Positions 1 through 64,000 of a stretch of DNA of 64,000 bases are shown here, piece by piece. Where the stretch lies: assembly GCA_030704615.1 (NCBI GenBank), contig CM060732.1, positions 1,054,001-1,118,000 of the forward strand, in the 5' to 3' direction. The DNA comes from Takakia lepidozioides (taxonomy: Eukaryota > Plantae > Bryophyta). The notes under the pieces were generated by a model that worked only from the letters and a program-made list of their open reading frames with translations, was not told the origin of the DNA and ran no database searches. The position numbers and the translations under genes are program-made. Numbering within the stretch: the first letter of the stretch is position 1; each line of letters starts with the position of its first letter.

Positions 1-3000
1 TTGATTCCGTCCTTTCTTTTTCTGTTTACAAATTGGATCATAGATTTTAATTCTATAGGTTGTAAGCAGGCATACAACAACTTTTGCATACCTGGTGTGG
101 AAACCTTCAGCCATGCCATCTGGTTCAGGTGCAATCCAACCGCTACGAAATGTTTGTTCATCTTTCCCAGCACCTTGACTGTATCTTCAACATAAAAAAC
201 ACTATGTTACAAATGTGGCTTGAAGTGTGTTGGTTTATCAGTGCATCACTGTCTACAAGTATTTTTTGTCTTTGGAGTGCCTGTTCCTCTTATGTCATGC
301 TATTTATCGGGGTCAAATTTCTAGCTTTGCTTTTAGCTGGTCACCAGTGCTATATATGTGTCGTTTGTGTCCTCACACCTTACTTGCTTGGGTTCTCGGT
401 TGTGATACAATTGGGATCTGCCCTCCTTGCAGCGTGCAAACCTCCATGACAATTGGTGAGTTCCCCCAACCATAGCCATAAAGTTTTTGGCGTGAGATCA
501 TATGTTTCTTTTTGTAGGATATATTTGGAGTGAGGTCAAGGAATATGAGAGGACACACACATTCCCTGCCTGTTGACTGATTTGAACAGGGTAAACAGGT
601 TATGGTGGAGATCTTACGCCAGATCCACACTGCATGATGACAAATGTGATGGTCCTCATGCAGGCGCTGGCAAGTCTTCTTGTTGCTTACTCTCTCCTCG
701 GTGTCTTCTATGTGAGGTTAGTTCTTGTCTACACCTGAGTGTGATTTCACAGCTTTGTCTGACCTCTCTGACAGTAAGGGTTCTCAAGCTGTTAGAAGTT
801 GACTGTGGAGAGAACATTAAATGGTCTTTTCCACTAGGCCTGTTGAGTCTGGTGCGACTTATCAATCACCACGGCAACTTGATTGATGCATAACTGCTAA
901 AGACAATGTTTGTTTTGGAAACAAGGTGTTAAGTACTTCACTATGCAGTGCCAGTAGATTGTCCTGACTTCGTAATTACTGTAAGCTGCTTGTAAACAGA
1001 TTCGCTAGGCCAGCCCGACGGGCACAGACTTTGATCTTCAGCAGATTCATGGTGCTCCATGAGGTACTAATCAGCTCCTTGAGGTGTGGAACCAATGGTC
1101 TTCTGTTGCCCGTAGGAGCCTGTTTAGGATGTTCATGCTTGGGGGACACTGATTGTTCAGCTCCAGCCCAAAACCTCATTGTGGTCAGCACTGCCATGAA
1201 CCAGGAAGATGGAATTCCCATTGTAGCTTTTCGAATAGCGAACATTCGCAAACATCAGATTATTGAGGTTTGCAGACTTCCAACCCACTGCTAGTGTGTG
1301 ACATGTCAGTTTGAAAGCAATATGTCTTGTTGAGAACCAAACTTTATTCAATATTTGGGATGTGAAGGATCTACTCATGCAAAAATCTATTTTATTTTAG
1401 CCTGTAGGAAATGATAGACATCGTCACATGATTATCACATATGAATTTGGGGTACTTGGTCGACAGGCAAGGAAGTCTGAATTGCCTGCCAGAAATTTGA
1501 CTATGGCTTTGGGTGGTGGGTGGCAGGCTAATGTACGGTTGCTTGTTGCCCTCAACAACATCTTGACCGATGAAGATGAAAGCATGTTTCATTTTGTGGC
1601 CCTTCCGGTTTGTCTTTACTTCTATTCTCTGAGAGTCTGTACATAACATTCAGCATAGGCCCCAACCTCCTGTCATTTGAAATTTTCTCTTAGTCCCACA
1701 AACCCTTTGGGATTACAATGTTGTACAAATTTCCTCTTCCCCTTCCCTCTCTCCATCAGTCTCTACTGGAATCCTAAAGTCTTCTTCTCGACACTTCATT
1801 GGACTTGGGGGCAGGTCATTGGAGGGAGCCAGGTGTTTTTAGGGCTTCCATGTACAGTGAAGCACCCCATCACTTCCACCAGCCCCTTGTATGGTTTGAC
1901 ACTACATGTATGTGGATATACCATGTTTTGTTACAAGTCTCATGACATTTCTTCGAAGTTGCTAGCAACCACAAGACTTGAGAGAGATGTGCCAAGAGGG
2001 CATCGGAATGCTGCTTTCTAATTTCACAGACGTTACTTCTCTACTGGATCTGTGAAAATGACTCTCTGTGTTGGTCTGTCATGTGCTTGATATATTGCAG
2101 TTTGTGTTTTGGGAGATAACATTTTTTGTTATGGAAACAGGATCTTGAGGAAGCAGACATGGAGGTTCTGGTCCTGTTAGAGGGTGTAGATGCATCCACA
2201 TCTAGCAAGTTTCAGGGTATCTTCATGAGACTCTGCCAATAATTTTTGAGTTTTGCTTGCTTAGTGTTTTCTATTTGTCACCGGTGGTGACATCAGTACT
2301 ATTAGTATAGAGAGGCAGTCATTGCACACTTTACCAATATATCCATGAATATATAATGTCCTTTTTGGGAATTCTGTTTGGTTGTGCATGTACAATATGT
2401 GGACTTATTTTTCGCTGGCTTACTGTTCAAGGACAGTAGTGCAACGGCAAGCATCAGTTATCTTTAAGGGGGTACATAGACATCAACATTCCGTTTTTAA
2501 GGGTATTCCTGCAAGCTCTCAATGCTTGATTGCTGGCAGCACAGCCATTGCAACAAAGCTCAGCAGCTTCCTTTGTGATTGACATTTGTACTGCTTTGTA
2601 TTGGCAGCACGACATTCGTATAGGCCGACAGATATTCGCAAAGATTATCACTTTGAGTAAGAATGTCTTTGCCACCTTATGCAAGGTCTTCTTTTTCTGT
2701 TCCTCCAAACCTGAATTGCTGCTTGAAGTTCAAATGCCTATGCAGGTTGATCCTCATCTCTGTCAAGGATGATAAGTCTCTGAGCAAACAGAGGATATGC
2801 TCTCTTGCATATCATACTGAGACAAACAGACTGATCAGTTTTTGCTTAAGACATGGGGACTCCAAACCCTTGACACAAGTCTTTGTATTATTCTCTGTAT
2901 ATGGATTGCTGAAAAATACCATTCAAAATGGTGTCTAATCCTGAACACAGAAATAGCCTAGTTACAGCTGTAATTCTCCATACAAGGCTCATACCACATA

Positions 3001-5435
3001 ATCTATGTCACCAAGGCATTGCGAAAAAAATAGGTGTCGATATGTGCGTAGGTGCATTTGCTAGACTATTTTATCAAAGCTGAGTCTGTGGATCTTCGGG
3101 AAGTTACACAAGCATAAGAGTCAATAGCAGGGGGAAACGCTCATGATGACCTTGCAAAGACACAAGGTGTGACAATTGTCAATGCTGTAGTAAGTATACA
3201 CATCTTCCGACACATTTTATAAGCCCATTATGGCTAGGGGGAATTTGCCTTTGAAGTGTCTGTCTACTGATTAAAGTCATAGTATGGATGGAGTCATTTT
3301 CCTGTCACATTAGTTAGCACTACCATCTCTTTGTTCCGGTCCTGAAATGTTTTGCAAGTGGCTGGCCTGCGCTTGCAGGACAATGGTCATACGTATGCCA
3401 AGTGGACGCCGCTGTGCGGTGGGTCACACTATCTGAAGAGCTTCTAGTCTTTGTTAAGACTACTTGTTGAGACTACTTGTTTTGAAATTCAAGCTTGCAT
3501 TTACAGATTCAATCTTTGTAGAAGCTTTGGATTAAGATGTTTCTATTATAGCAGCACATAATGCATTGGAAGGAATATCGTTCTTGGACATGCAATGCTG
3601 TGAAACTCAATCTAGTGTATTGCCAAGCAGGACTTCACAAAGTTTGACTCTTTGTTGCCAGTCACATCTGTGCTGGTCACTAGGCCACTAACGCCCCATG
3701 CATCATTAGCCAATGTGCTGCCATCACACTCTCCTGGTGCTTTATTTGGTGGCCTCGAGTCTTTGGGGAATCTGGAGGAGTCAGAGGAATCCTCAGAAAG
3801 CTACAGCATTGCAGGGTCAAGCCCCCAGGGACCAAGAAGTACATTAGTAGGGACACCTACTTTTCAAGGCCATCGGCTCCCCTTAGCACTCAGGAGGCAA
3901 TCAACTGGGCAACTCCTTGGCACCCCCCCTCGAATAGTTCGCTTTGAGCCGAGACTGCATACTTCTGTGGATAAGAACATTTCACAAAGCATGCCTGATT
4001 TGTACAAAAATATGGATGACCTCTCGCCCAACAAACTGGAGGGCACAGAACAGGATATTGAACAGAGGGTATGTCCCTCTCCTTTTGGCCACTGATCAGT
4101 CTAGGTTCCAGGCCCATGGTTGTCTTCACTTGGGAGTGGTTGTCGCAATGGGACTGGGAAGGGCCCAAGCCTTGGGGCTCAGCCAAAAGAGGGGAACAGC
4201 GGAGGGAGATGAAGAGAGACTGATAAGTGCTCATCCCCTTTCAGAATTTATGGCTGAAATTGGAGTTGGGTGCAGCTCGCAATAGCAGAGGCAAGTGCGC
4301 AGGCATTGAAGCAGATGGTAGTCGAGCTAGCAACTCGTGTGCACCAAACTCTGCAGCAACCTTCAACTGCTGCTGATGCTGTTAGGGGGCCTCTTGTTGC
4401 CTGTGCGCAACAAGCCCTTTCCTTGGCAATGTCAGGTGAACTCCTGTCTTGAAGGCTCTGTTTCTAGTGATGTCATAGGTACATCACTGTAAATTACCGC
4501 AGACACATTCCATACTACAATTTCACATTGAAGGAGTGAGGATCTTGCAGGAAACACATTACAGTATACGGCATACTGCCATTCAATGTGCCTCTGGATC
4601 TTGTATTTGCATAAGTGGGGTGTGGTACTAAAGAGATGGTCACTGTTTTACACCATGCCAATCAAACAGCCTATCTCATAAGAATTGTTGTCATCATGGA
4701 TTTAGCAACGTCCACCCAAGAAACCTCCATCTGTATTATTATCTTATCAGCTACTTTTCCTTGTCTAACATTGATAGTTTTCTCACACAACCAGGGAATG
4801 AGCTACACCCAACAGACACCCTGGAATGTTTGGATTTTCTCTTTAGGGGAAAGAGGGAAGAGGAGGAGTATTTAGACGATTAGACAACCCCTCCCGAATT
4901 TGATGCACTTCTCAAAGAAGAGTTCACCTCTACCCATTCTGCCAGAGATTCCACTTAGTTCTAATTGACAAGGAATCCCACATGGAGCCACAGATGTCAT
5001 GCATGCAAGGTTCCCTATCCTACTTGTCAAGTCACTATCTTATGGCTGGTTCATGAGAGCTACCTGACATTCACCTCACTCAGATCGATTAATTTGAGCA
5101 TGTGAAAATGTTTAAACCATCATCAACACTACCTGCAATTTTTTTTAAATAGGTAGGGGGTGACAAGGGGCTCTGGGATCAAGGTGGTCCACATGCGTGG
5201 ACAATGGACAATGTTGATGGTGCAAAAATGATTCTAGTACATAGTAAGAGAGTTTCTAATTAGATAGGTTCAGGTTCCAAATTTTTATTGGCTCCTCCCT
5301 AAAGAGGAGACTACCCATCAGTGTCAAAAAAATGTCAACTCCCTGTTACACCTTTCCCAGATAACACCTGCCCTAAATGAACCTCTCCTCATATTACACC
5401 CGGGTCCTGCACTCCTCCGGAAAACATTTATGTAA

Positions 5436-5665
5436 TTTTATTTTTTATTTTATTTTTATTTTAAAAAAAAGGAAACTTGGGAACGACTGGTCACAATTCA
5501 GGCCCTTGAGGAGGGGGTAAAATTAACCCCCTTTCAGATAAGCCATTAGGCACACAAGTGGGGATTTGGAAACGTCACCACCAGACCAACCGGTCCAACT
5601 GGTGGTTTGAACCCCGAACCACCAGGGCGACACACTTTGCAATTACCAGCTGAGCTACCAGCTGA
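5436..5665 (-). mobile_element. tRNA-derived SINE-like element
   Basis: Minus strand reads GGTAGCTCAGCTGG (Pol III A box) ... GGTTCAAACC (B box), then about 130 bp of unrelated body and an A-rich tail (plus-strand T-rich 5436-5462). No convincing TSD and no full cloverleaf. Confidence 0.5.
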
Positions 5666-6074
5666 TGTGCAGAAATTGTATATTCTGTTTTTTATTATTA
5701 TTTTTAAATGGAAGCCCTGTTAATCAAATTAAAAATACGAGGAAAAAGGCGAGAATACAACTAGGGCTTTGCGTTGCTCTGCACTACTAGCGACGACTTC
5801 TGAGAAGGACGTCCAGACAGATGGGCCATACTCGAGGATCATGAGAGAGAGTACGGATCATGTAGCTTGCCAAAATGTCGGTCACACACTTCCGATTGGT
5901 GGGGGGGGGGGGGGAGGGAGTTGGAGGGGTTTTCCATGGGTCGTCTTGGTACAACAAGTAGATTTGGACTATGATAAATCAGTATTTTTTTATTATCTAT
6001 TGTGAGCATGCATTGGGACAAAATATAGACTTTTTGAAGAGGAGGAGGATGGTCTTTATAAAATATGGTGGCCC

Positions 6075-6808
6075 TTACATGGAACGTTTAGATGTGTCTA
6101 ATTTAAGCTCAACCAAGCTATGCGAAAAGCCACTCCAATCCAAAAATATATAATTTTTTCTCCAGTTGTCGTCATTCAACTCTGTCTCCTCTCGTGCTTT
6201 GGCCAACAGATTGACCCCTTTTAGTTGGAATGAAAGCCCGTGTTTCTTGTGACAGAAATTCATCCAATATCGGATGTTACACTTGACTGCAACGAGATCC
6301 CCTGAACATACGGATTCTCCATCCATTTTTTGGCCATTTTCGTTAAGGACTTCTATTGTATCGTACATCTCATCGTTGTTTGTTTTTTGACGTTTGTTGT
6401 TACCGGACGTCGAGCCAGAGTTGTTTGCGTTAGTTTTTAAGAGTTTTTTCGTGAAGCTCATGTTGTTTCCACCCATCCACGTCATGTCCTCGCCTCTCCT
6501 CCTCCAATTATCGAACCATTCTGTATTGTATTTGCGTAGTCGAACAAGAAATGGCTGTCTTCTATCAATATTGTGAATTTTGCATCTTTTAGTTCTTCGG
6601 CGAAAGTCACGAATCTGTAATTCCCGGTTTTGCCAAGGTAGGGGAATTTTGCAATACCTACGAAGATTGCTGTTTCTTCACGGTCCGAAGGGACGATCCA
6701 CAAGGCGCTGTGGAAGTTTGTACTATAGGGCAGGCGCTTCCATGTGTTCCCCACCTTTAGGGCATGATGGTCATTGGACATGAAACTGTCGTATATTACG
6801 TTTGTCAT
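6075..6808 (-). pseudogene. T7 gp2.5/Enc34-like single-stranded DNA-binding (OB-fold) protein, split by one frameshift near 6520
   Basis: ORFs 6482-6808 and 6075-6485 join via an upstream in-frame extension of the second ORF (EWFDNWRRRGED-M). The C-terminal part IEVLNENGQKMDGESVCSGDLVAVKCNIRYW...HGLSFQLKGVNLL...EETELNDDNW parallels the gp2.5-family pattern VVDxxGxxM...GG.x.V...SVxLQLxxVxLV + acidic tail. A TATA-like TATATA lies about 120 bp upstream. Confidence 0.5.
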
Positions 6809-7443
6809 GTCTTGGTGGGTTATTTCCTGGATTTGTTAGTCCGTTACAGTGTCTATTTTGACGTTGACATGGTTGTTTGTATGTATGGTGCAGAGAGAGA
6901 GAGAGAGAGGCAGGGGCAGATGAAAGTATATATCGGTGGGTTTTTTAGGAGAATTAAACCCTAAGAGTGCGACTTTAAAATTAATCATGCTAATCTATAG
7001 AACTGTGGCTTTCTCTCTCAGACCGAGGTTGATGCTACACCGCTTTGTTGGGAAGTTAGGTGGAAAGTGCGATGTAACAGTATGTTATATTCCTCTGCTT
7101 CACCTGTACCTGGAAGCATCATTCGATTAGGGACCCTCTCACAATCGGTTATTTTTTTAGCAGCAACACCTAGTGAAGACGGAAGGCCTAGTCCATTGAT
7201 GTTTGATTCAGGCCCAGCTATGCTGATTGAGGAATTCCAATAGGAGATGGCCCTTCACTTCTTGCTCACAATTGTTTTGTTCCTGTCATAAAACTAGAGA
7301 ACCTCACATCAGAATGTATAGGCTTACAAATAATTACAGATCCATCTGCACTGTTTCAGTGCTCAAAGACTGGCACAGGCATCAGAATACACATGAGGTT
7401 CACCTACCAGGCATCACCCATTCACAATCTCCAAAGCCTCCCT

Positions 7444-8935
7444 GCCAAACCCAGTACATAAACAGAGTACACATAAGTTCCTTGCTTTGCATCCTCAATG
7501 CACCCACATTGGGCATACATGTCCACCAGGGCAGAGTTCAGAATGACATCTGGTACAATTCCAACTTTGACAATGTCACCATAGACCTCTTTTGACCTTT
7601 TCCAGGGCTGCTAGGCTTGCACAAGCATTGCAATCACACAAAAACATGATGTGGTTGGGCTTCACCCCTTCCCCCATAATTTGATCATAGGTCTCCAAAT
7701 CCACCATCCCACGTCCCTGCTGTGCATACCCTGCGATGCTTGTGAGTGTGCACCTGCTTTCCAGCTTCCAGACCTTTCTTAGCGTGAATCCACATCAGAG
7801 TTTGTTGGCACTAGGAAAGGGTTGAGACTGAGCTGCTCAACTACTCCCTGGTCTTACTGGGCTTACGTAGTGTGCCAAGCACAACATCTGGTGCCAAAGC
7901 CTCCATCCAGTGCCCCTGCTGTGCATACCCTGCAAGCATCGAGTTCCACGACACCACATCTCGTTCAGCCATACTGTTCCCTTCATACATGTCCACGAGG
8001 GTATTGTTCAGAATGACATGTGGTACAATTGCAGCTCTGACAATGTCGCCATGGACCTCTTTGCCCTTCTCCAGAGCTGCCAGGCTTGCACACGCATTGC
8101 AAACTATCAAAGGTTCACTCAACCAGTAACTTGCAGAAATCAACATGAAAAGTTAAGGACGATTTCGATAATAGGGGAAAACAAGATGAAATGTTTTGAA
8201 GAAGGTGTCTTCATTAGCAGTGCCTGATTTTATGAATTGTGCCGCTGCTCATCATTCTTCTCACCAACTCCTGCTTTTACGATGCAACCATGCACCCCTT
8301 CGCTCATATCCAGGGCTGCCAGGCTTGCAAACACACAGACGTGATGTGGTCGGGCTTCACCCCTTCCCCCATCATTTGCTCATAGGTCTCCAAAGCCTCC
8401 ATCTCATGCCCCTGCTGTAAGCATTGCATTCCACGACACCACATTTCATTCAGCGATATAGTTGAACACTGCCTTCGCATCCTCGATGCTCCCACATTTG
8501 GCATACATGTCCACGAGGGCATTGTTCAGAATAACATGGGATACAATTCCAGCTTTGACGATGTCACCATGGACCCCTTTCCCCTTTTCCAGGGCTCCCA
8601 AGCTTGCACACGCATTGCAAACGCAAACTAGGGTGATGTGGTTGGCTTCACCCCTTCGCAGAGTACACATAAGTTCCTTGCTTTGCATCCTCAATGCACC
8701 CACATTTAGCATACATGTCCACCAGGGCAGAGTTCAGAATGACATCTGGTACAATCCCAGCTTTGACAATGTCAAGATGTGGCTGGACTTCACCCCTTCG
8801 CGCAGCATTTGCTCATAGGTCTCCAAAGCATTCCTACCACACCCATGCTTGGTAAATCCTGCCAACATTATATTCCACGTGATCAAAGATGTTGAGGCAT
8901 TCTGTTGAACACTTGGTGAGCATCCATGATGTTGA
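7444..8935 (-). pseudogene. PLS-class PPR fragments (partial duplicate of the adjacent PPR gene)
   Basis: Broken ORFs with [38 protein letters not shown] and [15 protein letters not shown], plus many frameshifts and deletions. 8125-8220 also duplicates 13243-13340. Confidence 0.85.
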
Positions 8936-9079
8936 ATCTGTCAAACCCTTATCTGATCCTCCAGCCCTCTCTGGCAATACATGATGGTCAAGACTCTCAG
9001 GAAATGGTGGATGGTCTGAATAGCTACATAGATCAATGAATGAAGCAAGACACTTGCATCTTGCCAAGAAAACATCCTT

Positions 9080-12000
9080 TCACCAGTAATCACCACAAGA
9101 ACAAATCCCATCTTCAAAGTGGTGAAAGCGGTTAGCGTACCACACCAATTGCTCGGCCAACAATCTTTGAGATGAATTTGGTGGAGGTGTGGCAGTCACC
9201 ACACACTAGAAGATTCTTGATGAGATGGAGAGGCGTCCTAGGGGTCGTGCTGATCAGCCCAAAACCAATGGCCAGCTTCTCACTGTGGTGGCAAAGACAA
9301 AATTCCTTTTCCTCCTCCCCCACATCATGCAATACAAAACACGTGTCAGGCACATACCCCGCCTCCTTTCATCTGCCCAGACAATCTTCTCACTGCTCAG
9401 CTCAGCATGGATTTCCTTAATTCTGGGATGCAACTTGTCATCTACAGCGAAGGTGTGCACCCTGTTGCCAACCTCAATGCAACAGCGACTTGGCTCCTTT
9501 CTAACCCCTCTGACCTTCAGCATTCTTCTCACCTTTGCAGTATCATCCCACCTGCCAGCATAGCAACACATAAGTCGCGGCATCCTGTTCATCCCATTTG
9601 AGGATAGATGTCGCTGCACGTTCAGCCATCTCCACATTGCCATGGATTCTGCAGGCACCAAGCAAGGCCTTCCACACCACAACATCTGGATTGATTGGCA
9701 TCTTATTAATCAGATCCACTGCATCATCCAGTTGTCCAAGAAGGTCCACCATACAGCCAAAGTGCTTTACTATTGGAGTGACACCATGATCTTGATTTCC
9801 TTCATTCAGTAGGCTAGTGTGGCTGCATGCAGAGAGAACACATATAAAGGTGAGACTGTCTGGCTTCAAGCCATTCTTTTGTATTCCTTCAAATAGTTGC
9901 AGGACCTCCCTATGACAACGATACTAGGCATATCCTGCGATCATCGCGTTCCACGACACCACATTTTGTTCAGCCATATTGTCGAACACTCCCTTCGCAT
10001 CCTCAATGCACCCACATTTGGCATACATGTCCACCAGGGCAGTGTACAATTCCAGCTTTGACGATGTCACCATGGACCTCTTTGCCCTTTTCCAGGGCTG
10101 CCAGGCTTGCACACACATTGCAAACGGAAACAAACGTGATGTGGTCAGGCTTCACCCCTTCCCCCATCATTTGCTCATAGGTCTCCAAAGCCTCCATCCC
10201 GCGCCCTTGTTGTGCATACCCTGCAATCATCGCACTCCACGGTCACACCAAATGTCATTCAGCCATACTGTCAAACACTCCCTCCGCATCCTCAATGCAC
10301 CCACATTTTACATAGTGTTGAGAACTCCCTTCGCATCCTTGGCATGAATCCACTTTGGATAATGTGTGTGTTCACCTGCTTTCCAGTTTCCAGACCTTTC
10401 ATCTTGATGCACTTAAGCAAGAGACAGACAAACGTATCTGAATCTGCTGAAATGCCTCCCACATTTGGTATACATGTCCACGAGGGTAGAGTTCATAATG
10501 ACATGTGGTACAATTCCAGCTTTTGCAATGCAACCATGCACCTCTTTGCCCTTTTCCAGGGCTGCCAGGCTTGCACATGCACAGACGTGATGTGGTTGGG
10601 CTTCACCCCTTCCCCCATCATTTGATCATAGGTCTCCAAAGCCACCATCCCACGTCCCTTCTGTGCATACCCTGCAAGCATCGCGTGCCACGACACCACA
10701 TCTTGTTCAGCCATAGTGTCGAAAACTCCCTTCGCATCCTCGGCGTGAATCCACTTTGGATAATGTGAGTGTGCACTTGCTTTCCAGCTTCCAGACCTTT
10801 CATCTTAATAAACTTAAGCAAGAGACAGACAAACATATCTGAATCTGCTGAAATGCCTCCCACATTTGACATACATGTCCACGAGGGAAGAGTTCAGAAT
10901 GACATCTGGTACAATTCCAGATTTGACAATGTCACCATGGACCTCTTTGCCCTTTTCCAGGGCTACCAGACTTGCACAAGCATTGCAATCACACACAAAC
11001 GTGATGTGGTTAGGCTTCACCCCTTCCCCCATCATTTGATCATAGGTCTCCAAAGCCACCAACCCACGCCCCTGCTGAGCATACCCTGCAAGCATTGCGT
11101 GCCACGACACCACATCTTGTTCAGCCATAGTGTTGAAAACTCCCTTCGTATCCTTGCACTTTGGATAATGTGCACCTGCTTTCCAGCTTCCAGACCTTTC
11201 ATCTTGATGCACTTAAGCAAGAGACAGACAAACGTATCTGAATATGATGAAATGCCTCCCACATTTGGCAGACATGTCCACTAGGGTATCGGTCAGAATG
11301 ACATCTGGTACAATTCCAGCTTTCACAATGCAACCATGGACCTCTTTGCCCTTTTCCAGGGCTGCCAAGCTTGCACATGCATTGCAATCACACACAAACA
11401 TGATGTGTTTGGGCTTCACCCCCTTCCCCCATCATTTGATCATAGGTCTCCAAAGCCACCATCCCACGTCCCTGCTGTGCATACCCTGCAAGCATCGCGT
11501 GCCACGACACAACATCTTGTTCAGCCACAGTGTTGAAAACTCCCTTCGCATCTGGTACAATTGCAGCTTTCGCGATGCAAACATGGACCTCTTTGCCCTT
11601 TTCCAGGGCTGCCAGGCTTGCACACGCATTGCAAATGCACACAAACGTGATGTGGTTGGCCTTCACCCCTTCACACATCATTTGATCATAGGTCTCCGAG
11701 GCCACCATCCCACGTCCCTGCTGTGCATACCCTGCAAGCATCGCATGCCACGACACCACATCTTGTTCAGCCACAGCATCGAAAACTCCCTTCGCATCCT
11801 CAATGCACCCACATTTGGCATACATGTCCACCAGGGCAGTGTTCAGAATGCTTTGACGATGTCACCATGGACCTCTTTTCCCCTTTTCCAGAGCTCCCAG
11901 GCTTGCATACGCATTGCAATCACAAACAGATGTGATGTGGTTGGGCCTCACCCCTTCGTGCAGCATTTGCCCATAGGTCTCCAAAGCATTCCTACCACAC

Positions 12001-12420
12001 CCATGCTTGGTAAATCCTGCCAACATTATATTCCACGTGATCAAAGATCGATCGTTGAGGCATTCGGTTGAACACTTGGTGAGCATCCATGATGCTCCCG
12101 CACTTAACACATACATGTTGACAAGGGTGTTAAGGAGAAAAACACTTGGTGTGAATCCACTTTGGATAATGTGAGTGTGCACCTGCTTTCCAGCTTCCAG
12201 ACCTTTCATCTTGATGCACTTAAGCAAGAGACAGACAAACATATCTGAATCTGTTGGAATGCCTCCAACAGATTTGGCATACATGTCCACGAGGGTATTG
12301 TTCAGAATGACATCTGGTACAATTCCAGCTTTCCCAATGCCACCATGCACCTCTTTGCCCTTTTCCAGGGCTGCCAGGCTTGCACATGCATTGCAGATGC
12401 AAACAAACGTTATGTGGTTG
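9080..12420 (-). pseudogene. PLS-class PPR-E-DYW RNA-editing factor pseudogene with internal rearrangements
   Basis: Repeated P/L/S motifs, an E domain (VWKALLGACRIHGNVEMAERAA), DYW motifs HSEKLA and CGDCH, and terminal RFHHFEDGICSCGDYW-stop (stop 9080-9082). Many frameshifts and duplicated modules. Confidence 0.93.
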
Positions 12421-13849
12421 GGCACGAGCATCGCGTACCCCACACCTTTTCCAGAGATCCCAGGCTTGCACACGCATTGCAAACACAAACAAATGTCGAG
12501 CTTTTTTCTCCTCATCTCTGCTATCTGTTTTTGTCAAAGTCATTCCAAACTACCACAGATCCACCCAACGAGCTAACTTACAGAATTCAATATGCATCTC
12601 AGGCCGAGTTTGATGAGAGGGAAAAACAGGCTGAAATAGGTTGAAGAAGAAGGTGCCTTCACCACATTGTCCTTGACATTTCAGTATGCATCTCAGGGCA
12701 GAGTCTGATGAGAGGGCAAAACAGGTTGAAATAGGTCGAAGAAGAAGGTGCCCTCACCACATTGGCCTTGACCTTGTGGCATGACCCATGGAGGATTTGA
12801 CCATCAACCCAAAAGGACCTCTTATGTGTGCTGCTTGTGTCTGTAGTCAGGTAATGTTGGATTGGTCTGTGAGAACCACCACGGTGCAGCAGAGCAGGCA
12901 GAGATTGAAACACAACCTGCTAAGACCAAGCTGACTTGAAGGATGGACAAACTTCTTCACTTCGCAGCTAGCCAGCATTCTAACCTCTGTACCCTTCCAT
13001 AAATATGACCATGAACATTTTGCTGGATTACATCTGCCTGTACCCTATAATAATCTCAGCACTTGTGACATCAAATAAGGAAAAAAATGGAAGACATACC
13101 TTCAGTACTTTTGCAGATACCAGGACATCGGAAACGTATTCGTTCCAGAGCTTCTCCTCGTTTCTGTTATCTGTTTTCCGATACTTTCCTGTTCCGACAT
13201 TGGCAGTAACATGTCAAAATCACTCCAACCACCTTAGATCCACCAACGAGCTAACTTGCAGAATTCAACATGAAAATTTAGGGACGACTCTGATAACACG
13301 GAAAAACAGGTTGAAATGTGTTTAAGAAGGTGCCTTCATGCATTCAATTGTGCTGCTGCCGCTGCTTTTTCCAGTTGACCATCTACCCACGCAGATTTCT
13401 TGTAGCTATGGATCCACAGGGAAATAAGAAGTAATCTTCTGTTTGAATCCGGCCTTGGCCTATGAAATTGATGCAATGTGGGACGATGATTGGTAATGGC
13501 GTTCACAAGCCTAAGCAAGCAAAATGATGTGATCTGCGGAGCCTTTGCAGGAAAACCGAAGCCGAAAAGCCACTGTTTGCATTGAGCAGCGAGACTGTTG
13601 AGGGCTTGCAGCTTGCAAGGTGAACGATGGCGGAAAATGTAGAGCTCCTGCAATTCAAGAACTTCAAGAACCGGGCAATCCGGGCACACTCCGAAAAAAC
13701 TTGGCGCTTTGGGGCTTTTCGGGCGGGCAGTCCGGGCAGATAGAAAGAAATTGACGACGTACAAAACGTGGCGACAACAGGTGGCTACGATGATGTGGCA
13801 CTGGCACCCTATTCCTGCTCTACGCTAAAATCTGGCGAGAACAATCTAT

Positions 13850-16800
13850 TTGACGAGCGTGGACACGAGAAGTACGATGAGCGGCGTCGCCGCCAAACCT
13901 CGGCAAGGCCTGCAGCGCCGCCAATTTAGTGGAGGTGTTGGCAGTAGCGACAGCGGTAGCAGCGCTAAGCGAGCAAGCGGCCGCTGTGCAATAGTGGGCC
14001 CCACGCCGGTCAGGCGGCCTCGATCGGCTCGTCCCCCAGCTCGTTCAGCCCCGACACCATACGGGCAGCCAACTCCAGCCCTCACCACAACCCCTTTGCT
14101 GCCTACTCCACCATCCTTGGCAGTTCGCTCCCCAGAGCAACGAGAGGTGCTGAACACAGCCGCAACTGCTCCTACTGGAAGACTTGCTCCTCTTGGAAGA
14201 CCCCAATGCCAACGTACCCCTACCCCTAGCTCACATGTTCCTGATGCGCACCAGAGTCCAAGCTCCAGACACCAAGTTCAAGAAGAGTCGTCATCTTCAC
14301 AACGGTCTTCTCCACCGCTGATTCCAGGTTCTTCCATTGGCGCCCCACCGATCGAAGAAGTCCCACAGTGTCTGTTGAGCCCTCCCCCGCTGCACCTCTC
14401 AGGTAGGGTTCGAGGTCCCACGCCAGTCACTTCTCCTCCAGGTTCTCCATCCCATTCTCGGCAGCGGCTTCAAGGCAGCCCAACTCCTCTTGGTCATGAG
14501 CCTCTCCACGTGCCTTCTTCTCCAATTGTGCAGCCTGCATTGCCAACCCCATCAGTCTTACCCCAACAGCAGGCGCCTCTCCCATCAGACCGTACCCCAT
14601 GCCCAGCTTGCGGTCGTCTTTTTGCGCGCATCAGAGGGCTTGCGCAACACTAGCGCACGTGTGCGGCTCTTCATCAGTCCCACACAAATGGTACTTCTCC
14701 ATTTCAGCCCAGTGTCTTGCACGCGCCACCTCCTGCTCTGCTTGGCATTGGCTTTCAGCGCTAGATGTTCTGGGCGCATTTCAGCTAGGACTACCAAGGC
14801 CTCGTCTTTATACAAGAATTCCGGTGGCACTACGTCATGAGGTCCAACTGGCACTCCGTCTACCCTTAGACAGGCTGGCTCGTGATCCTGATGATATACT
14901 AGCATGGTATCTTTTCTTGTTATTTCCTCAGTGGTGTTTGGTTTTGCCCCCTCGTGGCGGTCAGTCAGGGCACAGAGAGACGCGCATCCGTCTTTGCCGT
15001 TTTTTATCTGGAAATTGGGAGAGTCTGCAAGATGAGCATCAATTACGGGCACTAGCCCTTGCGGCACGTGCCCCTCCCGCTTCCTCCATGCAACCACCCT
15101 CATCGGCCCACAGGCGACTTCGTCATAGTCTCATGTTAGGCCGCGTTGGCGAGTACTCACGTGCGGCCAAGGCTTTAGCACCTTCCTCACCAGCGCCTCC
15201 ATCACCAGATACTGTCACTGCCCTCGAAGCCCTTCACCCATCAGCTCAGGATATTCTGCCGCTTTTTGTTGAGGACTTCGAGCCAGACCAGGATCTCAAG
15301 CTAGATCGGGAGGTCTTCACTCAGGCCTTCACGCGCAGTCCCCATCTTGCAGCGGCAGGTCCTTCTGGTCTCCTGTATGAGCACTAACGCGACTGTTTCT
15401 CTCCACAGGACTCTGCTAATGGCTTCTCTCAGCTATTTCAGATTTTCTCCTTTATTGCTGCTGGCCGTATCCCTGCCTCAGTGGCCAGTCTCCTTGGGGC
15501 CTCCAGATTGTTGGCTATGAGCAAACCCTCAGGTACTGGCATCCGCCCTATCGCAGTTGGAGAGGTTCTTTACTGCCTTGTCAGCCGCTCACTTTGTCTT
15601 CAGTTTCGATATGCCTTCTCCGGACACCTCTTTCCGCACCAGTTCGGGGTCGCCACTCCAGGCGGTTGCGAGGCGGTGGTCCAGGGGATTCGTACAACTC
15701 TTGATCTTCATCCGGATTGGGTGGTTCTCCAGGTCGACGTCACCAACGCTTTCAATACTGTGTCACGAGCGGCTATCTTTCAGGAGCTTCGTTCAGCCGG
15801 AGGAGATTTCCACCAGCTCATTCCGTTTGTTCGATTATTCTATGCATCCACCACTCCCATATACTACAGTCATCATTCTCGCCTAGGTGAGTGCTCCATC
15901 ATTCAGTCCGAGGTTGGGACCCGCCAAGGCAACCCTTTAGGAGGACCTTTGTTTGCCATGGCTCATGTCCGCGCCCTCGCGGCTTCTGCACAAGTTCACT
16001 CATCTTGTTTTTTTCCGTCGGTGGCAAACGACACGCACATTGTAGGCCCTGCCTCACAGGTACTTTCAGCTTACTATCATTTTGTCACCCAACTCTCTGT
16101 CGTGGGCCTTTCAGTGCAACCTCGCAAATGTGCGGTGTGGTCTCTGTCCGGTCTCCCTGCAGATTTTGTCCTCCCTGCTCACTTCATTGCTCCGCCCAAT
16201 GGCATCAGAATCCTGGGAGTCCCTTTTGGCACCACCCAATTCACAACGTCCTTCTTGGAAGATTCATTCCACCAGGATGCGACCCACGCCGATCTCCTTC
16301 CTAGGCTCGGAGATGTACAGGTAGCATATGGAATCTTGACCAAATGTTTCCTTCAACGTCCCTCATATCTCTTGCGCACTGTTCCACCCAGCCCAGATTT
16401 TCTACACCTCTTATCTGGGTTTGATACTACCATGATGACTATCTTCGGGAGATTGTTAGGACCAAGAGCTCTGGAGGGTGCTCAGGGACTTTTGCCACGA
16501 CAGCAAACCACCTTGCCCGTCTCTTCCGGTGGTGTGGGTCTTTTGTCCACTGTCACTACCGCCCCGTCAGCTTTCCTCGGCAGTTGGGCATTGGTGGCGC
16601 CAGCCCTCGCTTCACGATTTCTCTGTGACCATCGTCCCATCCTTATGGACGCCGTTGCACATGTCGACACTGGCATTTTACCCTTCCAGCAGCATCTCAG
16701 CTCTGCACGAGATCTTCTTCCGGCACCGGCGCGAGCATGTCTACCACCATTTGAGCAGTTGGTTGCTCAAGGCCTCGACCATCTTCAGGAGTCCATTTCC

Positions 16801-17870
16801 GAGCGCGTGCACCGTCATTCCTTTTCCGGCATGCTCTCAAGTGCTTCTTCTGAGTTGCATCGAGCCCAACTTCTATCATGCGCAGGACCCAGAGCAGGGG
16901 CATGGTTGACAGCACGACCCACTATCGCACATTTTCGCCTCTCATCCCCTATTTTCACTACTGCGCTCCGCCTTCGACTCGGTTTGCCTCATCCTTCGGC
17001 ATTGGGCCTTCAGCGCTGCGTCTGTCTTCAGCCCATTGATGACCTTGCCATCCATCTCCTCCGATGTCCATGTGGTGGTGAGCGCACTGCGTCTCATGAT
17101 ATGGTTTGCGATGTGGTGGCATCTATTGCTCGGGAGGCAGGGTATCATGTATTGCGTGAGCAACCACATCTACGACCCACGCTCACGTCCCACTCTACAC
17201 GCCGCCGTGTTGACATCGTCATATCTAGAGATGGTTTGCGTACCTTAGCAGATGTCGTTCTCGCCGACCCCACTCGAGCGGATCTGCTATCTCGCGCAGC
17301 TACCACACCAGGCACGGCAGCCACTGTAGCAGCCCAAGCCAAGGAGCGCAACTACAGCGATCATCACCCCACCGACACATTTCTTCCACTGGCGGTCGAA
17401 ATATTTGGCTCATTGCACCGACACTTCGACGATTTCCTGTGGACATATGCACATCATGCAGCCAAGAGCGGGTCCACTGGCATCCCACATGCCTCCGTCC
17501 TTGTCGCCTACAATCGACAACGTGTTTCAGTTGCTTTGCAGAGAGCACAAGCCATCTCTATTTTGCATCGGGCTGATGTGGCTAGCTCCGCGTCATCTCG
17601 TCTTCCGCCTCTGCCTGACACTTTGCCTATCTCCTTGCCTGATCTCCTCCAGGCTGTTGGCTGGGAGGGTCGCTCTGCTTGAGTAGTTTATTGTAGCTTA
17701 TGTTTTCGTCGCTGGTTGAGTAGCTTAGTATAGCTTTTGTTTTTTTCTCTAGCTGAGTAGCTTACTATAGCTTTTTGTTTTCTTCTCTTGTTTCTTGTTC
17801 ATCCCCCCACCTTTTTGGGAACTTCACATCATATGCACGTTCACCCATTGTACATGTTGTAAATAAAGTC
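13850..17870 (+). mobile_element. Non-LTR retrotransposon with RT and C-terminal restriction-like endonuclease (CRE-like), degenerate
   Basis: One long ORF broken by stops at 14651 and 15385 and a frameshift near 14735. It has a Pro/Ser-rich N-terminus, a zinc finger CPACGRLF...LAQH, RT and RLE domains. The 3' UTR has GAGTAGCTTA repeats and AATAAA near 17862. No APE domain was seen. Ends are approximate; no TSD found. Confidence 0.85.
15481..17682 (+). CDS. Reverse transcriptase + zinc knuckle + RLE endonuclease (C-terminal part of the retroelement ORF)
   Basis: RT motifs GIRPIAVGE, QFGV, DVTNAFN, GTRQGNPLG and SVANDTHIVG (YADD position carries D>N), followed by C-C-H-C (CVC...HLLRC), RTASHD, RRVDIV, ADV, K..Y and PLAVEIFG, typical of RLE-clade elements. 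Confidence 0.88.
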   Translation: MASLLGASRLLAMSKPSGTGIRPIAVGEVLYCLVSRSLCLQFRYAFSGHLFPHQFGVATPGGCEAVVQGIRTTLDLHPDWVVLQVDVTNAFNTVSRAAIFQELRSAGGDFHQLIPFVRLFYASTTPIYYSHHSRLGECSIIQSEVGTRQGNPLGGPLFAMAHVRALAASAQVHSSCFFPSVANDTHIVGPASQVLSAYYHFVTQLSVVGLSVQPRKCAVWSLSGLPADFVLPAHFIAPPNGIRILGVPFGTTQFTTSFLEDSFHQDATHADLLPRLGDVQVAYGILTKCFLQRPSYLLRTVPPSPDFLHLLSGFDTTMMTIFGRLLGPRALEGAQGLLPRQQTTLPVSSGGVGLLSTVTTAPSAFLGSWALVAPALASRFLCDHRPILMDAVAHVDTGILPFQQHLSSARDLLPAPARACLPPFEQLVAQGLDHLQESISERVHRHSFSGMLSSASSELHRAQLLSCAGPRAGAWLTARPTIAHFRLSSPIFTTALRLRLGLPHPSALGLQRCVCLQPIDDLAIHLLRCPCGGERTASHDMVCDVVASIAREAGYHVLREQPHLRPTLTSHSTRRRVDIVISRDGLRTLADVVLADPTRADLLSRAATTPGTAATVAAQAKERNYSDHHPTDTFLPLAVEIFGSLHRHFDDFLWTYAHHAAKSGSTGIPHASVLVAYNRQRVSVALQRAQAISILHRADVASSASSRLPPLPDTLPISLPDLLQAVGWEGRSA

Positions 17871-19397
17871 TTACATGGTTTCATCATCCCAGGACGATCC
17901 GTGTTAAGTTATTATTGGAAGACAATAGAATACCTAATGTCTATACGTCTATACGGCGGATCTTTGACTTGCCACTTGCGCACTTCCGAAGTGAGGACCT
18001 GAAAATTACCTACCATTTGTAACTTACTATGTGTGTAGCGAGCTCTTGCATTTCCCAATTGCTTGGGCTTGGGTTTGTTCTCCTTTTCATCTCCGGAAGA
18101 TGGAAGGATTTGCCAGGTACCATGCTGGAACTGAAATTGTTTCTCAAAACCAATGGCACTGCTCCAAGAGTATAGGTGCTTATCCACACGACATTTTGTA
18201 GGATATTAGAGTACTAATATTTGTGCAAAGGTCAATGGGAGTTATAAGTAACCGTTTTGAGTGCTTTTTCAGGAGATGATGCTCGGTGGGGGTGGCAAGG
18301 GGTTCCAATTTCTCTCCAAACTGGTGTGAAGATGGAGGGTTGGCTGCCTCATCAGGCTCCAGACGAAAACTCGCAATGTCTCTCTGATTCTTATGCCAGG
18401 AGCTCCCGAGCTTTTCCATATGCACGCATGAAAGTACTGAGCCTGGTCTTTGGGAAGTTTGGTGAGAAACAACCTTCCCAATGCTCTCTGTCTTTGATTG
18501 ATGTCCTGACGGTTAATTGTTAGATTCTCTCCATTCCTCGCTTCCTGTCCTCTTGCATACCTTTGTTAAATAGCCTAGACTTCAGTATTTTGAAGTCATA
18601 ATCTCCTGTTCAACAAGATGGCTCACCAAGATGTGATCTCACGGAATGCTATGCGCTTAATGTGAAGCGGATGGTAAAGGGTTACATTGCAGCAGGCTTT
18701 GCAGAGATACATGCTTCAGTTGGGAAGGACACAACAATCAATGCAATTTAGGTGTTATATTCATTGAGGATGCAATGAGGTTTTGTTCCTTCGGGCAGTA
18801 GGTGGGATTGAAGCAGTTCGTATAGAAAGTCAATACCCATGTACCAACCCGTTGTCTCCTCTATATTGTGGACGTGAACGTCAGACAGACATCTGATTCA
18901 CATCGTTAATTCGCATATGATGTCGAAGAATGATAAATTGTTGTGACTGGTCATTCTTCCTTTGTGCCACAGGTCTTCTAGGTACTTTGGAGTGGGCCTA
19001 ATGACTAGTCCCTGCAGCAATATCTGGTTGAATGATGTGATTATCACCACAAGATCTTTAACCAGGCCACTTTCCTGGTTCATCATATTGTTGTGAACTG
19101 TGGCTAACCACCACTCAGGGTTAAGCTAATCCAAGATCTTTCAACCGGGACACAGTGAGCCCGTGTGTTCTGATCAATTATAGTGGCAGATCACATTCTT
19201 CGTGGCCTCAAGGCTTGAGAGATAGCTTCAAAGTTTTTTCCAGGCAAGTGGAAGTTTACTAGGACAGGGATATGACTAGGTATAGCTCACTTCTGAAAGG
19301 GGCTAGCTCCCGCAAGGGGAAGAGCCTCTCCATTACGCTGGCTTCAGTTAGCATCATCTCCTTCTCTCAGCTAAGTACAAGATGCATTTTTTTGCAG

Positions 19398-19465
19398 GCA
19401 ATAACTCTTTGTCCAGATGTGCCGGTGTTATGGACCAATCGCGCACTTTGTCATCGTAAGCGCAA
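19398..19465 (+). CDS. CHIP: Single exon of a CHIP/STUB1-like TPR-U-box E3 ligase
   Basis: TTTTGCAG acceptor and GT donor flank 68 bp encoding AITLCPDVPVLWTNRALCHRKR, matching the plant CHIP TPR segment (AIxLxPxVxxYWTNRALCHxKR). No other exons were recognised in the window. Confidence 0.72.
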
Positions 19466-20508
19466 GTCAGCTCTATACCCTTGTTCTTTCTGTCCTCTCT
19501 CCTCCATGACTCTTTGTCCATGGATGGTTAAAACTAGTCTTCAGTGTAGACAGTTGGTGTTACTTTCTAGGTTCCTTCAATAAGTTAGGGTTTGAAAAGT
19601 GAAGTGAATAATTTGCTACAGTAACCAGTTCCAATCAAGTTGTCTTGAATTTTTTTTTACCAGATAGCCTTGGTTAAATTTAGAGTATAAAAAATTGAGC
19701 TGTTAGTGCTAACAAGAAGCATGGGTGAAAGCATGTGGGAAAGGACCAACCAATGTGTAGAGTCATGGCTTGACCTTGAGATTCTTGACTAGATTTTTAT
19801 TAGAGCCTGCAAGAACCAGGTTTCCATGTACGAAGTACCTTGAGAAAGGGTTTACTAGGTCAGCACCTGGACAAACATCAACTTATGGCCTGTTTGCCTT
19901 TGGCTTCATCGTTGAAAGTGGACTCTCATTTCTAATTTATTTTTATAAGATCATTTAGGCATCGAGTGCTGATTGTATTAGAGCATCTAATGCTGGCAAA
20001 TAGTTACTTCAGCTTTTATTCAAAGGTTCTAAGCTCCTTAAGTACTATGCGGCTTAAATTCATAGTTTTACCGGCTCTCTCGATACCGCCATCCCTAGCA
20101 TGCATACTCTGGGTGCATTTACGTGTTCCTCTCCGTTCACTCACTAATGCAATAAGTTGGTGCTAAAAGTGTGAGCAGCGAGCCTGTCTCTTCATAAGTC
20201 AAGATCCCTCTTTATATCTCCAGAACGACACCCCACATGACGCTCAATCCTCCTATCACTAAAGGTGAAACCAAGTTTGCATATGTATTACTACACCACT
20301 GAAGTACAACACTAATCTCCTTCCTGATCTCTGCTATCAACGTCCATCATCACCAAACTGCCCTGCCTCGGGCATCCTCTCTCGTCTACCATCTCGTTCA
20401 TAATGATTGCTTGTCTTTCCTTCTGTTCACTTGCCTTGTACTTTTTCCCAAAACTCCTAGATTAGCCCCTTAACCATTCTATGTTGATCACCGCTCAACT
20501 GATTATTC

Positions 20509-22378
20509 TTAGGGTTCTGGTATTTTTTTTCCGCCACCCCCTGTGGTCGGAAATGCGGCGCCGCAATTCCATCCAACGGGTAGAGCTAGAAAAAACAAGG
20601 AAAAAAACTTTTTTGGATTTTTTTTTCTACCACCTATAGGCCGAAATGCGGCGCCGCATTTCAATCCAACGGCGATGAGAAGAGAAAAATAAATAAAATT
20701 TACGGTTTTTTTTTTTCCCCCTCGACCCCCTGTTGTTGGACTGCGGCACCACATTTCGATCTTGCGGGGATGACTAGAGAGGGCAAAAAATAAAACAAAA
20801 AAACAAACTCAAATTTTATTTTATTTTTTTTGCTTTTCAACCCCTATGGACTCAAATGCGGCGCCGAAATGCGGCGATGACAAGAGGAAAAAAAAGGTTA
20901 TGGTTATTTTTTTTCCTCTCTATACCCCCTGTTGTTGGAAATGCGGCGCCACATTTCCACCAGCAGGGATGACTAAAGAACAACCAAAAATTTAAAAAAA
21001 AAAAAAAAAACCAACAATTCTTCTTTTTTCTTTCCCCCCACCGTATGGACGGAAATGCGGCGCCGCATTTCAATCCAGCGGCGATGACAAGAGGAAAAAA
21101 AAGGTTAGGTTTTTTTTTTCCCCCTATCACCCCCTGTTGTTGGAAATGCTGCGCCGCATTTCCATCCAGCGGGGATGACTAGACGACACACAAAAAAAAA
21201 AAAAAAAAAAAAAAAAACTTTTTTTTTTTCCCCACCCCTGGAAAATGCGGCGCCGCATTTCAATCCAGCGGCATGATGACAAGAAAAAATGGTTAGGGTT
21301 TCCCCTCTCGTTCGTTGGAAATCTGCGGCGCCCATCCGTGACTCAGGGGGGTGCGGGGGGGCGAAAAAAAAAAAAAAAAAAAAAAAAAAACTTTTTTGGT
21401 CCCCACCCCTATGGACGGAAATGCGGCGCCGCATTTCAATTCAGCGGCAATGACAGGAAAAAATAAAGTTAGGGTTGTTTTTTTTTCCCCCCCTCTACTC
21501 TCTGTTGTTGGAAATGCGACGCCACATTTCCGTCTAGTGGGGATGACAAGAGAAAAAAAAAAAAAAAAAACAGAAACTCAGAATTTTTTATTTCTTGTTT
21601 TCACCCCCTTTTGATGGAAATGCGGCACCGCATTTCAATCCAGCGGCGATGACTAGAGGAAAAACAATCAGGGGTTATTTCCCCCCTCCCCCCTTGTGGT
21701 TGAAAATGCGGCACCGCAATTCCCATCCAGCGGGGTGACTAGAGGGGAAAAAAAAAAAAAAAAAAACCGTCAAACGACTTTCAAAGAGCGCAGTCGAGAC
21801 GGAAATGTGGCACCGCATTTCCGTCCCGACTCGCATCCCCCCTTGCACGATGCTCATCATTTGGGGAAAAGAGGTGGGCGGGATGAACCTAGCGACGGAA
21901 ATGCGGTGCCGCATTTTCGTCCGGACTGACACCTGCCGATCACTTTATACCTGGTGGGACGGAAATGCGGCACCGCATTTCCGTCCGGGTTGCCACTGGA
22001 CCATGCGTTCCTACCATTGTGGATGAAAATGCGGTACCGCATTTCCGTCCTAACTGACACCTAAGCATCCTTGATACATGGTGGGATGATAATCCAGTGC
22101 CGCATTTCCGTCCGGGCTCCCATTCCACCATGCATTTTTAACAGTCTGGACGGAAATGCGTTGCCGCATTTTCGTCCGGACTGACACCTAAGCATCCCTT
22201 AACACCTGGTGGGACGGAAATGCGGCGCCGCATTTCCGTCCGGGGTCCTTCTAGACCATGCATTTCTACCATTGTGGATGGAAATGCGGTGCCGCATTTC
22301 CGTCCTAACTGACACCTAAGTATCCTTGATACATGGTGGGATGATAATCCGGTGCCGCATTTCTGTCCGGGCTCCCAT
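20509..22378. repeat. Palindrome array C (GGAAATGCGGCGCCGCATTTCC units); probable remnant of a third MULE-like family
   Basis: More than 20 copies, including the perfect 30-bp palindrome GGACGGAAATGCGGCGCCGCATTTCCGTCC at 22212-22241. Spacers are poly-A/T on the left, with 63-64-bp periodic units at 21905-22351. Confidence 0.9.
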
Positions 22379-23983
22379 CCAGAACGAACAGGCTGCCTTG
22401 CGATGTCCTGGCTGATTACAATAGTAACACAGTTCTTCACCATTGGGTCCTCGCCCTTGGTCTGCTCTTGGATTATTTCTGTAATCCTGATTCCCTGGCT
22501 GGTAATTCCCCCTTGGATTACCCTGATAGTTGCCTCTGGAATTTCCTTGGTAATTCCCTCTTGAATTACCCCTCCCTTCCATGCCATTGCTATAACTACC
22601 AGGCCTACCATAGTGGTCCTGATCATTGTTTCTTCTTGGCTGGGGTTGCACTTGATGCACCCTTACTTGCCTAGGTTCTCTTGCAGCTGTCCTTCTGTTG
22701 TAGTAACAATTCTCAGTAGAATGGTTATCCATCTTACAGATAGTACAGTGTTTCTCCTTCATGTGGCATTCAGTGGTGGTATGGCCTTCATTCTGGCACT
22801 TTGCACACCAAACACCCTTCCTCCAATGTGTTGCAGCCTCTGTGGCATACTTCTTCAAGATTTCTTCTAATCTTTTCTCATAGTTATCCCTCTTCAACTT
22901 CTCATTTCTCTTACTCTTCCTTTTCAGTTCTTGCTCTTCTTCTTCATCTGACTCATCCTCAGAGTCCTCATCATCCCTTTTCTCTCTCCTGAGCATTCCC
23001 AATTGCTCAATTCTGTTTGCAGTTCCAAATGCCTCCTCCACTGTATTATGGGGTAACATATCCACTTTCTTCTGCAACTCTGGTCTTAGTCCACTCACAA
23101 ACCAAGTCTTCTGTAAACCTGGTGCTGGTACAGCAGCCAGCTTTTTCATCATCAATTCCATCTTTTCCATATACTCCTCAACAGTTTCATGCTTCTTTTG
23201 TTTTAACTATTGTAAACTTCCATACACTTCATCCTCAGTTTTACTTGTCCTGAACCTATTTCGGAATGCTGTATTCAAGCCATTCCAGGTTAGGAAATGA
23301 TTATCAGGGAATCTTGCATACCATTCACTTGCTTTCTTGATAAGTGAACAAGGAAACAATCTCATCTTGGCATCATCGCCATTCTCATTGTTCACTATAC
23401 ACATGTGCTCAAATTGGCTAATGTGTATATCGGGATCCCCTTTTCCTGAATATATTGGAAAAGGTGGTTTTGCCCGTGTTGGTTGTAACGCCATTTGTGG
23501 CCCTTCCTTCTGCCCACTGACAGGTGCTGGCACCCTTGCTGGTGTTGGTCCTTGAGGACCTGTTGTAGTTGTGGTGGATCTTCCACCAAGTGGTGGCCCC
23601 TGAGCACTCCTTGCTACTGGCCCCACGATATTCACAATATTCCCAGCTCCAGTTGCACTACTTCCCACACTCCTTGTCCCCCCAGAGCCAGATCCAGGCA
23701 ACCCGCCTGATCCCCCTGAGCTGATACCTTCGTTGGCCTGTGATCCAAGTGCTCCACTTGATCTAGGTCCAACGGGTTGGGATGTCATGGTTGTAGTCTC
23801 AACCTCAGCTGTTGGGTCTACTTCTTCATACTCTTCCTCTTCCAATTTCTTCTCTCTGTTTTCATCCTCCAAGTTCTGCCCTTGGGTTTCTTCTTCACTC
23901 ATGTAACTCAACTGCAATGGTGTTGGAGAGTCTGAACTCTCCGTTGGCTCTGCCAAATCCTCTCCTCCTTCTTCACCTTCCAC
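22379..23983 (-). CDS. gag: Retrotransposon Gag (frameshift near 23200) with three zinc knuckles
   Basis: FPIYSGKGDPDIHISQFE...KMRLFPCSLIKKASEWY capsid motif, WFVSGLRPEL, and CCHC knuckles CAKCQNEGHTTTEC, CTICKMDNHSTENC and CYYCNQPGHRKAAC. Confidence 0.88.
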
Positions 23984-24345
23984 TTCAGAAACTAGAGTTC
24001 CTGCTTTTGGTGTTCCATGCCAACTCTTATCAAAGATTTATGTCAAATCTTTTATCCAGGGATGTACCTCAGATCTTTCACCTCGTGATTGATCTTCTTC
24101 CCGTACCAATTCCCTTAATCTTTCTTGCAAAGAAAAAGAAGGAGTGGCATCCAACTCTAGTTCTTCCGGTATGGGTGATGTACTCCCTGATCTTAATGGT
24201 GTGAGAGGTCCAGATGATTCCCCTATGTCTATTCCTCTCTCCCAAAGATATGGATAATTAGCTTTCAGATAGCTTTCTCTTTTTGCTGAATATCTCTGGA
24301 GTCTAGCTTCTCTTCATCACTCATGTCCCATGTCTTTCATTTCTT

Positions 24346-25041
24346 TTAATGTGGCAATAACCAAAACTCTCTTCTGTAATATCTCTCGTATATGCCTGGG
24401 TTTCTTTCAAGCTTCAATGCACCCTTGGCTATACTAGAAGTCTCCGTTACCATATAACCATATGGCAAACAAGTCTGGAAAGCTGTTCTTGGTGTGAGTT
24501 TGATCCACAGAATATCCTTTGGAATCCAATTCTTTACCAGTACAAGCTCTTCATGCATATGAGTATAAACATTCACCTTTCTTTCCTCCCAGCCTTCAAA
24601 CTCTACTCGCTTGATGGATAGCAATGCTATCACATAAACCACTGTTGGTAACCAACGTGCTCTTCCTCTATAGGCCACCTGATAAATCTTTATCACTCCT
24701 TTCTCCAGACCCCATTCAGGGTCAGCATCATGCACTCTTTTAAGAATGTTTTCTTTACAACCGTCTGGCAACTCCAAGAACCTCTGAAAGAATCGTTTGG
24801 ACAATCTTTCCTTCTCGGTTTCACAGGGAATTTGATTCACATCAAATTCTTTAATTCTCCATCCACCATGATCCCACCTGATGCCTGTCACATCTGGTTG
24901 TTCATGACCCAGTTCCCCAGTATGGTCACCAAATGTCGAGCGGCTTTTACTCACCCATCCCTTCGCTATCCGAGGTGGGAACTCCAAGATAGAAGAGTTG
25001 GAAATCTCTAAGCACTCAGCCCGCTCAGAACAATCAGTCAT
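24346..25041 (-). CDS. Unknown 231-aa ORF between the 5' LTR and gag
   Basis: Open ATG-initiated ORF in element sense with protein-like composition and no recognised motif. Confidence 0.5.
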   Translation of the reverse strand: MTDCSERAECLEISNSSILEFPPRIAKGWVSKSRSTFGDHTGELGHEQPDVTGIRWDHGGWRIKEFDVNQIPCETEKERLSKRFFQRFLELPDGCKENILKRVHDADPEWGLEKGVIKIYQVAYRGRARWLPTVVYVIALLSIKRVEFEGWEERKVNVYTHMHEELVLVKNWIPKDILWIKLTPRTAFQTCLPYGYMVTETSSIAKGALKLERNPGIYERYYRREFWLLPH

Positions 25042-25054
25042 GACCTACAGCTAG

Positions 25055-25874
25055 TGTAACATGGGGGTGTTTCCTATTTGTACTCCTTCTCACATTCATG
25101 TTAGCGAGTTACCTTACTATCTGCAATTAAGTATCAGTTTGCTTCAGAAATCTATCAAGTTCCATCCATTCATTCCACAACTTCACTCAGGTCTCTCTAC
25201 ACAGTGTGAGTATGAAGTATGTATCAGATTAATATCTATCAAGTATCAGGCTGAAGCCATGGTATCTCTAATCTACTTGGCATTACAATTCTACAGCTTG
25301 CATTCATCAAGTAACAACAGATCGTCACTTCTCCTACTCAGAGATGTGCTCTCCCTTCTATTTCCCCAAGCCCTGATGTCCGAAGTCCCCTCCCGTGAAG
25401 TGATGTCTCGACGTCCCCGCTCTTTGCTTTTTCTACCTACAAGCTGTTCTAACCGCTTTCCTAACTAACCGTCATCCCTGTAGTACACGTTCCTTTTTCA
25501 GATGTCGTTCCCCCATCGTCGTTCCCTGCCAATGATAACTGTTCCCCAGCTGTGCCGAGCTGTGACTGGCTGTATCAGGCTGTGGCGGGCTGTGACTGGC
25601 TGTGTCGGGCTGTGTAGGGCTGTGCGAAGGTGTGGCGGCTGTATCGGGCTGTGACTGGCTGTGTTGGGCTGTGTCGGCTGTGTTGAACTATGACGGGCTG
25701 TGGCGGGCTGTGTTGACTGTGACTGGCTGTGTTGGACTGTGACGAGCTGTGTATCTCCCCCCTAAAGCCTGTTGCTGTCACCCCTAAGGCTCCTGTTGGT
25801 CTCAGTCTGTATAAAAATTAAGGGTACCCCACAGATCCCGTAAAAGCGTCTAAGTCCCAAGCAGCCCTCTAACA
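25055..25874 (-). repeat. 5' LTR of the truncated Ty3 element
   Basis: Homologous to LTR 26523-27284 (shared CCCGTAAAAGCGTCTAAGTCCCAA...CCCTCTAACA end and GGCTGTG-rich tract). The inner end is either 25055 (TGTAAC) or 25099 (TGTTAG). Confidence 0.75.
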
Positions 25875-26522
25875 GGCTGAAGCACCCTTGAGTTCCCAAG
25901 GCACTCAAGGAGGCGGAGGCGCTCACTAGGTGGAGCCCCGCACACCGGGTTGCGGTGGGGGTGGGTCGATGAGGAGTGGTGGTAGCTTAGTGGGTCTTAG
26001 TGGGGGTGGCATAGGACTCACCATGGGGCGGAGACCTTGTGGTGGGAGTCGTGGGGAGTCTTGGGACTCATCACGGTCCAATGGGGTGTCAAGTTATTTC
26101 ACCACTAGTGTGAAACTAGCTAGGAAATAGCTAGCTTTTACATATTGACATTTGGGATTGGCCCAAGTGTCAATCCAGGGGTCAAGGATTTAGGCCCTGG
26201 AGTGGTTATCTTCACGGCAAGTGCGGTAGGCTCATCTTTCTCGAGTTGAGCCTCACCGCGCCTAGCTATGGCGCCGTAGTGTGGATTCCCCATGGCGTGG
26301 GGTGCACTTGGCTTGACTTGTATTTGAGTGATGAGGTTATATATGCATGAGTTTATGCTTCAGCTTTGTGAGCTCGTGCTTGTATTCTTCTTCTTTATCA
26401 CTCGAGAAAGATCAGCTCATATTTGTGAGTGCCAGATACGAGTCAATTGTAGCACTTGTGGTTTTTGCTTGAGGATGAGAGAAACCAGGTTGTTATGCAA
26501 GGAGCACCGTGGAGCTCTTGGT
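25875..26522 (+). repeat. Older chromovirus-type LTR remnant into which both flanking Ty3 elements appear inserted
   Basis: 25875-26085 is the reverse complement of part of the chromovirus LTR (about 48250-48460), e.g. GAGGCGCTCACTAGGTGGAGCCCCGCACACCGGGTTGCGG. The rest is diverged. Confidence 0.7.
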
Positions 26523-27284
26523 TGTTAGAAGCGGAGGCGATGTGGGTTACGAGGTAGTAGACCTTGGCATTCAATCTTCAGCTTCAGAGATGAAAGCACC
26601 ATGCTACAGGTAATTCCAGAGCACCTTGATGGTTTCAAATTGTGTACATGGAATGTGCACAGTTCTATTCACTCATCCATCCATTCCACAGCTTCACTCA
26701 TGTCTCTCTACACAGTGTGATTGTATCGAATAAGTATCAGATTATGATTTATCAGGTATCAGGCCAATGTCATGGTGACTCTAATCTGCCCTACAGTATC
26801 ACTATAGCTTTGCATGTAACAAGCATCTACTGTTCATCTTTCCTCCTTCACCGTGCTCTCCATCCTTGCTCCCGTTCTTGCTCTCCGCCTGATCTCCTCT
26901 CATGTATGACCAAGAAGCGCTCCCCGTGGAGTGATCCCCTCCCTGGTGCTGCTCTGCCTAATCTACGTGCAAGCTGTTCCAACCGCCTAACTAACTAACT
27001 GTCACCCCTGAAGTAACACGTTCCCTCTGCAGATGTCGTTCCCACACAGTAGTTCCCTGCTAATGATAACCGTTCCCTCCGTGCGCTGTGACGGGCTGTG
27101 CTAAACTGTGTTGGGCTGTGACTGGCTATGTAAAGCTATGTTGGGCTGTGTCGGGCTGTGACTGGCTATGCAAAGCTGTGTCGGGCTGTGATAACTCATG
27201 ACTTGACTGTGTGAAGTCTGCGCAAAATTAAGGGTACCCCACAGAACCCGTAAAAGCGTCTAAGTCCCAAACAGCCCTCTAACA
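26523..27284 (-). repeat. 3' LTR (TGTTAG...CTAACA) with polypurine tract at 27285-27300
   Basis: 6-bp terminal inverted repeats. The minus strand reads ACAGGGGGAGGGGTAA immediately before TGTTAG. Confidence 0.8.
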
Positions 27285-27413
27285 TTACCCCTCCCCCTGT
27301 CAAAAAGCAGTGTCCTCACGGTTTACTGCTTAGGATCAGCAAACCTTTGTGAGCGAGCACCCTTCTGACGGTGCGAGTCTCTTGAAGGGCTCTGTGTGCG
27401 AGCTCGAGCCCTG

Positions 27414-30045
27414 TCACTGGCTGATGGAGGTGATTGACTTGCAAGCAAAATGAGTGAACTCCCTGAACTCCTTGGCTGTATAGGTGAGAGGTGTGCCAAT
27501 GACTTTGGAACAATGTAAGTATTTCCAAGCTTCATGTCCCTTATAGAAAATATCATCAGGGCCCAATTTTTTTTTTACCAAGTTGTTCCAAGCCAAATTA
27601 AACCATGAACGAAGCTGGGAATCCGTGTGCATCATGACTTTCGCATCATAGAGATACATATGGGGTGGAACTGAAGGTAAGACCCAATGATCCCCATTGG
27701 AATAACTCAAAAATCGTGATTGCATCTTCTGCTGCTCAATGTGATAACGTGTCATGAAACAAGCAGCATAGTACAATCCACAGCTCATGACAATACTAGA
27801 TACCTCCTTGGTCTTGGTGTAGATGTACCCATGAACAACCTGGAAGGCAATTAATTCCTTCAGCATGGTGCTTGCCTCAGACCAGTTTGCAAAATGATGA
27901 TCCTCAATGGGTCGATTGTTCGGAAGAACCTTAGTCCGAGTTGCCACTGGCAACCAAATGTGCATGAATCTGGTAATAATGTGCCAAAGATTGTGGAGGA
28001 CTGAATTCATTCCAAGCCAAATCCATCACAATGGGAATTTGGTTGAAGGGCATAATCATAGCCCGATTGTACTCCCGCGCAGCAGGAGTCCTAGGTGGGT
28101 TGAAAGCAGCATCCCCCCAAACCTCAGACTGTGGCGGCGCCATGGTATCAACAACGTCAGTCACTTGCACAGCCACCTGCTGTAGAGGTTATGATATTGC
28201 CGCCGCTGTCCCTCCTACTGTTGGCAACTCTTGCACTTACTGTGATGAAGACTGGAAAATTAGAGTCCTGGCATGCAAATAAGTAACCACCAGCTACTCC
28301 TCAGGAACAAAGACTCTTTTGTCAATATTGGAACTCAGGTCATCCACTTGAGTTTGCAGGCCTTCCACATCATCATGTAACTCCGCTATCCTACTATAGA
28401 CATTGTCTATAGTAGTTGTGGCAATGTTCTGCATCTGCAATCTAAGATCATTCATCTCCCCCTGAGTGAGCTTCCGTGGTGCCTTCCCTTCTACCGGGCC
28501 TTGTGTTAACCATACTTGCATAAGATGATTATCCACCAAGTCCTGTGTAGCACCCCTGAGAGTCTGCTCCTCCTTGAGTCTGTACACATCTAACTGTTGC
28601 TGTAAAGCCTCCATGCGCTTTGCATGAGGTTCAACCAGGGCCGCATAGGCAGCAACCAGATTATTGGCTTCCTTCCAAGCCTTGTTAGCCACAGAGAGTT
28701 CATTCTTGTGGCCCGTGAGTGATTGCTGCAACTGCAGGATAAACCGTTCTTTCTCAACCTCAACCTGACTGTACTGTTGGAAAGTATCCTCATTGCGACG
28801 GAGAGTAGCCTTCAAATCAGCAATAAATTTCCCCTGCTCTACTGTCTCAGTTTCGGCCATCATACATCTCTCTGCTTGTCTATTAACTTCTAACGCAGTT
28901 TGCTCCAGAGCAGTTGTTAGTGTGGCACATTGTATGGTCATTCTCTGATGAACTGTCTCCAACTCTGTATGAAGCACCTTCACTTCCTGCAATTGATATA
29001 GCTGCTGCTTATGTGCTTCATGCAATTTCCCCTGCTCCAGACCCGCTTCAATCATATTCCCCTTTGCTAGCTGCAGGGCAGCCTTGGTGTCCTTCAATTC
29101 TTTCTGCAACTTGAGGTTGGCCTCCACATCCACCTTGTTTGCACACTCAGTGGCAATTCTAGCCTCAAACTCTTGCTTGAGCTCCTGCTTCTTCTTCCCT
29201 CTCCAAAGGTCGTGCTTCCAGTAATAACAGCCCTCTGTGCGGCTGTTCCCCATCTTGCACAAGAGCTATGGAAACATCATCATCTCGCGGTTCCCTTGAA
29301 GCTAGTGGATCGGCCACTATAGGCGTGTCCCTCTTTTGTCTCTTGGACTGGTGCCGCCCTTCCAATCCACTTTCACCATGTGAAGAGCCCTGCTCCTCAA
29401 TTGCAGTGGTTGTTGCCTCAAACACTCCCATCTCCTTACGTTCTCGCGCATCAAGTATGCAAGAATCAAGAATAATTTGCGCAATCACTGGGCCAGACAC
29501 AATGATTGGAGATTAGCAGCAGTGCCTTGTAACCGCTTCATCTCTTCCACCAAACCATTGTACATTAAGTGCGCCCAAGCCACATCTTCCCCCCTCAAAG
29601 CTTTCAGTATCTCCTCCGTGAAGGATCTGCTAAGGTATTGTTGGTTCTGTTTCATGGCAAACAGAACATTCAGAACCTGACCAATTTCTTTTAACCCTGG
29701 GTATTTGGCCTTGGTGCAAGTGTATCCCTGAGTCTTAAAGAAACTCCCTTCTTGGAACAAATTGCCTATCTGCAATCTTGCCCTGTGCTCATCGACATTT
29801 ACACGGCCTGATGGCAATTCAAACAATTGTTGCAAGTATTGGGGAGTAATCTCTATATCTACTCCCCCCACTTGTGTAACTCCCGTCTGAGGTTCAAAGT
29901 TCTGAATGAATTGTATCATGAACGCCCTATGATGCAAGGACCATTCCTTGCGTAGCAATCCCTCCAATCGCAACTCCTTCCACAGCTGCACTGCCTGAGG
30001 TGTAGCAATTGTCTGCTTCTGCATAATCGTGGTGCTCTTCACCCC
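27414..30045 (-). CDS. Retrotransposon 3' accessory ORF(s): plant-transposon-protein-like N-terminus, long coiled coil and unknown C-terminal domain; start codon lies beyond MULE A at 43357
   Basis: Overlapping ORFs 29485-30045, 29165-29500, 28294-29262, 27931-28176 and 27414-28010. FIQNF...VGGVDIEITPQYLQQLFELP and DVAWAHLM resemble Athila/Tat accessory proteins. The middle is heptad-rich. Confidence 0.6.
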
Positions 30046-30083
30046 GGGGGCTGCTATTTCATGAGCGGCATGAGCATGAGCGG
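30046..30083 (+). repeat. Left TIR of MULE A with tandem CATGAG motifs
   Basis: GGGGGCTGCTATTTCATGAGCGGCATGAGCATGAGCGG is the inverted counterpart of 43281-43319. Confidence 0.88.
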
Positions 30084-30267
30084 AAAAAAAAAAAAGCATG
30101 AGCAGACCATTGTGAGTCCACGGAAATAGGGTTAGGAGGCATGGAAATAGGGTCATGTGAAGTTGAAATGTGGCACCAGTGGACTTGAAATGCAACATTT
30201 TATTGCAAATTTTGTGGCAAGCCACGTCTATACAAGTGTGTTCTAACTGTCATAGCCGGAATGGGCA

Positions 30268-33200
30268 CTACTCTCCTACACCCTCCGAGGAACTTGCCCC
30301 ACCTTCTTCCTCATCCCCCTCATCCCCCTCATCCTCCGAGCTCTGTGATGCATCAGTTCCACTATGCCTCTCAAAAATCCCGTCCTCTCCTTGGGGGACT
30401 GTCCACCTCACCTCCTGGGAATCTTCTGCGTCTTCTCCCCCACTTTCCTCAGCAGAATCCAAGACAAATCTACGAGCCCGACGGGCTCTAATAGCTGCTG
30501 CCTCCTCCCTCATCTTCATTTTCTTGAGGCTTGCCTCGTCTAAAATCTGCTGTACACGACTACGTTCGGAACACCTCCTAATGGACACCGAAGCAAGCCG
30601 GGCAGCATAAGTAGGAAGGATGTACTCCCTTTCTGGACTAGGCATGAAATCCCCCCTGGCAAAAAAAGGCACGTTCCTCCTGCCCATGAACTCCGGTGTA
30701 GACGTCCCTCCGGCAGTACTTGGCATCCTACAGTAAGAACAAATCCACTTGAAGAATGTCAATACCAGCACAACCAGAAAGGGTTTTCAATGAAATAAGA
30801 GAGCGGAGGGAGGTGCCTCACGAAATCTGGAGGCAACTTACAATGCCACCACTCACTCGTAAACCGGGGGCTCCTCGGCCTCGATCCCAACTTCCTCCCC
30901 CTGCTCCTTCTCGGATTTTTCCTCATCCTCCGAGGATGCCTCTTCCTCTTTCAGCAGACGTTCAGCCGCTGCAAGTTCCGAGTTGTGGAGGGCAGTATCT
31001 GGCTCGAAGGCGAACACATGCCTGTCGGACAACGTCCCTGCCCACATTGAAGCACCTGAGGAACAAAGCGGGCGGTTAATAGCTTGCGGCATGCAATTGT
31101 AGTCGGGCCAGGGGACAAACTGAGCACGTGAAGGCTTACCCGTGCCGCATGTGAGGTCCAGAATCCGCCCTTGGACATCCGAGCACGTCTCCATGAGGGT
31201 TTGGATGAAAGCAGGGCTCTGGGTCCGGCTGTACCGCCACGGTTTGCCTGTCTTTGTGTCCTTCGGCATACTGGAGTGGGGCACATAGTTGTAGAGGACA
31301 TCGTAGGTTACAGGGTCCACAGCGGCATCAACAAGACGACCGTCGTTGCAGAATTTGAACGTAGACCCTCTCTTCACAAAGCAATATGCCTCAAATACCA
31401 ATGTCTGCACATCCAACAAAGAAGGGATCAACTCCAGGGTCTACTTAACATACACCACAATATGAAGTGAATGCAAAAGATTGATAACTTACACTTTGGC
31501 CCTCTGTTCGCAACCCCTGCGTACTGATGCAGAACCATTTTCTGAGGAGGACCGGGGTGACACTTTTCGGTGTCCACCTTGCCACCGCATTCTCTGTGGT
31601 CTTCCCTCTCGTGGCAATGACAACCACACATCCACCGTCATCCAGAAGCATCCCCACCAGCCCAAACCCGGCTTTCCAGTAGTCCTCAGTAAACCTGTTC
31701 CAGGTGGGCACACCATCCAGGCCCTCCAGCAGCTCCCCATCTGGAATGTCGAGGAGAATCATGTCGCAAGCTCTCTCCACCTCAACCCCCCCCCCCGAGT
31801 GCTCTTGCAATTCGTGCTCACAGCCGTGAAGAATTCCATCATGGCTTCAAAACCAGGGGTGTCTTTAGGCTCTGTACCGCCAGCCCTCTTCTTGGCTTTC
31901 CCCTTCTGCTCCGCCAGAGACTTGTTGTGTGCCACCTTCTTCGCCCTGGCAGCGAGAGCGTCAAGGAAGCTCTCATTGACGCATTGGATGATGGTTGGAG
32001 GTTCTAGCTTTGGCCTGTGCGTAAACGTCACCGCCGAATACCGGCGTGTAGGCTCGCCCTCAAATGCCAACTTCTTGGCAGAGCCAGTCCCACTCCGAAC
32101 TGACTTGGGAACCCGGACGACCGGTGACTGGGTAGGAGCAACAGTAGTCGAAGGACCTTGAACGAAGTTGTCGTCCGAGTCACTCTCTTGGGTCCCCTCC
32201 TGCGCCTCCTCCGATGCCCCGATGGTTTTCTTCTTTTTGGGTGTTACTGCAGTCACCTGTTTCCTTGTCCTTTTCCTTTGACCTTTACTCTTCTCATGCA
32301 ATTTCTCCTGAATTCCTGCCTGAGCAAGCTCTGCCGCTTTCCTGGAGTTCGCAAGCGCTTTTGCCTCTTTTGCACCCAATGGAGGCAGCGGAGCCCGGTT
32401 TCGTCGGAATTCAGCATCCAACTTCAATTGAAACTCGGATGGGTCGAGCGAGCCGGGCGGAAGGTCCACATACCAAGGGCAATCACGCAAATGTTCCAGA
32501 TGCCACTCCTTCACAATATCGTCAGTGTACATGGAGTCAGCCCCAGGGTTCCTCCATGCCAGGAAGAATGGTGGCTCGAAAGACAGATGACCTTTCTCCA
32601 AAAGGGAGAACTTACAGTACCTGCATTCATGAAAAACACAATGAGGTCCGAAAATGGCTAAGTCCCTAAACGGCAATAGGGCCTACAACTGGAAAATGGC
32701 GCCGAATTTCCACTTCAGGGCCAGCCACCCTAGGGACTTAGCACGAAAATGGCTAAGTCCCTGGACGGCAATAGGGCCTAGAACTGGAAAACGGCGCCGA
32801 ATTTCCAGTTCCGGGCCAGCCACCCTAGGGACTTAGCCCGAAAATGGCTAAGTCCCTGGACGGCAATAGGGCCTAGAACTGGAAAACGGCGCCGAATTTC
32901 CAGTTCCGGGCCAGCCACCCTAGGGACTTAGACCGAAAATGGCTAAGTCCCTGGACGGCAATAGGGCCTAGAACTGGAAAATGATGCCGAATTTCCAGTT
33001 CCGGGCCAGCCAGTCTAGGGACTTAGCCATTTTCGGAGCCCTGACTGGAAATTCGGCGCCATTTTCCCTAACACCACTTGAGGCCTCTAACATCCTGAAA
33101 TGCCAGGACTTGAAAGAAAGGCAGCACGTATGTACCTGTACAGAAGGCGCATTGCTGCTTTGTCCGCGTTCGGCTGGTCGGTGAACTCGTGGCTCCGGCG

Positions 33201-36200
33201 AGCATCTGCTATCTCCCGAAAGAATAGGTTGGTTTTGTAGAGCAGAAAGTACCTCGTCACATAGTCACGTAGGCTCTCTGCTGCAGGAGATATCTCCATC
33301 TTGAACCGATGTGCTTGTGTGTCCAGCTGCTCTTGCGCATTCGTCGTCACCTGTGGAGATTGTCCATCAGATCGCTTTCCTCAAAAAATACAATGAATCC
33401 ACCCCCTACTAGAGTAGAAGCCCCAAACGAAGCGTGGGGAAGTACCTGAAACCACCATGTCATGCGGTTCATCCACATGTCGAATGTGGGGTCAGAGAGT
33501 TTGTCCGGTTTGGGGAAGCTCCACATGTCCCTGGCACTTTGGGAACCATTCCAGATTTGGAGCCACCGGGTCTCTCCAACCACCCAGCATATTCGTAAGC
33601 GCCAAACACCACAAAAAGGAGTTGTTGCCATCACAATTTTGTTAAGAATGTATCACCTTTTCTGTTGCATCCACACAGGATGTGGCTAGATGATGGAGCT
33701 TCTCCAATGTCATCGTGGGCTTCAGAGCGCGAGAGTAGTGCTTCCCCACCTCCACCAGAAAGTCGGCACCAAGGGCGGGATCAGCTATGGCCACGTACTT
33801 TACCATCCGCGACTTGTACTTTATGCGGGCCCTCACCTCCGCAGCTTTGACATACGATTCGAGTTCCGGGAGGGTTGGATTCTTCTCCTCTGACTCCATG
33901 TAGAACCTCCGCGCATGTGCCAAATCCTGCTGTATTTTCATCTGTCAAGAATGCGCACATAAGATTAGAGCTGCTCAACACAATTTCTTCTATTGGGGGA
34001 GGAGAGACAGATTAGCTCAACAAAACTGTCAGGAGCTTTACCCGAAATATGTAGTCCACCATGGCGTCGACGCTCAGCCTATACCAGGTTCTATCTGCCT
34101 TTGCCTCCGACTTGCGCAGGAGGTCGGCACTGAGGGAATTGGCAAACTCTTGCACCCCCTGCTTCCCGACATCCTTCACTCGGAAGAGCATATGGGACAA
34201 GTTGGTGGCAATGAAGGCATTCTCAGTCACCCTGCAGTGCCACATTTCCATCAAACAATACTGAAATGGGAATTTTCATCATATATGAGGATTCGCAATG
34301 AAATGACTTCCAAATTCAAAGTCCAAAAGCGAGAGGGGTTATAGCTTACGAGTTGATGTCGGCCATTGCAGCTTTGAGAAGACTGCGATCTTTGGGCCCC
34401 GCAACCTTCAGCACAATACAATCCACGGCGAAATGCCAATCGAGGTCGTTGGGGTGGGCTTGGGCAATGTGCTCCATCCATGCCAGGAGGCGATGATTGC
34501 CGTCCCACACGTAGAACATCTTACCGGACAAGTGCTGGAAAAGAGGATCACTAGCAATCGATCTCTCGAACTCCTCATTTCGCGTTTGCCAATGGGGACC
34601 CCATTTGTCCACCTCATCGGAAGTGTGGGCACGGGAAGCTCCGTGGTCGTTCTCAATGGAAACGTAAAAGGCGGCAGACCCCATTCGATATCCATCCCGG
34701 AAAGAGAATTTCAGCTTGTCGATATCGCCTGGGAGGGCAGGTCTCACCACCTGCAATGACACCAAGCGGCAAAGGGGAATTCGAAGCTTGGCTGGGTACA
34801 CCATCCCCCCCAGCACCCTGCCAATGTTGCTGTGGGTTGCCTCCAACATCTTGGCAGCGGCCAACTTCATATCCGCCTCAGACATGACGTCTGCTGCAGA
34901 GGGTTTTCCGGCAGCCCACCAGGACCGCCAAATCCAGCCTGTATGCTCCGGGTTTGGGGCCTGGGGATGTCCGGGAGGATGTCATCCTGGTCAGAAAGCT
35001 CCCTGTCGTCCTCCTCAACAAGGTCAGCCACCTGCAAAACCACCTCCAGCACTCTCCCCGTCTCTACTGCCCTCTCCCTGCTTCACCTGGAACTTGCACA
35101 ATCCGTGCTCTTTCAGGTGTTCTTTCCTCTCCTCCACTCTCCACCGTATGGGTAATTGCGGGGGCTGCTCTTGCCCGCGATGGTCTAACAGGTGTGTTAC
35201 TGCCTCTCTGTGGTGTCTTGGAGGGATCCACCGTCTCTGTGCGTCCCTCGCTTACATTGGCATCTGTCATTTGGGCACCCCTGGCCTCTTCAGCTGCCTT
35301 TTCTCTTTCCTCCTGGCTAGCATTCTGTCTCGTCTGCTCTTTTGCCCTCTCTTTTGCCCTCTCACGGGCTTTCTGTTTCTTACTAGGGCTAGCAGCAGGG
35401 GAGCCCTCCAGGACGACCACCTTTGATTGAGGCGAACTGACACCCTCGCGCGCACTGCTCACTCCCCCCTCCGCAGCCCATGACTGCTCTCTCGCCGAGG
35501 ATTGCATGTGCTTAGCTTTCTTCTTTTTCTTTGCGTGGGCGGGCCCTACTGCATGTGCATGAACAACCTCCATTGCTGGATCTGCTATCCTCATGTCCTC
35601 ACGCCCTTCACCTGCCATGCCGCCTGCACCAACCTCCCCAATGCCTACTCTGTCGTACTGTCGTTGCAAGTCCTCCCGTCCACCAACAAAAGGCTTAAGT
35701 TTGCCCTCTCGCCCCAAGTTGGGCGATTCAAACATGCGATGAGTTGGAGCTGTCGATGATACCACCAGCGTGCCGGGCTCGTCGTCACTCTGTCATTGAC
35801 AAAAATCGTGAAAACCAACATCGGTGCAAAAAGCAGCATCGCAACGAGCAGCGCAACCACCATAGCAACAATCGTGTAGCAAAAATGAAAACATAACAAG
35901 TTTAGGAAGTATGGAGAGCCATGCAACAACAATGAAAACAAATGCAACCATTGCCTGAGAATGACATGCACAAGCAGCCTTCTCCAGAGCTGCCGGATTT
36001 GCACACGCATTGCAAACAATCTAAGGTTCACTCAACTATCTGAAGTTCACTCATACAGCGAAGCCAGGATGAAGATGCAAAAACAAAGCGAGGTAACAAA
36101 GCGAAAGCAAAAAATAAATCGAACAAACCGAAAGCAGAAGTGGCTTGCCTGAGAGTACTCGGCTTCAGTTGGCGCAGGTTGTGAGCAAGACACTGGAATC

Positions 36201-36376
36201 TCCTGCTGGAGCTTCAGTTTGGCCATGCGAGAGATTGGCCGTCGTCCGTAGTACAGAGCTTTCAACTTCCGCCGCGGTCTGGATGTGAGGTCTCTCTCAG
36301 GAGAGCCACGCCCTTCAGGCGGCATAAGTCCCAGCCAAAAGATCTCCTTTTTTGGGGTACATGCCTCGAATAGCAT
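30268..36376 (-). CDS. Multi-exon gene: low-complexity N-terminus + ParB/Srx-like domain + unknown helical/Trp-rich domains + beta-class amino-(N4C/N6A) DNA methyltransferase-like domain + acidic tail (copy A)
   Basis: VWDGNHR at 34510-34490, DMILLDIPDG at about 31765-31736, and [27 protein letters not shown]|ASMWAGTLSDRHVFAFEPD. Frame-preserving GT-AG introns at e.g. 33135-32621, 31492-31405, 31139-31056 and 30856-30728. Exon-by-exon homology with copy B. The 5' end is uncertain; a frameshift falls at the poly-C near 31790. Confidence 0.8.
32650..33062. repeat. Intronic 95-bp tandem repeat (about 4 copies) carrying GGCGCCGAATTTCC and GGCTAAGTCCC/GGGACTTAGC motifs
   Basis: Cores at 32698, 32793, 32888 and 32983, plus an inverted copy at 33055, all inside the 33135-32621 intron. 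Confidence 0.92.
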
Positions 36377-36575
36377 GTTAAGCCAAGATTAGCATGAGAT
36401 TTAGGGTACGTGTCCAGGAAGCCATGCGTCGCCAGCCCCAATGATAACCGACGGCGGTCGACATTTATTGCCCAACTGCGCAATTAAATGTCGGATGAAG
36501 CCCTCCATGTCGGATGAAAATCGACGTAAACAGTCCCGGAATTTCCAACGTAGAGGTAATTCGGAGCGCTGCACG

Positions 36576-38630
36576 ATGGAATTCCGGCGCCGGATTTCCA
36601 TCCTGCAGGTAATTCGGAGCGCAGCAGGATGAAAATTCAGCGCCGAATTTCCATCCGCGGAGGAAGGGCGGCGCTGGAAATTTCCCTCACGCAGGTAATT
36701 CAGAAGCGCGCGGATGGAAATCCGGCGCCGGATTTCCATCCCCGCAGGTAGGGCGTCGCGCCAAATATCCCTCACGCAGGTAATTCCGAAGCGCGCGGAT
36801 GGAAATCCGGCGCCGAATTTCCATCCGCGCAGCTCGGGGGGTGCGCCAAATTTCCCTCACGCAGGTAATTCGGAAGCGTGCGGATGGAAATCCGGCGCCG
36901 AATTTCCATCAGCGGAGGTCGGGCGGCGCGCCAAATTTCCTCACGCAGGTAATTCGGAAGCGCTCGGATGGAAATCCGGCGCCGAATTTCCATCTGCGCA
37001 GGTCGGGCGGCGCACCAAATTTCCCTCACGCAGGTAATTCGGAAGCGCTCGGATGGAAATCCGGCGCCGAATTTCAATCCGCGCAGGTCGGGCGGCGCGC
37101 CAAATTTCCCTCACGCAGGTAATTCGGAAGCGCGCGGATGGAAATCCGGCGCCGAATTTCCATCCGGCATGTAATTCGAATACCGGGTGAATGGAAATTC
37201 GGCGCCGAATTTCCATCCGGCAGGTAAGTGGAATCCCGGATGGATGGAAATTCGGCGCCGAATTACCATCCTGCAGGTAATTCGAATCCCGGATAAATGG
37301 AAATTCGGCGCCGAATTTCCATCCAGCAGGTAAGTGGAATCCCGGATGGATGGAAATTCGGCGCCGAATTTCCATCCAGCAGGTAATTCGAATCCCGGAT
37401 AAATGGAAATTCGGCGCCGAATTTCCATCCAGTAGGTAAGTCGGATCGCTGGCGTATAGATATTCGGCGCCGAATTTCCATTCGCCATGTATTTCATCGC
37501 TTAGAATTTCCTTCCTGCAGGTAATTCCCAGATGAGAATTACCTTCCTACCGGCATCGATAGGAATTACCTGCAGGAAGGTAATTCTCATCTGGGAATTA
37601 CCTACAGGAAGGAAATTCTGAGCGATGAAATACATGACGAATGGAAATTCGGCGCCGAATATCCATACGCCAGCGATCGACTTACCTGCTGGATGGAAAT
37701 TCGGCGCCGAATTTCCATCCAGCAGGGATTCGAATTACCTGCAGGATGGAAATTCGGCGCCGAATTTCGTTCCATTCGGGATTCCACTTACCTGCTGGAT
37801 GGAAATTCGGCGCCGAATTTCCATTCATCCGGGATTCCACTTACCTGCAGGATGGAAATTCGGCGCCGAATTTGGATCCATCCGGGATTCCACTTACCTG
37901 CCGGATGGAAATTCGGCGCCGAATTTCCATCCATCCGGGATTCCACTTACCTGCCGGATGGAAATTCGGCGCCGAATTTCCATCCGGGGGATGGTCTCTG
38001 TCGGAGAGGTGCCGCCTCTCCGCCGCTCTGTTGGATATTCGGTGCCGAATTTCCGTCCGGGGGTTGAAATATGACGGCCAGGTGCCGACCTCTCCCCCCT
38101 CCCCGACTGCATTGGAACGGCCCCGGATTGAAATTCGGCGCCGTTTTCCCATCTGGGGAGGTTTTTATGTCGGCCAGTTTTCGGTCTGACCCCCGACAAG
38201 ACTTCCTTTGGGGGGGCCCGGATGGAAATTCGGCGCCGAATCTCCATCCAGGGGATGCTCTCTGTCGAACACGTGCCGACCTCTACGCCCGAGGCGACTT
38301 CATCCGGGCGTCCCCTGTTCGATATTCGGTGCCGAATTTCCGTCCGGGGGTTGAAATGTGACGGCCAAGTGCCGGCCACCCCCCCCCTCCCCGACTGCAT
38401 CCGAACCGCCCCGGATGGAAATTCGGCGCCGTTTTTCCATCTGGGGATGTTTTTATGCCGTCCAGTTTTCGGCCCGACCCCCCGACACAACTCCCTTTGG
38501 GGGGCCCATATGGAAATTTGGCGCCGAATCTCCATCCAGGGGATGTTCTCTGTCGCACACGCGCCGGCCTCTGCGCCCGAGGCGACTTCATCCGGGCTTC
38601 CTCTGTTGGATATTGGGTGCCGAATTTCCA
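36576..38630. repeat. Palindrome array A (GATGGAAATTCGGCGCCGAATTTCCATC), about 28 copies, between the divergent genes
   Basis: Sub-arrays with 85-, 53- and 95/96-bp periods, a perfect 42-bp palindrome at 37685-37726 and a large inverted repeat centred near 37561. Confidence 0.95.
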
Positions 38631-38934
38631 TTCGGGGGTAGTAATGTGACGGCACGGTGCCGGCTTCTCCCCTTCAGCCGTCATCATCCGGACGGCCCCC
38701 CACTTTCTGACTGCATACCGTTGGCAGTTATTGCGCAAAGACCAGGGGCCGCATTCCGGAGACAAGGTTCATTAACACTCTGACTGTGGATTTTTGAGAT
38801 AGTTGGCTCCCTGGATTTGGATCAGGCTTCGTCGCTCGGACAAATCGGCATCGCATTCATTCCCATCGCTGCACCCCCTTCTACCAGGGAGCTTCCCCGC
38901 ACGCCATCCTGGCAGTCTTGTGTGCACATCTCCC

Positions 38935-41900
38935 ATGGCGGAAAACCCGAGCGCTACAGTGTACTGCCCTCCTCACGAGCATAGAGCTTCATTTCCGTGC
39001 AGAGGGGACACCTGCCGGGTGATGGAGAAATATCTGTGCGTTCGATACCACCTGAAACCGGGGTCGGTTTTTTTGGAGGAGGAAAGGAAGAACTCTAACG
39101 GCCTTGTTGTCGAGAGTATTGTTGTGCTCCACGATGATTTCGGCGATGGCAGGGAATGGCGAGTTCCACCATCGGACAGCGTCATATACAGGGCTGTTGG
39201 GGACTTCATTTGCCCGCCAAATGCACCTTCTATCCTGGCGCCTTCCACGAAACAATCCGCGAATCAGAGAGTGGCTACCTTAAAGAGAGAAGTCCGCAAC
39301 GAAGTAAATCCAGAGCCGAACCCATCCATGAAGACGAGTGAGAACCGGGTTGTTCACAACCTGTCCGACTCAGACGAGGTCATGGAAGTTCCGAGGTCGT
39401 CCTGGAGATCAGGCAAGTCCTCAATGGACGTCAGTGGAGGAGGGAGTCATATTCCCAGCACGAGCACCGCAGTTCGATCTATTCTTGAAATTCTGCGAGG
39501 GCTTCACCTGGAAGGACACCGGTCGGAGCTGGCCGGCTGGACTACGCAAGTTCGCAATTAAATCGGTTACATGCCTTCCCGCCGACGTCGACGGTAATAT
39601 CTTCTTTGAGTTCCCTCCTCGGGCGGACTACTCGAGGGCGTCCGGAATGTTGACAGATATGGATAGAAAACATGACGGTCATCCTTGGTGCGTTACCAAA
39701 ACCACCAGCATGAAGATGCTCGATGGTGTGCGGGCGCATTGCGGTGTTTCTCCTCAACTTGCTTCCACTTTAAATCCAGAGGTCACAGGAACGAGACCGA
39801 TTGGACAGGCACAGCTCACCAACCATTTCGAGCTCAGGAGAAGGTTCCGAACTCCACATTTAAGTGTGCGCATTGCAAAGAACCACCACACTGCATGTCT
39901 GTTTGTAATGCCAAGCAGTTCTATGTGTTGCACCGTTTCCCTGACCTCACCCGAGCTTGCATACACGTTGGTTCCCATTGTCACAAATTGGCGAGGGGGA
40001 ACTCGTGGAAGGCTGCCCACGAAGCAGAGCAGCTCGTTCAGGAGGAGGTTAAGTTGAGACCGGGTGCCAAACCCAAACAGATACAGCTCCAAGCCGCCCA
40101 TAAGATGGCATTGGCCAGAATTATGTCGGAAGACGGCTCCGATAGAGTTCCTCTCGACGAGAAGGAAATGGAGGCATTGCTGGAGTCGGTGTCCCATGTA
40201 TGTTCACCGAATGTCCGAAACCACATTGTCTCATGCAAACAGAAAATTGGGCGTGGCTCGGATATGCACTCCATTCTGGAGGTGAAGCGACGATGTGGAT
40301 ATGACTACATTCATGGAAGTAGGTTTCCAGGACAAGGGACTGAGGCAGATCGTTGTTTCGTATTCAAAATGTCCACGTGTGGACCTGGCAGCGGCGTCGA
40401 ACTGGTCGACAGGATGACGAGTGGGAACTTGTCAAACAGTTGGGGTCATGTTCGACCATATCAAGCGAATTACAAATCACCAGTGGGTGACAATGGGTGC
40501 ACATGTCTACGACACCCACTGCAGGATGCTAATGACAATTGTTATTTGTGAGATGAAAGGAGAGGACACACAATCGGAGATGCTTATTTGGCAGGGAATA
40601 ACGAACAGATGGCCAAGGCGGGATTGCCCCCTCCCAATTTCCGTGGTTTCATGGCGGACAACGCACAAGCAAATTGGGCTGCCATCCGAAGGGTGTACGG
40701 GCAAGACCCCAATGTTCCCATGGAAGGCAAGGAGAGATCTTGTGGGTTCCATTTTCTGCAGAGCCTTTCGCAGTACACAACCAGGCTCGTGGCGCCAGAT
40801 TTCAGAGAGGAGCACCGTTCTATGTGCCTTGCGTGGAAGCGCGCTCCCACCTTGGATGATGCAGAGACACAGTTTGCATGCATACGGGCTTGGTGGACAT
40901 CGTCAGGTGCTGTAAGGAAATCAGACGAGGGAGCAATGGTCAGTTGGCTAGCATGGTGGCATTATCGTTTCCTCCAGTTCGGCGACTATATGCGGGAGGT
41001 GAGTTGCACGAATTCGCGTCCCGTTGAATATTATTCTTGGCCATATTTGTAACTTGCTTGTAACCTGAACATGTGCTTGTGCAGGAAATGTGTCTCGACT
41101 CCGACACCGACATGCCCACGACAAACATGGCCGAATCAGTGCACTCTTCCTGGCGTGCCTCCTCTGCGGCGCATCTGGTGGACATCCTCACTGCCACAAT
41201 GGAGGACATTGTGAGGTCATTATGCAGCAATGCAGGTACAACGAGTTCTTGAAAGGGAAACAGTGGGGCTTGGGCCGGACAGGCAGGAAATGCTGATGCG
41301 GACTGCCTCCAGATCGAAGAATCCTCGGAAGTGGGCGGCGGCCTTGCGAGAGGGCCTTCGGGATACACCATTGCTGCGAAGAGGCCAACATTTGGAAGGA
41401 GATGTTCATACCCGTCCAGTGAGACGAAGACTTGACGAGGCACCTAGCGGAGAAGAGGATTCATGGCGAGCTGACAAGAATATTCGCACGCTCCCTCGTG
41501 GTCCCGTGATGTTGCCCGAGGAGGTCTCGTCGAGCACCGCAAGTCCTGCACGTTCAAGATCGCCATCTCCTTTGAGCACAGGGCGCGCGCCCCGGCAACA
41601 TAACGAGCCATCTGTAGTAAAGTAGTACAACATTCCCATTGTGGAGACAAGAGTGTCGGAGTCACAGTGGAGAATTGCGAGGACATTGCCGGCATTTCGA
41701 GGGAAGTGCTGCGCCATCCGGGTGGATACGAGAGCACGATGTGGTGAGATGATTCGGAGGAACCCACACGGTGCTGTACCTGCACCTTGTTTCAACGGCA
41801 GATTTTTGACTCCCACATTTGCTCATGCCACAACGCAGACATTTTGGTTCTGTAGGCACGACATAATGACCTGTGTATTTGGCAGCCCAAGTACGGGATT

Positions 41901-42497
41901 CAGGGAATGCCGGAGCCTCGGGCGTCTGGCCTGTTGCACCGGGTTGCAACCTCTCTCAGAATGAGGCGGATGCTCTATCTGCAGCAGGATTTCGAATGGT
42001 GCAACGCACAGACATCCCGGCCCACTCATTTCCGGTTCCTCAGACCCAGCCATTGCAGACTGCTCGGTCCAGTAGAGACGGATTGGACAATTCTGCACAT
42101 CCCACAATGCGATTCGGAAGAGTGAAGAGACGACACCCTCCCAACAAGTTGAATGAGACTCGGATTGCCAATGCTCTTGGGATGGCTTGCACTATTCAGA
42201 GCTCCGTGGACGTACCCCCACCCGCCTTGGGCGTGTGTATTGGATGGCAACGGCCGGCTCGGCTGTACGCGACGATGTATACACAATTACGATTGGAGTG
42301 GAGCCGACTTGCAATGTACAGACTTCTCGTTGATGGAAGCAAAGAAGGGTTCGAAGTATTATCCGTGCAAGCATCTGTATTACATCTACCTGAAGAGGTT
42401 GAGGATGAACGTGACTATTGATGACTTTATTCATACACCGGCGTTGAGCGTGAACGAGCTGCACAAACTCCTCCTTAGGGATTCCAGAAATCATTGA
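38935..42497 (+). CDS. Mutator-family (MULE) DDE transposase with GCM/WRKY-like zinc domain and SWIM finger (several frameshifts, one intron)
   Basis: Cys/His domain ending RACIHVGSHCH. VMFDH (D1), FMADNAQANWAAIRRVY...SCGFHFLQ (D2 + CxxH) and TTNMAESVH (E) after in-frame intron 40999-41084. C-terminal C-x-C-TDF...PCKH SWIM motif. Confidence 0.88.
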
Positions 42498-42653
42498 TGG
42501 GGCAAACGGAATCCTCCATATGGATATTTTCAAATGCATTTTGCTGTATCAGACTTTTTTTTGCAGTGTAATGAAATGCACCCCAAAACTCCTGGAATGA
42601 GGCAATATTCCATTCAAACTGAGATCCAACAGAAGCAGTTGTGGGGCCATTTC

Positions 42654-43080
42654 TGGAAAAATGGCGCCGAATTTCTCTTTTTGGGGCCGAAAACTGGCTA
42701 AGTCCCAACATGCATTGGTACCTGTGTCTGGGAAAATGGCGCCGAATTCTCTTTTTGGGGCCGAAAACTGGCTAAGTCCCAACATGCACTGGTACCGTGT
42801 CTGGAAAAATGGCGCCAAATTCTCTTTTTGGGCCGAAAACTGGCTAAGTCCCAACATGCACTGGTACAGTGTCTGGAAAAATGGCGCCGAATTTCCCATT
42901 TTGCGCCGAAAACTGGCTAAGTCCGAACATGCACTGGAAAAATGGCGCCGAATTACCTGTCATGAGGGGACCTATAGCCGCGGAATTCGGCATCATTTTT
43001 CGCCAGAGAGACCTATTACCGCGAAATACGTCGCCGTTTTTTCAGGTTACGGACCCTATTACCGCGAAATTCGGCGCCAT
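42654..43080. repeat. Right subterminal repeats of MULE A (72-75-bp units with GGCGCCGAATT and GGCTAAGTCCC)
   Basis: Cores at 42663, 42738, 42811, 42883 and 42944, using the same two motifs as the intronic repeat. Confidence 0.88.
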
Positions 43081-43280
43081 ATTTGCACATGTCGCTGGGA
43101 ATTAGCATGAGCGGAAGACGAAATATCATGAGCACAACTGTCAAAACTGCAATTTTCCCTTCAAGGGGGCCGAAGAATAATATTTGTTTTTCCTGACACA
43201 TTGCATTAAATTATTGTTTTTTATTGTTTTTTATTTTCGAAATTTGTACTTCTGCTCATGAAAACCGATTGTGTTACTAC

Positions 43281-43319
43281 TCTGCTCATGCCGCTCATGC
43301 TCATGAAATAGCAAACCTC
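43281..43319 (-). repeat. Right TIR of MULE A
   Basis: TCTGCTCATGCCGCTCATGCTCATGAAATAGCAAACCTC followed by TSD TTCACCCC. Confidence 0.88.
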
Positions 43320-43353
43320 TTCACCCCGACATCCTCCATTCCCCGAATTCTCT

Positions 43354-44163
43354 TCATTCCAGGCAAACAAGTGGCCTTGTTTGAAATAGCTCTAAGAAAG
43401 CTTGCAAGGCGTAGAGCATAAAAGCATGGTTGGCACAGAATGGAACGGGTAAGTGCGTGTAACCCTGTGGGGCTTGCAAGTATCGAGTGAGAGAGAATGT
43501 ACTCTCAACCCGTTCGTCCTTGCGCCACTGCGTAAAGAAGTAAAGCGAGCGTATATAATCTGTAATATCCGCCATAGCTACAAAGCTATAGCTTTGATTG
43601 CCCCTCCCGTCGAGACACTGGTTATTCAGAGTCACCCCAACTCTTCCGCTCATAACTCTTCTAATTTCTTGTTCTTGTTTCTTGAAAAGAACCACCTGCA
43701 TGAAATTCTCGCTCCTGATTGGCTGTTGCCTCCTTAGGTAACTTCTTAATGTTACCCCCCTCAATGGACTTCCCACAGGAATGTCCACTAGGACAGCACA
43801 TGTGGCAAAGTCCCCTTCTCTGTACTCGTAAAGGGTTCCGTACTTTTGCCCTGAATGCATTAATGGGCCCACCAAATAGTTTTGGCTGATTGTAGCGGTT
43901 AGGTACTTTGACAGCCCAGTTTGTCCTCTTGCATGATGACACCCACTTTTGCAATATATGCACCGCGGTGTGCTTCGTCCTAGTGGCCACATGTCCGTTT
44001 TTAGACATGTCTCCGTCTTCCCCTGTCTCCGTGGCACATTCTCCGAGTTTGACTTCCAAGCTGTCCTTTCACCCACCGGCCACTTTTCTGACGTTAACCC
44101 GCATCCACCTGTCACTAACCCTATGGACTGTACAACCCGCGTGGGCTGTGTTAGGGTGTGCAC
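43354..44163 (-). CDS. Unknown accessory ORF of the host Ty3 element (downstream of integrase)
   Basis: 269-aa open frame in element sense. Its TGA overlaps the ATG of the next accessory ORF (ATGA at 43357-43354). The true start is uncertain. Confidence 0.5.
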   Translation of the reverse strand: MHTLTQPTRVVQSIGLVTGGCGLTSEKWPVGERTAWKSNSENVPRRQGKTETCLKTDMWPLGRSTPRCIYCKSGCHHARGQTGLSKYLTATISQNYLVGPLMHSGQKYGTLYEYREGDFATCAVLVDIPVGSPLRGVTLRSYLRRQQPIRSENFMQVVLFKKQEQEIRRVMSGRVGVTLNNQCLDGRGNQSYSFVAMADITDYIRSLYFFTQWRKDERVESTFSLTRYLQAPQGYTHLPVPFCANHAFMLYALQAFLELFQTRPLVCLE

Positions 44164-44385
44164 AGGCTTGTGTCAGACTCTGACGAGCTGTGGATAGGCT
44201 GTGTGATGCTCTGATGGGCTGTGATAGACTGTGTGACACTGTGGTGGGCTGTTGATAAACTATGTCACCCTGTGGTGGGCTGTGATAGACTGTGTCACCC
44301 TGTGGTGGGCTGTCATAGACTGTGTCACACTGTGGTCGGCTGTGATAGACTGTGTCACCCTGTGGTAGGCTGTGATAGCTATGCG
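44140..44385. repeat. About 30-bp tandem repeat (GTGGGCTGTGATAGACTGTGTCACCCTGTG) in the Ty3 3' region
   Basis: At least five near-identical units, related to the GGCTGTG 10-mer tracts in the LTRs (25548-25750, 27085-27200). Confidence 0.85.
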
Positions 44386-44509
44386 AACACCTGTACCTTC
44401 CGCCCTGGCCATACACACTTGGCTTAATGACAAGTGCTCCATACTCCGTTGGTATCACCGGTGCAGCCCGTGACTGATTCTGTGTTTCAACATGCAAATC
44501 GTGCCGCAA

Positions 44510-46536
44510 TGGTTTGTCATGGATACCACTGTATCCCTTCAACTTATTGCATTGACTCTTCCCAGCGTCTCTTTGTTATGGTTTGTAACACTGGCTGTGT
44601 TGTTATCATACCATCTTCTGTATGAATAAGGTCCTTTCCATGGTGAGTTAAGCTTAGAGCTTTATCTTTCCCTTCTTCTGCAACAACAACCAATCTCCCG
44701 TCTTAAAAGTCTTTAATTTACCTTCATCAAACTGATCCTTCCTCTCATTGAATTCTAGTCATGTTATCTGCTGCATCAGCACGTCTTCCACATGGTATAA
44801 AGTCATGTCGACTTAATTGATTCTCCTTACATTCCATTCTCCTTCTCCATTCAGTTCTCATGGTAGGTAACAAGAAATCCATGGAAGTAAAGCTTCCATA
44901 CCATAAACTAATTGGAATGGTGTAGTATACGTAGTGGTGTGATTTATATGAAGTCCTGTATGACCACAAAGCTGTCAGCGCTTTGTATCCCAATCGTTCT
45001 TTTGCATGTGACGATTCTTAGACAAGAGATAGTACATAGTATAGTACATAGATTTTGTTGGTGGCCTCTGCATGCCCATACCTGTGTTGGTAATAGGTTG
45101 TACTCTTCATATGCACAATCATGAACTCTTTAGTCAATAGTTCTATGTCTCATTAATGAAGTGACTTCCCTGGTCAATGATAAATTCCAGGGGACAACCA
45201 AATCTTGTAAGTATATTCTCATACAAGAACCTTGCTGTAGACTTAGCTGTGTTGTCCCTCAAAGCTTTAGCTTCCACCCACTTCGTAGTATAATCAGTGG
45301 GCTGTGATTATATATTGTTCTGTGTATTTCTGGCTGGTGGGTTATTGGTTCAACAAAGTCTAGTCCCCATTTCTGAAATGGTTCAGAGGCATCGTAGGAT
45401 TGCAAAGCCATCTTCCCAGATCTCTGCAATGGTCCTAGCCTCTGACACTCATCACAACTCTTGCAATATTGGTGTACATCCTTGAACAAGGTAGGCCACC
45501 AGTAATCTGCAAGTAGTATCTTTCTACTGGTAGTCTCTTATCCAAAATTACCTCCAGCCACTCCTTTATGAACTTCCTCCAAAACTGTATTTACTTCATG
45601 GTGGTACAAACATCGTTTAAGTACTCCATCAGGTCCTAGCTTATACAGTTTTCCCCCTATCATAGTGTAAGGTAAAGCCTTGATGGCTATTCTCTTCCTC
45701 TGCTCCTTCCCATAACTAGGTGGGCACTGACCATGAGAAAGGTAGTATCTGATTGGCCACTGCCAATCTAACCAATCATCTGCACTTCCCTGCACCTCCA
45801 CTGCAAATAAACTCGCAGCAGGTAGTTGGTCGTCTACTCCCGTGGCAGGCTCTCCTGTTGCTAGGCGTGACAAGTGATCTGCCACAAGATGCAAACGGGC
45901 AGGCTTGTAAACAACTTCGAACTCAAACTCGTGCAAGATTATTAACCATCTTGCTATCCTGCCACTTATCAAAGGCTTGTTCACCAGATAAATCAGAGCC
46001 TGATGATCCACATAAAACATAAACTTCCTTCCCAATAGGTAATGCCTGAATTTCTTGACTGCATAAATCATTGCCAATGCTTCTCTTTCAGTTGTGCTAT
46101 AGTTTCTTTCAGCACTGATCATCAACCTGCTAGCATAGTACACAGGTGAATCTATGTTTCTTGTAACATTTTGGGCTAACACTGCTCCCAATGCTTCTCT
46201 TGAGGCATCACAGTGAACATGAAATACTACATGCCAGTGAGGGTTAATCAACACAGGTGTAGTTGTTACTGACAATGTAAGTTCCTCAAAAGCCTGTTGA
46301 CATTCAGCTGTCCATGCAAACACTGCATCTTTCTTCAGAAGCTTGCTCAATGGTGCTGCTATCTGTGCATACCGTCTGACAAATCTTCTGTAATAACTGG
46401 TTTGTCCAAGGAATCTCCTGAGACTCTTAACATTTCCTAGTGGTGGAGAGGCTTTAATAGCCTCTGTCTTTCTGGGATCCACAAGCAGTCCCCTCTTACA
46501 CACAATGTGTCCCAAAAGTACCCCTGAATTCACACA
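44510..46536 (-). pseudogene. pol: Ty3/gypsy pol (end of RT, RNase H, integrase)
   Basis: LLGHIV, RRFLGQTSYYRRFV, HCDAS, NYSTTEREALA, VDHQAL, HLVADHLSRL, EVHKGVAGG, CKSCDECQR and FQKWGLDFV. The integrase is frameshifted. Confidence 0.92.
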
Positions 46537-47189
46537 GAGGTTTATTATTTCATGAGCGCATGAGCCCATGAGCCTATGAGCCTATGAGCTCATGAGCGGG
46601 CATCCGCGGAATTGGAATTTTCCTGCCTTTATTGACGGTGTTATGTCCTCTTACCTCGGTAATAGGGTTTGTTTCTCCTGGTCCAGGATGCGGAATGAGG
46701 TATTTCGGCGCCGTTATTCCCAAGAGTAGTGTGCTAAAATGGTGTTTTGAAGACATCCACCGGGGTATTTTGGCACCGAAATTACCTCTTAAAATGTGAT
46801 ATAGTGTGGTATTTAATGGCGCAGAACGGGCTATTTCGGCGCCGAAATACCCAAGTGGAATGTGCTGAAGTGCCTTGTGCCAAAGGCTTCCATCGCGATA
46901 TTTTGGTGCAGTAATTCATCCGTGGAATTTTTGAGGCCCATATAACGAATGCGCGCACTGGGCTATTTCGGCGCCAAATTTCCCAATAGGAATGTTAGAA
47001 ACGGCAGGGTTTTCATGGCTTCAAGTTCCCGGATCGATGGTGTGCATAAATTACTTGTAGGGTTCTTCACTAAGTTTGCGTCTCTTCTGCTTTTATTATA
47101 CATTTTGGTGGGCGGAAGAAATGTAGGGAATCGGACAAGCAGTCTGAACACAATGATTTTTCAAATCGTCAATATTTTCATTAAGTGTT

Positions 47190-50100
47190 TCAGAACTGTA
47201 CAACAAAAGGATCCAAATGAGACTTTGCTATGGTGAGGATCCTGTCCGATGCATCCCCGGCCTCATGCAAGGATGGCTGCCTTCCACCTGCCTCCGAACC
47301 TGCACTGCCGCTACCGCTATTACTCTGAGAAGCCCTCCCCTCAAAAATACCATCCTCACCAGCTGGAACTGTCCACCTGGGTGCGGAAGTGTCCTCAACA
47401 TTCCCCTCGCTCTCGGACGCGGATTCTATTACGAACTTCCCTACTCTGCCTTTCACAATTCTATGTTTGGCCTCACGCCTCATTATAATTCTCTGCTCAT
47501 TCCCGTATGTCAATTGCTCTAACCGAGTAGGCCTATCCTCCCTCCTGATGGCTTCTCTGGCAGCCGTGTCTGCATAGGCTGGTAGAAAAAAGGGCTTCTG
47601 GGGACTCGCGAGAAACGATTTTCTGGCAAAGAATGGCCGATGCGATTCTGTCTCCTCCTCTGCAACAGGGTCCGATTCGGGCAAGTCTCCAGCTTCTCCT
47701 CGTCGGACGACTCTGCAAGGCTGAGTGTACGCACAAACATAGAATGAAGTACATTAGAGAATTCAAACAGGGAATCTCGCATGTTGCATGGTCCCTACAA
47801 CCGAAACCAATACACTTACTATGGTGCATGTCGCGCACCTCAATTTTGTAAACTCCCCTTCAAGTCATAGTTACTCGCTTTGATGCGCGCGCCTGACTCC
47901 CAACCTGGCCGCCGGGCCAACTTGGAGCTTCGGCTGCTCACCGGGACATAACGGTCCCCTTTCGCTTCCCTCTAAACCCTCCACCTATTTGGGACTAGGA
48001 GAATTCCCATTTGGTAGATGGCAGTCCGGAACAGCTCCCCACTCTTTGGTCGCTTTCCGGCTCGCTCGCTTACTCACTAGTTTTTGGTCACCAACGGGCT
48101 TGCACCGTTCTCGGGGTTACTACTCCCTATATACTTCTGTAGCTGTCCGCGGGGGTTCACAACCAGCCATGCCATTTTATGGCGAACCACCACGAAACCC
48201 TCGACTCCCGGTGATGAGTCGCGGTGAGTCTTGGCCCACTCACCACGGCCCATGGACCGTGATGAGTCCCAAGACTCCCCACGACTCCCACCACGAGGTC
48301 TCCGCCCCCATGGTGAGTCCTATGCCACCCCACTAAGTCCCGCTAAGCTACCACCACCCCTTGTGGAGCCACCCCCACCGCAACCCGGTGTGCGGGGCTC
48401 CACCTAGTGAGCGCCTCCGCTTCCTTGAGTGCCTTGGGCACTCAAGGGTGCTTCAGCCCCCCATACCTATCGCTGCCGCTGCCCCCACCACAGGGGCAGC
48501 CCCTCATGTGTCCCGACCCCCTGCCCTCAAGGCAAGGGCCGCGACACACACCCCTACCAACAGGGAGTCGATGTCCTCATCGACTTGTCCATTTTGTAGA
48601 AACGAACATCCAAGTTGTGGCGTCCCACATCAAGGAGTTTGTTTCCGTACCATGGCGTCCCATGGCAAAGAACCAAACCCCACACTTGACTCTACTCTCC
48701 ACTAGCTAGTTCGGCCGACTTCCTCCAAGTCCCGGCCAAGGGTGGAGCCTCTCCAGCTCCTCCCAGTGCACTCTTCTTGGCCTACTTCAAGGCCAAGGAA
48801 CGATCCTCCCCGAGGATCGAATCGCCTTACTGCAACAACATTGCTTGCGATCGCTCATGATGCCGCTTTTGGCATCACCTTGAGCAAGGGTTCACCTGGA
48901 ACCCCTTTTGACTAGGAAGATAACCTTGAACCAACCGTGCGCCCCAATCACTACAATTGGGTCCGCCTTGGAATGCTGGCCTGAGGTACGGGAACACGCC
49001 GAAGCCGCACTACGACTTCGTCCCGAGGCTACACGATTATAGTACGTGAACGGAAGCACGTAGCTTCCGCGTTAGCCCGCACTACAAGGCAACCCCCTCG
49101 GTAGCGCAGTTATAGTACGCGCACGCGCCAGGTGCGCACTAGCACGTGAACTCCCAAAGAAGGCGCAAGTTTCCTTGCCCCTTGGATGGGTCACCCGATT
49201 TCGGCACTGCGCAAACACACGATTAACCCAATTTACCTCTCCCACTTTTGTAAGCTAGCATGCATTCTACACACTAGCCAACCACACCATGCATCACCAT
49301 TCCAAACAAATAGGACGCACATTTTGGAACCCATTTCCTTTATAACAAATTTTGTACAATACAAGTTTTTGCAATCGGATTCCTAGCTAGCTAAGCCGGG
49401 CTAAGCATGCATTTCCTCCCCCACGCTCCAAGGTTGATGTCCCCATCAACGCTTCTTCCGCTTTTGAGGTCGCCCTTCGAAAGCTGCAACCGCCTCGGAT
49501 GCGTTTCCCATTTCTGAGGCACGCACCCAAGATGCCTCCACATGATGATAGCCCTTCCATTTGACGAGATACTCCGTTTCTCGGTTCTTGAACCTCCTCG
49601 ACTTAAGTATTGCCTCCACCTCGTACTCAGGTTCATTTTCATGATCCAACAGCATAGGTGGCGGACGCAACACTTGATGCCGATTCGGACGCGCTTCATC
49701 TTTGAAGTAAGGCTTCAAAAGGGAGACATGGAATACTGGGTGCACCTTGCTGTTTGCCGGCAGCTCCAATTCATACACATCCTCATTCATAACCTTCCGA
49801 ATGCGAAAGGGTCCCGCATACGGAGGTACGAACTTCGGACTCACTTCCGGAGGTAGTCGGAAATTCTTGATGTTCAACCAGACCTCTGTGCCTGCCTCAA
49901 ACTTCACTTCCCTCCGCTTCCGATTCGCCTGCCTTTCATACCGTTTCCTAGCTTTGGCAATGTTGTACTTTGCGAGCTTCAACAAACGCTCGCGTTCTTC
50001 CAGTACCGCCGCTACTGCCGGTTCCTCAACGTCCTGGGCGGCCCAACTTGTCGGCACCAGAGGTGCTTTTCCATAGACCAATACGAAAGGGGAAACTCCC

Positions 50101-53100
50101 GTTGCGGAGTGTTCTGTGTATTATAACAAACTCTGCCGCGTCTAAGTGTTCCACCAGTCTGTTGGTCTGCCGACACGTAATTCCGCAAGATTGCTTCACT
50201 ACGGAATTCACTCTTTCCGTTTGGCCGTCCGTCGTAGGTCGGAAGGCGGTGCTCATCTTCAGCCTCGTCCCCATCTTCTTCCAAAGTGCCTCCAAATTTA
50301 CTCGTAAACTTTGGATCGCGGTCCGAGACAATATCCTTCGGGACTCCATGATGCTTTAAGACGTGGGCGAAGTAAAGTCGCCCTGTCTCCTGCGCCGTTG
50401 CCGTCTCCTTGGTGGGGATGAAATGGCCCATTTTACTGAACCTATCCACCACCACCATGATTGCATCGAATCCTTTTGACAGCGGCATAGCAGTCATGAA
50501 ATCCATCGAGACGCTTTCCCAAGTCCCCTCTGGAATCGGCAAGGGTTGTAACAGCCCCGCTTGCTTTTTGTACTCGCTCCGGTTTTGTTGGCATGTGGTG
50601 CATGTCTTGACATACTCCTCTGCCTCCTCCCTCAGTTTGGGCCAGAAATACTCTTTCTTCAAGAGTGCCGCAGTGCGCTTGGCTCCGCCGTGGCCCGCAA
50701 GCGGGCTATCATGGCATTCTCTCAAGAGTATCTCTGATCCCTCCCTTCGGCACGTAGAGACGCTTTTGCTTATACCGGAGCAGTCCATTTTGCAAGTGGA
50801 ACTGCGATTTAACCCCCATCCTCAAGTCCTGCATCACGGACTTCGCCAGCTCATCCTTCCGGCAAGCCTTCCGGATCTTCCTTTGGAGCCGTCTCGCCCT
50901 TGTACACCAACAAGAGCTGCTGCTTTCTACTTAAAGCATCGGCCACCACATTGTCCCGTCCCGGTTTGTACTGGATATCCACGTCGAACACCGCCAAAGT
51001 ATCTTGCCACCTAAGTTGTTTTGGGGACAACTTGGGCTGCGTGGCAAAATACTTCACCGTGACATTGTCCGTGAACACCTTCACTGGGTTGGAACCAACA
51101 TAGTGGCGCCAAGCTCAAGGCAATGCACCACCGCCTTCATCTCTTTTTCGTGCGTCGGCCACCGTCGCTCCACTTCATTCAGTTTCTTACTTTCGTAAGC
51201 CACTGGACGTCCATCTTGCATAAGTACACCCCCAATCGCGAAGTCCGACGCATCTGTATGAATCTCAAACGGACGATCGAACTCCGGGATTTTCAAGACT
51301 GGAGCTTCCGCCATCCGCTGCTTCAATTCAGCAAAAGCTTGGCCACAAAAGGTGTTCCATACCCAGACTTTGGATTTACACAGAAGGTCCGACAGCGGCC
51401 CCGCGATCTTGGCGAAATTTCTCACATACTTCCGGTAATAGGAGGCGAGTCCTAGGAAGGATCGCACTCCCGGGACCGAAGTCGGAGGCTCCCAGTCCAA
51501 GATCGCCCTCACCTTTCTGTCATCCATTTTGATCCCATCCTGTGTAATCACATGCCCCAAGAACTCCACTTTTGTGACCCCCACTTTGAAGCTTTGGCAT
51601 ACAGCTTCCCTTCCGCAATTTTTGGAACACCCTTTTGAGGTGCTCCAGGTGCTCCTCCTTTGTTTTCGAGTACACCAAGATGTCGTCGATGTACACGATC
51701 ACAAAGTCATCCAACCACTCCTGGAAAAGGCTGTTCATCAGCGCTAAATGTCGCTGGTGCATTGGTGAGCCCAAAAGGCATCACCAAGAACTCATATGAA
51801 CCATACCTTGTCCTGCACGCGGTCTTCTCCTCATCTCCTTCCGCCACCCGAATTTGGTGATAGCCGGAGCGCAAGTCGATCCGGCTGAAATACTTCGCTC
51901 CTGCCAACCGATCGAAGAGGTCGTCGATCCTTGGCAAAGGGTACCGGTTTTTGATAGTCACCTTATTCAGAGCCCTGTAATCGACACACATCCGCAGCGT
52001 CCCATCCTTCTTGTCTGCAAATAGCACCGGGGCTCCGTAAGGTGACTTACTCGGCCGGATGTACCCCTTTGACATTAGATCCTTGAGCTGAGTCTTCAGC
52101 TCGACCAACTCTCTGTGGCTCAACCGGTAGGGCGCCTTGGCAGGCGGTTCCGATCCCGGTATCACCTCAATCTTGTGGTCACTCCTCTTCGCGGTGGCAA
52201 GCCGCTTGGTAAATCCTCCGGCATCACATCCTGGTATTTCTCCAAAATCCCCTTGATCCAATCTGGGCTCGGCTCCCCATCGCCTTCTCCCTTCACTTCT
52301 CTAATGTAAAGCAAAACTGGGGCTCGTGTGCCTCCTCCACGGCCCACTCCCTTGCTGACAGAAGGTTTATTCGCCCTCCCACGGATTTGGGCGTTTCCGA
52401 CACTCGTAAGACCTCGCCACCATTCCCACATGGCAGCGTGACTACTCTCTTGCGGCCATCTATGACCGCTCCGGATTTGCTCAAAAAGGTCATCCCCAAA
52501 ATGAGATCCACTCCATCGATCTCGCAGATGGTGAAGTTCTCACGTCCCTCCCAACTCCCCAGTTGAAGAGGAACATCAAACGCCAACCTTGTCGCCAACT
52601 GTGGTTCTCCTTGGCAGAACGCACCTCAATAGAGGCCCCCACGTCACTTGTCGGGAGTCCCAGCTTTTGTGCCGTTGCCGGTGTCATGAAGGAGTGCGAC
52701 GCTCCTGTGTCCACCAACAACGACACGTTAGTTCCGGATATTATCCCATCCACGAACAATAACTGACTCCCTTTTCGAGGCGCCAGTTTCCTGATACAAC
52801 TCACAAGAAATTTGCCTACCTTGCAAGTCCTGGCGACCACCGCTTCCACCAAGCGACTGATGGTATCTTCCGACAGCTCCGTGGTCGCCCGAGTCATGTT
52901 CAATTGCCGGGGCTTCGTGCACTTCTTGGCCATGTGCCCGGGCTCCCCGCAATTGAAACACACTCCATCAAAGGTCGCCTTCTGTCCGCCATAAGCCGCT
53001 CCACCCGCTTTTCCTTTCGAAGCACCGGTGCCGCCTTGACGTGTGAAGGCCCTCCCTTCGATTTCCACGTGCCATTGTCGCCGCGTGGCCTATCCCACTT

Positions 53101-56100
53101 CTTTTCCGGTCGGAAGGAGTCACCTTCCCGCCGGGTCTTCTTGTGGTTCAGCTCCGTACGGCCTTGTCTTTCACCCCTAGGGACATCCGAGAAACATTCA
53201 GCCCTCTCAATTGCCTCGTTCAAAGTCTTGGGTGGCTTCTCCTCCAACTTCCGCCTGGCCCATGGGGCCAGTCCCGCCACAAAGTTGAAGACCATTTCTG
53301 GTTCTGCCATGTCCGCGACTTCGAGCAACAGCACATTGAAAGCCTGGACATACCCCGAATGTCATCTGTTTGCTTCAAATTCCTCATCTTGTCCCGGGCA
53401 AGCCAGGACGCGTTGAGGGGCACAAACTGTCTCTTCATCAATTCCTTGAACCCACTCCAGTTCAAGGTTTCCGGGCTTGGACCTCGGTCGTGAAGGCGTT
53501 TCTGCCACCATTGTTGAGCATAGCCCCTCAAATAGGTGGGAGCCACTTCCACCCGATCCTCGTCACTCAACTTGGCCGCCCGGAAGTACTGCTCTAGCTC
53601 CAGAGCCAGGTGTTGAGTGCCTTCCGATTTCGGACGCCCTCGAAGGTGCCGGGTTCCTTAGGCTTCACCTTAAACTTTGCCTTAGTGGAAGTGGCATTAG
53701 CCGCCTTCAACACGTCTTTCAACGTCCCGCCAAACTGCGCCAACAACCCTTCCCAAAAGGCTGCCGGCATGGGAGGCATCTCTTGGTTTGTCGGAGCTCT
53801 CAAGGATTCCTCGGGCTCCGACTCCTCGGATTCCTCCCGCTCTTGAGCGGCCTCGTTTTCGGAAACATGCATCGCTTCCTCAAACGGCCGCCTCGGTGAC
53901 ACGTCGCCCCCATCGGGCTCACCGGGATCATCATCTTTTGGGCCGTTCCGCTTTCGCTTCGGCTTGCCCGACCCCATGATGAGGCCAATCCCAAGGACGA
54001 TCGCGTACTGAACTCTAAGCTCTGATACCAAGTGTCGCGCACCTCACTTCGGTAAGCTCCCCTTCAAGTCATAGTTACTCGCTTTGATGCGCGCGACTCC
54101 CAACCTGGCCGCCGGGCCAACTTGGAGCTTCGGCTGCTCACCGGGACATAACGGTCCCCTTTCGCTTCCCAAAACCCTCCACCTATTTGGGACTAGGAAT
54201 TCCCTTTGGTAGATGGCAGTCCGGAACAGCTCCCCACTCTTTGGTCGCTTTCCGGCTCGCTCGCTTACTCACTAGTTTTTGGTCACCAACGGGCTTGCAC
54301 CGTTCTCGGGGTTACTACTCCCTATATATACTTCTGTAGCTGTCCGCGGGGGTTTCACAACCAGCCATGCCATTTTATGGCGAACCACCACGAAACCCTC
54401 GACTCCCGGTGGTGAGTCGCGGTGAGTCTTGGCCCACTCACCACGGCCCCTATGGACCGTGATGAGTCCCAAGACTCCCCACGACTCCCACCACGAGGTC
54501 TCCGCCCCCATGGTGAGTCCTATGCCACCCCCACTAAGTCCCTAAGCTACCACCACCCCTTGTGGAGCCACCCCCACCGCAACCCGGTGTGCGGGGCTCC
54601 ACCTAGTGAGCGCCTCCGCCTCCTGAGTGCCTTGGGCACTCAAGGGTGCTTCAGCCCCCCATACCTATCGCTGCCGCTGCCCCCACCACAGGGGCAGCCC
54701 CTCATGTGTCCCGACCCCCTGCCCTCAAGGCAAAGGGCCGCGACAGTGCAACTCACTCGAAGACAGGCATTGGGGGAAGCGGCTTCGGGCGCCCCTGCAT
54801 CGAACGAATTTCCTGGACTTCCTCCTCTTCATCTTCCTCCTCCCCTTCCACGTCCTCTTCTGCTTTTTGGGATCCTCAGTCGGAGGCAGACGCTGAAGGC
54901 CCGCCAAATTGTAATCGTACAAGGCCGTATCCCCCTCAAATGAGAACACAAATCGGTTCGACATCCTTCCCCCACATACAGGCACCTGCGAATTCATACG
55001 ACAACCACAGCCAAACTCAAGAATGAGTCGCTTCCTCGCACAAGCAAACATACACAAACGGAAATGGTGTCAATTCGGTGCCGCATTCAATTAACGTTCT
55101 CACCTGTATTTGCAGTGACGTCGAGGACCCTGCCTTCAACATCCGTACACGTTTCCATGAGCGTCTGGATGAATGCAGGACTCCTGGTCCTGCCATACCT
55201 CCATGGCTTGCCCGACAAATCACAAAGAATGTCCTTCTCTCCCACATGGTTGAACAGGACGTTATACTCCAGTGGATCAACTGTGGAATCAACAAGTCTT
55301 CCTGCTTCACGTAATTTGAATTTCGAATGTTCCTTCACGAAGCAAAATGCCTGAAAGATAAGAGTCTGCAGAGAAGGAAATGAAAACGTCAGAGGTGGCC
55401 TACACGTACAGGGGCAATTTTGGCGCAGAAATTGACATAGCAGAGGAGAACCACAGCATACCTTCTGGCCATCGTTGAGAAGACCCTGCGTGTTGATGCA
55501 AGTCCAGATCTTTTTCAGGATGGGTGCTGCACTTCTCCCCGTCCATACTTTGATATCATTCTCAGTGACTTCTCCATCGGCTGCTAGCACAACAACACAG
55601 CCACGTCGTCCAACATGTTGGCTGCGAACCCGAATGTGTGGCTCCAGTATCTTTCGTCGTACTTGTTCCACCAGGGAACTGAGCCCAGCCCCAGTATCTC
55701 CTGCCCATCCGGGATATCCACAAGGATCATGTCGATGGAGGCTTTCACCGCCCTGCCCCCGACTGTGCTCTTTTTGCCGTGGCTCATCGCCACAAAATAC
55801 TCCATCATCTTTGTGTAGCCAGGAGTGTCCTCCATATCATTGCCAGTGGCCTTCCTCTTCCCCTTCCCCTGGTGGGCCTCGATCGCCTTCCTCAATCTCG
55901 TTATCTCCAGCCTTCTGGTCAGAGCAGTTAGGAAATTTTCATTAACACACTCCACAATTGTGGGTGTTTTGAGGACTTCCCTGCCCGCAATGTGCACCGC
56001 ACGGTAGGGTCTGCCAGGTGCATCCTCGTATAGTGATCTCTTCGCAGCCGACCCCCCGGAGCGCTGGCCCTTGTGAATTTTCGGACGAGGTGTGGCCCCC

Positions 56101-59100
56101 TGGGTGTTTTCCTGCTGGAAATCGTCGTCGGAATCCTCCTCATCTGGCTGACTGTGTTGCTGCTTCTTCTTCTTGGGTGTGGGGGGTCTTCGTCTCTTGC
56201 CCCTGTTTGCGCGTTCTTTTCTTCCTGTCCTTGGGCTGCTCAGCTGCCTGCTTCTCCATCTGCTCCTTCGCCAACGCTGCCGCCTTGGCTGACTTCTCAG
56301 TGCTTTCTGCTTGGCTGCCTCCTCTGCTTTCAGTCTTTCCGCGTCCTCTGGTTGGGGATCCGATTGCGCCTTCATAGCCCTGGCATTCGCTTCCTTCTTC
56401 AAGTTAACCTCCGAGAGGTCAACGGTCCCACTTGGGAGATCCACATACCAGGGACAGTCTACCAAATGCTCGGCATGCCACTCCTTCGCCATTACTTCTG
56501 TGTACATCGTTCCACGACCTCCAGGTGTCCTCCACGCCAGGAAGAATGGTGGAACCCTTTGAATGGCTCCGGACGGAATGAGTGCAAAGTTTATGTACCT
56601 GCAATCACGAGGCAGTTCAACAAAAATCATTCTACCGATGCATCATGCAAGTGGAAGTTGTCAATGCACAAGGTATTTCGGCACCGAAATACGGAGTGGA
56701 CCGTGCCCCAATTACCCAGAACTCACATCTTGCAGAGGTATATTTTGGCGCCGCAATATCCATCGCTGCTTAGCCAAATCATCTAAACTGCAAATAGGGG
56801 GATGCATTGGCAGCAGATTACCTGAACAGGACACGCATTGCCGCTTTGTCGGCACCCTCCTGCTCTTCGATGTATACGCTGCGTCTTGCCTTTGCAATTT
56901 CTCTGAAAAAGAGGTTTGCGAAGCGCCCTCGCCAGGACTGCACGTAGTTCTCCATTGTCTCAGGCTTCGTCCAGTCGATCTGTAACTTGAAAGTGGTGGT
57001 GTTGCAGTCCAATTGCTCTGGCGTGGGTCAGTACCTGCAGCATGGCAGGTTTCCAAAACATTCATGATTTTGAAATTGCGACGATGTCCAACACAGAATA
57101 GGAGAAAATTATACCTGATGCCACCAAGTCATCACATTGAGCCAGTCGTTCATTTTGTCGTCTGTTGGCTCGATGGGAAAGTGGTACAGCAGCTTCGTGT
57201 TTGTATGGCCGTTCCAGATTCGCAGCCACCTCGTCTGCAGCCACCTCACATCGGTCAGACAAGAACTCCAACATAAGAATCGCGAGAAGTCACAAAACAA
57301 GAATAAACACATGCTTACCTTCTCCGCCGGCTCAACACAGGACACTGCGATGTGATGAAGTTTCTCCATGGACATTTCCGGTTTCATGGGTCTGGAGTAA
57401 TGCAGTCCTATCTCCGCCAGGAACTCGGCACCAAGACCAGGGTCAGCGATTGCAACTTGCTTAACAAGTTTGGACCTGTACTTGGTCCGGGATTGCCTCC
57501 CTGCCTGCACAATATGACTCTCTATCGACGCGTCCGCCTTGTTGGGGGCATCATTCTCAAAGAACTGCCTTTTGGCATAGGCCAAGTCATCCCTGATGTT
57601 CGTCTGCATTCCCATACCCAGCAGATACAGTCAGGCCACGGATCCCTGCAACAAATAGCATTAAATTGATACTGAAATTTGAGATGAACCTCACCGAATA
57701 GAGGATCTCCACCATGGCGTCCAGTGTTGGTCGGTACCAGGTGCGATCTGCTTTCGCTAGGGACTTCCTGTACAGCTCGGGATCGAGGGACTTTTGGAAG
57801 TCCGTCAGCGGAGCTGTCCCCACTTCTTGCACTCTGTAGAGCGTATGTGCCAGATGAGTTTCCACGAAGGCCCTCTCTGTTACCCTGCCATGGAGAAAAA
57901 AAACAACATGAAAATATGATTTCGGCACAGCAATCCAATTTCCAGTTCATAGAGTGCATGACAGTGGTGAACATTGCCTATTTCGGCGCCGCAATAGGCA
58001 GTACACAAGGATGTAATTGTATACTTACAGATTTATATCCGCCATGGCACCCTTCAACAGTCCTCTGTCCCTGACGTCCACCTTCACGACAATGCAGTCC
58101 ACCATGTAATGCCAACTGATATCTTGCGGATGCATTTCAGCAATGTACTCTGTCCAGGCAAGCATCCTGTGGTTCCCGTCCCAAACGAAGAACATCTTCC
58201 CTTCCATGTGTGCGAATGTGGGATTAGTCTTCAGATAGGCTTCAAACTCGGCATTAACAGTGTGCCAGTGGGGGCCCCAATTCTGAAGCTCCTCTGCAGT
58301 GGGGCCCCTTGTGACACCCTGGTCATTCTCAATGGAAACGTAGAATGCTGCCGACCCCCGTCTGTACCCTTCTCTGAAGTTGTGCTTCAGTCGATCGATA
58401 TCCCCTGGCAGTGCTTGCCTTACAACTGGAAGGCTTACCATGCGACACAAAGGAACTTTGAGGTTCTCGGATACCCATGGAGCCCAAAACGCGGCCTATG
58501 TTGCTATGAGTCTCTGCCAGCAACCTGTTTGCTGCTATGTTCATGTCTCGTGCGCTCATGAGCATACCCGCCACCAGTTTCTTACTTCTATCACCTCTGT
58601 CACTTCCCTCACCCCTCTCACCAGCCTGTCTACTGTCCTGGAGGTTTTGCTCCTCCGCAAGCTCCAGCAGGTTCTGATCGTCGCCAAGTCGTACCACGTT
58701 ATCGTCCTCTCCTTCTGTCAGCTGAATGGGCCGCCCTTCTGCAGATCCGACTCCCACATCTCCAGCGGCCTCCACCGCATCCGTGTTTTCTGAAATTGAC
58801 TGCAAACCCAATATCTCCGCTTCCAGTCTCCCTAGGGGTTTTACTGGCGAAGCCATGGGCTCCTTCTGCTTCCTCGGCTTCCGAACTCTAGGTGGGCTTT
58901 TCTGAGGCGATATCTGAGGTGTTGAATGAGGACTCGCCTTCGATGCACTTCCACCTTGCGAGCGCAGCACCCGGGCAGGAGTATCCAAAGTTGACTGTGT
59001 TGCCTCGCCCCCTGCGATCCCTCCCCAGCTCCCATGTCAAACAAACAGGAAAACATGAGACACTGCACGCAAAAAAAAGGTGTAAAGGAATATTGCGTAT

Positions 59101-59292
59101 GGAGTGCTTCACATCCGCGAAGCACGAATCTCTCACTGGTGGGCGATCCGAGTCTCCGGATAACGAGGTCTGCATTTCATGCATGAGACGGAGCTTAAGT
59201 CGTGTCGTCGGCGGCTTCCCAAAATCCCGCCTCCTTCTCTTTGCCGGAGTCGCCTGACCTTCCACAAACTCTATGCTACCACTATGCCGCAT
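47190..59292 (-). CDS. ParB-methyltransferase-like multi-exon gene, copy B (last intron contains the chromovirus)
   Basis: VWDGNHR at 58186-58166, [12 protein letters not shown] (DIPD 55718-55707), [27 protein letters not shown] and last exon [13 protein letters not shown]. Intron positions match copy A. Several frameshifts; the 5' end is uncertain. Confidence 0.78.
47829..48546 (-). repeat. Chromovirus 3' LTR
   Basis: Direct repeat of 54033-54745, preceded on the minus strand by the purine-rich GGTAGGGGTGTG. Confidence 0.95.
49446..53977 (-). CDS. Chromovirus gag-pol with chromodomain (multiple frameshifts)
   Basis: [97 protein letters not shown] and EYEVEAIL...YLVKWKGY...SW. Confidence 0.95.
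54019..54030 (-). other. Primer-binding site complementary to initiator tRNA-Met
   Basis: TGGTATCAGAGC lies 2 nt inside the 5' LTR. Confidence 0.95.
54033..54745 (-). repeat. Chromovirus 5' LTR
   Basis: Direct repeat of 47829-48546 with TG...CA termini. Confidence 0.95.
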
Positions 59293-59539
59293 AAGGAGAG
59301 GAAACGCAGGAGAATGTCACTGCAGAAGGGCAAGGAGCGAGAGAGCGAAGCGGTGGAACATGCAACCACTATGCACGAGCAGATGCGTAAGCAGCCACGT
59401 CTCCCGAAGCGTTGCCACCGTCCACCACTTTCTGCCGTATGGGTGATGAAGAGATTGTGACCCCTGACACGTTCGCACGGATGAAGTCGACTGGAACACG
59501 ACGCGTGCCAGTTCCAACCACCAGTATAAGACGGTTTAT

Positions 59540-61305
59540 CCGAATTGCGGCACCGAAATACCTTCCGTTCACCGGATGCTGTTCCCGGAGCAGCCGGCAT
59601 TGAATGAAATATCCGCACATCATGAAACCCAACCGCCATGAAAATCCCCTGCCTATGACATTCAACAGTCAGGTCGGTACGTTTCATCAGCGGACGGATG
59701 AATTTCGGCGCCGAAATTCATCCTATTCAAGTGCTTTCATACACAAACTTACGAATTTCGGCGCCGCAATTCATCGCTTCCCAAGTCCTCATCCGTCATG
59801 AGCAAACCTGTCAGTGGGATATCGGAGCCGGAATTAATTCCGGGACAGGAAACGGCTGCACTTGGGCACATTTCATCCATATTTCGGCGCCGAAATTCAT
59901 CTAGACGAAGACTAAATCGCACCATGCTACGCTTTGCCGCCATCATTGCCCCTGACGGATGCTGTCCATGCCTGTTGGACTTGCCATTTCTGGACATTTA
60001 ACTATAATTTCGGCGCCGAAATTATACTTTATGTGCGGCAACGTCCCGTGCGAAAAAGACCACTTATTGGATACTGTCGGTTTCAAATGAAAAAAACGGC
60101 TAAAATGCAATTAATTTTGACAGAAGGGGTTCAATATGCCGATTTCTCCATTAAATGCAGAATATTCCTGTTATCTTCGTCGGAACGGGGTATTTCCAAC
60201 GATTTACGGAAAATTATATCATCCAGAAGCAAAAGTAAGTGTCGGGTTTGGACGAATTTCGGCGCCGAAATTCATCCGTCGCATAGAAAATGTAATATTA
60301 GAGTTACTCATTGCGGACAGTAAGGATGAATTTCGGCACCGAAATTCATCCATTTCAAAGAAAAATAAATATTGGAGAGAGGGCATTGGATGAATTTCGG
60401 CGCCGAAATCCGGCTCTGAAACCCTGAAAAGAATTTGGAGGGATGAAGTCGGTTGAATTTAGGGGCCGAAATATTTTCGGATGAATTTCGGCGCCGAAAT
60501 TCAAAAGAAAAAAAATAAAATCGGGAGGACTTCGGATGAATTTCGGCGCCGAAATTCATTGCTCGCGAAAAAAAAAAAATCGGGAGGACTTGATGAATTT
60601 CGGCGCCGAAATTCATTGCTCGCGACGGAGGAAAAAAAGGAAAATTAGAAGGGAGTACTTGGATGACATTCGGCGCCGAAGTTCATCTGTCGCAAAGAAA
60701 AAAAAACAAAAAGGACTTCAGATGAATTTCGCCACCGAAATAGGAAAATTAGAAGGGAGTACTTGGATGACATTCGGCGCCGAAGTTCATCTGTCGCAAA
60801 GAAAAAAAAAACAAAAAGGACTTCAGATGAATTTCGCCACCGAAATCCATCCGCAGGGCAGCAGAATTAGGGTCGGAAAAGGAGATGAAGAATGAATTTC
60901 GGCGCCGAAATACATCCATTCTGCCGATTCAGGATTACTGTCATTCGGATGTCGGCACCGATATCCGGACACGTGGTGAATCACGACTGTAATCAGGAAC
61001 ACATTCATCCGTATTTTGGCATCCAAATTCAACCCTTATGTACAGAAACAATTTAATGAAGAAGATGTTCATCCGAATTTCGGCACCGAAATCCATCCGT
61101 TTTTCGGCACCGAAATCCATCCGTTGGGTGCTTGGTCAGTTTCATGAGGTGAACAAATTACGATTTCTGTTGCTGGAATTCATCCCCTGGCTTTCAAAGC
61201 TGTTACATGACAGAGATGTTCATCCAGATTTCGGTGCCGAAATTCATGGGAAGGCCTGATTTATTGTAGCCCAAGTGGTTGTACATTACAATTCAGGCAC
61301 CAAAT
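59540..61305. repeat. Palindrome array B (GGATGAATTTCGGCGCCGAAATTCATCC) between the divergent genes of copy B
   Basis: About 20 or more exact and degenerate copies, with a perfect 28-mer at 59696-59723 and poly-A spacers at 60350-60850. Confidence 0.92.
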
Positions 61306-61495
61306 ATCCGATGTGAACTTGCTGTTGTCGTCCGTTTTTGTAACGTACGTTACACACCTTCATCTTTACGTGCACTGATCACCCATCCTGTTGGATACGG
61401 AATCCTCCAGAAAATTATTTGTGTTATTAGGTAGGACACACTCTTCTCATTGCAGGACTTCGCTGCGGAGCGTATCGAGAGGTCCCGTCTTCAAA

Positions 61496-62260
61496 ATGGA
61501 CTCCCGTGTTTGGGTAAACGTGTACTTCCATCCTGATTCTCTGAAAGCTAAAATACCCTGCGACCAAGGATTTGCGATTGTCACTGAGCAATACTTGTGT
61601 GTGAAGTTCGGGCTCTGCCCTGGAACGGTGTTTTTGGAAGAGGAGACGAAGGATGCTTATGGAAATTTTCTGGAAAGTGCCGTCATTCTGCATGCAGATT
61701 TCGGAAAAGGCAAAGAGTGGCGGCTCCCAGCTTCTGAATCCATCCGGTACAGTGCCATTGGTGAAATCGTGCCTAAAGAGTTCCCACGCTGGAACTTGGT
61801 TGATCCTCCTTCCACAAGAGGGTCTGGCGTGCAAGATGTGAAGGATGTGGGCACCTCTTCACAAGCAAAGAAGCCCAAACATGTGAAAAGGGAAATCCAG
61901 AAAAACAGGGAAACAGTCGTCCACGACTTATCCAGTGACGATGAAGACTGTATGGTCCTTCCATCGTATGTTTCGAAATCGTCCGTCACTAGGAGTGTTC
62001 AGCATACACCGTCCGACTCAACTTCCGTCCGCTCAGTAATCGACATATTGCGGAGGATGAAGACAACGGGTTCCCGCTCCAGTGACCTTCTTAGGCTTGA
62101 TTACGACAAAACTCCAATCCATTCTGTGGAAACTTTGCCTGATGTTGTGGATGGGAATGTTATCTACGAGTTCCCTCCAGTGCCGGCAGGCGCAGCCCAG
62201 ACGGCATGCTCGCAGGAATGAACAGGAAACATGACGGCCACCCTTGGTGTGTCACCAAAC
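61496..62260 (+). pseudogene. N-terminal part of the MULE B transposase, truncated
   Basis: YLCVKFGLCPGTVFLEEE, VILHADFGKGKEWRLP, VVHDLS, LPDVVDGNVIYEFPP and RKHDGHPWCVTK all align with the copy A transposase N-terminus. Confidence 0.88.
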
Positions 62261-64000
62261 CAGAATGAGATGAGAGCTCCTGTGAATGAGGGCCCAGTGG
62301 TGGCAGCTCACATGGTTAGGCCATGTGTTGTACCAGAAGTAAGTACAATGATAGTAACAAGAAGCAAAGCCAAACTAATACCTCCAGTAGTTGAGGAAGA
62401 TGATGATAATGAAGATGGCAGTGATATGCCTGAAGATGATGAGGCTTGGAGAGATGAGAAGGAACTGCACAAGGAAGTGGCAGATACCATAAGGGAAATG
62501 CAAAAGAGTACTGATATTCCTGTGGCAGATTCCTCTGATTTTGATGGAGAAGAAGAAGTGAGTGAGGATGAAAGGAAGAAAGAAGTTGTAGACATGCAAA
62601 GTAATGAAGGGACTTTGGCTGAAGTAATATTCAGTAGTGTGTTAGCACACGGCCAGTGAGTTCCCATATAAGCCAGTCCACTCTACGACCAATCATCTTG
62701 CCTTTCCCCATGACAAGTCTTGCCTTCAGATTTCCATGGTATGCCTCAATGCTTGCGTTTGTGTCTTGGCTCGCATGAGGGACATGGCGGGCTGCTATAC
62801 ACCAAAGCAGAGATTACCATTGGACAGCTATTGGCTGTGGCACCTTATTGTAGACACAGGCTGTATCAAGCAATCAATCGAATTGCCCAAGAGACAGGAA
62901 ACACAGACCTGAACAGCAAGGTGACCAGTTATAATGTGAAGCCGGAAGGGCGAGAAACAGTCATGGACTTTGATGATTCTATGCCAGTAATCCAATTGAG
63001 AATTGGAAGCACAGAACTAACTGATGTACTGATAGATGGAGGCTCTGGAGTAAATATCATGACAGACCAATTAAGGAAGAAGCTTGGTCTAAGTAACATG
63101 AAACCAGCCCCATTTACAGTAACAATGGCAGATCAAAGAAGTGTACAGCCATTGGGATTGATAAGAGGAGTTAAGATACAGATACAGAAGATGATCTTTA
63201 TGATCACAGTAACTGTGTTGAAGATGGATGAAGTCATGGAGGCTTACTCCTTATTATTGGGACGTCCGTGGCTGAAACAGGCCAGGGTATTCCATGACTG
63301 GAATTCTCAGTTACTAACTGTGCATAATGGGATGCACAAGATACAAATTACCACTAAGAAATCTAGTAGATTACCTGCTACGAGAAGACCTCGAGGGGTC
63401 AGAGAGTATGACTGGAGGGGAGGACTGGATGAGGAGCAGGAAGCTACCCTGTTCGCTGCACACCCAGAGTGGGAGCAGGTTGCAGAGATGTGGCTGGAAG
63501 GCCTAAGTTGTTTAAGAGGTATCTGCTGTGGTGTAGTGTCAGCAACACCAATTGGAGAGGAAACCAGCAGTTACCCATCACATTTCTATGAAGAAAGAGA
63601 AGGAGAAATGGAAATCCTAGAGGAACCAGCCACTGTGAGTATACAGGATGAAAGTGGAGACTGGTTGGACAATCACAGCTGATGAGCAAGTGAGGGAAGT
63701 GAATGTGGGAACTGAAGAGGAACCGAGGATGGTGAAGGTAGGAGCTGATTTGGAGGCAGAATTCTTTGAAGAAGCTAAGAGTTTGTGCATCAAATACAGA
63801 GATGTATTTGCTTGGAGCTACAAGGATCTAAAAGGGATACCACCTGAAATCTGTCAGCATAAGATTGAACTAGAACCAGGGTCAGTACCAATCAAGCAGG
63901 CAAGGTACAGAATGAATCCCAACTATGCACAAAAGGTTGGAGAAGAGATCAAGAAGTTGCCTGAGGCTAAGTTTATATACCCGATAGAGTATACGACTTG
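62261..64000 (+). mobile_element. Ty3/gypsy internal fragment (gag-pol linker, aspartic protease, start of RT) with no LTR at the junction
   Basis: VTRSKAK linker, ITIGQLLAVAP, VLIDGGSGVN and LLLGRPWL, then RDVFAWSYKDLKGIPPEICQHKIEL...YRMNPNY at 63798-63930. Confidence 0.9.

Follow-up and report, generated by a model that had tools for sequence, protein, structure and literature searches.

The window, i.e. the whole 64,000-nt stretch of DNA analysed here, holds a Mutator-like DNA transposon (element A) and a diverged second element (element B), each with a gene encoding a ParB-like domain, a helical middle region and a beta-class amino-methyltransferase fold in this order (genes A and B), as well as a transposase gene (Table 1). 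Inside element A, gene A lies back to back with the broken gene for a putative DDE-type transposase on the opposite strand. The main context of the methyltransferase motifs, absent from the first-pass annotation of this DNA, consists of the transposon itself, the ParB-like domain and the arrays of palindromes described below.

Table 1 Features of elements A and B, in positions of the window (., no strand)
Feature	Position	Strand	Remarks
Left 12-bp direct repeat	30035..30046	+	Exact repeat; contains the target-site duplication
Left terminal inverted repeat (TIR) of A	30046..30085	+	Inverted match; short, imperfect, with CATGAGC subterminal repeats
Element A, Mutator-like DNA transposon, 13.3 kb	30047..43318 (ends +/-1 base)	.	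Inverted ends, flanking direct repeat
Small third ORF of A	30268..30771	-	38% identity to B 47340-47762 (tblastn E = 1e-19)
Gene A, last exon	30853..31055	-	Motif II strand (RHVFAFEPD) after the end of motif I; acidic tail
Gene A, exon	31140..31404	-	Motif X and motif I (ILDLTCGT)
Gene A, long exon	31493..32620	-	End of middle domain, disordered linker, motif IV, VPxWN, LDDG, G-run frameshift
Motif IV of copy A, D-I-P-D	31739..31750	-	Six-frame search, exon alignment
95-bp tandem repeat with palindrome	32648..33028	.	Inside a gene A intron
Gene A, four middle exons	33136..34230	-	Helical domain; in-order tblastn with P0005
Gene A, ParB/sulfiredoxin-like domain	34350..34885	-	YVWDGNHR; upstream acidic part to about 35765
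Palindrome arrays of A, GAAATT-CGGCGCCG-AATTTC	36539..38664	.	53-, 85- and 96-bp units, between A's two divergent genes
Transposase gene of A, broken, intron-containing	38937..42470	+	MULE-type D..D..CxxH..E, SWIM-like motifs
73-bp palindrome-bearing repeats	42652..43110	.	Near the right end of A
Right TIR of A	43283..43319	-	Inverted match
Right 12-bp direct repeat	43317..43328	+	Exact repeat
Terminal repeat of element B	46537..46600	+	Starts like A's right end; insertion site within the RNase H region of a Gypsy element
Gene B, second ParB-like/methyltransferase-fold gene	54752..59036	-	About 50-65% identity to A; several frameshifts
Motif IV of copy B, D-I-P-D	55707..55718	-	Synonymous differences to A in three of four codons
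Palindrome arrays of B, GAATTT-CGGCGCCG-AAATTC	59500..61250	.
Transposase of B, N-terminal part	61498..62260	+	39-58% identity to A's; ended by a Gypsy insertion, protease domain downstream

Element A is bordered by TIRs of about 35-40 bp, common to the end of element B, which include a perfect 17-bp inverted match (30060-30076 / 43283-43299); TATTTCATGAGC is confined to three sites, 30055 (+), 43310 (-) and 46546 (+). The flanking 12-bp direct repeat is found just twice in the window and overlaps the ends, such that the target-site duplication measures 8-10 bp by the placement of these. Terminal inverted repeats and a duplication of this size are in line with Mutator-like elements, for which 8-11 bp are reported (PMC6446971), while the duplication of at least 8 bp led us to reject a Sola carrier with its 4 bp (PMC10741241). 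We likewise rejected cargo of an LTR retrotransposon, given that element A possesses ends of its own and disrupts a retroelement ORF; as read by eye, it sits in an older ORF (29485-30225) that runs out through the left end. Around the terminus of element B, RT_RNaseH was matched at 45541-46581. The element ends carry separate CATGAGC repeats, and the small third ORF of A gave no Pfam match. A multi-copy repeat is no more than suggested by the 16,798 contigs in run X2 and the share of 66% in a 2-Mb run, read depth on the element not being equivalent to copy number.

The transposase of element A displays the motifs MFDH (40448), MADN (40651), CGFH (40741), NMAES (41124) and PCKH (42366), and we tentatively take it to be of MULE type from this order, as compared by eye with MULE signatures. 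It returned no Pfam or PDB match and no homologue among the longer proteins searched, and its Atlas matches all scored under 0.9.

The methyltransferase motifs of gene A occupy the last three exons of the spliced gene, separated by two introns with GT-AG borders and lengths of 88 and 84 nt. In tblastn, a Ceratodon protein (P0005) recovered every exon of A and the greater part of B in collinear order; those middle exons of A that align in frame share 52-56% identity with B. A six-frame search recovered the motifs of the first-pass annotation at both loci and in the order given there, motif IV first and the SAM-binding motif last. DIPD occurs exactly twice in 64 kb, each time on the minus strand (D at 31750 in copy A, within ERACDMILLDIPDG, and at 55718 in copy B), followed by the next matching segment (31218 and 55182, respectively) and by ILDLTCGTG at 31161 in copy A and VLDVTANTG at 55125 in copy B. 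The tail motif RHVFAFEPD (31023) held for copy A only, its counterpart in copy B being RFVFSFEGD in a shifted frame. In copy A, the frame shifts at a run of 11 G (31786-31796) that lies shortly upstream of motif IV, and the window copy therefore stops before the methyltransferase-fold domain; the reading frame of copy B breaks directly after LDD. Substitutions at 2% or more were absent from the motif IV codons of copy A among 1815 contigs of run X1; runs X9 and X10 had no contig over this stretch, a result to which we attach no weight. A 770-nt contig, from what is presumed to be an RNA run, lacks both methyltransferase introns and differs at 16 letters; by this contig, it is a related copy of gene A, rather than the window copy, that is spliced.

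The ParB-like domain contains DGNHR, a G-x-x-R nucleotide motif, in both copies (six-frame search). Its ten best Foldseek matches were all ParB or Noc, with a modest best E of 0.025. The seven best VIA matches (sulfiredoxin, KorB, PadC, SerK, SbnI and Atu1540; Z 5.7-7.3, rmsd 2.0-4.2, 78-97 residues aligned) share one common fold, and the Atlas clusters ParB_N and DUF3723 scored 0.92-0.94. These matches place the domain in the ParB/sulfiredoxin fold, each with a modest score. The middle region is helical (pLDDT 50-85) and matched a ParB DNA-binding domain at Z 3.5 only; no clear helix-turn-helix was found. ParB partition proteins bind palindromic parS sites by means of a helix-turn-helix and form a CTP-dependent clamp; ParB proteins clamp and bridge DNA.

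The family was reached through the ParB exon of gene A, the window exons searched singly having given no Pfam match and no useful PDB match. PF01555 was found on P0005 above the curated cut-off, and a family profile searched against PDB returned CcrM (E = 3.8e-16, profile positions 10-221). The AlphaFold comparison that the first-pass annotation had proposed was carried out on relatives (P0025 and P0005) standing in for the window protein: the model of P0025 (pLDDT 83) matched CcrM with Z 19.9 (rmsd 3.5, 233 aligned), in a range of Z 16-20 for beta-class amino-methyltransferases and of Z 18.2 for the N4CMT structure. Profile and structure matches thus support the beta-class fold that had been read from the motifs, and the domain is a circularly permuted Rossmann fold of the PF01555 class, with motif IV ahead of X, I and II. 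The spliced A domain matched the family profile with E = 4e-57, A's own exons being among the profile's 130 rows; at the level of sequence, this match is not due to chance. In a metagenome scan, one locus (L001) from 68 candidate stretches was discarded as a chance match of 15 residues, AT-rich and apparently non-coding.

Active beta-class enzymes have the catalytic motif [DNS]-P-P-[YFW], in place of which the window copies read DIPD; SPPY or TSPPY of N4C methyltransferases are likewise absent. In CcrM, the tyrosine of DPPY (Tyr34) forms a stack with the flipped adenine, a base that also has main-chain contacts independent of the aromatic side chain (PMC6787082), and in N4CMT, Tyr110 was modelled to stack on cytosine, with Pro109, Trp142 and Asp301 contacting the cofactor (PMC10406627). 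Changing SPPY to APPA, i.e. two residues at once, abolishes N4CMT activity (PMC8885841). Alignment at motif IV revealed DIPD in only two of 56 homologues, at odds with its proposed role as a conserved new motif. What is shared is the loss of the aromatic (53/56), although many of these homologues are gene-prediction fragments and decayed copies may be included. Position 4 is E in 14, D in 12, S in 8, K in 6, T in 5, H in 4, N in 3, F in 2, Y in 1 and M in 1, a variation that speaks for relaxation of the pocket rather than for a new catalytic residue. The three members with F or Y (DQPY, DTPF) are all Ceratodon-type, and part of the family may thus be active. Non-aromatic forms span mosses, liverworts, ferns and conifers, with conserved flanking motifs. 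A missing aromatic alone is no proof of inactivity, and beta-class dimers could supply an aromatic otherwise.

Residues of the cofactor side are largely retained, namely the second P of motif IV (54/56), the downstream W (57/58), D of motif I (101/107) and E of motif II (47/58). The first residue of motif IV is D in 37 of 56, Y or F in five and S in none; motif X has K in 83 of 105, a position at which copy A has Q. In motif I, the last G is present in 77 of 108 sequences and F and the first G are mostly absent (DLxASTG in the family versus canonical DPFxGSG), GTG being kept in copy A and not in copy B. This erosion renders even SAM binding uncertain. The link drawn earlier to the rotifer and Marchantia enzymes stands with respect to class; it fails in detail, as those have SPPY or TSPPY versus a D-first motif here, and the profile matched rotifer N4CMT weakly (E = 0.003, versus 4e-16 for CcrM).

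With five outgroups, in a tree computed without the motif IV columns and without the final residues of copy B, the plant members formed one clade (99%). Support for one early loss of the aromatic was 94% with one outgroup and 47% with five outgroups and the motif IV columns removed; given this drop, a single early loss is not claimed.

The palindrome core CGGCGCCG has 47 occurrences, as compared to 0.3 expected. Of 70 palindrome matches, 63 fall in the non-coding parts of A and B and seven in a third array; there were none in 7.3 kb of A/B exons, in the 4.3-kb transposase span or in 39.5 kb outside the elements. Sequences flanking the core differ between the two elements. The arrays are densest in the shared promoter region rather than at the ends, near which palindromes are also present (46680-46900, besides the 73-bp repeats). 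In Arabidopsis, VANC binds short tandem-repeat motifs located within the introns and between the genes of its own MULE (PMC5735166). The palindromes could instead be sites of the transposase.

We tentatively favor a reading that comes close to, without reaching, the probable: a VANC-like self-binding pseudo-enzyme, i.e. a transposon accessory protein with a dead methyltransferase fold, which would bind its own palindromes and counter silencing. Judging by its motifs, the methyltransferase fold is likely catalytically dead, and since relatives so widely lack the aromatic, the protein likely binds its own palindromes and would shield rather than methylate them. The ParB-like and helical parts may recognise the palindrome, with parS-like loading, and the methyltransferase fold may still dimerise, possibly hold SAM or SAH, and grip or open DNA without methyl transfer. 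The CG/CCG-rich palindromes, once bound, would exclude host 5mC or recruit demethylation. We propose that this occupancy allows both genes to be transcribed, the shared promoter region staying unsilenced as VANC achieves for VANDAL. The broken window copies would depend on intact copies elsewhere.

Alternatively, the protein might be an active DNA amino-methyltransferase, most likely for 6mA, that marks its own element by means of a rebuilt base pocket. We consider this unlikely, albeit with arguments in its favor: the fold is retained in its entirety, conservation extends to D and P of motif IV, E of motif II and K of motif X (83/105), main-chain base contacts do not require the aromatic side chain, and three members retain F or Y. 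Self-modification has been proposed in the Ectocarpus paper (PMC12477816), and a phage protein annotated as adenine methyltransferase reads DIPY, so D-I-P alone is unremarkable. Activity is disfavored by the aromatic being gone from 53 of 56 members without a conserved replacement, by Y or F as first residue in five of 56, by the Q of copy A in place of the motif X lysine, and by the APPA mutant of N4CMT, though a double change (PMC8885841). It is distinctly unlikely that the protein serves as a structural partner in transposition (like mudrB or TnpA), bridging or compacting the 13-kb element via its palindromes with no role in methylation. Clamping and bridging of DNA by ParB would suit such a function, as would palindromes near the ends and in introns and the fact that two diverged elements both retain the gene alongside their transposase. 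mudrB, moreover, is reported to be necessary for integration (PMC6446971). However, the densest arrays lie in the shared promoter and not at the ends, and the latter have CATGAGC repeats of their own.

Retooling of the pocket for another acceptor, for instance RNA or a chromatin protein methylated at lysine or arginine, appears decidedly improbable. It would agree with the conserved cofactor side, with an acidic position 4 in 26 of 56 members and with a red-algal transposon methylase fused to a SET domain (10.1101/2025.02.11.637652), yet the position is non-acidic in 30 of 56, and no protein methyltransferase ranked above the DNA enzymes in the fold and profile matches. Finally, a decaying passenger, with DIPD in both copies through shared descent, is very improbable as an explanation. 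Both window copies are frameshifted, and 16 of the 26 listed exonic differences of copy A to other copies are non-synonymous. Against this, the methyltransferase exons of A and B differ by a saturated pS of 0.77 and a pN of 0.30 over 207 codons, the latter slightly inflated by comparing mid exon 5 and methyltransferase exon 3 across frameshifts of B, and are as well preserved (54% amino-acid identity) as the rest of the protein (51%), supporting the earlier preference for selection over decay. Furthermore, the non-aromatic state and its flanking motifs extend across mosses, liverworts, ferns and conifers, and a related copy is spliced. Decay is thus largely refuted for the family and holds for the two window copies.

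ParB-methyltransferase passengers of algal transposons are already in print. The accessory gene of Sola1-1_Ec32, a large DNA transposon of Ectocarpus, encodes one protein of 1104 aa (1147 aa in a Ceratodon homologue) in which a ParB-like domain is joined to an N4C/N6A methyltransferase domain, on the strand opposite to the transposase (PMC12477816). The likeness is one of domain description, and the present family differs in its land-plant host, its Mutator-like carrier, a duplication of 8-10 versus 4 bp (PMC10741241) and a motif IV without the aromatic; no algal names were among the 30 homologue matches looked up. For similar algal proteins, the Ectocarpus paper cites Iyer et al. 2011, which may bear on novelty. 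Giant Plavaka transposons of Bostrychia likewise combine a PF01555 methylase and a ParB-like domain (PAG2/PAG3), with tandem inverted-repeat arrays adjoining the ParB-like gene and self-binding proposed; as described there, these are separate genes, fused to SET and 2OG oxygenase, on an EnSpm/Plavaka carrier in red algae (10.1101/2025.02.11.637652). The algal accounts propose self-binding or an epigenetic role and, in the parts available to us, report no test of it (PMC12477816, 10.1101/2025.02.11.637652).

VANC of VANDAL elements, too, is a MULE accessory gene, accompanied by short, tandemly repeated intronic and intergenic motifs that vary among related elements (PMC5735166; PMC10398659). 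However, it has DUF1985/DUF287, neither of which gave a Pfam match on window ORFs or homologues; it is not reported to have a ParB or methyltransferase fold, and its motif is not a GC-rich palindrome. Its anti-silencing activity is proven, whereas the function of the window family is predicted. With CcrM, M.BceJIV, M.MboIIA, M1.HpyAVI, M.RsrI and M.PvuII (PF01555), the family shares fold, motif order and cofactor-side P, W, D and E, differing from these enzymes in D-x-P-(non-aromatic) for [DS]PPY, an eroded motif I, the ParB-like fusion and introns. Rotifer N4CMT and Marchantia DN4MT1 are horizontally acquired beta-class folds in eukaryotes as well (PMC8885841, PMC10406627, 10.1101/2021.02.12.428880), but they are host genes with intact SPPY (PMC8885841) or TSPPY (10.1101/2021.02.12.428880) and proven 4mC activity. 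A conserved yet catalytically disrupted amino-methyltransferase domain, also on mobile elements, is known from METTL14 and the DIRS1 retrotransposon methyltransferase; these belong to other clades (MT-A70; PCIF1-derived), and the source, as far as available to us, describes neither a ParB fusion nor palindrome arrays for them (PMC4738411). By the title of one of its sections, a 2026 preprint shows that retrotransposon DAM domains preserve their catalytic pocket (10.64898/2026.05.21.726589), so this precedent is contested. The land-plant Mutator family and its family-wide loss of the catalytic aromatic were not found in print.

Extending the favored self-binding pseudo-enzyme to the whole family is possible, if doubtful: Mutator-like elements of non-flowering land plants would own a second, independent anti-silencing system built of bacterial parts, i.e. 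a ParB clamp on parS-like palindromes and a non-catalytic methyltransferase-fold shield against 5mC, with the aromatic lost once, early in the evolution of land plants, and the aromatic-less state kept in mosses, liverworts, ferns and conifers. To our knowledge, transposons proven to bind themselves and alter their own epigenetic state are few and from flowering plants (VANC, TnpA and the AtMu1 transposase). The present family makes this question testable in mosses and liverworts, as it offers matched pairs of aromatic-keeping (Ceratodon DQPY, DTPF) and aromatic-less members, each with a predictable target palindrome. If dead but selected, the fold would represent a new class of methyltransferase-fold pseudo-enzyme; if active, it would break the rule that amino-methyltransferases require an aromatic in motif IV, and land plants would have in it a source of 6mA or 4mC. 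Either outcome could yield a sequence-specific epigenome tool.

Six-frame translation of the window recovered the motif strings quoted in the first-pass annotation, in the order it gave: DIPD, in place of the DPPY of motif IV, occurs twice, in minus-strand accessory genes A and B, each time followed in the same order by further protein strings and then those of motif I. RHVFAFEPD, likewise ascribed to both copies, is present in copy A; copy B reads RFVFSFEGD in a shifted frame. Two GT-AG introns, of 88 and 84 nt, divide the copy A motifs among three exons, and a 770-nt contig (run X8, guessed to be RNA) covers these exons in three pieces that directly adjoin one another in the contig, with 16 differing letters, indicating a related copy to be spliced in the same way. 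Both window copies are broken. An 11-base G-run directly upstream of motif IV shifts the frame of copy A; as other contigs are shorter here by 1, 2 or 3 bases, the site is variable or error-prone. The length variation, if real, would let slippage switch the product from ParB-only to full-length and back, sequencing error also being possible. Copy B has no homopolymer at the matching position and carries several frameshifts. For the motif IV codons, no substitution at a frequency of at least 2% was listed among 1815 contigs of run X1.

The proposed beta-class methyltransferase fold was borne out by profile and structure comparisons. A family profile of 130 rows matched CcrM (E=3.8e-16), M1.HpyAVI (4e-15) and next MboIIA, followed by rotifer N4CMT (0.003) and RsrI (0.02). 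Folds were predicted for two relatives, P0025 and the Ceratodon purpureus protein P0005, in place of the intron-split window protein. The P0025 methyltransferase part, with motif DLPE, gave a model of pLDDT 83 that superimposed on CcrM with Z 19.9 (rmsd 3.5, 233 residues) and on M.BceJIV, N4CMT, MboIIA, PvuII and RsrI with Z 16-19. For the N-terminal part of P0005 (pLDDT 71), ParB, Noc, KorB and sulfiredoxin topped both structure searches, with scores no more than modest (best E=0.025, Z 5.7-7.3); Atlas and PHROGs comparisons also indicate a ParB-like identity.

Using the YVWDGNHR exon as query, nine longer homologues were obtained from 315 candidates. P0005 (1147 aa), with a PF01555 match above cut-off, aligns in order to every exon of A and most of B, yielding the domain order acidic N-terminus, ParB-like domain, helical middle, disordered linker and methyltransferase fold, which is identical in P0082 (Adiantum). 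Searching 1.84 billion representatives with a profile gave 277 matches, listed down to the best 150; species were named for 14 of 30 matches looked up (Ceratodon, Adiantum, Taxus, Cryptomeria, Calypogeia, Riccia). Plant members form a single clade against five prokaryotic outgroups (99% support).

Motif IV was compared across 149 family rows, three non-family matches and the two window copies being excluded, of which 56 span the motif. DIPD as such is not conserved: it occurs exactly in 2 of the 56. Residue 4 is E14, D12, S8, K6, T5, H4, N3, F2, Y1 and M1, the aromatics belonging to P0005 (DTPF), P0010 (DQPY) and P0013 (DQPF); residue 1 is D37, E6, N6, Y3, F2 and Q1, with one gap. The motif is DIPY in a phage protein carrying an adenine methyltransferase annotation, which leaves the final letter as the one unusual feature of DIPD. 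The moss group retaining the aromatic was placed as sister to the remaining plant members, with no more than 47% support against the five outgroups after removal of motif IV (94% using one outgroup). Cofactor-side positions are steadier, namely the second P (54/56), the W of VPxWN (57/58), the D of motif I (101/107), the E of motif II (47/58) and the K of motif X (83/105). In CcrM, it is the DPPY Tyr that stacks on the flipped adenine (PMC6787082), and in N4CMT the cofactor is contacted by the second Pro, a downstream Trp, to which alignment with CcrM would equate the W of the homologues, and the motif II acid (PMC10406627). Set against these roles, the tallies argue that the side facing the base has been lost and that the cofactor side is largely retained, even though most members lack the F and first G of motif I.

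Element A, the 13.3-kb unit that contains copy A, is bounded by inverted repeats that are short and imperfect; their core TATTTCATGAGC was found solely at its two ends and at one end of element B. A broken plus-strand gene, set back to back with gene A, contains MFDH, MADN, CGFH, NMAES and PCKH, an order we take to be the D-D-CxxH-E triad and SWIM finger of a MULE; database comparisons of this putative transposase lent that identity no support. A 12-bp direct repeat, found nowhere else, flanks element A and yields an 8-10-bp duplication, inside the 8-11 bp of Mutator-like elements (PMC6446971). Element B, broken up by two Gypsy insertions, shares the layout (end, small ORF, accessory gene, arrays, transposase start), its small ORF being 38% and its transposase start 39-58% identical to those of A.

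The palindrome core CGGCGCCG occurs 47 times (0.3 expected). Allowing two mismatches, its 12-mer matches at 70 places: 63 lie in the non-coding parts of elements A and B, and 7 belong to a third array, probably left over from a third element. Exons, transposase spans and the remaining 39.5 kb of the window have none. Flanks are element-specific, GAAATT...AATTTC in A and GAATTT...AAATTC in B.

Features of the window and accompanying observations
Feature	Position	Observation
PPR gene fragments	7460-12530	tandem, frameshifted, ~400-bp units; mark the host as a land plant
Non-LTR retroelement	13830-17682	reverse transcriptase frame nearly open (RVT_1, E=9e-9)
Third array	20400-22400	GAAATG-CGGCGCCG-CATTTC in 64- and 90-110-bp units, beside Gypsy gag region; without a visible accessory gene or transposase
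Part of the LTR of the Gypsy nested in B, recurring inverted	25875-26085	
Retroelement interrupted by element A	27414-30225, 43354-44172	extra ORFs: coiled-coil protein, 198-aa ORF with HW and CG motifs; no Pfam match
Element A	30047-43318	
Small third ORF (A, B)	30268-30771, 47190-47753	downstream of accessory gene, same strand; no Pfam match
Copy A versus other copies (run X2)	30700-35100	C>G plus G>C unusually common (26/114 differing places), about as frequent as C>T plus G>A
DIPD (A, B)	31750, 55718	
G-run	31786-31796	between ParB/middle part and methyltransferase fold
ParB-like exon	34352-34885	resembles fungal DUF3723 clusters (Atlas score 0.94; 31% of members carry the family); Starship elements have DUF3723 as an accessory gene
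Single base	34900	absent from copy A, present in runs X4 and X6
Inverted repeat	37135-37986	309 bp, 93% complementary, of 53-bp palindrome units, mid shared promoter region; could fold as large hairpin or cruciform, or yield small RNAs
Element B end	46546	
Gypsy nested in B	48200-54700	chromodomain-bearing, between accessory gene and small ORF

What the altered fold does was weighed among several readings. Decay is very improbable: over 207 methyltransferase codons, A and B differ at synonymous sites to saturation (pS 0.77), with pN at 0.30, and identity in this part (54%) equals that of the remaining protein (51%), a pattern of purifying selection, as had been supposed. The reading we lean towards, tentatively, is that the palindromes would serve as loading sites for the ParB-like and helical parts, and that the methyltransferase fold, deprived of its stacking residue, would act as a putative non-catalytic, DNA-gripping dimer keeping the shared promoter open. 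The anatomy seen here parallels that of VANDAL elements, whose VANC protein binds short motifs that lie in tandem repeats within introns and intergenic DNA, removing silencing (PMC5735166). A dead pocket is preferred over new chemistry mainly because the fourth residue varies; an enzyme that still writes its mark through a rebuilt pocket is unlikely, and a new acceptor for the fold decidedly improbable. Somewhat less improbable than the latter is a structural partner in transposition.

Transposon passengers combining ParB-like and methyltransferase domains are of a kind already known from algae, including an Ectocarpus gene (PMC12477816). Bostrychia Plavaka elements also bear inverted-repeat arrays, but the two domains are split between separate genes there (10.1101/2025.02.11.637652), as opposed to one gene here. 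The eukaryotic clades listed by Iyer et al. 2016 (PMC4738411), in the sections bearing on this point, include no land-plant ParB-methyltransferase clade, and a literature search, which shows absence from print weakly as it also missed the Ectocarpus paper, returned no account of the land-plant Mutator family or the missing aromatic. The altered fold is a real, selected feature of this transposon accessory gene family.
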